From NCBI RefSeq assembly GCF_964204645.1, contig NC_134033.1, positions 2,252,131 to 2,316,130 of the forward strand: a DNA stretch of 64,000 nucleotides. The letters run 5' to 3'. The DNA is from Tubulanus polymorphus. Taxonomy: Eukaryota; Animalia; Nemertea. A program made the position numbers and the translations under genes. Of the stretch, positions 1-64,000 are shown piece by piece; within the stretch, counting starts at the first letter, position 1, and every line of letters starts with the position of its first letter. The notes under the pieces are model-generated. The model saw only the letters and a list, made by a program, of their open reading frames with translations. It was not told where the DNA came from and did not search any database.

Positions 1-278
1 ATGATGTCATAGGGGGATTGAAGGAGGAAGCCGTCTGTTCAATGATGTCATAGGGGGATTGAAGGAGGAAGCCGTCTGTTCTAGAAGGGTCTATTCAATG
101 ATGTCATAGGGGGAGTTTATTTAGGAAGTCATCTGACCTAGAAGGGTCTATTCAATGATGTCATAGGGGGAGTTTATTTAGGAAGTCATCTGACCTAGAA
201 GGGTCTATTCAATGATGTCATAAGGGGAGTTTATGTAGGAAGTCATCTAACCTAGAATGGTCTATTCAATGATGTCAT
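1..278. repeat. 57-bp tandem repeat, intronic, truncated by window edge
   Basis: ATGATGTCAT recurs at 98, 155, 212 and 269 (period 57), with shorter units at 1 and 42. Confidence 0.85.
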
Positions 279-298
279 GTGTTATTGATTATTTACAG

Positions 299-2792
299 GT
301 CGGTAGTGGTAAGTTACGTTTAGGTTGTATTACGCCTAATGATCCAGTTTTTACGGTGCGCTGGTTTGAGAAATGGTCAAACCGTTCGGTTCCCGTCGCG
401 CAGGTTTGTGTCACACACTCGGAGCAGGGGCGGATCCTGGTAGGGGGGAGTTCCGAGGGTTCTGGAATACCGTCGAGCTTCGTCCGTGCCCCTCGGAGAC
501 GCCATTAATCCATGGATTTGACGTTAAAAGCGCCCTCTTTTGGCTCGATTTGGCGTAAAGCAAGTGCCCCTGAAAATCACAAGTTTGATGTTAAGTGCCC
601 TTTTTTCGCCGTGATTTGATATAGAAAGTGCCCTCCCCCATAATAATTAGTGCCTTTATACAATTTGGAACCCCCTCGAGATCCATGGGGTGGTTTTGAG
701 GGTTCTGGAATACCGTTGAGCTTCGTCTGTGCCCCTAAATTCATGGATTTGTCATAAAAGCGCCCTCATTTTGCATGGTTTTGTAAGCGTAAGTAAGCGC
801 CCCTGAAAATCACAAGTTTGATGTTAATGTCCCTACGAGACAGGGCCCTGGATCCGGCCCTGCAGAGATATCGTTCTCAAGTCGGAAGATCCGATTTGAG
901 CGCAGTCATGTGTATTATTAATGCAGCTGTGTTTTCTATTGTTTCTAGTCATTTCTGTCGTTGAATTCGACGTGCCAGTGGTTCGTCGATGTGACGATTC
1001 CCGATTCGACCGGTGAACTGAACGTGAAGTGTCGAGCGTCCGACGTTTACGACCGAACGAAGTCCGTGCGATTTCGGATTATCGTTCAATGTAAGTACCA
1101 TTCAACCCCCTCCCCCTACACCCCTACCCCCTCCCCCCACCCACCTTCAGATTCACTCTTAACCCTTTCAGTGCGTCTACACCACAGTGCGGTGTATAAA
1201 TCGGTGATGGATTTTGCTAGTACACACATTGAATAGACCCTTCTGTACAAAGTTATTTCATATATCCTAACCCTTTCAGTGCGTCTACACCGCAGTGCGG
1301 TGTATGAATCGGTGATGGATTTTGCTAGTACACCACTGCGGTGTATTGATGTAAACAGTAATTAGTTTTTATCTCTATTGAAAGATGGCAGCACCTGTCA
1401 AACGTAGTGAAATACTAGTAACTAACGATACACCGCGCCGCGGTGTAGACACAATATAGTGGTATTCCCGTTATTCAACACACTTGGGTGGAATTTTTCA
1501 AATATTTCAAATTATCTCCAGCACTATAGGGTATTGATTAGTCAGCACTGAAAGGGTTAACCGGAAATCAGGCACAAGTCGGGAAGATTTTCTTTTCTCT
1601 AAAAAAGTAAGGGAATTTTGTATTAAAAAAAAAAAAACAGACAAACCAGTTATCAGGAAGAAGTCAAGGATTAGTCGGAAAAATTTTCTTTTCTATAAAG
1701 AAGTAAGGGAATTTTTTTAAAAGAAAAAAAAAGACAAAAACCAGATATCGAGAAAAAAGTCTGGGAAATTTGTTGAGATGGTCAGATCGCGTGTAAAATC
1801 AGTTTGCGTCTATGTCATACGTATTTGAATGTATCATTTGATCGGATTCTTCGCAGATCAGGGAAAACAACACGCCTGTCGGGGAATGCGATCAGATTGC
1901 TAGTAAATCACTCATAAAATCAAACAGTTTCTGTCTATATGTTAATGTCTATTTCAACCTGACTTGAGAGCATTCCGGGTGGCCTAGCTCAGTTAATTTT
2001 GGTGGTACATACCTGATAAAAGTCTTATTAAGGCCAGAATGCATTGGCAGTCGACCTAAAATATTGTTTTTTAATCCACTTTAAACTGTATCGAAGGATA
2101 TCCAAAAAGTCCTCATTGAAAGGGGTTCCTGAGAGAAAAGAGACTCCATGATTTGAAAGTTTAACAATATGTCTCCATGCCTACCAACTGAAGTTTGGTA
2201 CGTAGGCATGGAAACATATTGTTAAACTTTCAAATCATGGAGTCATTTCTCTTCATTTAACCCCTCTCAATGCAGGCTTTTTGGATATCCTTCGATACAG
2301 TTTAAAGTGGATTAAAAAACGATATTTTAGGTCGGCTGCCAATGCATTCTGGCCTTAATAAGACTTTTATCAGTTATGTACTACCAAAACGGACTGAGCT
2401 AGGCCACCCGGAATGCTCTCAAGTCAGATTGAAATAGACATTGTATATGGCTGTGTTAATTTAATGATAGGATTCTAAGCAGACTTTCGTTGAAATCAGT
2501 TTCCGCTTACGTATTTTCAGCCGAAGCTCCGTCTGCCGGTCCGTCGTTCGTCGACGACACGTTACAAATCGAGACGGATACCTACGAGAGCGACGACGAC
2601 GCCGTCGTGCTCGACTGTCGGCTGAAAACCGGTCGACGCGACTCGACCGTCCGCTGGTACGAGATGATACCCTACGACGGCCCGATCAAGACGATACATT
2701 CGCCGCTACGTGCGCCGTTCATCGAGTCCCATCACAGCTACTACAGCCACGAGTGGGCGAAGAAACCTGTAATTATATTTCATTATTATTAG

Positions 2793-2828
<36 letters not shown>

Positions 2829-5800
2829 CGATTAATGCTTAAAGGTTTGTGTTGTGCCTTATTCGGGATGGCTGACCACTTACCTCAAAATCAGGGAAGA
2901 ATAGTCGATTTGTTGATATTGCTGATTCCAGTCATGTTTTACGATTTGACTGTGTTAATTGAAATGGATTCTTTTTTGATCTTAAAATAGGGATTGTCTC
3001 TGTTATTTATTTGATTGGTAGATTTCGTTTGATTTTTCGATTGAGTGTCCCTTACAGACCCACCACTTAAGTCCGAAAGTGGTCGTAAATCTTAAGACTG
3101 GTCTCAAGTTGTTAGATCGGCTATAGAACTAAGTTGGTCTTAGACTGGTCTTAAGTCTCAGTCATGACTACGCAACCGACCCCCTGGATGATTTTAAGGG
3201 AATTTGAGGGAATTTGTAAATAATGGGTGGAAGGAGCAGACGTATGGCTGCTAGCTTAATTCGGATTATTCAAACGGATTTTACATTTAAATTCCGGTGA
3301 TATTTTCAGTCCATTTATCATCACAGGCAATTCATGCACTATTAAGATTTAACTTAATTCGCAGAAACCCCGGTCGTTCGAATTAAGTATCATCGATTTC
3401 TTTATAAAACGATACACACGTACTAATTCAGAGCGCTGTGATCCCGGAGAATACGACGCAGTTCAACACGAGCGCGGAAGTGTGGCTCGATTTGGGCGTA
3501 GACAGTAAGACGTTTCGCTGGGGTTGCGACGCCTTCAACCGTTACGGAGAAACACCGCTGAAAATCTTCATCATCAATCTCAAGAAAGGTACTTAAATCA
3601 ACCGTTATTGATTGAGTTTGATATGATTTAGATTCAAGATACGCGTACTCGCTGGCTCCAGTTCCATGGTTGTGTTGGGTTTAATTTGACTCTGGCTCCA
3701 GTTCTACTGTTGTGTGGGTTTAATTTGACTCTGGATCCAGTTCCACAGTTGTGTGAGTTTAATTCGATTCTGAAACCCAGTTCCACAGTTGTGTGGGTTT
3801 AAGTTGACTTTGGCTCCAGCTCTACTGCTATGAGGGTTTAATTTGACTCTGAACCCAGTTCCACAGTTGTGTGGGTTTGACTCGACTCTGAACCCAGTTC
3901 CACAGTTGTGAGGGTTTAATTTGACTCTGAACCCAGTTCCACAGTTGTGTGGGTTTGACTCGACTCTGAACCCAGTTCCACAATTGTGTGGGTTTAATTT
4001 GACTCTGAACCAGTTCCACAGTTGTAGGAGTTTAATTCGACTCTGAACCCAGTGTGAATCTAATTTGACTCTGAACCCAGTTCCACAATTAATGGGTTTA
4101 AGTTGACTTTGGCTCCAGTTCCACAGTTGTGAGGGTTCAATTTGACTCTGAACCCAGTTCCACAGTTATGTGGGTTTAAGTCGACTCTGGATCCAGTTCC
4201 ACCGCAAACCCAGGGAAATTGAAAAAAAAAACTTAATAAGATAAATTGATAAGAATTGTTCTGTTGTTTGTTAGGTGATCGACCAGCAACTCGGAAAGCT
4301 CCGACAACTCGGGATTCTGGCCGCGTGAATACGACTGAAGGGAATGAGATGTGGAACAAGAGCGTGGTCGCGTACTCCGTCGGAGGAGTGATGGCTGCGA
4401 CGTTTATTATATTCGTCGTCGTCGTTATTTCGCGACTATTCTGTCGTCTGCCGCCGAACAAATCGGCGTCTGCTGACATTCAGCAGACGTTGTATCGAAA
4501 TCGGCGCAGAGTCATCGTCAGACAGGTGAGGGGGCGGAGCTAGATCTGTATGGGGGCAGAGCTAAGAGATCTGTATGGGGGCGGAGCTAGATCAGTATGG
4601 GGTCGAGCTAAGATATCTGTATGGGGGCGGAGCTAGATCTGTATGGGGGGTGGGTGGTGTGTAGGTAGGGGTCGATCGGTGGGGACGGGAATCTGCCTAT
4701 GATTCCCCCTATGACATCATCCATTGAACAACTGACTCCGAGTAAGATTCACTGATATCCCTCCATCAATCCCCTATGACTCTATCAAATGGCTATTCCA
4801 TCTAAAGACCCTATTAGTAAAGATGGCTGCCTCCAGAAATCCCCCTATGACTTCGAAAGCTTCAAGGTTCAAATCCAATTCCGAATGTTCAAATTTTCGA
4901 AAAATTTTGAACGGTAGATTCAATAATAAATTGAATATTTCGTTTGTTTTCTTCTTCCAAATCAGGTCTCGTACGAGTCGGTGGATTACGAAGACGACGA
5001 CAGTATCGGCGGCGGCGGCGGAATGAATCGGTCGGAATCGATGATTCCCGTCACCGTGCCCGACGTGTTCTTCGACGACGACGAGCCGGCCGACGAGCGC
5101 AGACGCGTGTTCGAAAACGAGTACGTGCTTCCCGATTCGCCGTACGAGATCGACCGCGCCGAAATCTCGATCGTCAAGCGAATCGGCGCGGGGGCGTTCG
5201 GCGTCGTTAGCAAGGCGTTCTCGTTGACTCACGGAGTCGTCGCCGTCAAACAACTTAAAGGTACGCCTGGCGCGCGAATTTCGAAAAGAAATCGAGAAAT
5301 TCGAACTCGGATTGAAAATTTCCGAGATCCGTTTTATCTGAATTGTTTTGTTTTTGTTTTTTTGTTGTTTGTTTCGTAGATAATGCGAATGAAAGGGATC
5401 TTGTCGAGTTCATCAAAGAGATCGAAATCATGAAACACGTCGGCAGTCACGATCACGTCGTTCAAATGAAAGGATGTGTTACACGCAACGGTAATCGATC
5501 AAACTCCCCTCCTCTCCCTCTCTCCTCCCTGTTAACCTCTTTACCTATCTCTTCTCCCTGTTAACCTCTTTCCCTCTCCCTTTTAACCTCTTTCCCTATC
5601 TTCTCTCCCTGTTAACCTCTTTACCTCTCTCCATCTTTCCCTCTCTCTGCTCCCTGTTAACCTCTTTACCTCTCTCCCTGTTAACCTCTTTCCCTCTCCC
5701 TGTTAACCTCTTTCCCTCTCTCCGCTCCCTGTTAACCTCCCAACCTCTCTCCCTGTTAACCTCTTTCCCTCTCTCCGCTCCCTGTTAACCTCCCAACCTC

Positions 5801-8800
5801 TCTCCCTGTTAACCTCTTTACCTCTCTCCCTGTTTACCTCCTAACCTCTCCCTGTTAATCTCTTTACCTCTCTGATCCCTGTTATCCTCTTTACCTCTCT
5901 CCCTTTTAACCTCTTAACCTCTCTCCTCTCCCTGTTAACCTTTTTACCTCCCTCCCCGTTAACCCCTACCTCTTTTCCTGTTAACCTCTTTTCCTCTCTC
6001 CCTGTTTACCTCCTAACCTCTCCCTGTTAATCTCTTTACCTCCTAACCTCTCCCTGTTAATCTCTTTACCTCTCTGATCCCTGTTAACCTCTTTACCTCT
6101 CTGATCCCTGTTAACCTCTTTACCTCTCTGATCCCTGTTAACCTCTTTACCTCTCTGATCCCTGTTAACCTCTTTACCTCTCCTCTCCCTGTTAACCTCT
6201 ACCTCTCCTCTCCCTGTTAACCTCTTAACCTCTCTCCTCTCCCTGTTAACCTTTTTACCTCTCTCCCCGTTAACCCCTGCCTCTTTTCCTGTTAACCTCT
6301 TTACCTCTCTCCCTGTTAACCTCTTTACCCTTTGAGTGCCGTCGAGTTCGTGAGAAATATATTTGTTGTTTACTCATGATAATTACTTGCCGTGTATGAA
6401 ATGAATTGATTTCAAATATTTAGTCACAGCGCCATCTGGTGTTTTATATATTTAGCGTTGTTGACCTCGTTTTATATTTCAGGTCCGATATTGATCGTCG
6501 TTGAATACGCCTGCCACGGCAATCTCCAAGACTTCCTGATGAAACGTCTATTGAACCAGATGTCGGCTCCGTCGTCGCCCGCGTCCGACGACGTTTTCAT
6601 TTTCCCCGAACGCGAACAAGTAAGAAAAATCGATTAAAAGCGGGATTTCTTATTCACACATGTATGAAATACATAGAACAGGGGCCGGTTGCTCAAAAGT
6701 TGGTTAGAGTTAACCAGTGGATAGTTGATATGGTGACAATTGAAAGTTCATTGTTAGGCTAAAAAAAATTGATACCTTGTTTCTCCGCTCTGCTCAGCTT
6801 AAATGTTGACCCGGCCGGCCGCCTATCTACCCTATACATTACTTTTTTTAAAATCGTGATCAATTTTACCATAACAGACCCGGCCGCTATAGAAATGAAC
6901 TGTTTATAAATTTTATCATATTTTACAAAAATGACCCGGCCGCTGCGGAGAAACGAGGTATCATTTTTGTTTAGCCTTACTATGGTATTAAACGGCCAGT
7001 TATCTTTAACCAACTTTTCAGCAACTGGCCCCAGACTGATAACTTCAGAAATGTGAAAGATGTTACTCTACTTAAAATCGAATACAGGGCCCGGTTTCGC
7101 GGAAAAGTTAAACTCAAATTTTTGGTGTAATCGCCATTGGTTACTTCACATTTTCGATGAGGACTCGAACTTCACCATTTTCAGATCTGACTATAAATAC
7201 CGTATGAGTGTAATTTCTTTCAAATCTAAGCCGCCACAGCGGACATAGTACTCTAGGTGCATGGATTTCGCCTATTCGAAATCAGCTTTTTCCCTCGGTT
7301 AATATGGCTGCCATGGCGGACATCTTGGAATTTTTTTTGTCAGCTTTCTCGCTCTTCTAAGGAAAAACTTGGATTTTAACATATTGTGGTGACATATATG
7401 TGGCGTTGACACTGCTTTCTATTATGAAGAGCTCAATTACTGCCCGAAGAATACTCTCAAAATCTGGATTTTGAATGAATGAAACTATTTTGATATCAAA
7501 TTACTATTTTGATATCAAATTACTTATTAATAATTATCAAGAGTTAACTCCAAGTTGAAATCAGTTCATTTTCAATGAGTAAACTCCGATTCAAAAATCT
7601 GAACTCACAACTGTGGAACTGGGTCCAGTTAGTCGGGTTTGTGAATTATTTTTCTACAATGATTGTAGGTTCGATACGAGCCGGTGTTGGCAGACGGCGA
7701 AACATCAGCAGCAGACGACGACGTTCATATGACGACCTTGGTGACCGACGGAGGCAGATGTGAACGCGTCGTATCAGACGGACAGGTTCCGACGACGTCG
7801 TCGACGGCCGCGGCCACGAGCTCCGCGACGCTGTCGTCGTTTCACTATATACCGATGAACGAAAGCAGCGCCAGCGGTACGGGTTTCGTCCCCACCGAGG
7901 TCGATCAACAGTTCAGTCGTTTTCCGCCCGCGCAACTCACCGACTTCGCGTTGCAGATCGCCGACGGTATGGCGTATTTGCATTCACGACAAGTAAGTTT
8001 TCGCCATCGGAACAAGGTTTGCGCCACTGATCGGTAAAACTTGGCATAGTCTTGAGAAATCTTAGAGAGATTGGGGAAATTTTGGATTTGTTCGAGTCAG
8101 GAAAAAATCTTGAAAAATATTCGAGAAATTTTGGATTTGTTTTTGACCACGCGTTTCTTTATCAGTAATTGATTCAATGAAAAAATTAATGAATTTTGAA
8201 ATTTTAAACCTAGAAATTTCTCTGATTAACTGGGGGGGGGGGGGGGGAATTTGGTGTGTCATCGCATGGAAAAGTTAGTCAGGGAATGTGTAAATTGGGT
8301 GCGCAGCCTTATATCGTAGAGGTCAGAATTCATACAAAAGCCGTGTTAAAGTTTAAGAAATCGTTTTTGAATCGGTCCCGAGGAGCGATCGGTAACCGCT
8401 TACATTATTATTGTACCTTGACGTGCAAAAATGCAATGGTAAAAAATCTAGAAAGATGTCAAAAATCCTGGTATATTTATGGTAAAATATTAACCCTTTC
8501 GATGCTGACTAATTAAAACCCTCTAGTGCGCGAGATGGTTTGAAAATTCCAGCCCAGTGCATCAAAAAACAGGCATCTGCTATAATGCGTCTACACCGTG
8601 GTGCGGTGTATCGTTAGTTACTTATAGCTGTGTTTGACAGGTGCTGCCATCTTTCATTAGTGGTGAAAACATTAACGAATAACATCAATACACCGCAGTG
8701 CGGTGTACTAGCAAAGTCCATCACCGATTCATACACCGCACTGCAGTGTAGACGCACTGAAAGGGTTAAGCGGAAGGCCAATCGTTGGATGTGAAAAAGT

Positions 8801-11535
8801 GTAAAAATTCTATGAAGTTCATCGGTCCTGCAAAGCACTTCAATAGAACACAAGAATGAATTTCTATTTTGTTTGCGTGATTTTATGTTGACAGATTCTA
8901 CACAGAGATTTGGCGGCGAGGAACGTGCTCGTGATGAAAGGTTACCAGTTGAAAATTGCGGATTTCGGCCGATCGAGAGAACTTCGTTATTACGAAACTG
9001 AGACGCAGGTACTTAACTATATAGAACGTAGTCTGAGTCGGATGGTACAGTAGACTCCACTCAAGTCGGATCTTTTGACTTGCGAGTGATATCTGAGTTG
9101 GATGGTACAGTAGACTCCGCTCAAGTCTGATCTTTTGACTTGAGAGTGATATCTGAGTTGGATGGTACAGTAGACTCCACTCAAGACGGATCTTTTGAAT
9201 TGTGAGTGATATCTGAGTTGGATGATACAGTAGACTCCGCTCAAGTCTGATCTTTTGACTTGAGAGCGATATCTGAGTTGGGTGGTACAGTAGACTCCGC
9301 TCAAGTCGGATCTTATGACTAGAGAGTGATATCTGAGTTGGATGATACAGTAGACTCCGCTCAAGTCGGATCTTTTGACTTGAGAGTGATATCTGAGTTG
9401 GATGATACAGTAGACTCCGCTCAAGTCGGATCTTTTGACTTGAGAGTGATATCTGAGTTGGATGATACCGTAGACTCCGCTCATTGCGAGTGATCTATCT
9501 GGGAACTCCTTATTAAAATTAGTTGATTCATTACTCTATCAGGGGTAGATCCAGAGCAGTATCTCGAGGGATTGTATAAGGGCACCCACTATTATGGGGG
9601 AGGGCACTTTCTATATCAAATCACGGCAAAAAGGGGCACTTAATATCAAACTCGTGGTTTTCGGGGGCACTTGCACTTACCAAATCATACCAAACGAGGG
9701 CGCTTTTACGTCAAATCCATGAATTTAGGGGCACAGACGAAACTCGGCGGTATTCCAGAGCCCTCAAAACCACCCCCATGGATCCCCCCACCCCCTGAGG
9801 ATCCCCCTGACAATTCCACGATCGAATCCAGTCATGGATACATTGTTTTTTTTTTACGATGGAGTTTTGCGTTGAATGTTGTAGGAAGTAGTTCCGGTTC
9901 GATGGATGGCGCCTGAAGTACTTACCACGGGAATGCGTTTCTACTCGAGAAAATCTGATATGTAAGTATTGTATTATGGGGCCGCGAGTTGCACAGTCGT
10001 GACTAACACCCAAAAGTAGTCTCGGGACGGATCTTAGGTTGTTAGATTGGCTTAGCCCTTTCAGTGCTGACTAATTAATACCCTATAGTGTTGGAGATAA
10101 TTTGAAAATTCTAAAAAAATTCCACCCTAGTGCGTTGAACAACGGGAATAGCACTATAGTGCGTCTACACTGTTTACTAGACCAGTGTTTATTGTGTAGG
10201 TTTAATTTAGTCTCTTCACCCGCATGGTTCCCACAGTTCAGGGAAATTGGGAAAACTTGGGAATTTAAAAAAGTAATAATTCCCAGTTTGGAAATATTTG
10301 GGAATTTGAGAAATTTTCCTCAAATCAGGGAAATAATTGGGAAATTCATTTACATTGCGTGCAGAGCATTTGCCAAGGGCAATATTATTTTGCGATTTCC
10401 CTTGAAAATCAAATCACCAGTCAAATCAACCAGTCACCAAGTGTTGACTGAAGTATGATGACCGTGTTCATTTTGTTCACAGTTGTGTGAGATTATCTTT
10501 TAGTTTTTTCCATGAATTATTTTCAGTTGGTCGTTCGGAATAGTTCTCTGGGAAATCTTCAGCCACGGTGCTCTGCCATATGCGACTATGGAGAACCCGA
10601 CGGATTTGATAAATATGTTAGATGCAGGGTATCGGTTGTCAGCTCCCGACCAGTGCCCTCTAGAAATGTAAGTATTCAAGAAATGAACTACAAACACCGA
10701 ATATTGGAAATTTTATCAGTGTACTTTATTTATCGGTGTAAATGAATGCCCATAATTCACATTGGTTCAGTACTTCACCTGAGACATTTATGATTGAAAA
10801 TGAACTACAAACATCAGATATTAGACATTTTATCAGCACACTTTCAGAAACTGATCGCCCACACTTCACATGTGTTCAGTGCTTCACCTGAGACATTTTT
10901 AATTGAAAATGAACTACAAACACAAGATATTAGACATTTTATCAGCACACTTTCAGAAACTGATCGTCCACACTTCACATGTGTTCAGTACTTCACCTGA
11001 GACATTTATGATTGAAAATGAACTACAAACATCAGATATTAGACATTTTATCAGCGCACTTTCAGAAACTGATCGCCCACACTTCACATGTGTTCAGTGC
11101 TTCACCTGAGACATTTTTAATTGAAAATGAACTACAAACACCAGATATTAGACATTTTATCAGCTCACTTTCAAAAACTGATCGTCCACACTTCACATGT
11201 GTTCAGAACTTAACACCTCTCAGAATACCTGAGACATTTTTAATTGAATTGAAAATGAACAACCAGACATTACAGTAGACATTTTATCAGAACACTTTCA
11301 AAGACTGATATCTGAAGTTGGTGGGTTCTATAGGCCGCATGCAACGAAAGAAGGCGTTGTTGATGATATTCATACATGAATTTCTATATTCTACAGATCT
11401 GGTTTAATGGCGGAATGTTGGCGTAAGGAGACGCGCAGTCGTCCGCCGATGAAAGACTTGCGCGAACGATTGGAGCAGATAATGAAACGCGTCGAAGCAG
11501 CAGAACGTGTGCCGTTGCACGAAACTCAAGTTTGA
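299..11535 (+). CDS. Receptor tyrosine kinase (Ig-like ectodomain, TM, split kinase; FGFR/RET/PVR-like group), 5' end outside window
   Basis: GT-AG exons in consistent phase: 299-403, 949-1090, 2521-2768, 3432-3588, 4275-4525 (TM: VVAYSVGGVMAATFIIFVVVVI), 4966-5260 (IGAGAFGVV, VAVK), 5380-5490 (EIEIMKHVGSH), 6483-6619 (IVVEYACHGNL), 7669-7992 (QIADGMAYL), 8895-9008 (HRDLAARN, DFG), 9885-9961 (PVRWMAPE), 10527-10667 (WSFGIVLWE), 11397-11535 (CW..RP, ends ETQV-TGA). Confidence 0.93.
425..862. mobile_element. Non-autonomous TIR element (MITE-like); related inverted copy at ~9540-9809
   Basis: Ends CAGGGGCGGATCC / GGATCCGGCCCTG; internal sequence (GAGGGTTCTGGAATACCG..., AAAAGCGCCCTC) is the reverse complement of part of 9540-9809. 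Confidence 0.6.
1267..1560. mobile_element. piggyBac-like MITE
   Basis: (C)TAA-CCCTTTCAGTGC ... GCACTGAAAGGG-TTAA; other copies at 8490-8769 and 59399-59692, partial copies at 1159-1230 and ~10052-10170. Confidence 0.75.
1944..2442. repeat. ~500-bp near-perfect palindrome (foldback/MITE-like) in RTK intron
   Basis: AATGTCTATTTCAACCTGACTTGAGAGCATTCCGGGTGGCCTAGCTCAG... is mirrored by ...CTGAGCTAGGCCACCCGGAATGCTCTCAAGTCAGATTGAAATAGACATT; centre near 2190. Confidence 0.9.
3650..4202. repeat. ~40-bp minisatellite
   Basis: About a dozen copies of CTCTGAACCCAGTTCCACAGTTGTGTGGGTTTAATTTGA. Confidence 0.9.
4530..4650. repeat. ~23-bp minisatellite
   Basis: GGGGCGGAGCTAGATCTGTAT repeated about 5 times directly after the donor at 4526. 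Confidence 0.8.
5503..6330. repeat. Pyrimidine-rich minisatellite
   Basis: Variants of CTCTCCCTGTTAACCTCTTTAC repeated over ~830 bp. Confidence 0.9.
6682..7031. mobile_element. Short TIR element with CAG flanks, hosting a nested MITE
   Basis: CAG-GGGCCGGTTGCTCAAAAGTTGGTTA ... TAACCAACTTTTCAGCAACTGGCCC-CAG. Confidence 0.65.
6757..6976 (+). mobile_element. PIF/Harbinger (Tourist)-like MITE, 220 bp
   Basis: TIRs GGCTAAA..A.TGATACC / GGTATCATTTTTGTTTAGCC with TTA target duplication; near-identical copies at 50129-50349 and 63564-63782. Confidence 0.85.
8490..8769. mobile_element. piggyBac-like MITE, opposite orientation to 1267-1560
   Basis: TTAA-CCCTTTC ... GAAAGGG-TTAA; body is the reverse complement of 1267-1560. 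Confidence 0.75.
9030..9484. repeat. 60-bp satellite, ~7.5 units
   Basis: Period-60 repeat GATATCTGAGTTGGATGGTACAGTAGACTCCGCTCAAGTC...; same family inverted at 55866-56622. Confidence 0.95.
10680..11310. repeat. 109-bp satellite
   Basis: Repeat-derived ORFs offset by 109 (10794, 10903, 11012); same family inverted at 50690-52185. Confidence 0.9.
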
Positions 11536-12960
11536 GACGAATTTTTATCGATGGCTTGAACCGTGGACACGGAGGAGCAGACGGATAATCTGATTTTGCG
11601 TTTCGGGGAGAAGTTGGCTGATGACAATAAGTCGAGCAGAGTAAATTTTGTAATTGTTTTCCGATTTGAAAATTGCGTCCGTTGTTCGAGGTTTTTTGTT
11701 TTGAAGGTTTAAGAGAAATTACGTTGTATGATTACGTTTTGGAACGGCGTCCAAAGAAGTTCGTTTTCGAACCCGTGTTTAACCGATGTTGAAATCGGGA
11801 AACAGGATGACGGATGTTTCGGTTTTTTTTCTCGTTTCTGCGACATTTGGTGATGTTAATCAACTGTTTGTTAATTTCGTAATAGTTTCTCATCGAATCG
11901 CGTCTCTTTTTTTTTTCTTAACGTGAAACGGTTTTTCGACGGTTTTTAAGAAATTACGTTTTTGTGTCATCCTTTCTGGAACGATGACGTCGAAAGTTCG
12001 TTTTTAATCCGATGTTTAAAAACAGGATTACGTCCATTACGGACGGACGCTTCGTTTTCAGAGACGTAAACTGTTCGTATATTTTGTGTTGGTTTTCAAG
12101 CGCGTCCGTTTTTCATATGAAGAAAAGGTTTTTGAAAATCGTTGAATTATGTTGCATAATAATGATGTTATGTTGCATAATAATAATTATGTCGAAAAAA
12201 GCGAACATAATTGTATATTTCGTAACTGTTATTATCGAAGCGTCTGTTTTTTTTGTTTTGTTTTTTTTTTTATGAAAAAGGTTTTTTGAAAATTTTTGAA
12301 TGATGTTGCGTAATTATGTCGAAAAAAGCGAACATAATTGTATATTTCGTAATTGTTATTATTGAAGCGTGTCTGTTTTTTTTAATGTATGAAAAGGCTT
12401 TTTGAAAATTTTAACAAAATTATGTTGTATAATTATAGTTGTATAAGTACGTTTGTGCTATGTCAAAGAAGTGCCGAAGTGAAGTGTATAAGTGTAAATT
12501 TCGTAAACGTTTGCCCGTAAGATAAGTAGGCGCTCGGACTGATTTTTTTTCGAATTGAAAACGGGTTTTTCTCGGGGCGACTTTCGTTGAAAAAAAGTCT
12601 TACGCTTAAAACGGTTGCGTTTGATGAAGGTTTCATCGAAAACGCGATAAAGGTAATTACGAATTATTCGACCGAAACCGAAAATTTGAGTTAAACTTTT
12701 TCGGTAAACTGCGCGCGACGGTGGACCGGGTTATCAGTTCGTTGCGACCGATAGTTCTTTAACTTTTAAGGCGCAGGCGAAATACTTCAGAGACGCGTTT
12801 CCAAAAGATCGCCAGATAATCTCAAATCGACGGCGTTCGGGAGAACGCATTTTACGCTACGCGGTAAAGCAATAATAAAGATTTGTTAATTTTATTTTTT
12901 CATTTTCTCTATTTTCCGACTTAACAAACCAAGATGACGATCAAACCAGCTCTGATAATG

Positions 12961-13075
12961 CGCGAGAGGTAATACCGCGAGGGGTAATAACCCGAGAGGT
13001 AATACCGCGAGAGGTAATACCCTGAGAGGTAATACATCCCGAGAGGTAATACCGCGAGAGGTAATACCGCGAGGG
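12961..13075. repeat. 15-bp minisatellite
   Basis: CGCGAGAGGTAATAC repeated about 7 times. Confidence 0.85.
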
Positions 13076-15747
13076 CGTGCGCGTCGAACTGACCAGATCG
13101 GTTGTACCGTGCACACACCGCATTGTACTATGGTACAAGCATTTGAGAAGGATTTGATATTTCCTCATAATATACCAGATTTCCGATGAAACTATTCGTT
13201 TTCTCGAATTTGGAATTAGATTCCATTTCGATTTGTTTAAAACTGGATAGACCCTTAGAAAAAATTATCGAAAAAAAATTATTTGATCACACCTTGAAGA
13301 TGCATTCTGAACAAAAGCGCGTACATAATTTTTTTTTTTTCAATGATTTTTTAGACTGTTAATTATTATTTTTGTTTATCAAATAGATTTTCGATGCACA
13401 TTCCAATCTCGATGTTAAAAAAATGTGTAGCTATTTGTTGGGGAAAAAGTAATTTTTGCTATTCGATTTTATGAATATTATTAACACGCTGGTTTGCGTG
13501 AATTTTATACTTGTTTTTACGTTTACAAAAATAAATATATATCTTTTAATGATGAAAGATTTATGTTGTGTATTTTGTGGATGCGATACGGAGAATAAAA
13601 CTGATAAATGCTAAAAAGCACAGTGGATACGAGGCAGTAAGGTACAGAGAGAAAATACGCTCAGAAATCCTGTAAATCCAGTATTTGAAAAAATCAGTCT
13701 CCCGGATTATGGTCGTACGACGCATCATGTATGGTCAATAGTCTGGGCAGTTCAGGAATCCCAGACGTATAGGTATAAACAGACAAAAATGACCACAAAA
13801 TCCAACTAATGAAATAAACAACATCAAATATTTGGAGATCAACTTTTTGCTGATATTGCAAGACTTTTTTTAGGAAACAATACGACGATTAATCGCTCTA
13901 GACTGAGCAGTACAGTGCACCAGTTACGTGTCATCTGAAATACATAGAAAAACGGCAAAGAAATTGAAATAAAGATCAACCCGAAAAACCAGTCATCTAC
14001 GCGAAATAAAACTTACATTATAATTCCTCAAGCACGTAATCTGACATTTTCTATAATTGTTGTATGAAAATAAATATGATTCACGTTAAAACCTTTCGAT
14101 CGTTTCATGAAGTTTTTAGCAACAATCAAAGGTTGATTCGAATGAAGCCCTTTGGGCTTGGCCCTGCTTTGTCTATTTCATCGTTGTTTCTACCATGAGT
14201 TTTCTTAATAATATTGAATAATTATATTTATATTAATATCGAATATTGACTTTTATCACTTGTGGTGACTCTTTCTCATATTCGAGAAGTTTGAATCGGT
14301 CAGTGTGGACGATTTATGAATTTACACGCGCCAATCCGCTGGACTTGGAAAAATCCGACAGGATTGCCAAAATTAGGATTCGAGCATGCAAGCACTGGAC
14401 TCTAACCCTTTGGTCCCTCTAGACCCATTACTGTTAACTGTAAACCCTGCGATTAAAAAAGCCGCCATTTCGTTCACAGAAACGACACTATACCTCGGTG
14501 GCAGCACCGTACGGTCAAAATCAATGCAAATGTACTATATTGAAAAAGGAGAATTGAAGCAAGCGGGTTCGTAATGGGAGATATTTTTCCGAGATTTTGA
14601 GCTGGTAAGTGATTTAGATATTCATTCATTACAATAAAAATTATAACAAATTTCGCTAGATGTTATTAAACATCGAAGTTCCTAATTTACATAAATTTCA
14701 TAGAATCTACTGAAAACGCTCTTAAAGATTTTTGTTCGAATTAACATGGATGATAATTCGGGTTATAGACAATGAAAATTCGATTTATGAAAGTATTGCA
14801 CGATTTATGAAAGTATTGCAAACTAGTGTTTCATCTAATTCATGTAATTTTCAAAAGGATTTGAGGTGTTGCATAAATATATCATTTCAACGCGATCTAC
14901 TTCGTACATTAGTGAAATATATTCGTTAACATATTGAAGTTAAGATGTACAGGGTCAGCCTGGTATTATATCTAGCCAATGGTGGTCGTCGTGTCCATTG
15001 AACCATGACGTAATCTGTTTATATCGTGTCCTGTTATTATTGTCCTCGGTCTTTGAAATCACGAAATTGAATTGAATTGTAAAACGTGCGATTCGAAGTG
15101 AATCAGTTCGAGGATCCTACTTAACATTGGTCAAATCCAGCTTACAAATAGTTATGTGTAGCCCATGCGAGCACTTTGACCACAATCTAAAGCTTAGCGG
15201 ATACTGACGTATTCAGCATTTCTACATGAAATTGAACGTCCTTGAGATCACTCGCTGGTCTAACACATTTTGAATCATCCAGTAGAATTTAAAGTATTTG
15301 TTTTTTTTTTAATGTTGGCCTTTCGCAATTGCTCTGATTGCTACCGTGCCGATTGAACCAACCCAAATCGACCGGAAGACTCAAACTCTTCCGGAATAAA
15401 CTAAGGAGCTCCACGAGTCACATGAATCATGGCGAGTAGACATTTTGTGGAGTCAAAATGTCTTATCACCATGATATAATTTCAGTAAACTGCAGAGCTG
15501 TAGGATAGTCAATCCAAACTTATGATTCAAAAATGAGCCCAAATTATCGCAACAATGGGGACCTCGAGGGACCGCCACAAAATGGCGCCTGGAAACTGGA
15601 AACTTATTTATTATGAATCATTGTATACGTTCGTCAAATGCGGTAACGTGACTCCAAACGAACTCGAACCAAGTTCTAGGATTTCAACTTTTAAACCCGA
15701 TTTATAGATAGGCAAACATTATAAGGGGACTCGTGTCAAACTGTAGT

Positions 15748-18700
15748 TTATTTACTGGATGTCGTCAATCCTAGTCGTCGTTTATTGCGTTCATGAATAG
15801 ATTTCATATCGATTGTAAGTATTGTATAAAGAAGCGGATTCAGAGACGAGTTGATCGGTAAAAATAGAACGGCCAGCCAAGCGGCCACCTGGTTCGGTAT
15901 CTCGACCGAAAATACGGCGCAAAACTGAACGATTATTATCGGTAGCCAGCAGAATAGATTACAAAGATTGATTACTAAACTCCTTCGAGCTAAAACCAGT
16001 TCGGTAGGATCGGCTCTACCCGAGCCCGACCTACTTCCAGATACGAGTCTATACATCTGAGCGTACGTCGTCATTATCGTAGCCAATATGGCCGCATTAA
16101 ACAAGGCAAAAATAGCGAATGAATAGTGCCAGCCATTGACGTCGATCGTCAGTAAATTCATAGGCAAACAAACTCCGGTTGTACCGTAAAAATTGTCTCC
16201 GAAGTAAGACGACGATGACAGCGGTAGAATAGAAACTGTGCTCATAACGAGCCAACAAATGCAGCAAATCCCGATAACGTATTTAGGAGTTATAATCGGA
16301 CTTCTAGAAAACGGGTTGACGATATTTGAATATCTCTGACGCGTTAGAATTAAGAGAAAAGTCAGGGAACCTTCGCACGAAACGGTGACAATAACCCCGG
16401 AGAGACGGCATAATGAGCTATCCGTCCAGGTTTCAGAATTCAGATAATAAACGCCTTTGAACGCGTGGTCAGCTCCCGCGATCAAAAACAAATAGACCGA
16501 CATCAGAAAATCACAACCGGCAATATTTATGATGAAGATATCTGAAGATGTGTTACGTGTTCCGGTGGATTCCATCCGCAAAGCTTGAACGCGAAATAAG
16601 ATAACGATACTGTTAGCGAGAAAACTGAAAGATGCGATCATCCAGATGATGGCTCTCAGTACAGCGTTACCCATCAGGTCAGAACAGGTGGAAAATTGAT
16701 CAGCTTCGGGAAGACATCGGTCAACATTCGGTGCCATGCAGCAAAATTTGTAAGCATCCGAAGCGAGGTATCTCAATGATGTAAGATCGCCAAGAACGTT
16801 TCCTTTTACAAATATCACTTCGGCATTTTTGACAAGGTCTAGAATTTCTAGTCCAACCAATCCAGAAAAAGCATAACTGGAAATATAATGTATTCTGTTA
16901 CTGCTGATATTTAACGACTGTAATGCGGATAAACCTTTAAATACATTTTCACCGAGAACCAATATAGAAAGTCCGTGAAGATCGAGAACAGTAAGTGACG
17001 TCAGACCTCGAAAACTACCGTCTTCTAAATGTTGCAGCGGATTTCCGATAAGAAATAGTTGTTTTAAACCGATCAAACCTGCGAATGTATTAGCAGATAA
17101 TGATGTTATGCGGTTGTGTGTAAGGTCTAATGTGTATAGATTGTTTAGATTAGAAAACGCATTTGGAACGATGTGAGACAAATTATTGCCCGAAATATCG
17201 AGAAAACGAAGATAAATGAAAGAGTTGAACGTCGACTCGTTAAATACGACTCGGTTATTCGACAAAATCAAAACCCGAGTTGATTCTATAAAACGACCAG
17301 TAATATCTGATAAAAGAGCATTTTCACAATCGATGAAATGACCCCGGCAATTACAACGTTCAGGACACGTGACCTTACAGAATGACTCGTCATCCGAGTT
17401 ATATTTACAATTAACGACACCGTCGCAAACTTCCGATTGCGGAATACATCGATTTTCCTGGCCACATTTAAACATTCCCGGACACGACCAAGTCTCGCAG
17501 TTCTGTTCATCTTCTGAATTAGGACAATCGGATCGACCGTCACAAACGTGTCTGATCGGTATACAGTAAGATGCCGGACATTTTACAGTACCAGCCGCGC
17601 ATTCGAAGTCATTACACGCGAGTATATGTTCAAGATTTCTACATACCGGGAAACCAATCGGCATCCTTTCTAAAATACACCTTTCGTGTCGGGAATAACA
17701 GCGAGGAGAATTGAACGAACATCTTTGTTCATCCGATTCCTTGCACAGATCTGAGAAACGAGTCGAACAGTGATTGTCATTATTACAGTAAACCTCGGGA
17801 TTCACTGTCATATTAGTGACCAATTCGTCTTCTTCGAGACTTCCGCTACAATCCACGACACCATCCCGATACAACTGAGAACTAATACATTCACCGTCCG
17901 CGCACGAGAACCCCTGACAACGTCCGGCAGTGCATCCGATCTCATCGGAGCCGTCTTTACAGTCGGTTAGTCCGTCACATCGTTTATAACTATCGATACA
18001 TTGGTGATTGGAACAGCGATATTGCGTAGATAAACACGGTGGATGATAGCACGAGTTCTCATCCGAGCCATCGACGCAATCTCTCATAAAGTCGCAGAAA
18101 CCGCTGATCGATATAACCTGTCCATCGTTACAGCGGAACTGACTGTGTAAATTGATATCCGTACAATCGAGTTCATCTTCACCGTGTTGACAGTCGTTTC
18201 TGGTATCACATACGCGATGGTCGCTGATACATCTTTGATCGTTACATTCAAACTGCCACGATTTACAACCGCTTATAGAAGCTAACTCTTCACCAGTTAC
18301 ATTATAGGTACACATCACGGAATGCACTTTATCTTTTGTATTATCGAAAGCTTTCAATAACCATTTCACTGATTGAATAAGAGTAATTTCATTTCTGGTC
18401 ACCAGTGGTTTGATAACTTTAAATCCGTCGCGGTCCATTGTCAGTATAGCGCCATATTGATGTCGATATTGAAATTTGCTGACCAAATTGTTCATATCGC
18501 TTTCTGTATTTGAGGTGATTCTTACTATTTCGGCGCGGATGCTGTGACACATTTCTCTAGCAATCCGAATATTCAAACCTCGATTGTTTTTCCAGTCGGT
18601 TAGTATTTGAAAACATTGTCCGGAAATAGTTACCCAACCTCTTAGACTGGTTGAATTAATTAAAGTAACACCGGGAATCATTTGATCAATGGTTTTATTT

Positions 18701-21700
18701 AAGTCTGTATTTGTTGAATTGTTCGCATCGTTTATCGTTGAATTGTGTTTGTTTTTGATGTCGATTCTCTCAGATTCACAAATGAATGTCGTGTGCGTCT
18801 CCTCGATTTGACACGGGAATCGAACCCAGTTCGCTGATCCTCGGGGATTATTCAGTATCATCGCCGTACACGGCATATTGACGTCATTTATCGGTTGTTT
18901 TCTTAGCGGAGATATCAATCCTCGAATAACTTCTGGTATCGTTTCATTAATAATAGGTTTATACCACTCTGTGTAGCTCAATGGTTTGCCGTCAGTCCAC
19001 GTGTAATAACCATCATTCTGTTTCGTGAAGAAAAGAAAATATATCACTTCTTTAAAAACCATCTTATTCTAATTCATATTTGTATACATTAGTCTTACCT
19101 TCCATTTTAATCCAATCATCATTATGAGCGCTTTTAATGTGTACGCCATTTGGAGAAGTTCTGTAGCGAATGATCTTTTGATGGAAATCATTTCCTGTTC
19201 TGAGTTGATACTGAGTAGATGTCCCGCGTACTTCTGTCTACAGTATATTTCAGCGTTCCCCCAATTCAGACGTTCATCTCTGATGAATTTGATGCAGGAA
19301 ATTCCCGAATCCAGAAATCCTTGTTTACAGTAGACATCATCGAAATGTTTAATCGGTAACGACTCGTGTAAAGTGTATTGTATTTGAAAGATGGGAATGA
19401 AATTCTTAACTTCAAAACGCAGAGTATTATCTCTTATACTATATGATATAAGTCCACGAACCGCGTTATTTTCACATATTTTAGTTTCATGTTGCCTCCT
19501 AATAATTTTGAAAAGTTTTCCATTTTGGAAGAGGGAGTACTGTATCAGTTGTATCAAGATGATTGGATCATTCTCACCCACGTTGTTTGTTTCGCATGAA
19601 ACTGATCCAATAAATTTGATAATAAATCTGTAATATTGAAATATATTTTGTTGTATCGGGTTTTCAAATTTATAGGAAATAGATTTTGATGTACTTCCTG
19701 CTGAACCCGGGTAGTTCGGTGACTGCACCAGTCCACATTTATCTTTAGTAGTAACTGAATGACCGGAACCGAGATGTCCAGAGCTTACTGTTTTTTTCAC
19801 TCCTAAACATTTACGACGTAGTTTAACTATTAGTGGTCGCTGCCAGAACCAAAACTCATTACCTGTGAAATCTACAATGTTTAATACGAGACTGTTATTA
19901 AGAAACTGATTACTCAAACTCAGAAACTGATCACATGACAATGACATCTTGAGAAAACATCGGTCAATTTGATATTCGTGTTCTGATAATATGTGAATAT
20001 TTTTCAAGCGAAGGCGTCGATTTTCAGGTGTAATCACGAGACAGTGTGACGTCATATTGATCTGACTTTCGTCTTCCTGTAGAACATAACCGTCACAATC
20101 AGTAGGAGCAAATCTAAGATATGACCAGACAGAACGATCAACTGTTAACTGATTGTTATAGTAATAAGCGTATGCTACTACAGTAACCGGTCCACCTGAT
20201 GTAATCAGGCTGACGGCAGATCGACCGTAGAATGAACCAGGACAATACGGACCATAGCGTCTAGCTGTGAAATTACTACCATCAAATATATAAAAACCAG
20301 CTCGATCACAGTTTTCTGATAGCACTGTTAGTTTCAAATGTTCTTCATAGATGTTCACTTTCCAGTTTAGTTGTAATGTAGTTACACGATACAATGTATT
20401 CTTTGATCTCGGGAACAATCGATTAGCTGATATTGAGTTTGTGATTGAATGCTGAAATATAAGAGAATTGATAACAGCATTGAACGTTTACAATCAATTT
20501 TTACGTTTACAATCCTCCCCCATAATAAACTATTATCCCTATACATTTCCTCTCTGGTCAATATCACCTAGTTTTTATGTGCAATATTGTGTGTCGTTGT
20601 TAATTGATATATATACTGTGTAATGCCATACTTTTAGTCACTCTTGAAAATGGTTTTTAGCATAAAACCGAAAATTCGAGGTTTTTAATAAATTTTGATA
20701 GTTTTGATGTTTTAAAATCTTTTTCGATCCTGTGATTGTGGGACTTATATTTCATTCGTCTCTCGCGATTTATTGCGTAGTTTTATCACGTTGAACAATA
20801 CAACAATTTCAAATTCCCTATTACAATGATTCTATTACACGAACCCAATTTACAAATCACTGTAATAAACTTACCCGTATCCTTCGCTTATTGACGTAGA
20901 CGTCTGATATTGTTATTGATTTCACTTCAAATTCTACTTTCAAATTCGATCTTACAAAATCCGATGTCGTCAAAACGCACAGAATCACGAGAAATCCGTC
21001 TGATTTTATACTCAGAGATTTAAGATGGTTAAAACTGAGTAAAATATCAGTTCTCACAATACGTAACCCTTCCTGTTTATATACACCAACGACACCTGGT
21101 GACGTGACGAGATCACGTGTCCAGTTGAAGACGACGTACTGCAGAATATCGACTGTGATAGACCAGCAGTATAAGTGTTTAGACTGAGTTACTATATGTG
21201 GTATTCCATCAATTGTAGTGAGCAGTCCTGATTTATTATAGACTTGAATTAACGGGTTAGAGATGTTCCAATCTGATATTTTGTAAACTTGCACAAGTAA
21301 CTGCGACTTAAACCTAGATCTACTTGAAATGAATTCAATACGTGCTTTATTAGTTTTAGTATAAAACAATGAAGGCGGATGTCCGGTTTGTTCTCGTATA
21401 AGAGCTATAGGTTCACTGGTTCTGTTCCATCCGTCGTAAATTTGAGGACGAGTTTTCATTGGATCCTCACCTGGTCTTAATCTGAAATCTATCTGTATAA
21501 ACGTTAAATTCATTGCAAACCCGTCTGGCATCCCGATCCATTCTAACAACAATTTACATCGCCGGGTATCAATCCTGAATTCATAACCTGTTTGAGTTGG
21601 TATTTCGTTTACTGCATGTTTGTGACATGTATGTAAGATTTTCAAGCGACTTTGTTTTTCAAAACGATATATGATATAAACCCGACTACCTCGCGCTCCA

Positions 21701-22101
21701 TCGACGTTACTCCTAAACAACAACGCAATCAAATCGTTGCTGCGGATATCTAATTGTTTTCTTCCGGTAGCGCAGAGTTTGTTGCCGATCTCACCGACGA
21801 GAAGGTAGTTTTCGTTACAGAATATCGACGGCTCGATGTCGTAGTAAACTTGAACGAGAAAACTTCCCGGTAAAGAGCTGTTGACGAACCAACGACATTC
21901 GACACCGCGAACTAACGACGGATAGTTCGGTGAAACGATGTAACCAGACGTAGAATCGACGGAGTATTGAGTGTTGTTACAAGATGAACTGACTGTAACA
22001 GACGCGGCTTCCTCGACAGAGTTTGCGCGATCAGCCCGCGTAAATATACAGTCTCCGCAAGCGATCAGTAAAACTACGAACAACGCTTTCATTCGCTGCA
22101 T
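15748..22101 (-). CDS. GRL101-like leucine-rich-repeat GPCR with CUB, C-type lectin and LDLa ectodomain, copy A (~1949 aa)
   Basis: Exons 22101-20875, 20451-19099 and 19017-15748 (phase 0, GT-AG). Signal peptide MKALFVVLLIACG; CUB motifs (GYIVSPNYP, GLVQSPNYP); CTLD split by the 81-nt intron (NWGNAEIYC..HLLSI..IGL|..WTDG); ~7 LDLa-like repeats; LRRNT CPERCNC; ~7-8 LRRs; hinge CC..C..FSTCSDL; 7TM with CWLP and NPLLY. Confidence 0.92.
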
Positions 22102-22626
22102 ATTGAACACAATTCACGCTTCAAAACAAACACATTTCTAACTATTTCCAAGTTTGCACGACATTTCTCATAAGAGTCGCTGCAAAGTAATGACGAGTTG
22201 TCAAGTTGTCAGAAGTTGACGAATTGATCGAGTCCAATTATTTTGTAAAAAGATCTCCCATCAAACTGACGCCAGTCTTGTATATCTGTTACTTTCATCT
22301 GTTCTCGGTTTCGCAGTAATTACCGCGGTTTCTAAATTTAGACGTGTTTCAATATATCTTGTTTATAATCGTGTGCAATTATTTCTCTAAAATCATTTTC
22401 TGTCGCGCCCGAACTGCGTTCAGTTTGTGATAATATTCGATGACATTTTCTATCTTTACCTCAAAATATTCTGCGTCTCTGTAAAACACTTCGTCAACAT
22501 CTGTTTCGACAATTCACACTCTACAGTCAATATAATAACTGAGTTAAAGCTAAGTGAAGCGCATGGATATCTGATTGTGGCGGGTGAGGACTTGTTCGGT
22601 GTTGACTCGGAAAACCAACACTAACC

Positions 22627-22715
22627 AAGTAAGACGACGATGACAGCGGTAGAATCGAAACAGAGAAATGTTCGGAATCTTTAGTTAGGAAACGGTTACA
22701 ATAACCCCGGCGAGA
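22627..22715 (-). pseudogene. Relic fragment of the GPCR TM3-TM4 coding region upstream of copy A
   Basis: 22627-22661 matches 16202-16236 at 34/35 nt (VSILPLSSSSY); 22689-22715 matches 16379-16405 at 25/27 nt. Confidence 0.7.
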
Positions 22716-25700
22716 ATCTGACTCGCGCACTATGATTCGGTCCGTTCTAAATTTGTCCCGTTCCGGACACGGACCCGTTTAGAACGGTCAAACTGGTTCG
22801 TAGTTTGAACGCGACGAAAGTCCACCCAATAATAAATGAGGTGAATTGATAATTCCGAACATTATGATCATCATTTAAAAACGTTTGATTTGACTCAATC
22901 TATGTACATCCGCATTATAGTCCGTTCAGCATTTTTACTTGGGACACGGATCAGCAAAATTCATCGTACTGAATTGTTTTTATTCCTCCTTCCTCTTTTC
23001 GGCACAATTTTTCGACAAAAGAAAATTCTGTTATTCCTGTCCTGGTTTCAATCCAGTAACTTATAAAAGTTATGTTCATCTTAATTTTCAATCTCATGAT
23101 TTGCGAAAACTAGTTCTTTTTTCATTTTTTTCCATTATTTGAATCAACTTAATCACAATTTCCAATCATTTTTGTTTTTTTGCGGTCCTTTGATGTTTTT
23201 TGTGTTGAATACTCTAATAATAAAAAAAATTCATTTTTTCCCATTTGTCTCCCTCTGTTTTGGAGCGCCTACACGTATGATGGCAAAAAATGATGATCTT
23301 ATATGTTCGGTCACCGATAGTTGGGGAAATGTTTGTGTGTCTTAGTAATGATTATTGAGAATAAGTTGGCGCCAGCGGTAGATTCAACTTTTAAGTATCT
23401 GATATGATTTGTTCTTCTGGTACGAAATTATCATCTTTTGATAATAGGTTTAACTCAGATATATTAAAGAACTTTAGAAAATATTGTATTATTTAAACAC
23501 AGGACCCAGTTCAGCAGTTGTGAGTTAGAGTTAACTCCGAGTTAAAGTTAGTTCATTTTCAATGTTTTAAACCAGGGTCAAATCTTAACTCAGAACTGTG
23601 GAACTGGACCCTGGTGTATAATCGGTCCGTGAAAATGAACATATTTCAATATTCCCCAAACAACTGTGTTTATGCATTATGATGTTATATTTATGGTATG
23701 AGGTGCTTCGTGTCTCGTGGTAGAAACAGTTATATTGATAAATCTAAACAAAAGCGACCTCGAGGGAGACATGAATTCTAAATCCGTATCATTTTCATCG
23801 AGTGATTAAATCATTGTTAAACTCAATTCTTCTTTCGGAACTAAATGACAAATATTCATAGATTATTCAAATCTTTGAGGGTTGAATCGTAGATTACTAT
23901 TTAGAAATATAACTCCTCCGAATTAGGGGAATTTTGTATCCATGAAACTTTAAATCCTAGTTTCAAACGGATGATTCCCTCTCGCTCCATCAAACCCGCT
24001 TATATTTACGCAAGAATCTTGGGGATATAGATGTTAAAGTATTAGATATTAAGTGTAAGCTTAATCCTTCTCAGTTAGAAATAATTTTAAAGGTTTTTAC
24101 GAGTTAGTAATTCGGAAAACACGACTCCGGTAAAATTACTACCAATTCCAGAAAGTTGTGAGTTAGATATAACAAAAACCAAAATTTACGGTAGTTATGA
24201 TAATCGGGGCTGACTATCCATAGAATTGTCACCACAATACACTTATAAACTAGTTCATTCGTCCACGATTGAATGCAGTTTCGACGATTCAATTCATACG
24301 ACAAACTATTTTCGCATTTCATCATTTCTCTTGTGCTGTGTCTGAAAACAGCGTCAGGCATCGTGTCGACGTAACCTTAGATAGATTTTCGTGTAGTTTG
24401 CATTTTTCATTAACTTGAAAAACTTTAGTTTAGTTTAGTTTAGTTTATAGCAACTTTTACAATGTTGTGGTTTTCAGTGGTTCATAAAATACCGATCTGA
24501 TTAAGGCCCTGTCTAATATAGAAGACCAGATCCTTGTTAAATGAGGAATATATGAACAGCGTTAATTAGTAAATGTCCTAGTATACGTCCCATGGTTGGC
24601 CTGTTTTTGTTACAAGAACTTATAATTCTTTGAGCACTCACCTGGCATTTTGTATTAATTGTTTTAGAGGTACTCTGGAGAATAAAATCTGATTGATACA
24701 ATTTACACGAATGTAAAACAGTTAAAATGAAATCAAAGATCGATTTGTTAATCTTAAGCTTTTTAGAGTGAATTCGTAACCTTCAATCGTTTCATGAAGT
24801 TTTTAGCAACAATCAAAGGTTGATTCAAATGAAGCCCTTTGGGCTTGGCCCTGCTTTGTTTATTTCATCGTTGTTTCTTCGAATGAATAATATTGACTTT
24901 TATCACTTGTGTTGTGGTGACTCTTTCTCATATTCGAGAAGTTTGAATTGGTCAGTGTGGACAATTTATGAATTTACACGCGCCAATCCGCTGGACTTGG
25001 AATAATCCGACATGATTGCAAAAATTAATTAGGATTCGAGCATGCAAGCACTGGACTCTAACCCTTTGGTCCCTCTAGACCCATTACTGTTAACTGTAAA
25101 CCCTGCGATTAAAAAAGCCGCCATTTGGTTCACAGAAACGACACTATACCTCGGTGGCAGCACCAGAAGGTCTAATTCAATGCAAATGTACTATATTGAT
25201 AAAGGCGAATTGAAGCAAGCGGGTTCGTAATGGGAGATACTTTTCCGAGTTTTTTTTAGCTGGTAAGTGATTTAGATATTCATTCATTACAATTAAAATT
25301 ATAATAAATTTCGCTAGATGTTACTAAACATCGAAGTTCCTAATTTACATAAACTTCATAGAATCTACTGAAAACGCTCTTAAAGATTTTTGTTCGAATT
25401 AACATGGATGATAATTCGGGTTATAGACAATGAAAATTCGATTTATGAAAGTATTGCAAACTAGTGTTTCATCTAATTCATGTTATTTTCAAAGGATTTG
25501 AGGCGTTGCATAAATATATCATTTCAACGCGATCTACTTCGTACATTAGTGAAATATATTCGCTAAGATATTGAAGTTAAGATGTACAGGGTCAGTCTGG
25601 TATTATATCTAGCCAGTGGTGGTCGTCGTGTCCATTGAACCATGACGTAATCTGTTTATATCGTGTCCTGTTATTATTGTCCTCGGTCTTTGAAATCACG

Positions 25701-26391
25701 AAATTGAATTGAATTGTAAAACGTTCGATTCGAAGTGAATCAGTTCGAGGATCAATCCTACTAAACATTGGTCAAATCCAGCTTACAAATAGTTAGGTGT
25801 AGCCCATGCGAGCACTTTGACCACAATCTAAAGCTTAGCGGATACTGACGTATTCAGCATTTCTACATGAAATTGAACGTCCTTGAGATCACTCGCTGGT
25901 CTAACACGCTTTGAATCGTCCAGTAGAATTTAAAGTATTTGTTTTTTTTTTAATGTTGGCCTTTCGCAATTGCTCTGATTGCTACCGTGCCGATTAAACC
26001 AACCCAAATCGCGACCGGAAGACTCAAACTCTTCCGGAATAAACTAAGGAGCTCCACGAGTCACATGAATCATGGCGAGTAGACATTTTTTGGAGTCAAA
26101 ATGTCTTATCACCATGATATAATCTCAGTAAACTGCAGAGCTGTAGGATAGTCAATCCAAACTTATGTTTCAAAAATGAGCGCAAATTATCGCAACAATG
26201 GGGATCTCGAGGGACCGCCACAAAATGGCGCCTAGAAACTGGAAAATTATCTATTGTGAATCATTGTATTCGTTCATCTAATGCGGTCACGTGAGTCCAA
26301 ACGATGTCGAACCCAAGTTTTAGGATTTCAAAGTTCAAAACCGATTTATAGATAGGCAAACATTATAAGGGGACTCGTGTCAAACTGTAGT

Positions 26392-29300
26392 TTATTTACT
26401 GGATGTCGTCAATCCTAGTCGTCGTTTATTGCGTTCACGAATAGATTTCATATCGATTGTAAGTATTGTATAAAGAAGCGGATTCAGAGACGAGTTGATC
26501 GGTAAAAATAGAACGGCCAGCCAAGCGGCCACCTGGTTCGGTATCTCGACCGAAAATACGGCGCAAAACTGAACGATTATTATCGGTAGCCAGCAAAATA
26601 GATTACAAAGATTGATTACTAAACTCCTTCGAGCTAAAACCAGTTCGGTAGGATCGGCTCTTCCCGAGCCCGACCTACTTCCAGATACGAGTTTATACAT
26701 CTGAGCGTACGTCGTCATTATCGTAGCCAATATGGCCGCATTAAACAAGGCAAAAATAGCAAATGAATAGTGCCAGCCATTGACGTCGATCGTCAGTAAA
26801 TTCATAGGCAAACAAACTCCGGTTGTACCGTAAAAATTGTGTCCGAAGTAAGACGACGATGACAGCGGTAGAATAGAAACTGTGCTCATAACGAGCCAAC
26901 AAATGCAGCAAATCCCGATAACGTATTTAGGAGTTATGATCGGACTTCTAGAAAAAGGGTTGACGATATTTGAATATCTCTGACGCGTTAGAATTAAGAG
27001 AAAAGTCAGGGAACCTTCGCACGAAACGGTGACAATAACCCCTGAGAGACGGCATAATGAGCTATCCGTCCAGGTTTCAGAATTCAGATAATAAACGCCT
27101 TCGAACACGTAGTCAGCTCCTGCGATCAAAAACAAATAGACCGACATCAGAAAATCACAACCGGCAATATTTATGATGAGGATATCTGAAGATGTGTTAC
27201 GTGTTCCGGTGGATTCCATCCGCAAAGCTTGAACGCGAAATAAGATAACGATACTGTTAGCGAGAAAACTGAAAGATGCGATCATCCAGATGATGGCTCT
27301 CAGTACAGCGTTACCCATCAGGTCAGAACAGGTGGAAAATTGATCAGCTTCGGGAAGACATCGGTCAACATTCGGTGCCATGCAGCAAAATTTGTAAGCA
27401 TCCGAAGCGAGGTATTTCAATGATGTAAGATCGCCAAGAACGTTTCCTTTTACAAATATCACTTCGGCATTTTTGACAAGGTCTAGAATTTCTAGTTTAG
27501 CCAGTCCAGAAAAAGCATAACTGGAAATATAATGTATTCTATTACTGCTGATATTTAACGACTGTAATGCGGATAAACCTTTAAATACATTTTCACCGAG
27601 AACCGATATAGAAAGTCCGTGAAGATCGAGAGTAGTAAGTGACATCAGACCTCGAAAACTACCGTCTTCTAAATGTTGCAGCGGATTTCCGATAAGAAAT
27701 AGTTGTTTTAAACCGATCAAACCTGCGAATGTATTAGCAGATAATGATGTTATGCGGTTGTGTGTAAGGTCTAATGTGTATAGATTGTTGAGATTAGAAA
27801 ACGCGTTTGGAACGATGTAAGACAAATTATTGCCCGAAATATCGAGAAAACGAAGATAAATGAAAGAGTTGAACGTCGACTCGTTAAATACGGCTCGGTT
27901 ATTCGACAAAATTAAAACCCGAGTTGATTCTATAAAACGACCAGTAATATCTGATAAAAGAGCATTTTCACAATCGATGAAATGACCCCGGCAATTACAA
28001 CGTTCAGGACACGTGACCTTACAGTATGACTCGTCATCCGAGTTATGTTTACAATTTACGACACCGTCGCAAACTTCAGATTGCGGAATACATCGTTTTT
28101 CCTGGCCGCATTTAAACATTCCCGGACACGACCAAGTCTCGCAGTTTCGTTCATCTTCTGAATTAGGACAATCGGATCGACCGTCACAAACGTGTCTGAT
28201 CGGTATACAGTAAGATGCCGGACATTTTATAGTACCAGCCGCGCATTCGAAGTCATTACACGCGAGTATATGTTCAAGATTTCTACATACCGGGAAACCA
28301 ATCGGTAACCTTTCTAAAATACACCTTTCGTGTCGGGAATAACAGCGAGGAGAATTAAACGAACATCTTTGTTCATCCGATTCCTTACACAGATCTGTGA
28401 AACGAGTCGAACATTGATTGTCATCATTACAGTAAACCTCGGGATTCACTGTCATATTAGTAACCAATTCGTCTTCTTCGAGACTTCCGCTACAATCCAC
28501 GACACCATCCCGATACAACTGAAAACTAATACATTCACCGTCCGCGCACGAGAACCCCTGACAAAGTTCGGGAGTGCATCCAACCTCATCGGAACCGTCT
28601 TTACAGTTGGCTAGTCCGTCACATCGTTTATAACTATCGATGCATTGGTGATTGGAACAGCGATATTGCGTAGATAAACACGGTGGATGATAGCACGAGT
28701 TCTCATCCGAGCCATCGACGCAATCTCTCATAAAGTCGCAGAAACCGCTAATCGATATAACCTGTCCATCGTTACAGCGGAACTGACTGTGTAAATTGAT
28801 ATCCCTACAATCGAGTTCATCTTCACCGCGTTGACAGTCGTGTCTGGTATCGCATACGCGATGGTCGCTGATACATCTTTGATCGTTACATTCAAACTGC
28901 CACGATTTACAGCCGCTTATAGAAGCTAACTCTTCACCAGTTACATTAAAGGTACACAACACGGAATGTACTTTATGTTTTGTATCATCGAAAGGTTTCA
29001 ATAACCATTTCACTGATTGAATATAAGTAATTTCATTTCTGGTCACCAATGGTTTGATAACTTTAAATCCGTCGCGGTCCATTGTCAGTATAGCGCCATA
29101 TTGATGACGATATTGAAATTCACTGACCAAATTATTCATATCGCTTTCTGTATTTGAAGTCATTCTTACTATTTCGGCGCGGATGCTGTGACACATTTCT
29201 CTAGCACTCCGAATATTCAAACCTCGATTGTTTTTCCAGTCGGTTAGTATTTGATAACATCGTCCGGAAATAGTTACCCAACCTCTTGGACAGATTGAAT

Positions 29301-32300
29301 TAATCAAAGTAACATCGGGAATCATTTGATCTATTGTTTTATTTAAGTCTGTATTTGTTGAATTGTTCGCATCGTTTATCGTTGAATTGTGTTTGTTTTT
29401 GATGTTGATTCTCTCGGATTCACAAATGAATGTCGTGTGCGTCTCCTCGATTTGACACGGGAATCGAACCCAGTTCGCCGATCCTCGTGGATTATTCAGT
29501 ATCATCACCGTACACGGCATATTGACGTCATTTATCGGTTGTTTTCTTAGCGGAGATATCAATCCTCGAATAACTTCTGGTATCGTTTCATTAATAACAG
29601 GTTTATACCACTCTGTGTAGCTCAATGGTTTACCGTCAGTCCACGTGTAATAACCATCATTCTGTTTCGTGAATAAAATGAAATATATCACTTCTTTAAA
29701 AATCTTTCGATTTTAATTCATATTAGAATGCATTAGTCTTACCTTCCATTTTAATCCAATCATCATTATGAGCGCTTTTAATGTATAAGCCATTCGGAGA
29801 AGTTCTGTAGCGAATAATCTTTTGATCGAAATCATTTCCTGTTCTGAGTTGATACTGAGTAGATGTCCCGCGTACTTCTGTCTACAGTATATTTCAGCGT
29901 TCTCCCAATTCAGACGTTCATCTCTGATGAATCTGATGCAGGAAATTCCGGAATCCAGAAATCCTTGTTTACAGTAAAAATCATCGAAATGTTTAATCGG
30001 TAACGACTCGTGTAAAGTGTATTGTATTTGAAATGTCGGAATGAAATTGTTTACTTCAAAACGCAAAGTATTATCTGTTAAACTATAAAATATAAGTCCA
30101 CGAACCGCGTTGTTATCACATATTTTAGTATCATATTGAGAGTCAATAGTTTTGAAATATTCACCATTATGAAAAGGTTTATAATTCATTAGTTGTATTA
30201 GAATAATCGGATCATTCGCTTTATTGTTGTATTTTTCACATGAAACTGGTCCAATAAATTTGACAATAAATCTGTAATATTGAAATATATTTTGTTGTAT
30301 CGGGTTTTCAAATCTATATGAAATAGATTTTGATGTACGTCCTGCCCGACCTGGATAGTTCGGTGACTGCACGAGTCCACATTTATCTTTAGTAGTAACT
30401 GGGAGACGGGAACCGGCAAGTCCCAAACTATCCGCTTTTTTAACTCCTAGACATTTACGACGTAGTTTAACTATTAGTGGTCGCCGCCAGAATCCAAACC
30501 CATTATCTGTGAAATCTACAGTGTTTAATACGAGACTGTTATTAAGAAACTGATTACTCAAACTCAAAAACTGATCACATGGCAATGACATCTTGAGAAA
30601 ACATCGGTCAATTTGATATTCGTGTTCTGATAATGTGTGAATTTTTTTCAAGCGAAAGCGTCGATTTTCAGGTGTAATCACGAGACAGTGTGACGTCATA
30701 TTGATCTGACGTTGTTCTTCCTGTAGAACATACCTGTCACAATCAGTAGGAACAAATTGAAGAGATGATCTGAACGGATCACCAACTGATAACTGATTGT
30801 TATAGTAATAAGCGTATGCTACTACAGTAACCGGTCCACCTGATGTAATCAGGCTGACGACAGATCGACCGTAGTATGAACCAGGACAATACGGACCATA
30901 GCGTCTAGCTGTGAAATTACTACCATCAAATATATAAAAACCAGCTCGATCACAGGTTTCTGATAGCACTGTTAGTTTCAACTGTTCTTCATAGATGTTC
31001 ACTTTCCAGTTTAGTTGTAATGTAGTTACACGATACAATGTATTCTTTGATCTCGGGAACAATCGATAAGCTGATATTGAGTTTCTGTATGAATGCTGAA
31101 ATATAAGAGAATTGATTACAGCATTGAACGTTTACAATACGACAATTTCAAACCACTCACAACCTGAAAATATCGATAATAGTTCTCCTTGTAATCCAAA
31201 CTAATCTAAATTCTTCCACTAATCATCATAATTACTTTGCGTAAACAACATGTGCTTTGGGTTACACATACCCGCTGTTATTCCAAGTTTCTCGGTAAAG
31301 GTTCACTGGTCAAAATCGCCATCAAAATCATAGATTATTACAATGATTCCATTACACGAACCTAATTTACAAATCATTGTAATAAACTTACCGATATCTG
31401 CGGCTTGTTGACGTAGACGTCTGATATTGTTATTGATTTCACTTCAAATTCTATTTTCAAATTCGATCTTACAAAATCCGATGTCGTTAAAACGCACAGA
31501 ATCACGAGAAATCCGTCTGATTTTACACTCAGAGATTTAAGATGGTTAAAACTGAGTAAAATATCAGTTCTCACAATACGTAACCCTTCCTGTTTATATA
31601 CACCAACGACACCTGGTGACGAGACGAGATCACGTGTCCAGTTGAAGACGACGTACTGCAGAACATCGACTGTCATAGACCAGCAGTATAAGTGTTTAGA
31701 CTGAGTTACTATATGTGGTATTCCATCAATTGTAGTGAGCAATCCTGATTTATTATAGAATTGAATTAACGGGTTAGAGATGTTCCAATCTGATATTTTG
31801 TAATCTTGCACGAGTAGCCGCGACTTAAACGACACAGTTGGAATGACACTTTTAAATTCTACACACGCTTTATTAGTTTTAGTATAAAACGATGAAGGCG
31901 GATGTCCGGTTTGTTCTCGTATAAGAGCTATAGGTTCACTGGTGCTGTTCCATCCGTCGTAAATTTCAGGACGAGTTTTTATTGGATCCTCACCTGGTTT
32001 CAACCTGAAATCTATCTGTAAAAACGTTAAATTCATTCGTCTGGCATCCCGATCCATTCTAACAACAATTTACATCGCCAGGCAGAAATCATGAATCCAT
32101 AACCTGTTTGAGTTGGTAATTCTTTTACTGCATGTTTGTAACATGTATGTACGATTTTCAAGCGACTCTGTTCCTCAAAACGATATATGATGTAAACCCG
32201 ACTACCTCGCGCTCCATCGACGTTACTCCTAAACAACAACGAAATCAAACCGTTACTGCGGATATCTAATTGTTTTCTTCCGGTAGCGCAGAGTTTGTTG

Positions 32301-32617
32301 TCGGACTCGCCGACGAGAAGGTAGTTTTCGTTACAGAATATCGACGGCTCGATGTCGTAGTAAACTTGAACGAGAAAACTTCCCGGTAAAGAGCTGTTGA
32401 CGAACCAACGACATTCAACACCGCGCACTAACGACGGATAGTTCGGTGAAACGATGTAACCAGACGTAGAATCGACGGAGTATTGAGTGTTGTTACAAGA
32501 TGAACTGACTGTAACAGACGCGGCTTCCTCGACAGAGTTTGCGCGATCAGCCCGCGTAAATATACAGTCTCCGCAAGCGATCAGTAAAACTACGAACAAC
32601 GCTTTCATTCGCTGCAT
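26392..32617 (-). pseudogene. GRL101-like CUB/CTL/LDLa/LRR GPCR, copy B, frameshifted in exon 1 and otherwise intact
   Basis: Exons 32617-31392, 31095-29743 and 29661-26392 mirror copy A. GAC-GGGTTTGC-AATG in A is GAC-G-AATG in B (7-nt loss at 32037/32038), giving TGA at 32035-32033; all downstream frames and splice sites are open. Confidence 0.8.
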
Positions 32618-33172
32618 ATTGAACACAATTCACGCTTCAAAACAAACACATTTCTAACTAGTTCCAGGTTTGCGCGACATTTCTCATAAGAGTCGCTGTT
32701 AAGTAATGACAAGTTGTCAGAATGTCAGAAGTTGACGAATTGATCGAGTCCAATTATTTTGTAAAAAGATCTCCCATCAAACTGGCGCCAGTCTCGTATT
32801 TCTGTTACTTTCACCTGCGCTCGGTTTCGCAGTAATTACCGCGGTTTCTAAATTTAGACGTGTTTCAATATATCTTGTTTATAATCATGTGCAATTATTT
32901 CTCTAAAAATATTTACTGTCGTTCCCGAACTGCGTTCAGTTTGTGATAATATTCTATGACATTTTCTATCTTTACCTCAAAATATTCTGCGTCTCTGTAA
33001 AACACTTCGTCAATATCTGTTCTGATAATTCACACTCTACAGTCAATATAATAACTGAGTTGAAGCTAAGCGAAGCGCGTGGATATCTGATTGTGGTGAG
33101 TAAGGTCTTGTTCGGTACAGATTGTTTTGAAGAAACAACAGCAACCAAGTAAGACGGGCATGACAGCGGTAG

Positions 33173-33684
33173 ATCCGGAATCTACACCTCGGAATACATC
33201 TTCCTACCAAGTTTAGAAGGAATCAGAGAAAAAAAATTTTTCGCCGAAAAAAAACTCCTGGACTTACACCTTAGATTTTTGCCGTTTTTGGCCAAAAAAT
33301 CGAATTTCTTCGATTTGCTTAAAATTTTAGTCCTAAGTATTTTCGGGGGTGCTGATTCCAAATCTGCAATCCCAAAAACCCTGGGGTCTAGGGCCTTTTT
33401 AAAATTTAAGGGGTACCCCTAAGAATTCGAATTTCTCATTTTTGAGGCCTCGGATCCTAAGAATTCTTTCAGATTTGTGATCAGCACCCCAGAATACATG
33501 TCTATACTAAATTTCTCCGAAATTGGAGACAAAAAATATTTGACCCCTAACCCTCATTTTGGGGGGTACCTTAGATTGCCATTTCTATGATACACCAGTT
33601 ACTAGACTTAACTCTAACATAACTCAAATTTATTAAGTTTCATGTATATTTTTAGGATGTTTGTCATCAATATGGCGGAACTAT
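33173..33684. repeat. ~510-bp dispersed repeat; direct copy at 37110-37650
   Basis: Both run from ATCCGGAATCTACAC to GTCATCAATATGG.GGAACTAT; probable transposon fragment, no TG..CA LTR ends. Confidence 0.85.
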
Positions 33685-36279
33685 TGACGGTTGTTATGGT
33701 GGTGACGATTCCCCCTTTACCTACAATCAGTAGAGAATTGATTTGAACATTATACAGACATTGATGCAGTGGAGCAGATGGACCAAGATGAACCAGGACG
33801 AACCCCAATAAACCAGGATGAACCAGGACGAACCCAGATAAACCAAGATGAACCAAGTAGAGTTGTGACTTGGAAGAAATGTTAGAAATTGATGTCTCAT
33901 TTTAATAGTTATCAATAGGTACGTAGGCAATCGAGGCTGGAGACATGCTAGACATTTTAGACATTTCCGAGTTAGATTGCTAGGTTTTAATTCTCGACCA
34001 CAGAACTTGAATCATCAGTCAATGGGATATCACTGGTATCACATTGATTCAAGTTAGGAACAGACTCTACTGTACTGTAATAACATAGCGCACCAGAAAC
34101 AACATGTGTGATACTGATGCATCATAAATCTGATATCTGATATTGTAAATATGATTTCAGGTTTCGATTCCTGGGTTAGTTCAGTCAGTTCATTGCGGAG
34201 TTGATCACATGTTCGCTTTATGCAAGACTTTTATTTGATATTTAACTCTGATGCACATTTTTCGCTGAAATAAATAAATTTCACAATAAATTGATTATTC
34301 ACTAATTTTGTGGTGGTTGTAACTGATTTTCTGTTCTAGTTTAAGTGGAATCTCGTTGATATGAATCTTGTGGGATGCAATTGTTGAATCAAACTGGTTT
34401 CGTCTTTACACAGATTTGTCGTATTAACGATGTTCAACTGAAGTTTTTCCAGTTGTTTGCACCAATTTGTGGTTGGGAGAGTTTGATTTTAACCCTGACC
34501 AAGAAGGGTCGACCTTAATAGGAGGTTTAATGGTTCACGTGCTGCAACTTTGATGATAGCGTTGGATGAATGCACTTTTTTGGAGAATAAAATTTAATTT
34601 GCTTTAGATTCTGTCTGTGGCATGTGAGTCTACCTCTTTACCGCTTTATGCAATTAGATTCCGTTGACAGAAGAGTTCTATCAAAAATGGCTTGAAAATC
34701 GTTTTAAAAAGAAGATCCCCTTTCCAAAAGCTTAAAAATTAATTGAATTATTCATAGAAAACGGAATCGTGGTGAATAATGAACGAAATTCGGCTAAAAA
34801 ATATCTGTATTACTTGCATGCCACAGTAAGATTGCGAGGCTGGGTTAGATATCAACCGTACAGTGCTGCCCCTATGAATAACGACAGCGGAATTTCTGTG
34901 AACTAAAATAGCGCCGCCGGAATATGAATTTCCCAAATTACGTACAATACGGACCAGTGTGGCGCCTAATTCTGATTAAATATGATACTATGAATACTTT
35001 ATAACTTTTTAATGAAATTTTCTTATTTTTTAGGGAACGATATTCAATTTTGATAGCTAAAATTCACTTTCTTATCAATTAATTAGTATTTATATTCAGA
35101 ATAAGTTATTCAGTTATATTTTTGAATGATAATTTATCATCTGAATTGACAAAATTTCCATATTTTTTCTTCGATATATTTTAATTGCGCGCAAATAATC
35201 AGGGAACATTCAAACACCTGTCGCTCTCTGCCAGACGATACTAAAAATATCCCGATTCAAATTTACTCTTTTAAGGTTAATTCTCTTATAGAATAATTGT
35301 TTGGTTCAAACGTTTTAGAGCAGTTGTAAGATTTGGAGAATTCCCTCGGAATCCGGCCCGCAAATCGGTAATTAGTTCGTCCACTACGGCCGTCCGAAGA
35401 CTCTGGCAAGCGAGTATTAAGTTAGTTCACGTTTTCCCCGCTATCGTTATATGTAGGGGCAGCACTAGACGGTCGATATGGAAATCGTGCACTGTGGAGC
35501 GCGCTCAATTCAATCTCTAATTCTTTATTTACAATGAAACTAAGTCTCTCAATTGATAAAGACTTTAAAGCCACAATGATTCCCAACGTACGAACTTTGA
35601 TATTGGTTTAAAAGATAAGAATTCATGAGATATCGTGCCCTCACAGACACAGGGACTTTACAGACACGTCCATCCACCACACAGGGACCTGGAGTCAAGT
35701 GTTTAACGCCAACGGTAACCTTGCTGTGGCCGTGGTCACTTTCACTTGGCCGCTTAAAGTAAGACATACGTAAGAATAAGAATTCACAAGATTTCATGTC
35801 CTCAGGGACACACAGGGGGACCTCACAAACACAGGGACCTCGGCACTCAGTGTCAATAACCACTTTCACTAGCCAGGCGGCGCCGCATGCACGACATGGT
35901 GCAGGTGATAGTTTCACAAATCTTGATGAGCTGTTGTTACTATTCCTGTTAATTCCTCCTCTTTTCCACATGTTCAGCAGGTTACCATCACCAGCTGAAT
36001 CGACCAGTTTCACCATCTTACTCCCACAGTGGCCGAGTATATCAGTTATGTAAAAACAATCTGTTAATCCAGTAAAGTTGTGAAAACTTTTGCATAAGCC
36101 TTTACTAGTATGTCTGAGAGTTTGAGTTTGAGTTTGTTAATGTGTTTCTCTAGACACTGTTTCAATTTCATATTTCAGGTTTTCCTCTCTGGACTGTCGT
36201 TGCTAAACTTCATCACAAATACTGGATGTGGACTTCGTCTGAAATTCTTCAGTTTTACTTCTTCAGTCAACTTCTTCCG

Positions 36280-36503
36280 GACTAGTGAACTTACCGGACT
36301 ACTAGTGAACTAACCGGACTATATGTGAACTTACCGGACTACATGTGAACTATATGTGCACTAACCGGACTACTAGTGAACTAACTGGACTACATGTGAA
36401 CTTACCGAACTACATGTGAACTATATGTGCACTAACCGGACTACTAGTGAACTAACTGGACTACATGTGAACTTACCGAACTACATGTGAACTAACTGGA
36501 CTA
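36280..36503. repeat. ~19-bp minisatellite
   Basis: GGACTAC(TA/AT)GTGAACT(T/A)ACC repeated about 10 times. Confidence 0.85.
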
Positions 36504-37109
36504 AAAGTGGATTGATACTCGTAAAAAATAATCAGTGGTTGACTCCTGAAGGTGTGGAACTCTGTATGTGGAATTGTGGAACTCAGTGGACTATTATTAC
36601 TGCTAGACAAGGGAGGAGAGACTTGTGTGAGTAGAATTTCTTTTATGTTTCAAAAACAATTATGAGAGAGCAGTTTATCTGTAAACATAGTGTTTACTGA
36701 GTGTCATAAGAATTGTCAATGGAGTTATTTATTTATAGCAGCCTGTAATTGTGTGACAGGAATTATAATTCAGGGTTTTAGTAAGAGTATCAATTTCTGC
36801 CTTAAAAATTAATTGAATACTTGGCTCAATAGATAAAATTGTATTTTTGGACCAAATTTCATCAAAATTTGTGACGAAAATAAGGGTCAAAACACAAAAT
36901 CCTGAATATCTCATTTTAGAGGCCTCAGATCCAAAAACTAACTTCATATTCGTGATCAGCACCCCAAAAAACATGTATGTACCAAATTTTATTAAAATTG
37001 GGCCAAAAAAAAATTTTGACTTTGTACCCCATTTTTGGGGTGCATATTTTGGGCATTAAAACCCTTATTTGCCAATGAAGATGAATTCCGATTCAAAATC
37101 TGATTGCAT

Positions 37110-37650
37110 ATCCGGAATCTACACCACAGAATACATCTTCCTACCAAGTTTCGAAGGAATCAGAGAAAAAAAATTTTTCGCCGAAAAAAAACTCCTGGAC
37201 TTACACCTTAGATTTTTGCCGTTTTTGGCCAAAAAATCGAATCTCTTCGATTTGCTTAAAATTTTAGTCCTTACTATTTTCAGGGGCGCTGATTCCAAAT
37301 CTGCAATCAGATTTTGAATATCTCGAAAATTCTGGGGTCCAAGGCCTTTTGAAAATTTAGGGGTCCTCCAAAAAATTCGAATTTCTCATTTTTGGGGCCT
37401 CGGATCCGAAATATTCTTTCAGATTGGTGATCAGCACGCCAGAATACATGTATGTACTGAATTCTATCGAAATCGGAGACAAAAAATATTTGACCCCTGA
37501 CCCTTATTTTGGGGGTACCTTAGATTGCCATTTCTCTGATACACCGGTAACTAGACTTAACTCTAACTCTGTATGTTTGATTGATGGCCTTAAATCTATT
37601 AAGTTTCATGTATATTTTTAGGATGTTTGTCATCAATATGGTGGAACTAT
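37110..37650. repeat. Second copy of the ~510-540-bp direct repeat
   Basis: Colinear with 33173-33684; a related sub-repeat is also present at ~36900-37040. Confidence 0.85.
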
Positions 37651-37879
37651 GATCAGGACTACATCAGATGGTGTGGGCAGTGTTCGAACTCAGCGACAGG
37701 ATAAACAAACAAACGAACTCATATTGGGAGAACTTGACTTCAGTTATAGTGAACTTTATGTCCACGAGGACAAAATAATAACATTACTGCTGATGGGATT
37801 ATCTGTTTGAACTAGAAACTGTAAACGGCATTCTAGATAGAAAACAAGAGGAACATAAGTTCAGGTGATATGCCATCCT

Positions 37880-38210
37880 ATCCTCTCTATCTCTTTCTAT
37901 CCTCTCTCATTCTCACTCTCTCCTCACTCTGTTTCACTCTCATCTCTCCTCACTCTGTTTCACTCTCATCTCTCCTCACTCTGTCTCATTCTCACTCTCT
38001 CCTCACTCTGTCTCACTCTCTCCTCACTCTGTCTCACTCTCTCCTCACTCTGTTTCACTCTCATCTCTCCTCACTCTGTCTCATTCTCATCTCTCCTCAC
38101 TCTGTCTCATTCTCACTCTCTCCTCACTCTGTTTCACTCTCATCTCTCCTCACTCTGTCTCTTCTCACTCTCTCCTCCTCTCTCTCTGCCCACTCTTGTC
38201 TCATTCTCTA
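37880..38210. repeat. TC-rich low-complexity tandem repeat
   Basis: TCTCCTCACTCTGT(T/C)TCA units. Confidence 0.9.
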
Positions 38211-38332
38211 TTACCATCTACCGGGTTGAAATGGGAACTAGTTCCTGTCTCGCCCGGTAGATGGCATTATTTTTTTGATAAAATTTGCTTAAGCAATGGA
38301 TAAATATGAGTTCCTCTGTGTGCTGCCAGCAC

Positions 38333-38395
38333 GTCCCTATAGCGTAGTGGTAGGGTGCTGGACTTTTAGTCGAATGGTTGGTGGTTCAAATCCCA
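38333..38395 (+). pseudogene. Truncated tRNA-like sequence (tRNA pseudogene or SINE head; Lys-TTT-like loop)
   Basis: A box TAGCGTAGTGG, GACTTTTAGTC arm, B box GGTTCAAATCC; no 3' acceptor strand. Confidence 0.55.
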
Positions 38396-38707
38396 TTTTA
38401 GTTGATATTAAATATTGATGTTTCAATAAAATGTTGAATTTTACTTTTGCAAACAAGCTGTAAGAAATTCCTACTTTGAATTTGGAATAAATTCTTTGAT
38501 TTGTACTTTGCGTTTGTCCTTTCCGTGATTGTGTGAGAAGTTGTAAGCGGAAGAGTTCTTTCCGGAGCAGTGTCGAGTATGAAGTTGTGAGGGGAAGAGT
38601 CCTTTCCGGAGCCCGAGACAGAGATTTTTAGTAAGACGAGCATTTTATGTATATGGACGTTTATTTATTTACGTTACTTTATAACATGCGGCAAAACGAA
38701 ATAATGA

Positions 38708-39110
38708 CGGAGTAGAGTCTGCGTCTCGAGGTTTGGAGATGGTGCCTTGGTCTGAGTAGAGTCTGCGTCTCGAGGTTTGGAGATGGTTCTGTAGTCGGAG
38801 TAGAGTCTGCGTCTCGAGGTTTGGAGATGGTGCTTTAGTCCCGAGGTTTGGAGATGGTGCTTTAGTCGGAGTAGAGTCTGCGTCTCGAGGTTTGGAGATG
38901 GTGCTTTAGTCGTAGAGTCTGCGTCTCGAGGTTTGGAGATGGTGCTTTAGTCGGAGTAGAGTCTGCGTCTCGAGGTTTGGAGATGGTGCCTTAGTCGGAG
39001 TAGAGTCTGCGTCTCGAGGTTTGGAGATGGAGTGGAGTCTGCATCTCGAGGTTTGGAGATTGTGCTTTAGTCGGAGTTGAGTCTGCGTCTCGAGGTTTGA
39101 AGATGTTGCT
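38708..39110. repeat. 44-bp minisatellite
   Basis: CGGAGTAGAGTCTGCGTCTCGAGGTTTGGAGATGGTGCTTTAGT repeated about 9 times. Confidence 0.92.
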
Positions 39111-39488
39111 GTAACTCAAATATAGCCGGCTGAAAAACAAATCGGATAATCGTCAAGCTATTGAAGAAGATTGAATATGCAAAATGTAAGGATGGGTGTA
39201 GTTTAATATAATTACCTTATCTTAAAATGTAAAGATACCGAAACAGCAAATGTGGGTTGATACGGTTCCCAATGCAGCAGCAGCAGCAGACTAGTTAGGA
39301 CGTTGCGACAAACGAGTTGTGTACATGTAGTTGTCAGTAGTAGCGAACTGGTTTCGGTTTAACCCTAAAAAGACACAATATTCATAATGTATGAATGTGC
39401 GCGAAATAGAACATCGGAAATCACCGACAACAGCAACTTGTCTTCATCAGCAAATTAGCCGTCATCTGTTTGTAGTTGAAATCAGACA

Positions 39489-39519
39489 TCAACAGCAGCA
39501 GCAGCAGCAGCAGCAGCAG
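39489..39519. repeat. (CAG)n microsatellite
   Basis: Run of CAG triplets. Confidence 0.85.
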
Positions 39520-40479
39520 TATCGGGATCTCCTCCGCAATCATCAGCATCAACAGCCGCCAGTCTCATCTTGCGTTCTCAATCGCTAGGCGTCACAAATT
39601 CCTTCACGTTCCAGTCTCTCCTAACATCATCAGCCGCTTATTAGTAGGTTGTTTGCTTGAAGCCACACGTTCTTCACGCCTTGTTGCAGAGCTCTTCATC
39701 ACTGGACATCGGTTCTCGGACTGGCACCGGGCGGCTCGAACCGCGCTTCTTATACCTACGTCAACCAATCAACGACGGTGCATCATCGATGCGACCGGAA
39801 TGGATCAATCAGAAAGCTCGATCGCGCATTCCTGTGACAGACCCGAGTCCGTGACGCTAATCCGAAAGAACTATTCAATTCGTGCCAAACATTTTCAATG
39901 GGGCCTACAGGTCATCGAGTTTAATTCGACTATTCATAGAGGCACATATTGTTTAAGATAGAAATATCGAATGCTACGATTTTTGCCTAAAATTGTAAGC
40001 TGAAATTTTATCTAAACTATCCAACAAACTTTAGTGTAGATTTCCCTTCTATTTACGTCTGGTTTTGAACTATAATACCGGCTCAATTTTACTATTTTCG
40101 AGTTTTGCTTTAGGATATCGAAGTTTGCTTAAGGGTTTGTGCAGTGACGCGGCACTATTGTGTAGTAGAGCGTATGGCAGGTCTCCAGTGAGTGATTCTC
40201 TATTGGATAGAGTCGTTTTGAATCCGAATTTATACACAAGTTCACCAGACATCGCCGCGTACACATCTTCTTTAACCGAAATCTGGTGAAGTTAAAAAAA
40301 TTATCAAAGTTTTATCATCAGTTGAGAAAGAACTGTGATTGATCACCGCGCGCTGCTTGCACCGAATAGTCGCTTGGATTTCTTCAGTTCGAGGAATTGA
40401 ATAAATATAAAAAAATTTCCCAAACCCTCACCACTAAACTTAAAATAACAAACTAATATTGTAAAAAAGTCGAAGGTCC

Positions 40480-40743
40480 CTGGGGGAATTACTCCGCAAC
40501 CTGGACCGGTATTGTGGGATAAATAAATAATTCAGCCAGAAACGACTGAATTAAACATAATTTACCCCACACCAGTTATTTTGTAGGACTCACGCATTAG
40601 CAACCTCATTCCAGGGAGGACAGTACTCTCGACTCGCCCGCTTACCGGAGATCATTTGCCACATCCTGACCCGCCTCCTCCGAGACTCGAACCCGGGCCA
40701 CAGCGGTGACACGCTAGTCGCCGACCGACTAAGCCATCCGGTC
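40480..40743 (-). mobile_element. tRNA-derived SINE-like element
   Basis: Minus strand reads GACCGGA-TGGCTTAGTCGG (A box)...GGGTTCGAGTCTC (B box), followed by a GC-richer body; 3' end uncertain. Confidence 0.55.
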
Positions 40744-41107
40744 CGCCCGATTGTGATAGGAAAACATTCTAACATGTAACTACGTGTAACCATGTTACAT
40801 GTACATGTACCATGTACATGTAACCATCGATTTCAAATTTGATTCATGCAACTGATTTCATGATGCTGTATTTTGTCGAGATACATTTGGTTGACGAAAA
40901 GTGGCTTAATTACATCAGCAAACTGCAGAATTTCTTTTCTATTGCGTCTGGCAAATCCGGTAAAATCCACCGAATTACTCATTAATTCGTTTAATTTGTA
41001 TTTATCTCGGATTTAGCTTTAACTCACAACTGTGCCACCGGGTCCGGCATGTTTATCCCCGTATCAACGCGGTGAACCCTTCGTTTCGGGATTCGAACCC
41101 AACGGCA

Positions 41108-44100
41108 GAGTAGAAATTTTGAATTATTTCTGTATAGGAAATTAAGGTTAGGTTAGGTTTAAGCTTAGTCGAACAGATGACGGACCCTAGTTATAGCAAA
41201 CTGAAAAACAATAGACTCAATCGTAACTCGAATCGATTGTGATCTCAGTGATTTGTGTTTGAATTCCAATTAAACAACGGCAATCTGATTGCCAGCATCG
41301 AATGTAAGTATTCCAATATTTGTTTTCGGAGTTTCAATGCTTATTCGACTTGAAGAGATTCGAGTTACGAGTAATCTAACGATTTATCAGATATAAACAA
41401 TCGGAAACATTTGCTTCATTGCATATTGGGTCATACAATCCACATCGTATATGTTGTAACCCGCTTTAATCGTCTGAGACTAAAACCATTCTAGATTCTA
41501 TATTTAGACGCGAGACAAATATGAAAATTATTGAGAAATAACTAAAATTGTTGCTTTGTCACCTGACACTCAATAACACAAAACTTTTGCAGGGATTTAC
41601 TGAAACTGAAGTGTCCGTTCAAACTTTTAAATTGGCTTTAAGTGCAAAATATAAAACCAATTCTAAACACATTTGACCTGGTCCTGAGTTGATACGGGCA
41701 ATTCGGCAGTATAGGAAGGTGGGCTAGACTATAACGGGCACCGAGGAGTCGAGTAAAGGTTTGTGAAAGGTTGCCAATATATATATATATATATTTGAAT
41801 GAAGTGTGGGTTTGACTATTTCACGGAATGGCTTCTTATTGTAATAATGTTATAAATGTGTAAGTCACCGGTTCCGCAGATTGTGGTTCTAAACAACGCA
41901 ACAGATGTCGCCTTCGCTAATTTACACTTGTCGTAGAGTTTTCTCAGGAGACTCAGGAGGTTAGCTCGGTGGGCACAGGACGGCGCTCCGGCCCACAGAC
42001 TGATGAAGGTTAGAAACTGACTTTCACTGTGATGGGTATTGCGCTTTGCGTCCTGTCAGCGGTCAATTTCGCCTCACAAATCCTCAAACTCGTGCCACTA
42101 ATTTCCCTATTAACTGAATTACTGTAGAGATTGATTTAAAAGTTGAAATAATGTGCCTTTAACTGGTATCTGGCTGATGAATGGAGATGTCATCAACTTT
42201 AGCAAGCAGAGCCTCATCAGAAATGATTTTGTCCCAGAAACCGTTTTTACATTCGAATAAACTTTGTACAATTTTGAATAAAAGTCATGTAGGAATCAAG
42301 GTTTCAAATTTGTCATTTTATTTAAATCTGCAACAAGTGTAAATTACGAGTCTCCTTTATTTTGATAATTCTTGCTCAGTCACACGTATACCAATAAACC
42401 AAATACAATACATTGAAATAGTAAAGCTGATCTTTGAGTGTATACCTGGCTTAGTTGAATAAAAAGTTTTATAATCAGTTTATTATCTTCGGTTATAAAT
42501 ATATCCGAAAAATGACATCTGTTGCGTTTTCTAAGAACCACCCGGTAGAGTTTGGATGCTGTAACGACGCTTTGCTCATATGCTGGTGCTGTATAAGGAC
42601 TTCTCTCCGCTGCTGGTTCAAGGTTCCGATAACGATATACATTTGACAATGTCGCGTTCCTCTAGGTAAGTGAAGTGTTTAGCGATTTGAAATAGTCAAA
42701 ACCAAGATAGAAACTTTCGAAATAATGCATTTATTAATAACCATTTCGAATTCTCTTGAACTTCGAGCGTTTGGTGTGTTGACGAAACCCATTATTTCGG
42801 TATTTCTATGAAAAGTTCTTAAACCCGACCTAAATTGCAGAAATCGAATTCTTTATTTCAAACACTTTATTTTCATTGAACACACACGCAATGAATTTCA
42901 GTATTTACACCTCGCATATCTTCAGGTATTCCACCTCCTCACAGCGTTATTCACTTATACTACGACACCCTACAAAACATATAGCATCAACATTTTATGA
43001 AAAGATGGTTGTGGTTGTTAGGCTTTAGACACGTCAGTGATACCTTTTCAACGTGTATTTCTAACTCAAATTCGTTTTAACAGTGTCTTAATCTCTAAAC
43101 CTAACCCTAAGCAGAACGCCGTCCCCAAATATGTGGAACTGCATCACGAAACGGCCTAGATAGTGGAAAGCGATGGAGGGAGACGTGTTCGCGCCGGTGG
43201 AGGGAGACTCCGACTATTTCGTGTTCACTCAAGGAACAACTCGAAAAAACTTTGTATCAATTGCATCGGGTCAATTTCAGCTCCACTTCAATGTATTTTA
43301 CTGTTTTTATACGTGTGACTGAGCAAGAACAATAAGAGAATAAGTAATTTACACTTGTCGCAGATTCAACCAAAATTACAAACTTAAAACAGAACACAAT
43401 AACATGATATGATTTATTTTTCACTTAAAGATAACAATGAAATAAAGAATGCCGAGTTAACACCAATAAGTGAGGGTGCAGTCACAGAGCTCACAGGCTG
43501 TAACAACTTTGGACCAAGCCAAGTGGTTTCCACAAATGTTTTCCACGGTCATTTTATTCAAAATCTGCCATCATTTTTTCTAAGAATACTCTCACTAGCT
43601 TTATTTACTTGCAGAAGCCGATTCGTCGCTGGAGACCAGAAAGGGCCATCACAAAATAGCTATGTCTTCATTCATTCGGCTCGGAGAAAGTACAGTCAAC
43701 ATCGCTTAAGTCTTCTTTAGTTGGGAGAATCGTTAAGATGATGACTTACCGAAAGAACGTATTACAAATTACTCCAGAGAATTGTAAATACAAATACTGA
43801 TGTAGTGTGATGACTTATCTGATAATGACTTAAGCGAGGTTGACTGTAGTGGCAAGGTGTCCAGTCTGGTTAACGAGGGGATCATCTGTTGGTCGGAAAT
43901 TGCAAAAACCATTTTAGTAAAAAAGTCTATTTCTGTCATGAATTGGCCGGTGGGCCGAGCGCCGTCCTGTGCCCACCGAGCTAACCTCCTCGGTCTCCTG
44001 AGAAAACTCTACGACAAGTGTAAATTAACCGAAGGCGACATCTGTTGCATTTTTCAGAACCACTCTTCGTAGTAACCGCGATCTCCGGACCCGGAAAATT

Positions 44101-44757
44101 ACATATTTATACGCATTATTACAATACGAAGCCATTCCGTGAAATAGTCAAACCCGAAATTCATATGACTATTAAATCTACTCGTTATAACCGGATTAAT
44201 CGTCCTTGACTGATCAGAGATTCCATTCTTAAATCCAGGCAAGCAGACGATCAAAACTAATTTGAATCAATGATTTAGAACAAAATTGCGATATATGTTT
44301 GATAAATGCGACCACCTTCCCAAGCCTATAGCTCGACTACTCTCAGGTGCTGTATAAATGTCTCGGACGATTGAACCGGTTACAAGTCGGTTTTACAAGT
44401 AATATTTCATTATCCAGTTTATGGAATAAATTTCAAGATTGCTTTATCTGATAAATTGTTTTACATAGGACTCCTCTTAACTCAAATTTGTCAAAACCGG
44501 CAAGTGGAATTATCATTTCAAACTTTAATACAAATAATTTAGAACCATTACAACAAAAGAATATCAAGAATATCAATCAGGTTTTTCTAACATCTCAAAC
44601 ATTAATCACTGGTCAGAAATTAATTCAAGTTAAGAGGAATGTTAGGAGTCTAATGTATCTGAAATTGCTGTAACGAGGACCAATCTGTTTGATAGATAGG
44701 CTTAAACCCGACCTAACCTAAGTTTCCTATACGAAAAACTATTAGAAATTCTACTCA
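41108..44757. repeat. Degenerate long inverted repeat, arms ~41108-41996 and ~43950-44757
   Basis: 41805-41996 is the reverse complement of 43950-44155; further colinear patches at 41108-41165/44700-44757, 41378-41407/44431-44460 and 41728-41790/44290-44362. Confidence 0.8.
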
Positions 44758-46471
44758 CCAATTCATGGATTACTTCGATCAGTTATCTGTTTGTTGCTTA
44801 GAAGATATGACATCCAAGCAGGCTACAACATTCTGCTGGTCTGTTGGTCCAGGTTGGTAAAGTCCAGCACGCAGACAGCAATCGGGTCTGGAGTAATCGA
44901 GGAAAGTCTGAAGTCCACTTATGTATTCGTTGATTTAGTCCGCAGCAGGTATTGACAGCAAACAGGTCCCGAGTAAGAGAAGAAGGCCTGAAGTCCACTG
45001 TGTATTTGTTGATTAAGTCCAGCACGCATTGACAGCAATCAGAGGAAGTAGAGCTTCTCTGAAAAAAAACGTAATGATCACCGTTATGATTTTTAATTTG
45101 ACTCCATACAATCCGTTATATCCAGTATAAAAAAACCTACAAATCTACTCACCACCAATTCAATTCTGTGTGGAGAATCATAGCTTATTTTGAAAACAGC
45201 GTTGGTTTAGTCAGCCCCGCGGTATTGGAAGCAATGAGGTCCTTAATGAGGAATGGCTGATCTGAAAAAGAAAACAATTTCATATTTTACAGGTTTCAAT
45301 TCTGACTGATGAATCAATATTCAAGTAAAGAAGCCCGAGCCCTTTTAGCTTATAGATTTACAAAATCCCGTTTAAGATTCAACTCACCTAACCTCACGTA
45401 AGGACTGGACATATATGCGCGTGTAGTGAATTCAACGTATCTTAAGAACTAATCCACAGAATTGGCTAAATTCAAATCGAACACGTATTACATGATTTCA
45501 AAGACCGAGGACAATAACAGGACACGATATGAACTGAGTTTGTCATAATGCGGTTCAATGGACACGAGCACCACTGGCTACAAAATACCACTGAACTACA
45601 AACGCGTGGTTCTATGATTATACCAGGCTGACCCTGTATATTCTAACAAAATCAAATGTATTCATCTTAAATATAAGAAGTGGACCAGTGGGTATCAATA
45701 ATTCATTAGCTGGAGGACACATCGGTCAAATATAAGAAGTGGACCAGTCCTCATTAGAATCCACAAGAAATATCTTAGAACAGTTCGCACTACATTGGCA
45801 GTGGTCTGAACAGTTTCTTTCACCAGCGACCAGTTCTTAATATTGTCAAATCAAATCCCCTAAAAGATGACGAATAATCTGCGACATGTTTCAAATTAAA
45901 CAAAAAAGAAAACGATTTGTTTTCGAGCACAATTTCTGACAGGTCATTTATTCAGTTTTTTAGGACCCTCCTCCACAGGTTCAGCTCGGTTTGAAATAGG
46001 AATTTTCTCTTATTTATTTGATTGATTTGATGTGAATCGTTTTGACGCTGTTTTGGTGCCCCTTGCAGACCCACCGGCCACACGCATCGTGAAAGAAATT
46101 TTAAGAAAGGGATTTTATTTTGGACATCGGAAATCGAAGTATAGATAATTAAACAAGATCTTTTTGTTAAATAGAATCACATAAACATGGAAATTTCGGT
46201 TCTGGTTCGATGGTTTAACCCTACAATCAAATTCTTATTGGTAACCGTGGAACTGGATCCAGGTGTCTTGAAGATTCCAAGAAATAAATCCAACGACTAA
46301 TTCATTTGAATGAATGAATTTATTTTTATTTTTCAAATTTTATTCATTTCATTTTGCTTCTAAAGATTGCAGTCAATTTTCAAGTAAATCATTTTGCATC
46401 GTTTCTTAAAGAGTTTAATAAGTAAATTTCGATTATTCAATTATCGTTATCCTTTTTTTTGCGCCAATTAC

Positions 46472-47799
46472 TTATTTGGCGCCGGATGGTTCTTGGTGAT
46501 CCGGGTCGCAGGATAAATAGTACAGCGTAGCGGGCGCGTCTCGCAGCGACGGATCGGAACCTTCGATGCACCGACATTTCGTACCACTGTCTGTTATGTA
46601 GGTTTCGAACGGCTCCAAGAATTCTCCTTTGTGTCCGCGGCAACCTTCAAAATACATGATTGAAAAAATACCATTCAGAATTTGATCTTTGATCTTTAAA
46701 TCAAACCATCAGCAGGGCTCCACAGTCGCCTGTGGCAATGAGGACTTCGAGCCACCAGCTATCCCGCTAGATGGCGTGCGTAGCAGTGCGACAACCCCGT
46801 CAAAATCTAGTTCACTTTCGATGAACTTTCATCTAGATTTTTAGCTTCCCTCGTCAGAAATTAGGCAAATTACTCCTCTTGATAAACTCAGAAGATCTTA
46901 AGGTTCATATTTAAGGTGGTTTATACTGATCACCATTCAAAGAATTTGAGAAATTTTGGACAGACTTTAATCGAATATGTGAAGAAATCCGCGAGTTGTT
47001 GTCTGAGTGCACACTAGCGAACCTGGTGAATCCTCGCTTGCCACAAGCGGAATCCTCGATTGCCACAGTCGAACGTTGAGTCCTCAAAGAGGATTCCACT
47101 CGTGGTAAGTGTGAATCCACTTCCCACATTTTCCGCATATTTTGCTTACCCAGAAGTTTACAGTGCGCGAATGCCGGAAGCGGGACTTCTGGCAGAGGGT
47201 AAATCTCATGAAGCCAGGTGTATTTTAGTTGTATATCGCGGGTGCAATAGCACCTGGACACCGCGCCATCTGAGCTTCTCTGCCACGAGCTGCCAACGTC
47301 GTGTTTGGTTCCATCTTTTTCTTTACATTCTTGAAAAACAAAGATCACAATTAGAAAAATAGATCGTGACCTCTAGCAATGATCATAACTAAAAACGTTC
47401 TGCCCGCATAAAAATACAAGATAGAATTGCTGGATTCGAACCGAACCATGGAACAAAGAACTAAAGCAGTAAAACAGGAAAGGCTAGGATTCGAACCTCG
47501 CGCACAATCGAGCAAACTTCATGCGAGGAATCGACTATTGAAGTCAATTTTCACAGAATCAGACGTTAAGACGATTTGACGGCTCATTACGGTTATCACA
47601 ACTAAGCGTCGTTCCCGAAACCATAATATATGTTAATTTATGTTAAAACATTCTAATTTATGTATAATCTGTTTGTTACCTGTTGGGCAGTTGATAGCGG
47701 TAAAACAGTCCTGCTGAACTTGGTGTCCTGCTATTTCGCATAGATCTAAGTAAGGGTTGAGGCGATCGAGGTTATCTGGTGTATCCAGTCGCACAATCG
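46472..47799 (-). CDS. Small Cys-rich protein with two tandem 4-Cys modules (VWC/FnI/beta-microseminoprotein-like); start codon unresolved
   Basis: Phase-1 exons 47799-47680 (less certain), 47329-47150 (CKEKDGTKHDVGSSW..CYC..C) and 46644-46472 (CRGHKGEFLEPFETY..CRC..C, TAA); AATAAA on - strand near 46320; in-frame ATG at 47848 is a possible start. Confidence 0.7.
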
Positions 47800-47856
47800 C
47801 TGGAAGCATCGGCAAAAAGATTAATTCAATAAACCCTTTAATAACCATTTGTATAC

Positions 47857-48187
47857 CATCCTCCCTCTGCAGGGACTCGAACCTGATGGCATCGCTACAC
47901 TCAGCCACGGCACGAACCCCTGCATCAGTAGACCGGGTGCGCAGGTACATGCGCAGCTTTCCGAACGAAAACTGGCGGCACCAATCAGATTGCTCGTTGT
48001 ATAATCGTTGAGGCAAATTTCAAGGAAGAACTATAAATGGGAAAACCCGGGCTAAAATAAAACTGATTGGCTAAAAATCACATCATCTGAACTGCGCATG
48101 TATCTGCGCACACGGTCGATTATGGCAGGGTTTCGTGCCGTGGCAATCTCGATGCCATCAGGTTCGAATCCCTGCCGGGGGAGGATG
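47857..48187. repeat. Inverted repeat element with ~100-bp arms
   Basis: 47857-47957 is the reverse complement of 48091-48187; each arm contains GGTTCGA(A/G)TCC. Confidence 0.8.
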
Positions 48188-49912
48188 TTTCTATACGAGC
48201 TCTATTTCTTATATTTAAAAAAAAAATCACAATTAGCTGGTTACGTCATTGGGGGAATATATCTTCAAAACATATACAAATTGTGAGAATTCAAAATAAA
48301 ATTTGGAGTCGAAGATGAAAAATTTTGTGTGGTTTATTCAAGGGCAAGTTTGAAAAGAACGTGACATTTCAAGTCTTGATGATTGAATTGGCGTTATCTT
48401 TGATATCACGAAGTGTCAGTCAGTTTGAATGGAATTCCGCAAAGTGATTCTAACATCAAATACAAGCTGTTACTTTTCACTATTTTTCAACATTCAGCCG
48501 CTGTGATTTGAAAACATTGATTTGTGAGTGAAACGACGGTCGGACAACATGTGGTCAGATTAGCGACAATGTCGGTACGACAGGGCAGTGTGACGAAATG
48601 CAAGATTGAATGATATCGCTTTCCGAAAAAAGAAAACAGGGAGAACTAAATCCGGGATACAACTCAGTCCTCTATAGGCTTACCTTAGTATCTAAGACCG
48701 TTTACTCGGAATTATCACTGATATCGAAGAGATATCTTTTCCAATATATAATAGATTTTCAACCAATTTAATGGTCAACTCCGATTTCCAAGACCTAGAT
48801 GTCATTGATCACGTTGATGGATGGTAACAGTTTTACTGTATGTGATGTAATATACATAGTTAGAATTCCGACAACGAAAATGATTTTCTTTTTCATAATT
48901 TAGCGAAAAAGGTCAAATAATTTGAACAAACAACTTTCGTATAACTTATTCGTATTAGCTAAAAGGTACTTAGGCCACTTCTTTTGAAAGAATGCCCAGA
49001 CGACGCGGCCGCCTGTTTACCCCGTACATCACTTCTCTAAATCACGATCGAACTAAACCATTACAGACCCTGCAGCTATATAAATGAACTTATTACAAAT
49101 TTTATTGCATTTTACAAAATGAACCGGCTGATTAGGAGAAACAATGTCAATTTTGTTTAGCCTGACCAAAATTATTGTGGCTGAGCCGGGCATTGTCGTA
49201 AGGGCGCAAACATTATGTTAACTTGGAACTTCAATGTTCGTCGTCGCATTTAGCAATAGATATCATGATATTTGGCGCAATGAATAAATACGAAGATCAC
49301 TTACCAGCTCCGCAGAAAGATTCGGAGCAGCTTCCAGCGCGAACCCGCTTGCTCCGCCATCAATATAGTTAATTTGCATTGAATTTTACCTTACAGTGCT
49401 GCCACCATCATAAAATTTCAATTCGGCCCGGAAAATTGTTTGATATCGATATTGCAACTTCGGTTGTTGAATCTTGATCAATTTGACAAATGTGATAATT
49501 TCCCCGTGAATCCATCTCGAAGGAGCCGTACAATGCGAAATTACCGCCATCTTGTTAATTTGTAAACTACGTGGCATCGATTGTATGGCGTGTAATTGTC
49601 AAATTTGAACCATCAAACGCGGCCAGCAAATATCAAACCCTCGAGTTTTTAAGTGAAATAAAAAAAAAACGTAAATCTTTATATTTTCAGTTACAAACAA
49701 GTTCTTTATTCAACTAAATGTAACATGAATATTTCAGGATTACAGTAAATACTAGAATACATTATGTCAAGAAGGACCCAGGCGAAGGAGGCATAAACTT
49801 AAAAATCAAATAAATAAAGGGCCCCTAAATAAAAGACAAATCTACATGATTCATGGAATATTGAAACATGATAATAAATCATTGATTCGAGAATGTAATA
49901 ATATCATTATTA

Positions 49913-50070
49913 CAGTGTCCAACCTCGTTATAGCGAACTCTGATCGGATATAACAAATGTAGAATATCATCTCGAGTAAGAAAATTTATTTCATACTGGA
50001 TATAACGAACTATAGGTTTCACGAACAGATTTTCTGGTCCAGCGACGTTCGTTGTAACGAGGTTCCGCTG
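49913..50070. mobile_element. Tc1/mariner-pogo-like MITE
   Basis: TA-CAGTG..AACCTCGTTA ... TAACGAGGTTCCGCTG-TA; related to 55173-55359. Confidence 0.65.
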
Positions 50071-50128
50071 TAAAACTATCACAGACAATGCTTGCTTAAC
50101 CCGGTACATTTACGATAAGCCTAGTTAA

Positions 50129-50349
50129 GGCTAAACAAAAATGATACCTCGTTTCTCCGCAGCGGCCGGGTCATTTTTGTAAAATATGATAAAATTTATA
50201 AACAGTTCATTTCTATAGCGGCCGGGTCTGTTATGGTAAAATTGATCACGATTTAAAAAAAAAAGTAATGTATAGGGTAGATAGGCGGCCGGCCGGGTCA
50301 ACATTTAAGCTCAGCAGAGCGGAGAAACAAGGTATCAATTTTTTTAGCC
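50129..50349 (-). mobile_element. PIF/Harbinger-like MITE copy
   Basis: Reverse complement of 6757-6976, TAA target duplication. Confidence 0.85.
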
Positions 50350-50689
50350 TAATGCATTTACTAATACAATCACTATCAGACTTTTTTTATACAGTTAACC
50401 CTGCTTCCATTGATTACTAATTCCATTGGTCCCAGATGATTAGAATATATGGTTTGGTTCAACCATCCTCTATCCTACAGTATTATGTCAACATTGTTTA
50501 TTTTTAGAATCAGTCAAATGTAATCTGTTATCCCATGGGCTTGATTGTATGATCGCGACTTCAGTCCGAAAATTGGCTTAAATCTGTGAGACCAGTCTTC
50601 GGACAAAAAAACATCTACATGTAATACACAAATGTGGCATTCATTAGAGTTTGGTCCCCTTCAGACATTGACCATTTGAGTGTTAAGCG

Positions 50690-52185
50690 TGAACGCTCAG
50701 TTTTCGAAAGTGTGCCGATAAAAGTCTCAAGTTTATAGTTCATTTTCAATTAAAAATGTCTCAGGTAAAGTTTTGAACACATGTGAAGTGTGGACGATCA
50801 GTTTTTGAAAGTGTGCTGATAAAATGTCTAATATCTGGTGTTTGTAGTTCATTTTCAATTAAAAATGTCTCAGGTGAAGCACTGAACATATGTGAAGTGT
50901 GGACGATCAGTTTTTGAAAGTGTGCTGATAAAATGTCTAATGTCTGGTGTTTGTAGTTTATTTTCAATTAGAAATGTCTCAGGTGAAGCACTGAACACAT
51001 GTGAAGTGTGGACAATCAGTTTTTGAAAGTGTGCTGATAAAATGTCTAATGTCTGGTGTTTGTAGTTTATTTTCAATTAGAAATGTCTCAGGTGAAGCAC
51101 TGAACACATGTGAAGTGTGGACGATCAGTTTTTGAAAGTGTGCTGATAAAATGTCTAATGTCTGGTGTTTGTAGTTTATTTTCAATTAGAAATGTCTCAG
51201 GTGAAGCACTGAACACATGTGAAGTGTGGACGATCAGTTTTTGAAAGTGTGCTGATAAAATGTCTAATATCTGGTGTTAGTAGTTTATTTTCAATTAGAA
51301 ATGTCTCAGGTGAAGCACTGAACACATGTGAAGTGTGGATGATCAGTTTTTGAGTGTGCTGTTAAAATGTCTAATGTCTGGTGTTTGTAGTTTATTTTCA
51401 ATTAGAAATGTCTCAGGTGAAGCACTGAACGCATGTGAAGTGTGGACGATCAGTTTTTGAAAGTGTGCTGATAAAATGTCTAATGTCTGGTGTTTGTAGT
51501 TCATTTTCAATTAAAAATGTCTCAGGTGAAGCACTGAACACCTGTGAAGTGTGGACGATCAGTTTTTGAAAGTGCGCTGATAAAATGTCTGGTGTTTGTA
51601 GTTCATTTTCAATTAAAAATGTCTCAGGTGAAGCACTGAGCACATGTGAAGTGTGGACGATCAGTTTTTGAAAGTGTGCTGATAAAATGTCTGGTGTTTG
51701 TAGTTCATTTTCAATTAGAAATGTCTCAGGTGAAGCACTGAACACCTGTGAAGTGTGGACGATCAGTTTTTGAAAGTGCGCTGATAAAATGTCTGGTGTT
51801 TGTAGTTCATTTTCAATTAAAAATGTCTCAGGTGAAGCACTGAACACCTGTGAAGTGTGGACGATCAGTTTTTGAAAGTGCGCTGATAAAATGTCTGGTG
51901 TTTGTAGTTTATTTTCAATTAGAAATGTCTCAGGTGAAGCACTGAACACATGTGAAGTGTGGACGATCAGTTTTTGAAAGTGTGCTGATAAAATGTCTAA
52001 TGTCTGGTGTTTGTAGTTTATTTTCAATTAGAAATGTCTCAGGTAAAGTTTTGAACGCATGTAAAGTGTGGACGATCAGCTTTTGAAAGTTTGCTGATAA
52101 AATGTCTAATGTTTGGTATTTGTTGTTCATTTTCAATTAGAAATGTCTCAGGTGAAGCACTGAACACATGTGAATTGTGGACGAT
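50690..52185. repeat. 109-bp satellite, with 101-bp variant units
   Basis: About 14 units, reverse complement of the 10680-11310 array. Confidence 0.95.
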
Positions 52186-52276
52186 CGATGTCAAACTTGA
52201 TGATCAAAAATTGTAACTAGGAGTCAAGAGTTGTAAGAGTCAAGTCAATTTTCGGACTGTTGGTTGATTGACTAAT

Positions 52277-52920
52277 CTACTGGAAACTCTTTTTCAAGAA
52301 TTCCACGCAATGACTGTAACACCTTTCACCCGATTTGATAAACGTGCGCGAAAAAACGTCTCCGTGATAACTGAATTTACCCATATAAAGTTCGACGTCG
52401 ACGCCCGCTTTGCGCAGCCGACCGACGTACAAGATCCCCTCGTCGCGGAGGCAATCGTGTTGGGCGACGGCCACGTACGCAGGCGGCAGTCCGTCGAGAC
52501 GCTTCTGCATCAGCGGCGAAAAATACGGATCGACGACGAAATCGGCGACGTCGTCCGAAAGCGCGCGGTCGCCATCTCGGACGGCGTCGGAGACGAAACC
52601 GTCGCGAATTTCGACGGGTAAATCACGATAATCGACGTAGCGGGAATAGTCGCGTTTCAGGGATTGCGTCGTGTGATTGTTGCGTAGGAAATGCGACGCG
52701 TATTTCGGGTCGATGCCCATATACTGCAGGTGAACGAAGGCGACTCCGCGCGCAGACGAGATGATCGGGTGGTCACGCGTGCGCACGTGCGACGGTAGCT
52801 GGAAATCGAACGCTTGCAGCACCGGGTGTAGGAGAACTTGCAGACGGATTTCGGGAACGTTTGTTTCGTGTCTCATTTTCTGAGCGACGGCGGCGGCTAA
52901 GTTACCCCCGGCGCTATCTC
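52277..52920 (-). CDS. Hydrolase terminal exon C (GDSAGG, HDCLRDE, YHGD)
   Basis: Acceptor TTTCCAG, phase 1, open to stop; Ser-Asp-His triad residues present. Confidence 0.9.
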
Positions 52921-55900
52921 CTGGAAATATAAATGAGATCATAAATGTCGTATCCTAAACGGAGTCCAGTTCAAATGCGCTGCAAATTTGGTATAACCTC
53001 AGCATAACTCTATTCGATGTATCAGTCATCTCTCCCTAGGGAGAAGTTACATCGGGGAAGCAACTAAGCGCTTGGAGTCATCTATCAGGCCGGGTACCCG
53101 TCTACTCCTGGGCGATGAGAGGCAATGAGGATAAGTGTCGTGCCCGAGGACACATTAGTTCATTTTCAATGTTTTAAACACTACAATCTAAATCTTATTT
53201 CGATCTTGAAATAGGGATTGCATCCGATTCATTTTGGTTGAAAGATTTGGTTTAATTCGTTTTGTTTTGGTGTCCCTTACAAACCCACCACCTCTGCCGG
53301 AAACGAAACAGGGGCTTTGATTTTGAAGATAGTTGTGTGATCAAATTTACAGAAACCAGTTATTTAAATCAAAGTAATTGGAAATTTCGGTTCCGGTTCG
53401 TTCGAACGATCTTCCAACCAATCTGAACCGGCAAGCGTAACTGAACCGTAGAACTGGAATAGCGTGCAAATAGCTAAATGAATCTAAGCGCTTTATTTAA
53501 ATCATATTTCTAACAGAATACTGAATCTTGAAATCGAAGTTTCTTAATAAAGGAATCCGACACCGAGCCACAAAAAATTGTCTTCTTACTCTAAATATCG
53601 CGCGATCGATTACTGAAGTGTTTTTCTGAGAAAGTTGATGATATGCTCGATGCCTCGCGCCCCCGGTCGATTCAAATACCACGTCAGTACGTCGTCGTGA
53701 AACCCGACGCGATCGTAATAAACCTCCGTCTGGACGCCGGCTCGACGCAGACGATCGGCGTATAGCAACGCGTCGTCGCGGAGAACGTCGTAACCGGCAG
53801 ACGACACGTACGCAGGCGGCAAGTCGGCGAGTCCGTCCTCATCGGGTAACAACAGCGGACTAAACCTGGCGTCGAGAACGAATCCTTCCGAGTCCGCGTC
53901 GAATTCCGAATCTTCGTTTTCGCTCGCGTTGACGGGATCCGAATCGACGTCTCGCCGGAAGTCAGCCGGTAGATTTCGCGGGTCGACGTATCGCGAGTAT
54001 CGTTCGCGAGACGGTTTCGAAACGTGTCGATTTCGACGGAATTTCTCGGCGACGTTGCGGCCCTTCCCCGCGTACAACGAAGAGTACCGCGCGGCGACCT
54101 CAATCGAAGTGACGATCGCGTATTTATCGTTCTCGAGGTACGACGGTAACTGGAAATCGAACGCTTGCAGCACCGCGTGGATGAGAACTTGCAGACGGAT
54201 TTCGGGAACGTTTTTTTCGTGTCTCATTTTCTGAGCGACCGCGGCGGCTAAGTTACCCCCGGCGCTATCTCCTGGAAATAAAAACAAAATACCCAGATAA
54301 TCGGTACGAGCTAGAATTTGAATGCAAGCAATCTTTTCCTGTCGAAATTCGATTTCTTTTTTTGATGATATTTGAAAAATCCTTCAGACCAGATTCTGTA
54401 GCAAACTGACAAAATGTCCGAGTAATCAGTCAGTGCTACAATCTAAATCCAATTCAGTCCTTTCCTGTCGAAATTCGATTTCTTTTTTGGTGAAATTTGA
54501 AAAATCCTTCAGACCAGATTCTGTAGCAAACTGACAAAATGTCCGAGTAATCAGTCAGTGCTACAATCTAAATCCAATTCAGTCCTTTCCTGTCGAAATT
54601 CGATTTCTTTTTTGGTGAAATTTGAAAAATCCTTCAGACCAGATTCTGTAGCAAACTGACAAAATGTCCGAGTAATCAGTCAGTGCTACAATCTAAATCC
54701 AATTCAGTCTTTTCCTGTCGAAATTCGATTTCTTTTTTGGTGAAATTTGAAAAATCCTTCAGACCAGATTCTGTAGCAAAATGACAAAATGTCCGAGTAA
54801 TCAGTCAGTGCTACAATCTAAATCCAATTCAGTCCTTTCCTGTCGAAATTCGATTTCTTTTTTGGTGAAATTTGAAAAATCCTTCAGACCAGATTCTGTA
54901 GCAAACTGACAAAATGTCCGAGTAATCAGTCAATGTTACAATCTAAATCCAATTCAGTCTTTTCCTGGCGAATTCGATTTGTTTTTTTTTTGTGTTATTC
55001 AAAAATCCAAAGTAATCAATCAGTACATCGAATTCAGTCTATTCCCGTCAAATTCTTTAATGAAAGAATATTTTCGATGAGTACTCTCAATACCGGTCAA
55101 TCCTTTACTTAGAACTCTCGAAACCAGAACAATGTAACCGGGCTAAAAATTTTACAGGTGGAAATGTAAATACAGTGGAACCTCGTTATAACGAACTCGG
55201 ATATAAACGAACGATTCATCGGATACAGCGAATATAGATGTGGTCCCAAGTAAGACCATGTCCATTTGGTTAATTTCATACTGGACATAACAGTGAACTA
55301 TTGGTTATAACGAATATATTTTCTGGTCCCCTGAAGTTCGCTGTAACGAGGTTCCACTGTACAGTTCAAGTCCTTTATAACGCCACTCACTGTTGGAACC
55401 AACCGAAAGTATGGCGTTATGAAGAGAATATATTTTCATTGAATTCGATTAAGATTTTTTCTCTGAAAAATCTTGGCCTTGAAGTGAGTTGTGGCATTAG
55501 AAAGGATGGCAGCCTAATAACAGACTCAGTGAAAAACCCATCAAAGATAATTCCTCGCAGAAGAGAATGAACGAATCGAGCATCTCAAATCGAGCATGAA
55601 AACCACTGAATAAAACTCTACTCATTTCTTTATTCGTTATATAAAACTTTTGATCAAAATTCACACATTTTAATAATATGTACATGATTTGCATATATGT
55701 TAATCAATAACTGGCAGACGGTAATTACCGTTCTAACATCATCGGAATGTAACGATGTGAAATACTGATTTTATGATTATTTTCATGATTCAGCAACAAA
55801 ATCTCGGGATTATTCTCATAATATCTCGGGACAATTCATACATTTACAGAAGACTTCTCTGATTCTCAACTCAGATATCACTCTCAAGTCAAAAGATCCG

Positions 55901-58900
55901 ACTTGATCAGAGTCTACTGTACCATCGAACTCAGATACTGTTTTAAATCAGAAGATCTGCCTTGAGCGGAGTCTACTGTACCATCCAACTCAGATATCAC
56001 TCTCAAGTCAAAAGATCAGACTCTTGAGTGGAGTGTACTGTACCATCCAACTCAGATATCACTCTCAAGTCAAAAGATCCGACTTGATCAGAGTCTACTG
56101 TACCATCGAACTCAGATACTGTTTTAAATCAGAAGATCAGACTTGAGCGGAGTCTACTGTACCATCCAACTCACATATCACTCACAAGTCAAAAGATCCG
56201 ACTTGAGCGGAGTATACTGTACCATCCCACTCGCATGTCACTCACAAGTCAAAAGATCAGACTTGAGCGGAGTTTACTGTACCATCCAACTCACATGTCA
56301 CTCACAAGTCAAAAGATCAGACTTGAGCGGAGTCTACTGTACCATCCAACTCAGATATCACTCACAAGTCAAAAGATCAGACTTGAGCGGAGTCTACTGT
56401 ACTATCCAACTCAGATATCACTCTCAAGTCAAAAGATCTGACTTGATCAGAGTCTACTGTATTATCCAACTCAGATATAACTCTCAAGTCAAAAGATCAG
56501 ACTTGAGCTGAGTCTACTGTACCATCCAACTCAGATATCACTCTCAAGTCAAAAGATCAGACTTGAGCGGAGTCTGCTGTATCATCCAACTCAGATATCA
56601 CTCTCAAGTCAAAAGATTTGACTTCAAAGTCCAAAATGGAGTTACTTTAGCAGCAAATGTCTACTGTATACGAACATTGTATAAAGTCACTCGTAAATTT
56701 CTAAGAATATTTCATTAAGACTTTTCAGTTTTCATCTCAAACATCTGCTTCAAAAATGCGATCAAATCGTTGAATGTTCTCGCGCCGGCCGCAAAATTAC
56801 CGAACCGCAAAACGTCTTGATGAAACCCGCGTTCGTAGTATTTCAAGGTCGTCACGACGCCGTCTTTGCGCAGACGCCGCGCGTATATAACGGCGTCGTC
56901 CGCGACGACGTCGTAGCCCGCGGCGACCACGTACGCCGGCGGCAATCCCTTCAACGTTTTCTGCATCAACGGCGCGAAATACGGATGCAACACGAAATTC
57001 TGCATCGCGTCCGACAGAGTCTCGTCGCCGGCGTCGACGATGCCGACGCGGTCGCGCGCGTAATCGCGTCGATGCGCCGGAGGCAGAATCGCGAAATCGA
57101 CCAGGTACGAGTACGTCGTTTTCAGGTATCGCGACGTGTGGTTGTTGCGCGCGAAGAACCACGCGATCGCCGGGTCCTTGCGCATGTATCCGAGCCAGGC
57201 GCGCGCCACGCCGCGCGTCGACGCGCCGACAGGTCGGCGTTCGTTGCGCGCGTACGACGGCAGACGGAAATCGAACGCTTGCAGCATCGGCGTCAGCAAC
57301 ACTTGTAACCGCAGCGACGGCAGTCCGCGCGGCGTGCGCATGAATTTCTGCGCGACGGCGGCCGCCAGGTTTCCGCCGGCGTCGTCACCTGCAATAAAAG
57401 ACGGCAGACGGATTTCGGATCGGAGGCGTCGAGAAAACGTCGGCAATACCGACGGTCGAAATGCGACAAAAGCATGCGCAGCGTGAAATACTCAAAACAA
57501 TCCTCAACAAATGAAATCAATTTTCTCGTAAAAATATCAAATCCTCCAAGTGAGTTATAAGAGGCAGATAGGAGACGATATCCGGTTTATGGGGAGTCGA
57601 AATTGATTTTCATAAGGAGCTGAGCCAGTTACACAGTCTGATCAAAGTGACATAAGATCTTAAGACTGGTCTTGAATCTTAAGACTGGCTGTATAGTAGA
57701 ACCACCGGTAAGATGACCGTAAGACTGGTGTTAAATTGTTTGATCGGTTATACAACTAAAATCAGCTAAGACTGCTGGTCTTAAGTTGTTAGATTGGCTA
57801 TAGAACCAAAATGAGCTCAGCCTGGTCTTAAATTTTAAGAACAGTCTTAGACTGGCGCCGATGGCTAATCTCGATGGTAAATCTACTAAATCCAAAACGG
57901 ATTAAAGATTTGTCGCGAGCGGCATTTATTTTCAAGCGTAATTACGCGAAGCTACGTTCGAATTCAAAAACTTACCCATAACGACGATTTTCGACGGATC
58001 GATTTTGAACTGCGAGCCGAATTCCAATAGGTGGCGCGTCACGGCGAAACAGTCGTCGAACGGAGCCGGAAACGGGTGTTCAGGAGCCAAACGATAACTG
58101 AAAAGATTAAACGGTGAAAGATATCGTATAACCACAGGCACACGTTGCAGTCATCAGGACCTGCATCAACGAGCCGTCGGTTAGAGATTGGACTCGGTAG
58201 ATTTCAAATAAGTTCATTTCTGACGTTTCTACTGTAGAGTCAAATCTTAATTCTAGAGTAGAACTAAATCCAGCTAATCTAACTCGAATCCAACTAATCT
58301 AACTCGAATCCAACTAATCTAACTCGAATCCAGCTAATCTAACTCGAATCCAACTAATCTAACTCGAATCCAACTAATCTAACTCGAATCCAACTAATCT
58401 AACTCGAATCCAGCTAATCTAACTCGAATCCAGCTAACCTAACTCGAATCCAACTAATCTAACTCGAATCCAGCTAATCTAACTCGAATCCAAGATTTTG
58501 ATCGCCCTCTGATCAGTCAGTTTTATGTAATCGAAATCATCATTTTCAATTTTTCAAATGGATTTTTTTCGAACCCACGAAAAATATCGATGTTATCAAA
58601 CATTCAAGTCTCAAAAAAAGATTCGGTTTCGTTCTCCCAGTTTTTTTGGAATTAGTTAATTTCAACTCCTCTTAATCTAACAAACTTTCAGTGGAACCAT
58701 TTCCTTGCTTTCAGTGTACTATTAGGATTTCTGATGAACCTGATAAACCGTTTGTCCGCGTCTGGAACCGAAATTTATATTCTATGATAAAGATAAATTC
58801 ACTTACTCGACTGATATGACGGTGAATTGAGTACGTCTGGCCAGTTCTCTAGTGAATTCATCGTGAGTATCTGAAAAATATTTATGAAATCAACTTCATT

Positions 58901-61900
58901 TTCGGCGTTATCCGCAACAGGTTTTAGCGGGGCAGCTGCCCCTTTCATTTTTACATCCACCCCTCTGTCAATCAGCCACTCCTTATAAAATATCTGCTGC
59001 CCCTACCAGAGTTGATGTCAATATCCTCTCAATGCTGATGATTGCTTTGAAATGTATTGGCCAGTTTTATATATATCGCAACTGTGTTTCCCGAAACAGG
59101 TTTTAGAGGGGCGGCCATTCATTTTACATCGACCGCGCTCTGAAAATCAGCCAACCCTAATGAAACATCTGTCAATATGTGGATGTCAATATTCTCTCAA
59201 TGCTGATGGAAAATATTGCATTCAATGGGACAAATAGATGGATATTACACCAAAATTAAGCTTTAAAAATCTATACTTTTTGTGGGATCGAAGCCTTGCT
59301 ACTTCAGCAGCCGCGATGTCATACACTTAACAAATGGATGCAGCACGACTTTAAAATTCCAGCATTTGGACTGAACACTGTTTTTTTTATTAACTTTATT
59401 AACTTTCAGCGCGTCTACACCACAGTGCGGTGTATGAATCGGTGATGGATTTTGCTAGTACACCGCACTGCAGTGTATTGGTGTAATGAGTAATTAGTTT
59501 TTATCTCTATTGAAAGATGGCAGCACCTGTCAAACATAGTGAAATATTAGTAACTAACGATACACCGCACCGCGGTGTAGACGCACTTTAGCGGTATTCC
59601 CGTTATTAAACACACAAGGGCTGAATTTTTCAAAATTTTCAAATTATCTCCAGCACTATAGGGTATTGATAAGTCAGCACTGAAAGGGTTAAGAAGGCGA
59701 GGTTTTTGTTTTACGTACCGATACTCATAATGGTCCAGCCTCCGCCGTGGAAGTAAACGATCGCTGGGCCGTACGCGCTGCCTTTCACCGGTTCATAGAT
59801 GCGAACTCTTACGCCTTCGATTTCCGTCGTCTTTATCTGAAATACGAAACGAAAAATGTTCATCGAAACGACAATATCGTCTCTCACATCGGTCGGCAGA
59901 CGTTCAAGGACGATGACTTTTAGAGCCCATTACAAGATATTCAAGGCCTTAAAATTGGCCCATCCCCGTTCGAGGACTCTTCAGGACGTCCACGAACCAC
60001 GATGCAGGGTCCGATCTAAGCGCTCGTCCGATTGCCCGGGACAAGTATATTCTTATCAGGGCAAGTAGGTTTACCATTATCACTTGTCCCCCGGGCTAGC
60101 GCGATTTGATGTCAGAAAACTTTTTTCCCACTCGTTACAACGGATGATAGTGCCATCAATCAAACTGCCGGTGTAGGATAAGTAGTTTTTGGAGGGGGCA
60201 AGCAAAATTTTCAGATATGCTTGCCCCCAGGGCAAGTGGCTTTCGTTCCTTACATCGGACCCTGCGATGGCTCAAGTCTGTTAACTAACAGAAGTTAACA
60301 GCTTATATTTAAGATAAGTCTAAGACCGACTAAGGAAAGATTAATTTGTTTTCAAAACCTAGAATTTTGTACCCGATGTGACGATTCTAGAAATTTCAAC
60401 TGCGTACAACTAACAGATTTTCAGGTCCCCTATGGTTTGTTGTTACGAGGTTCCACAGATTCTGAAGTCACTCGAACCACTTATTTTGTTACGAGCTTCA
60501 GTGACTTAATTTTATAGTCTATCTAACAAATAAAGATTTCAAACTGGTCTATAATAATAGCAAAAATAAATAAAGAGGATATTTCAAGATACTCCTGACT
60601 TGACCGTACAACTGATCCCAGCAGTTTTTACAGATAAACCACAAAGAAAAGTTGAAATTTTTTTAAAGAAAGTTGGTCGTCTGGCAGCAGTTTTTTCTAT
60701 GTCAGAAGGCTTCAACCCGATCACTTATCTTAGCTAAACTTTTTTCTCCAAATCTAAGAAACGCCGATAGGAAAATAACGAAAGTTCTAAAAGGAAAATG
60801 AAACGGTGCTTACGTTTAGGTCGGGGTCGTCGATTTTCATACCGGCCACGTACGCCGTATTCAGTATCCATCTCATCGTCTCGTGCTCGGTCGCTATTCC
60901 TAACTTAGAGCTGGCGAATGCCTGAAAAATATAAAAGAAAGCGTCAATTTCAGTGAGGGTTCTTTCACCACTTGATCATTCCATTATTTTACTATTATTT
61001 TGGTCTTTCTTCGAAATCTTATTTTTTTGGAAAATTCCAGTGAGGGATTTGTGGTCCTGACACCAGGGTTCTTATAGATCAGGGAATCCAAAAATAACTT
61101 GATATTTCCCTGACACTTGACCAAAAATTCCCTGATTAAATTATAAGATATCCTCAGTGAGGGCTGTTTCTTATTAAGAGGTACCTTGTGTCACTCGTCA
61201 CCAGCAAGAACAACAAGACACCAAAAATTCAAATTCCCCGATTAAATCATAAGATATCCTCAGTGAGGGCTGTTTCTTATCAAGAGGTTCCTTGTGTCAC
61301 TCGTCACCAGCAAGAACAACAAGATACCAAAAATTCAAATTCCCTGATTGAATTATAAAATATCCTCAATGAGGGCTCTTTGTTATCGTGAGGTTCATTG
61401 TGTCACTCGTCACCAGCAAAAACAACAAGACACGAAAAATCTAAACTCCCTGATTACATTATAGGATATCCTCAGTGAGGGCTGTTTCTTATCAAGAGGT
61501 TCCTCGTGTCACTCGTCACCAGCAAGAACAACAAGACACCAAAAATTCAAATTCCCCGATTAAATCATAAGATATCCTCAGTGAGGGCTGTTTCTTATCA
61601 AGAGGTTCCTTGTGTCACTCGTCACCAGCAAGAACAACAAGATACCAAAAATTCAAATTCCCTGATTGAATTATAAAATATCCTCAATGAGGGCTCTTTG
61701 TTATCGTGAGGTTCATTGTGTCACTCGTCACCAGCAAAAACAACAAGACACGAAAAATCTAAACTCCCTGATTACATTATAGGATATCCTCAGTGAGGGC
61801 TGTTTCTTATCAAGAGGTTCCTCGTGTCACTCGTCACCAGCAAGAACAACAAGACACCAAAAATTCAAATTTCTTGACTTTTTTGGGAATTTCAAGAAAG

Positions 61901-62304
61901 GAGCTTAGAACACTAAACTGGAATTCCTTTGGTTTCCTAGATCTGTAAAACGATATTGAACGATATTGTTCTACCATCCATCCAGGATCCATTCAGAATA
62001 GTTCTGTCAAGTTCCAAATTTCTTGACTTAGGAACTTTTTGGGACTTTCCAAAAGTTCAAGTTTCTGACATTTTGGATAAATTAAAATAATGAGTAGTTG
62101 CCATACTTAATGGACGGCTGACAAGAGCGAAAATGGATTTCTTAAAAGTACACCTACTATATGGCCGGTAAATTTCAGTCCTGCTAATAGCAATCGGACT
62201 TTCCACGGTTCTTCCAGATCGTCGGGTAAAGGATGGTACATGTAATAAGCGATAATTCCAGTCCATAGCGCCAACAACAACACTGAATGCTTCAAAACCG
62301 ACAT
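52277..62304 (-). CDS. Arylacetamide deacetylase / neutral cholesterol ester hydrolase-like HSL-family alpha/beta hydrolase with three alternative last exons
   Basis: Shared exons 62304-62158 (N-terminal signal anchor, [13 protein letters not shown]), 60921-60814, 59836-59719 (VRIYEP, YFHGGGW), 58870-58807 and 58097-57976 ([10 protein letters not shown], ends phase 1). These join in frame to any of 57388-56715, 54271-53610 or 52920-52277, giving 410, 406 or 400 aa. Confidence 0.9.
53085..53153 (-). mobile_element. CORE-SINE-like fragment
   Basis: Minus strand GTGTCCTCGGGCACGACACTTATCCTCATTGCCTCTC..CCCAGGAGTA..GGGTACC resembles the CORE/MIR consensus as recalled; not database-verified. Confidence 0.45.
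53610..54271 (-). CDS. Hydrolase terminal exon B ([17 protein letters not shown])
   Basis: Acceptor TTTCCAG, phase 1, open to stop; AATAAA on - strand at 53497-53492. Confidence 0.9.
54336..54975. repeat. 125-bp tandem repeat, 5 units
   Basis: TTTCCTG(T/G)CGAA at 54336, 54461, 54586, 54711, 54836 and 54961. Confidence 0.95.
55173..55359. mobile_element. Tc1/mariner-pogo-like MITE
   Basis: TA-CAGTGGAACCTCGTTA ... TAACGAGGTTCCACTG-TA. Confidence 0.8.
55866..56622. repeat. 60-bp satellite, ~12 units
   Basis: Reverse complement of the 9030-9484 array. Confidence 0.95.
56715..57388 (-). CDS. Hydrolase terminal exon A ([17 protein letters not shown])
   Basis: Acceptor TTTTATTGCAG, phase 1, open to stop; nucleophile codon is GAC (Asp). 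Confidence 0.88.
58262..58493. repeat. 20-bp minisatellite
   Basis: AACTCGAATCCA(A/G)CTAATCT repeated about 11 times. Confidence 0.95.
59399..59692. mobile_element. piggyBac-like MITE copy
   Basis: Colinear with 1267-1560, ends GCACTGAAAGGG-TTAA. Confidence 0.75.
60005..60264. mobile_element. MITE with 16-bp TIRs and 5-bp target duplication
   Basis: CGATG-CAGGGTCCGATCTAAG ... CTTACATCGGACCCTG-CGATG. Confidence 0.7.
61125..61875. repeat. ~106-bp tandem repeat, ~7 units
   Basis: ATATCCTCA(G/A)TGAGGGCT...GTGTCACTCGTCACCAGCAA units, with an apparent 3-unit higher-order duplication. Confidence 0.92.
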
Positions 62305-63563
62305 CGTCAGCGATACCTGAAATACGAGTCCGCATCCGCATTTTAATCACAACCAGGAACCGGCATAGTTCTGTTCGGGTTTAAAACTTGTCTTAATTTA
62401 AAATATGCATTTTCTAAACTTTAAATACATCAGAAATTTTAATTCCACCCTCTTTAACATGATGACAACATTTTCTGCGAAAAATATGATCGTTTTAAAT
62501 TCTTTTCTCGATAGTTACCTAACCAACCGGAAGTGTAGACTTTGTTCGGTCGGCTGAAAACACGGACACGGATTGCTTTAGATCGCTAGCTGGCAACCAG
62601 TCTAGTTCCAATAAAACACGGATACGGGCTATGCTTACCAGGGCTGGAATCGATTTGCAAAAAGCACGGATTTGGATGCCTTTAACCTAGACTCGAACCC
62701 TATAAGAATTGTCTTTATTTCGGGTCTTGATCAGCGTAAAAAACGTAAAGAAACGATTCCGGCCCGACGATACATTGTGCACTGACCTCGCGCCTAATGG
62801 GGTACCCGCGAAACCAGCTATACCACCAGATGGCGCGACAAGCAGTAGGTCGTGTGTTGTCAAAATTAGTTCATTTTCAATGACATTTGAACTGGATTTT
62901 TGAACTCCTCAATCTATATACTACCAATATACAATACTTTCATTCTTCTAATCGGATATCGGTAAAGTTTCCAAAAATGATTCATTCATTTAAGAGAAAA
63001 GTTAATTTAGGTTTAATTGAAATGTAGACGAAATCGAACGTGGACGACCAACTATCTACTAGCGACACCTGGCGGATCCTCGCCTGCCATACGTGGAATC
63101 CTCGATTGCCACAGTAGCACTGCGGGTACCCCATTAGATCTACAAGTAGAGCCCCGCGTCAGAACAGATGATCTTAGGGCATCCAGCAGAGTCGGGATCC
63201 AGGGAAATCGGCCCTGGGAAGAAAAAGGCATTCTGTCGGATCCAGCCCACTGTCCAGTCGCCACATGGTAGGGGACCCGGCGAACCTCCTTCGGTTTTCG
63301 TTATTTTTGAAGAAATGAATCGCGAACCCGTAGTAGTGAAAAGGCAGGGGACCCGCGAGACCACTAACCCGTTAGATCCGTTCCTGACCCATATCACATA
63401 TCACAAGGACTCAGCGAAACGAATATGAAACCAGCGCCGGTATAAGAAAACATACACTTTAAATCCACTCATTTAGTGTTTACAAATATACCATTTTTTC
63501 ACTTACGCAAATAATTTTTAAGTTTACTGCATGATTTGTTTAGGAATAAAAATGAAAGCATTA

Positions 63564-63782
63564 GGCTAAAAAAATTGATACCTTGTTTCTCCGCTCTGCT
63601 GAGCTTAAATGTTGAACCGGCCGGCCGCCTATCTACCCTATACATTACTTTTTTTAAAATCGTGATCAATTTTACCATAACAGACCCGGCCGCTATGGAA
63701 ATGAACTGTTAACAAATTTTATCAAATTTTACAAAAATGACCCGGCCGCTGCGGAGAAACAAGGTATCATTTTTGTTTAGCC
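63564..63782 (+). mobile_element. PIF/Harbinger-like MITE copy
   Basis: Near-identical to 6757-6976, TTA target duplication. Confidence 0.85.
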
Positions 63783-64000
63783 TTATAGGTAAAAAACATG
63801 CAGTTAACTCAGAAAGCATAACCCCAGTGAGTAGGCCTTACGTCTGTGGTTTAGTTTCACGATCAGTTATTTTCACCACACAAGCCCATCCGATTATAAA
63901 AGCTACACCAACGATTAGGTATCTAACCGCAACCCGAGTTCAAGGGAGTAGTAGATTAAAGACGGGGGTTATGTCTAAAAGAATTCACCTACGACAGGTC

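What the first reader, a model, noticed from the sequence alone, without database searches (positions are those of the whole stretch)
52277..58097. One hydrolase gene with three interchangeable catalytic halves (tandem mutually exclusive last exons)
Seen: one set of N-terminal exons (anchor, HGGG oxyanion loop, YRLAPE; 186 codons + 1 nt) ends in phase 1 at 57976. Three homologous, stop-free terminal exons follow (57388-56715, 54271-53610, 52920-52277). Each has its own AG acceptor in the same phase, exactly at the first G of the GxSxG motif. I found no upstream-type exons between them, only satellites and MITEs. Known: in AADAC/NCEH1/HSL-family enzymes the nucleophile, acid, His and second cap segment all lie C-terminal of this point. 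Inference: 3' splice or poly(A) choice swaps the whole triad and much of the substrate pocket onto a constant membrane-anchored N-half, a mirror image of the variable-first-exon UGT1A design. The exons are strongly diverged yet all intact, which argues that all three are under selection.
Basis: partly seen in the sequence, partly recalled or inferred. Interest (0 to 1): 0.92.

Follow-up and report, generated by a model that had tools for sequence, protein, structure and literature searches.

The report
Hydrolase gene with alternative catalytic end-exons
A ribbon-worm (Tubulanus polymorphus) esterase gene has one set of front exons and three duplicated, intact last exons that each encode the catalytic half; the public annotation already joins the first and third to the shared front, and use of the middle one is unproven.

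Summary
On the minus strand, five constant exons (62304-57976; 186 codons + 1 nt) are followed by three homologous terminal exons: tA 57388-56715, tB 54271-53610, tC 52920-52277. They are 44-48% identical. Each has an AG acceptor in phase 1 at the first G of the nucleophile motif. No other N-terminal exons lie in the window.

The window is Tubulanus polymorphus. RefSeq already models isoform X1 (constant part + tA) and X2 (constant part + tC). It also models X3, which skips all three cassettes and joins non-hydrolase exons at 47799-46475. tB is in no public protein I could find. No RNA run was available, so no junction was checked with reads.

tB is intact. It keeps Ser, Asp, His and 12 of 13 family-invariant positions, and has a strong acceptor and an AATAAA signal. 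Its first 147 nt are 95% identical to tC, which points to gene conversion. tA has Asp in place of the nucleophile Ser, unique among 105 motif-bearing homologues.

The annelid Owenia fusiformis has the same layout, one N-terminal set and three terminal cassettes, apparently by independent duplication.

Verdict: a real case of alternative last exons made by tandem exon duplication. That kind is known (Drosophila pipe, insect GSTs) and this case is partly annotated already. Interest is moderate.

The parts
62158..62304 (-). Constant exon 1 (aa 1-49): start codon and hydrophobic N-terminal anchor helix
   Evidence: Exact match to P0001/P0002 residues 1-49, donor gtaggt. Predicted helix 2-22.
60814..60921 (-). 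Constant exon 2 (aa 50-85)
   Evidence: Exact match to P0002, acceptor ttttcag, donor gtaagc.
59719..59836 (-). Constant exon 3 (aa 86-124 + 1 nt) with the HGGG oxyanion-hole motif
   Evidence: H115 and G116 are invariant in the family alignment.
58807..58870 (-). Constant exon 4 (aa 125-145, split codons at both ends)
57976..58097 (-). Constant exon 5 (YRLAPE ... KIVVM + first G of Gly187). Shared phase-1 donor G|gtaagt.
   Evidence: Pfam Abhydrolase_3 E 3e-13.
56715..57388 (-). Terminal cassette tA (223 codons + stop), used by RefSeq isoform X1. GDDAGG (Asp at the nucleophile position), acid motif reads YDVVADD, His kept. No AATAAA/ATTAAA within 700 nt after the stop.
53610..54271 (-). Terminal cassette tB (219 codons + stop), in no public protein model found. 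[13 protein letters not shown] and GFHDD intact. Strong acceptor. AATAAA 113 nt after the stop.
52277..52920 (-). Terminal cassette tC (213 codons + stop), used by RefSeq isoform X2. GDSAGG, HDCLRDE and SYHGD intact. AATAAA at +255 and +364, inside the downstream satellite.
54138..54284 (.). tB copy of a 147-nt tract 95% identical to 52787-52933 in tC. It runs from about 13 nt before the acceptor through the [10 protein letters not shown] codons. Probable gene-conversion tract; the rest of the two exons is saturated.
   Evidence: pS 0.10 inside, 0.68 outside; family D5.
52787..52933 (.). tC copy of the same conversion tract
46475..47799 (-). Three downstream exons (47799-47680, about 47330-47148, about 46645-46475) joined to the exon-5 donor in RefSeq isoform X3. 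They encode a Cys-rich tail with no Pfam match.
54335..56624 (.). Spacer between tA and tB: 125-bp satellite (54335-54987), MITE-like element with 27-nt inverted ends (55171-55361), 60-bp satellite (55867-56624). No coding homology.
50731..52186 (.). 109-bp satellite (13.6 copies) directly downstream of tC. It carries the AATAAA hexamers.

Best explanation
This is one AADAC/NCEH1-like gene (HSL family, Pfam Abhydrolase_3) of the nemertean Tubulanus polymorphus.

Five constant exons encode the membrane anchor, the first cap helices, strands beta1-beta5 and the HGGG oxyanion hole. The last constant exon ends in phase 1, one base into the Gly of the nucleophile elbow. Three tandemly duplicated terminal exons follow. 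Each has its own 3' splice site and stop codon; a canonical poly(A) hexamer follows tB and tC but not tA. Each encodes everything from the nucleophile to the C-terminus: helix C, beta6, the large cap insertion, beta7 with the acid Asp, and beta8 with the His.

Which acceptor is joined to the single donor, together with where the transcript is cleaved, decides which catalytic half is fused to the constant half.

Shown at annotation level: tA (isoform X1) and tC (isoform X2) are used, and transcription can run past all three cassettes (isoform X3).

Inferred: the middle cassette tB is also a working alternative end, about 0.6 likely. The tA isoform, with Asp for the nucleophile Ser and a changed acid motif, is either catalytically dead or chemically altered rather than a simple substrate variant.

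The cassettes arose by local duplication of the last exon in the nemertean lineage and have diverged deeply under purifying selection. A recent gene conversion homogenised the 5' ends of tB and tC.
For: Anatomy.

Family: (PF07859). (best solved relatives are EST2-type esterases; Ser, Asp and His align).

Organism and isoforms. X1 and X2 have identical N-halves and 50% identical C-halves. The X3 tail maps to 47799-46475.

Not separate genes: no N-terminal exons between the cassettes. The four paralogous loci in the 268-Mb genome each have one N-set and one terminal exon.

Local origin: tA, tB and tC (plus the nearby paralogue C9b) form one clade, SH-aLRT 93-95, with tB and tC as sisters, 88.

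Constraint: dN/dS 0.42-0.45 with dS above 1. 48-51 of 64 family-conserved columns are kept in each cassette. By reading one search's alignment against the invariant columns, tB keeps all family-invariant C-half positions except P219A. A neutral simulation gives P(no stop) 0.012 at 0.4 substitutions per site.

Signals: strong acceptors for all three. AATAAA after tB and tC.

Fold: both isoforms are predicted with pLDDT 93-94 and pTM 0.93. The junction at residue 187 falls at the end of strand 178-188, just before helix 190-202.

Parallel case: the Owenia fusiformis locus has one N-set and three intact phase-1 terminal cassettes.
Against: No junction was seen in reads. The only candidate RNA run held none of the region, so X1-X3 rest on RefSeq's automatic models, whose evidence I could not inspect.

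tB is absent from all three RefSeq isoforms and from every protein found. It has the longest end branch of the three. It has drifted at semi-conserved motifs: NNHTS to NRHVS, and the DPxFAPL motif to DARFSPL.

An intact ORF cannot exclude recent silencing: P(no stop) is 0.25-0.5 for 0.05-0.1 neutral substitutions per site.

A test of whether tB loses fewer family-conserved than variable ancestral residues was not significant, p = 0.23.

tA has no canonical poly(A) hexamer.

High AlphaFold confidence is expected for any family member and is weak evidence.
Confidence: 0.6

Rival explanations
1. Two-way switch only. tA and tC are the working alternative ends. tB is a silent or decaying relic of the exon duplications that is no longer spliced in. 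It looks intact because silencing is recent and because gene conversion from tC refreshed its 5' end.
For: tB is missing from RefSeq isoforms X1-X3 and from all proteins found. It has the longest end branch and drift at semi-conserved motifs. The conversion tract shows its splice site and nucleophile region are recent copies, not independently conserved. Short neutral periods leave an ORF intact with probability 0.25-0.5.
Against: Outside the conversion tract tB keeps all 7 family-invariant positions, including the acid Asp and the His, while about 55-60% of its other residues differ from tA and tC. It has the strongest pyrimidine tract of the three acceptors and a canonical AATAAA at +113. 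RefSeq evidence for a nemertean probably comes from few libraries, so a tissue- or stage-specific isoform could be missed (inference).
Confidence: 0.27
2. One functional gene end only. The other cassettes are leftovers of tandem gene duplicates that lost their 5' exons, and the extra RefSeq isoforms are splicing noise or read-through products without function.
For: X3 shows that the exon-5 donor is also joined to unrelated downstream exons, which looks like read-through. tA lacks the nucleophile Ser and two other near-invariant residues.
Against: All three cassettes are intact after divergence to 44-48% identity with dS above 1 and dN/dS 0.42-0.45. P(no stop) is about 0.01 if a cassette were neutral over its whole branch. 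All three acceptors keep the exact ancestral phase. An independent three-cassette locus exists in Owenia.
Confidence: 0.1
3. Three separate genes. tB and tC have their own promoters, or receive a 5' end by trans-splicing, and encode stand-alone proteins.
For: An ATG lies 22 nt upstream of the tC acceptor in frame, giving a 221-aa ORF.
Against: No N-terminal-type exons lie anywhere else in the 64 kb. A C-half alone lacks strands beta1-beta5 and the oxyanion hole, so it should not fold. RefSeq X2 joins tC to the shared exons. The ORFs open only a few codons upstream of the acceptors.
Confidence: 0.03

Closest known systems
Drosophila pipe (sulfotransferase) and PGRP-LC: tandemly duplicated, mutually exclusive terminal exon clusters (PMC9013439)
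   Same: Constant 5' exons are joined to one of several homologous, tandemly duplicated 3' terminal cassettes. The cassettes arose by tandem exon duplication.
   Different: In those genes the cassette encodes a whole domain (my own knowledge for pipe and PGRP-LC). Here the cut runs through a single alpha/beta-hydrolase fold at the nucleophile elbow, so the active site is composite. The organism is a nemertean, not an insect. No competing RNA structures were found here.
Insect glutathione S-transferases with alternative 3' exons (Drosophila GSTO2, GSTD11, GSTT3 and GSTZ2, PMC4195677; Anopheles gambiae GSTD1 with four alternative 3' exons, from my own knowledge of Ranson et al. 1998)
   Same: A detoxification-type enzyme gene in which shared 5' coding exons are combined with alternative homologous exons that encode the substrate-side part of one catalytic domain.
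   Different: A different fold and chemistry. In the GSTs the catalytic residue sits in the constant N-terminal part (own knowledge). Here the whole Ser-Asp-His triad is in the variable part and only the oxyanion hole is constant.
Vertebrate AADAC / NCEH1 (HSL family, Pfam Abhydrolase_3) and bacterial EST2-type esterases (PDB 1EVQ, 1QZ3)
   Same: Same family by Pfam and by alignment. It has the HGGG oxyanion loop, GDSAG elbow (tB, tC), DxLRD acid, His and an N-terminal anchor helix. In the sequences examined here (the four T. polymorphus paralogues and the Owenia locus) a large last exon begins at or near the nucleophile.
   Different: Among the full-length homologues retrieved and pair-compared, only the Tubulanus isoforms combine an identical N-half with a divergent C-half, and only the Owenia model P0116 shows two C-halves behind one N-half. 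tA replaces the nucleophile Ser by Asp.
UGT1A and clustered protocadherins (variable first exons)
   Same: One constant block is combined with one of several homologous variable exons.
   Different: It is the mirror image. There the choice is made by promoter selection at the 5' end; here it is made by 3' splice-site and poly(A) choice. This comparison rests on my own knowledge and was not tested here.

Membership tests
HSL / AADAC family (Pfam PF07859 Abhydrolase_3) | Profile match above the curated threshold | tested here: met
   tA 85.8, tB 79.8, tC 91.1 and exon 5 50.3 bits, against a cut-off of 25.
HSL / AADAC family (Pfam PF07859 Abhydrolase_3) | HGGG oxyanion-hole motif upstream of the nucleophile | tested here: met
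   FHGGGW in exon 3. H115 and G116 are invariant in 35 homologues.
HSL / AADAC family (Pfam PF07859 Abhydrolase_3) | GxSxG nucleophile elbow with Ser | tested here: inconclusive
   Met in tB and tC (GDSAGG). Not met in tA (GDDAGG). GDDAG occurs once among 105 homologues with a motif.
HSL / AADAC family (Pfam PF07859 Abhydrolase_3) | Acid Asp (DxLRD motif) and catalytic His in the C-terminal part | tested here: met
   Asp and His are present in all three cassettes. They align to the acid and His motifs (AQYDPLRD and HG) of an EST2-type structure. tA changes LR to VA within the motif.
HSL / AADAC family (Pfam PF07859 Abhydrolase_3) | Esterase or amidase activity | not testable with these tools
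   Needs expression and assay.
Alternative (mutually exclusive) terminal exons from tandem exon duplication | Two or more homologous terminal exons in tandem, each with its own acceptor in the same phase and its own stop | tested here: met
Alternative (mutually exclusive) terminal exons from tandem exon duplication | Upstream exons present only once, with no promoter-proximal exons between the cassettes | tested here: met
   tblastn of the window. The spacers are satellites and repeats.
Alternative (mutually exclusive) terminal exons from tandem exon duplication | Transcripts that join the shared donor to each cassette | tested here: inconclusive
   tA and tC are joined in RefSeq X1 and X2. 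tB is joined in none. No reads were available.
Alternative (mutually exclusive) terminal exons from tandem exon duplication | A cleavage/poly(A) signal after each cassette | tested here: inconclusive
   AATAAA after tB (+113) and tC (+255, +364). No canonical hexamer within 700 nt after tA.

The most novel reading that the evidence does not exclude
Spiralian AADAC-like genes have repeatedly evolved a 'swappable catalytic half'. This happened independently in a nemertean (three cassettes, 44-48% identical) and an annelid (Owenia, three cassettes, 26-32% identical). All cassettes would be expressed in a regulated, tissue- or stage-specific way. The Tubulanus tA isoform, with Asp at the nucleophile position on the same anchor and oxyanion hole, would be either a new Asp-nucleophile chemistry within the HSL family or a regulated pseudoenzyme that competes with the Ser isoforms.
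Probability: 0.25. Interest if true: 0.65.

Novelty: new member of a known kind. Interest (0 to 1): 0.48.

Why it matters
If all the cassettes are used, one promoter and one membrane anchor would serve several esterases with different pockets, plus one variant lacking the nucleophile Ser. That is a compact way to diversify a xenobiotic or lipid hydrolase. It is also a natural experiment in recombining halves of an alpha/beta-hydrolase at the nucleophile elbow, which is of interest for enzyme engineering.

In practical terms, it flags an unannotated coding exon (tB) in the T. polymorphus RefSeq gene. It also flags a mis-joined gene model in Owenia fusiformis.

The principle is not new. Alternative last exons from tandem exon duplication are established, and two of the three isoforms are already in RefSeq.

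Tried and rejected
1. Read evidence. The one search for runs found four DNA-like runs and one possible RNA run of the species. Laid on 52200-58150 (5,951 letters), the possible RNA run gave zero coverage. The DNA contigs only confirmed the assembly. This gives no verdict on expression.

2. Search for a tB-containing protein. None was found with the tA ORF as query or with the constant N-half as query. The exhaustive representative search with tB found no closer relative than the tC isoform at 49%, so no orthologue was available for a per-cassette dN/dS.

3. Docking/selector-type RNA pairing between the introns. No inverted repeats were found other than one MITE-like element.

4. Fisher test of whether each cassette preferentially retains family-conserved ancestral residues. 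It was not significant for any cassette (p 0.23-1), so I dropped it as an argument.

5. Transcript-derived isoforms for the Owenia locus. Only the deposited fused model was found.

6. Relative locus L001 (ENA ERZ21867824). It has a single terminal exon and no second copy within 10 kb downstream.

7. Literature. I found nothing on alternative catalytic halves in AADAC/NCEH1 genes or on this gene.

8. Joined models. I did not build or search a spliced N-half + tB protein. Exons were searched one by one by reference, so no fold of a tB isoform was made.
Full report
**Observation**

The gene lies on the minus strand. Exon 5 (58097-57976) encodes YRLAPE...KIVVM and ends ATG G|gtaagt, one base into a Gly codon.

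Three long ORFs follow at 57388-56715 (tA), 54271-53610 (tB) and 52920-52277 (tC).
- Each matches Pfam Abhydrolase_3 with E 1e-22 to 1e-25.
- They are 44-48% identical to each other.
- Each is preceded by a pyrimidine tract and an AG placed so that the split Gly codon is completed.
- The ORFs open only a few codons upstream of these acceptors.

A tblastn with word size 2 and E up to 10 finds the HGGG, middle and YRLAPE exons only once in the whole 64 kb.

The spacers contain a 125-bp satellite, a MITE-like element with 27-nt inverted ends, a 60-bp satellite and very high-copy repeats.

**Organism and public annotation**

A protein search with the tA ORF returned two RefSeq proteins of Tubulanus polymorphus, a nemertean.
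- XP_074658049.1 is 'neutral cholesterol ester hydrolase 1-like isoform X1', 410 aa.
- XP_074658050.1 is 'arylacetamide deacetylase-like isoform X2', 400 aa.
- Their first 187 residues are identical. X1 then continues with tA and X2 with tC.

Matching X2 to the window gives the constant exons 62304-62158, 60921-60814, 59836-59719, 58870-58807 and 58097-57976. Together they are 559 nt, or 186 codons + 1 nt.

A search with the constant N-half found a third isoform, X3 (343 aa). After residue 186 it continues with a Cys-rich tail that has no Pfam match. The tail is encoded at 47799-47680, about 47330-47148 and about 46645-46475. In that model the exon-5 donor skips all three cassettes.

No protein containing tB was found in either search.

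The core idea, one gene with alternative catalytic C-halves, is therefore already implicit in RefSeq for two of the three cassettes. I infer that these models rest on RNA-seq introns, because X3 could not come from protein homology. I could not inspect that evidence.

**Reads**

Laid on 52200-58150 (5,951 letters, within the operators' limit), the possible RNA run covered nothing. The DNA contigs were collinear with the assembly across the exons and introns. No junction could be confirmed or refuted with reads.

**Are these separate genes?**

The 268-Mb genome holds four further family loci: C2:27.48 Mb, C3:6.25 Mb, C3:27.30 Mb and C9:2.03 Mb. Each has one N-terminal exon set and a single terminal exon. 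Only this locus has extra terminal exons without N-terminal partners.

A C-half alone would lack strands beta1-beta5 and the oxyanion hole.

**History and constraint**

In maximum-likelihood trees of C-halves, tA, tB and tC form one clade together with the divergent neighbour paralogue C9b. SH-aLRT support is 93 in one tree and 95 in the other. tB and tC are sisters (88). End branches are 0.5-0.7 changes per site. The cassettes therefore arose by local duplication and are old.

Measures of constraint:
- Nei-Gojobori estimates give dS 1.05-1.54 (saturated) and dN/dS 0.42-0.45.
- Each cassette keeps 48-51 of 64 columns that are at least 70% conserved in outgroups.
- tC (as X2) carries all 20 columns invariant across 35 full-length homologues.
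- By reading the three-cassette alignment against those invariant columns, tB keeps all of its C-half invariants except P219A. That includes all seven outside the region it shares with tC.
- tA breaks S189 (to D), the Leu of DxLRD, which is invariant when X2 heads the alignment (to V), and the near-invariant Arg (to A).

A substitution-only simulation gives a 1.2% chance of no in-frame stop after 0.4 neutral changes per site. The chance is 25-48% after 0.05-0.1 changes. Long-term selection is therefore well supported, but recent silencing of one cassette cannot be excluded.

**Conversion tract**

The first 147 nt of tB and tC are 95% identical (54138-54284 against 52787-52933). The tract runs from about 13 nt before the acceptor through the [10 protein letters not shown] codons. 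Inside it pS is 0.10. Beyond it identity drops abruptly to 40-50% and pS rises to 0.68.

The simplest reading is a recent gene conversion covering the splice site and nucleophile elbow. As a result, the tB acceptor and GDSAGG are not independent evidence of conservation.

**Signals**

tB has the longest pyrimidine tract and an AATAAA 113 nt after its stop. tC has AATAAA at +255 and +364, inside the 109-bp satellite. tA has no AATAAA or ATTAAA within 700 nt.

A weak proximal site would fit read-through to the distal cassettes. This is inference only.

**Structure**

The closest solved relatives are EST2-type esterases such as 1EVQ and 1QZ3. GDSAGG aligns to the nucleophile elbow, and the HDCLRD and YHG segments of tC align to the acid and His motifs.

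AlphaFold models of X2 and X1 are confident: pLDDT 93.7 and 92.8, pTM 0.93 for both. Their topology is the same.

The junction at residue 187 sits at the end of strand 178-188, just before helix 190-202.
- The constant half supplies the anchor helix (2-22), two cap helices, five strands and HGGG.
- The variable half supplies the nucleophile, helix C, beta6, the roughly 90-residue cap insertion, beta7 with the Asp, and beta8 with the His.

Identity among the cassettes is 65-91% at the elbow, 35-47% in the cap insertion and 43-48% in the C-terminal core. High model confidence is expected for any family member and is weak evidence.

**A parallel in an annelid**

The exhaustive search with tB found a 606-aa protein containing one N-half and two C-half segments. 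It is an 'unnamed protein product' of Owenia fusiformis. Its locus is L008, on GCA_903813345.2.

The locus has:
- one N-terminal exon set;
- a phase-1 donor, GCA G|gtaaga;
- three intact terminal ORFs at 25514-26173, 28926-29597 and 32117-32896.

Each terminal ORF has an AG at the first G of GDSAG, and each keeps Ser, Asp and His. They are 26-32% identical to each other. The deposited model joins part of the second cassette to the third, which is probably an annotation error.

In the tree the Owenia cassettes do not pair with the Tubulanus ones, so the layouts look independently derived. No transcript-derived isoforms were found for Owenia.

**Mechanism and rivals**

Best reading (0.6): this is a gene with alternative last exons. 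The choice of acceptor and cleavage site fuses one of three catalytic halves to a constant half. tA and tC are documented at annotation level. tB is probably used but unproven. The tA product is catalytically altered or dead.

Rivals:
- tB is a recently silenced relic (0.27).
- Only one end is functional and the other isoforms are noise (0.10).
- These are separate genes, or the 5' end comes from trans-splicing (0.03).

**Comparison with known systems**

Tandem exon duplication that yields mutually exclusive terminal exons is described for Drosophila pipe and PGRP-LC (PMC9013439). Alternative exons that swap part of a single catalytic domain are described for insect GSTs (PMC4195677; Anopheles GSTD1 from my own knowledge).

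Four things are particular here:
- the family;
- the cut exactly at the nucleophile elbow, which leaves only the oxyanion hole constant;
- the Ser-to-Asp cassette;
- the recurrence in two spiralian phyla.

I found no paper on this in AADAC/NCEH1 genes.

**Verdict**

The feature is real. It is a new member of a known kind, partly annotated already, and of moderate interest (0.48).

Exons were searched one by one by reference.

Noticed in passing
window 46475-47799 (minus strand): RefSeq isoform X3 joins the hydrolase exon-5 donor to three downstream exons that encode a 157-aa Cys-rich tail with no Pfam match. I saw no obvious first exon of a separate gene between 47800 and 50730, so it is unclear whether this is read-through into a neighbouring gene or a true fourth ending.
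   Followed up: partly
G000:C9:2025974-2026663 (L007:5978-6703): A divergent paralogue about 226 kb from the window has GDDVG (Asp at the nucleophile position, as in tA). It also has YSITRDD, with Ser at the position of the catalytic acid Asp. His is kept. It groups with tA, tB and tC in the tree. It could be a pseudoenzyme lineage, or Ser-to-Asp may be older than tA.
   Followed up: partly
L008:10001-32899 (Owenia fusiformis, GCA_903813345.2 CAIIXF020000004.1): The deposited 606-aa gene model splices from inside the second terminal cassette into the third. This yields an N-half, a truncated C-half and a full C-half. It is probably a mis-annotation of a three-cassette gene.
   Followed up: partly
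window 56015-56714: The proximal cassette tA has no AATAAA or ATTAAA within 700 nt after its stop. A 60-bp satellite begins about 90 nt downstream of the stop.
   Followed up: no
window 57772-57970, 55185-55383 and 52996-53393: These intron and spacer stretches have summed contig depths of 5,000-166,000 in the DNA runs, against about 25 in the exons. They are very high-copy interspersed repeats packed around the cassettes.
   Followed up: no
window 61125-61871, 58267-58493 and 50731-52186: Further satellite arrays lie inside and beside the gene. One has a 106/318-bp unit in intron 1, one a 20-bp unit (11 copies) in intron 4, and one a 109-bp unit (13.6 copies) after tC. The 109-bp array gives long spurious ORFs.
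   Followed up: no
P0115 (746 aa) and P0120 (828 aa), other species: These database proteins are head-to-tail fusions of two complete family genes (N+C+N+C). Tandem whole-gene duplicates of this family are also merged by gene predictors.
   Followed up: no

What the first reader, a model, noticed from the sequence alone, without database searches (positions are those of the whole stretch)
57368..57388. Nucleophile Ser replaced by Asp (GDDAGG) in the proximal cassette
Seen: exon A reads G-D-D-A-G-G-N (GAC), where exons B and C read G-D-S-A-G-G-N (AGC), a two-base difference. The acid (GYDVVADD) and His (GFHQD) positions and the reading frame are retained. Known: Asp is the nucleophile in other alpha/beta hydrolases (epoxide hydrolases, haloalkane dehalogenases), and the HSL fold has also produced a non-catalytic receptor (GID1). 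Inference: isoform A is either a ligand-binding or decoy pseudo-enzyme or has different chemistry, so splicing could toggle between esterase and non-esterase products.
Basis: partly seen in the sequence, partly recalled or inferred. Interest (0 to 1): 0.8.

Follow-up and report, generated by a model that had tools for sequence, protein, structure and literature searches.

The report
Esterase isoform with aspartate replacing serine
One of three alternative last exons of a ribbon-worm lipid-esterase gene puts an aspartate where nearly all related enzymes have the catalytic serine, so that isoform is probably not a working serine esterase, but whether it is made and what it does is untested.

Summary
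The window is Tubulanus polymorphus (a nemertean). On the minus strand lies an AADAC/NCEH1-like gene of the HSL type (Pfam Abhydrolase_3). It has five constant exons and three tandem, frame-compatible last exons: A 57388-56715, B 54271-53610, C 52920-52277. A reads G-D-D-A-G-G-N, with GAC at 57381-57383. B and C read G-D-S-A-G-G-N, with AGC.

RefSeq already lists the A form (XP_074658049.1, isoform X1) and the C form (XP_074658050.1, X2). Of 240 family members fetched, 236 have Ser, 2 Gly, 1 Asn, and only this isoform has Asp.

Exon A is not decaying. Its frame is open, its composition is coding-like, it evolves no faster than B or C, and it gives an equally confident fold model. Only A also loses the Arg of the family's acid motif.

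A second, very divergent paralogue 226 kb away also has Asp at this position and has lost the catalytic acid.

Best reading (about 0.5): a maintained isoform that is not a serine esterase, that is, a pseudo-enzyme or strongly altered enzyme. This is a new variant of a known kind.

The scan had already noted the three-cassette gene on this window (s1-500190).

The parts
57381..57383 (-). Codon GAC = Asp189 of isoform X1, at the nucleophile position (Ser in the family)
   Evidence: In the AlphaFold model it sits between strand 178-188 and helix 190-203, the nucleophile elbow.
56715..57388 (-). Last exon A (proximal cassette, phase 1, stop codon included). It encodes residues 187-410 of XP_074658049.1.
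   Evidence: Acceptor is a pyrimidine tract plus AG. Pfam Abhydrolase_3, E 2e-22. 100% match to P0001. GC 61%, GC3 78% against 37-41% in the flanks.
56910..56912 (-). Asp346, the catalytic-acid position, kept in A
   Evidence: This column is invariant in 68 outgroup proteins.
56901..56903 (-). Ala349 where the family has Arg (the D-x-L-R-D-D/E-G acid motif). This change is unique to A.
   Evidence: Arg in 66 of 68 outgroups, and in B, C and all other paralogues; motif named in PMC8105184.
56820..56822 (-). His376, the catalytic His position, kept in A
   Evidence: Invariant column.
53610..54271 (-). Last exon B (G-D-S-A-G-G-N, Ser codon AGC). The frame is open, but no database isoform uses it.
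52277..52920 (-). Last exon C (G-D-S-A-G-G-N, Ser codon AGC), used by XP_074658050.1 (isoform X2)
57976..58097 (-). Constant exon 5. It ends in ...I-V-V-M plus the first base of the split Gly codon, and its donor is GTAAGT.
58807..58870 (-). Constant exon 4
59719..59836 (-). Constant exon 3, with the oxyanion-hole motif H-G-G-G (59749-59738) shared by all isoforms
60814..60921 (-). Constant exon 2
62158..62304 (-). Constant exon 1: start codon and the N-terminal hydrophobic helix (membrane anchor, residues 2-22 in the model)

Best explanation
Exon A is a genuine alternative last exon of a membrane-anchored AADAC/NCEH1-like hydrolase gene, and it has been kept by selection. Joined to the constant half (anchor plus HGGG oxyanion hole), it gives a protein with the complete HSL-type fold and pocket but with Asp in place of the nucleophile Ser. 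This isoform (RefSeq X1) is therefore not a serine esterase. Most likely it is dead or strongly impaired for ester hydrolysis and acts by binding, for example of a lipid or xenobiotic ligand or a partner in the ER membrane. The Ser-bearing exon C, and perhaps B, give active esterases from the same promoter. Shown: the sequence, the exon structure, the annotation, the rarity of the change and the lack of decay. Inferred: that the isoform is made, that it lacks esterase activity, and that it has a binding or regulatory role.
For: 1. Asp is at the nucleophile elbow, and the acid, His and HGGG are kept.
2. RefSeq lists the A and C forms as isoforms X1 and X2 of one gene, and my exon coordinates reproduce both proteins exactly.
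3. All three cassettes share phase 1 and have good acceptors.
4. A is not decaying. Its 224-codon frame is open. In a substitution-only neutral simulation the frame stays open with P = 0.02 at 0.2 substitutions per site and 0.001 at 0.5, while dS to B and C is above 1.
5. In the first 15 codons A differs from B and C at 8 synonymous sites but at only one residue.
6. The relative-rate test shows no acceleration: 16 vs 27 and 18 vs 24 unique changes. Tree branch lengths are A 0.79, B 0.95, C 0.83.
7. A deviates at 8 of 46 conserved columns, against 5 for B and 7 for C.
8. AF2 pLDDT is 93.8 for X1 and 95.5 for X2, with the same secondary structure.
9. Mutation of the homologous Ser191 inactivates NCEH1 (PMC9229287).
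10. Only A also loses the family Arg next to the acid. The other Asp-bearing relative in this genome (L007) has lost the acid itself. Both fit relaxed constraint on catalysis with the fold kept.
11. AGC to GAC needs two changes through Asn or Gly, both non-nucleophiles, and both occur as rare natural variants in relatives.
Against: - There is no RNA evidence here.
- No orthologue from another species is sampled; the nearest non-self hit is 44% identical. So conservation of the Asp cannot be tested, and the date of the change is unknown.
- A single recent tandem mutation (AG to GA) would leave all the signs of constraint intact.
- The nearest canonical poly(A) signal lies 1.04 kb after A's stop, beyond a tandem array.
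- dN/dS estimates are saturated and are not branch-specific.
- No activity data exist for any Ser-to-Asp member of this family.
Confidence: 0.5

Rival explanations
1. Exon A was disabled recently and is now drifting. The Ser-to-Asp change, possibly a single tandem two-base mutation, killed the esterase. The exon may still be spliced in, but its product has no function, and decay is not yet visible.
For: The date of the change cannot be fixed, and no orthologue is available. Two more conserved active-site-adjacent positions are altered only in A: L348V and R349A. A's nearest poly(A) signal is far from its stop. Nucleophile-less members turn up sporadically in other animals.
Against: A carries no more deviations at conserved columns than B or C and shows no rate acceleration. 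The frame, the acceptor and the coding composition are intact. RefSeq models it as an isoform. Three changes near the catalytic site with none elsewhere look like altered constraint, not general loss of constraint.
Confidence: 0.25
2. Isoform X1 is an active enzyme that uses Asp189. The Asp could be a nucleophile in an Asp-His-Asp triad, with alkyl-enzyme chemistry as in epoxide hydrolases and haloalkane dehalogenases. Or it could be a general base for water. Splicing would then switch the chemistry of one gene.
For: The acid Asp346, His376 and the HGGG oxyanion hole are all kept alongside the Asp. Asp nucleophiles with a His-Asp dyad are established in other alpha/beta hydrolases (PMC3962183). 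The end state is Asp rather than the one-step Asn or Gly, and this is seen twice in this genome.
Against: No other feature of the Asp-nucleophile families is present. The oxyanion motif is HGGG, not H-G-X-P. Ala, not Trp, follows the Asp. Pfam Abhydrolase_1 scores below its threshold (20.2 vs 25.8 bits). [quoted passage not shown] The conserved Arg of the acid motif is lost in A, and the second Asp-bearing paralogue has lost the acid. No natural Asp-nucleophile member of this family was found among 240 sequences or in the paper searches.
Confidence: 0.15
3. The GAC codon is an assembly error or a rare allele of the sequenced animal, and the normal exon A encodes Ser.
For: The codon could not be checked in reads, and only one assembly is available.
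Against: An error would have to be two adjacent substitutions in an otherwise clean, open exon. A is only 45-50% identical to B and C, so a mix-up between the copies is not possible. A second paralogue has Asp at the same place. RefSeq's protein carries the same residue, though it comes from the same assembly.
Confidence: 0.05

Closest known systems
Vertebrate NCEH1 (KIAA1363/AADACL1) and AADAC: ER type II membrane serine hydrolases of the GDXG/HSL family
   Same: Same Pfam family (Abhydrolase_3, E 9e-60). Same length. Same N-terminal hydrophobic anchor. HGGG at 115-118 against 113-116. Triad positions 189/346/376 against Ser191/Asp348/His378. 31-36% identity.
   Different: Isoform X1 has Asp, not Ser, in G-D-S-A-G and Ala for the Arg after the acid. 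The gene has three alternative copies of the exon that carries the nucleophile, cap, acid and His. I know of no such arrangement for the vertebrate genes (from memory, not tested).
Bacterial and archaeal family IV (HSL-like) esterases with solved structures, e.g. Est2 of Alicyclobacillus (1evq/1qz3), AFEST (1jji), EstD11
   Same: Best matches by sequence (E 2e-41) and by fold (Foldseek E 1e-24 to 1e-20, TM by target 0.73-0.85). They share the three motifs HGGG, GXSXG and D-P-L-R-D-E-G (PMC8105184).
   Different: They are soluble, lack the anchor and the animal-type cap insertions, and all have Ser. Ser-to-Ala versions are deposited as inactive mutants (e.g. 7at2, titled 'inactive EstD11 S144A').
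Epoxide hydrolases and haloalkane dehalogenases (Asp-nucleophile alpha/beta hydrolases)
   Same: Asp at the nucleophile elbow together with a His-Asp dyad (PMC3962183).
   Different: They belong to a different subfamily (Abhydrolase_1; sub-threshold match here). They have H-G-X-P rather than HGGG, Trp after the nucleophile, and cap Tyr or halide-binding residues. The last three points are from established knowledge. None of these features was seen in cassette A.
Nucleophile-less members of the same animal family, e.g. P0053 of Amphiura filiformis (G-D-N-A-G-G), P0068 (G-E-G-A-G-G), P0029 (G-L-G-A-G-G)
   Same: Same family, Ser lost, rest of the protein intact. P0053 keeps HGGG, and motif scans find D-V-L-R-D-D-G and a candidate His in it.
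   Different: Those carry the one-step replacements Asn or Gly and, as far as listed, are separate genes. Here the replacement is the two-step Asp, and it sits in one of three alternative exons of a gene that also encodes Ser forms.
GID1 gibberellin receptor (non-catalytic HSL-family protein of plants)
   Same: Precedent for the HSL fold being used as a ligand-binding, non-catalytic protein (established knowledge, not tested here).
   Different: GID1 keeps the Ser and has lost the His. It is soluble with an N-terminal lid, and there is no specific similarity to this gene.

Membership tests
AADAC/NCEH1-type HSL-family (GDXG, Pfam Abhydrolase_3) serine hydrolases | Sequence match to Abhydrolase_3 above the curated cut-off | tested here: met
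   P0001 scores 202 bits against a cut-off of 25. Exon A alone scores 80 bits.
AADAC/NCEH1-type HSL-family (GDXG, Pfam Abhydrolase_3) serine hydrolases | H-G-G-G oxyanion-hole motif | tested here: met
   H115-G118 in constant exon 3, shared by all isoforms.
AADAC/NCEH1-type HSL-family (GDXG, Pfam Abhydrolase_3) serine hydrolases | Active serine in G-D-S-A-G (GXSXG) at the nucleophile elbow | tested here: not met
   Isoform X1 (exon A) has G-D-D-A-G. Exons B and C meet the feature. X1 is therefore a homologue by descent, but not a serine hydrolase by this criterion.
AADAC/NCEH1-type HSL-family (GDXG, Pfam Abhydrolase_3) serine hydrolases | Catalytic acid in the D-x-L-R-D-D/E-G motif, and catalytic His | tested here: met
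   Asp346 and His376 are present, but the motif is degraded in A to D-V-V-A-D-D-A.
AADAC/NCEH1-type HSL-family (GDXG, Pfam Abhydrolase_3) serine hydrolases | N-terminal transmembrane anchor (type II topology) | tested here: inconclusive
   There is a hydrophobic N-terminus, modelled as helix 2-22. No dedicated topology predictor was available.
AADAC/NCEH1-type HSL-family (GDXG, Pfam Abhydrolase_3) serine hydrolases | Family IV alpha/beta-hydrolase fold | tested here: met
   AF2 pLDDT 93.8, pTM 0.93. The top 50 Foldseek PDB hits listed are all HSL-like (family IV) esterases or lipases.
Asp-nucleophile alpha/beta hydrolases (epoxide hydrolase / haloalkane dehalogenase type) | Asp at the nucleophile elbow with a His-acid dyad | tested here: met
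   Asp189, His376 and Asp346 are at the canonical positions. The geometry was not measurable because no coordinates are returned.
Asp-nucleophile alpha/beta hydrolases (epoxide hydrolase / haloalkane dehalogenase type) | Membership of the Abhydrolase_1-type subfamily, with H-G-X-P and the D-W elbow | tested here: not met
   Abhydrolase_1 scores 20.2 bits, below its cut-off of 25.8. The motifs here are HGGG and D-A.
Asp-nucleophile alpha/beta hydrolases (epoxide hydrolase / haloalkane dehalogenase type) | Activity on epoxides or haloalkanes through a covalent alkyl-enzyme | not testable with these tools
   This needs enzyme assays and mass spectrometry.
Alternative (mutually exclusive) last exons of one gene | Homologous tandem exons with the same phase and usable splice acceptors, each ending in a stop | tested here: met
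Alternative (mutually exclusive) last exons of one gene | Transcripts that join exon 5 to each cassette | not tested
The only indirect support is the RefSeq models X1 (A) and X2 (C). There is none for B.

The most novel reading that the evidence does not exclude
Alternative splicing switches the nucleophile of one HSL-fold hydrolase from Ser to Asp. The Asp form would be a working Asp-His-Asp enzyme with a different chemistry (a covalent alkyl-enzyme, or water activation). That would be the first natural Asp-nucleophile member of family IV, and a case of one gene encoding two catalytic mechanisms.
Probability: 0.07. Interest if true: 0.85.

Novelty: new variant of a known kind. Interest (0 to 1): 0.4.

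Why it matters
If the Asp isoform is made and maintained, one gene would produce, from one promoter and one membrane anchor, both active esterases and a look-alike without the catalytic serine. That would be a built-in competitor, ligand holder or regulator. Pseudo-enzymes of the alpha/beta-hydrolase fold are known as separate genes; a switch made by choosing a last exon would be a compact way of making one. It is directly testable by expressing X1 and X2. The rarity of the change (1 Asp among 240 relatives fetched) and its second occurrence in the same genome also make it a natural test of what an Asp does at a serine-hydrolase elbow. If it proves to be a recently dead exon, it is only a snapshot of exon loss and is of little wider interest.

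Tried and rejected
1. Reads. 

2. Transcript-derived fragments in the protein collection. I searched with the exon-A frame and with residues 140-270 of the database protein P0001, which span the exon 5/A junction. Neither returned a T. polymorphus fragment.

3. The look-up of encoding contigs for P0001 found nothing on record.

4. Orthologues of cassette A. The best non-self hits are 41-44% identical, and none carries Asp.

5. Relatives of the second Asp-bearing paralogue L007. I found one weak hit and no database protein for the gene itself.

6. Whether A and L007 share the Asp by descent is unresolved. The AU test does not reject an A+L007 clade (p = 0.49 with all columns, p = 0.22 without the motif columns), but L007 is a very long branch.

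7. dN/dS. dS is above 1 and saturated, the YN00 method failed for most pairs, and the NG86 ratios of 0.42-0.48 are the same for all pairs. They say nothing specific about A's branch.

8. Literature. The motif string finds no relevant paper, and there were no hits for a catalytic serine replaced by aspartate in esterases.

9. I did not use the large representative-protein search. The word search already covered close relatives, and only the best 150 hits would have been listed.

10. The idea that exon A is compositionally foreign was rejected. All three cassettes are GC- and CpG-rich compared with the flanks.
Full report
**What is there.** The window is G000:C9:2252131-2316130 of Tubulanus polymorphus, a palaeonemertean ribbon worm. 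An AADAC/NCEH1-like gene lies on the minus strand.
- The five constant exons are 62304-62158, 60921-60814, 59836-59719, 58870-58807 and 58097-57976.
- They encode an N-terminal hydrophobic helix, the H-G-G-G-W oxyanion motif, and the strand that leads to the nucleophile elbow.
- Exon 5 ends with the first base of a Gly codon and a GTAAGT donor.
- Three homologous last exons follow, all in phase 1 and each behind a pyrimidine tract plus AG: A 57388-56715, B 54271-53610 and C 52920-52277.
- Each matches Pfam Abhydrolase_3 (E 2e-22, 8e-22 and 4e-25).
- Each encodes the nucleophile motif, the cap region, the catalytic acid and the His.
- The cassettes are 45-50% identical to one another.

**The observation.**
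- A reads G-D-D-A-G-G-N, with GAC at 57381-57383. B and C read G-D-S-A-G-G-N, with AGC.
- The degenerate DNA pattern for this heptapeptide has three matches in the window against none in 100 shuffles.
- Asp346 (Y-D-V-V-A-D-D) and His376 (G-F-H-Q-D) are kept.

**Annotation.** The protein collection holds two RefSeq models of this gene.
- P0001 is XP_074658049.1, 'neutral cholesterol ester hydrolase 1-like isoform X1', 410 aa, and uses exon A.
- P0002 is XP_074658050.1, 'arylacetamide deacetylase-like isoform X2', 400 aa, and uses exon C.
- The exon coordinates above reproduce both proteins exactly.
- Exon B gives an open 406-aa frame, but no database protein uses it.
- On method: I sent no joined model of my own to any search tool. 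Exons were searched by window reference, and the full-length queries were the database proteins P0001 and P0002. Exons were concatenated only inside scripts, to check coordinates against those two proteins.
- The gene and its A isoform are therefore already annotated. I found no description of the Asp in the papers searched.

**How unusual is the Asp?**
- Among the 240 family members fetched (animal and bacterial), the nucleophile position is Ser in 236, Gly in 2, Asn in 1 (Amphiura filiformis P0053, G-D-N-A-G-G) and Asp only in P0001.
- The best non-self relatives of cassette A are 41-44% identical. No orthologue from another species is sampled.
- The test 'is the Asp conserved in relatives' therefore cannot be run across species.

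**A second Asp in the same genome.**
- The genome holds four other AADAC-like last exons.
- One of them, L007 at C9:2025980-2026654 and 226 kb from the window, reads G-D-D-V-G-A-N (Asp codon GAT).
- It keeps the His but has Ser at the acid position (Y-S-I-T-R-D-D).
- Upstream it has an exon-1-like hydrophobic segment and an HGGGW exon.
- It matches Abhydrolase_3 (E 7e-18), but no database protein corresponds to it.
- It is very divergent: branch length 2.4, and it deviates at 15 of 46 conserved columns.
- With the motif columns removed it attaches next to the A/B/C clade, and A is its nearest row.
- An A+L007 clade is not rejected (p-AU 0.49 and 0.22), so shared descent and independent change both remain open.

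**Is exon A decaying?** The evidence says no.
- In a tree of last-exon regions with 68 outgroups, A, B and C form a clade (SH-aLRT 95) with A sister to B+C. The path lengths from the cassettes' common node are 0.79 (A), 0.95 (B) and 0.83 (C).
- A Tajima-type test with paralogue L004 as outgroup gives 16 vs 27 (A vs B) and 18 vs 24 (A vs C) unique changes, so A is not accelerated.
- Of 46 columns at least 85% conserved in the outgroups, A deviates at 8, B at 5 and C at 7.
- All three cassettes are GC-rich (56-61%) and have high GC3 and CpG against flanks of 36-41% GC.
- In the first 15 codons A differs from B and C at eight synonymous sites and at one residue, the Ser/Asp.
- Synonymous divergence is saturated (dS above 1).
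- In a substitution-only neutral simulation, A's frame stays open with probability 0.02 at 0.2 substitutions per site and 0.001 at 0.5.
- AlphaFold models built on the same 70-sequence alignment are equally confident for X1 (pLDDT 93.8, pTM 0.93) and X2 (95.5, 0.94), with the same secondary structure. Residue 189 lies between strand 178-188 and the following helix.
- The best structural matches are family IV/HSL-like esterases. Est2 is the best match by sequence.

**What is specific to A.** Three changes are specific to A: the Ser-to-Asp change, Leu-to-Val at 348 and Arg-to-Ala at 349. The last two lie in the family's acid motif D-x-L-R-D-D/E-G. Arg is present there in 66 of 68 outgroups, in B and C, and in every other paralogue (motif named in PMC8105184). 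The distinctive changes of A thus cluster at the catalytic apparatus, while the fold-defining positions are kept. AGC to GAC needs two changes through AAC (Asn) or GGC (Gly). Both intermediates lack a nucleophile, and both exist as rare natural variants in relatives. A single tandem mutation cannot be excluded.

**Mechanism.**
- In NCEH1 the triad is Ser191/Asp348/His378 with the oxyanion hole at 113-116, and mutating Ser191 abolishes activity (PMC9229287). The T. polymorphus positions are 189/346/376 and 115-118.
- Without the Ser, X1 cannot work as a serine esterase.
- Asp nucleophiles operate in epoxide hydrolases and haloalkane dehalogenases (PMC3962183).
- X1 has none of their other marks. 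It has HGGG rather than H-G-X-P, Ala rather than Trp after the Asp, and a sub-threshold Abhydrolase_1 score.
- Converting an esterase to an epoxide hydrolase in the laboratory required a loop exchange and gave low activity.
- The loss of the motif Arg in A, and of the acid itself in L007, points to relaxed constraint on catalysis.
- My best reading (0.5) is a maintained, membrane-anchored, non-serine isoform that acts by binding rather than by ester hydrolysis, made from the same gene as Ser-bearing esterase forms.
- The rivals are a recently disabled exon still intact (0.25), genuine Asp-based catalysis (0.15), and an assembly error or rare allele (0.05).

**What remains open.** Four things are untested: expression of A (and of B), the codon in reads, conservation in other nemerteans, and any activity. 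A's nearest canonical poly(A) signal is 1.04 kb after its stop, beyond a 60-bp tandem array. B and C have signals at 113 and 255 nt.

**Earlier notes of this scan.** The scan records the three-cassette gene on this window (s1-500190), which I confirmed. It also records a nucleoside hydrolase elsewhere in this genome with duplicated last exons (s1-487588), which I did not test.

**Verdict.** It is a new variant of a known kind (an AADAC/NCEH1-like isoform with Asp for the catalytic Ser) in an already annotated gene. It is of moderate interest until expression and conservation are shown.

Noticed in passing
L007 / L013 = G000:C9 about 2,023,800-2,026,700 (+), 226 kb before the window: A second AADAC-like gene has Asp at the nucleophile position (G-D-D-V-G-A-N). 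It has Ser at the catalytic-acid position, keeps the His and HGGGW, and has an exon-1-like hydrophobic segment. It is very divergent, and no protein in the collection corresponds to it. Its relation to cassette A is unresolved.
   Followed up: partly
window 53610-54271 (-): Cassette B is intact (open frame, Ser, acid, His, good acceptor, AATAAA 113 nt after the stop), but no database isoform uses it.
   Followed up: partly
window 54272-54228 and 52921-52877 (-): The first 45 bases (the Gly-to-Lys codons) of cassettes B and C differ at one base, while the exons as wholes are only about 48% identical at protein level. This suggests gene conversion, or very strong constraint, at the 5' end.
   Followed up: no
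window 55867-56624, 54335-54987, 50731-52186: Tandem arrays flank the cassettes. A 60-bp unit x12.6 starts 91 nt after A's stop. A 125-bp unit x5.2 ends 64 nt before B's acceptor. A 109-bp unit x13.6 starts 91 nt after C's stop, and C's nearest AATAAA signals (255 and 364 nt after its stop) fall inside it.
   Followed up: no
window 61125-61871 and 58267-58493: There are further tandem arrays inside introns 1 and 4 of the gene: a 106/318-bp unit and a 20-bp unit x11.4.
   Followed up: no
P0053 (Amphiura filiformis), P0068, P0029: Other animal members of the family have lost the Ser: G-D-N-A-G-G, G-E-G-A-G-G and G-L-G-A-G-G. P0053 keeps HGGG, and motif scans find the D-V-L-R-D-D-G motif and a candidate His in it. 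Nucleophile-less AADAC-like proteins therefore recur at a low rate (4 of 240).
   Followed up: partly
G000:C2:27477822-27478469 (L004), C3:6254710-6255276 (L005), C3:27302800-27303417 (L006): Three further AADAC-like genes of T. polymorphus each have a single Ser-bearing last exon. L004 is the nearest relative of the A/B/C clade.
   Followed up: partly
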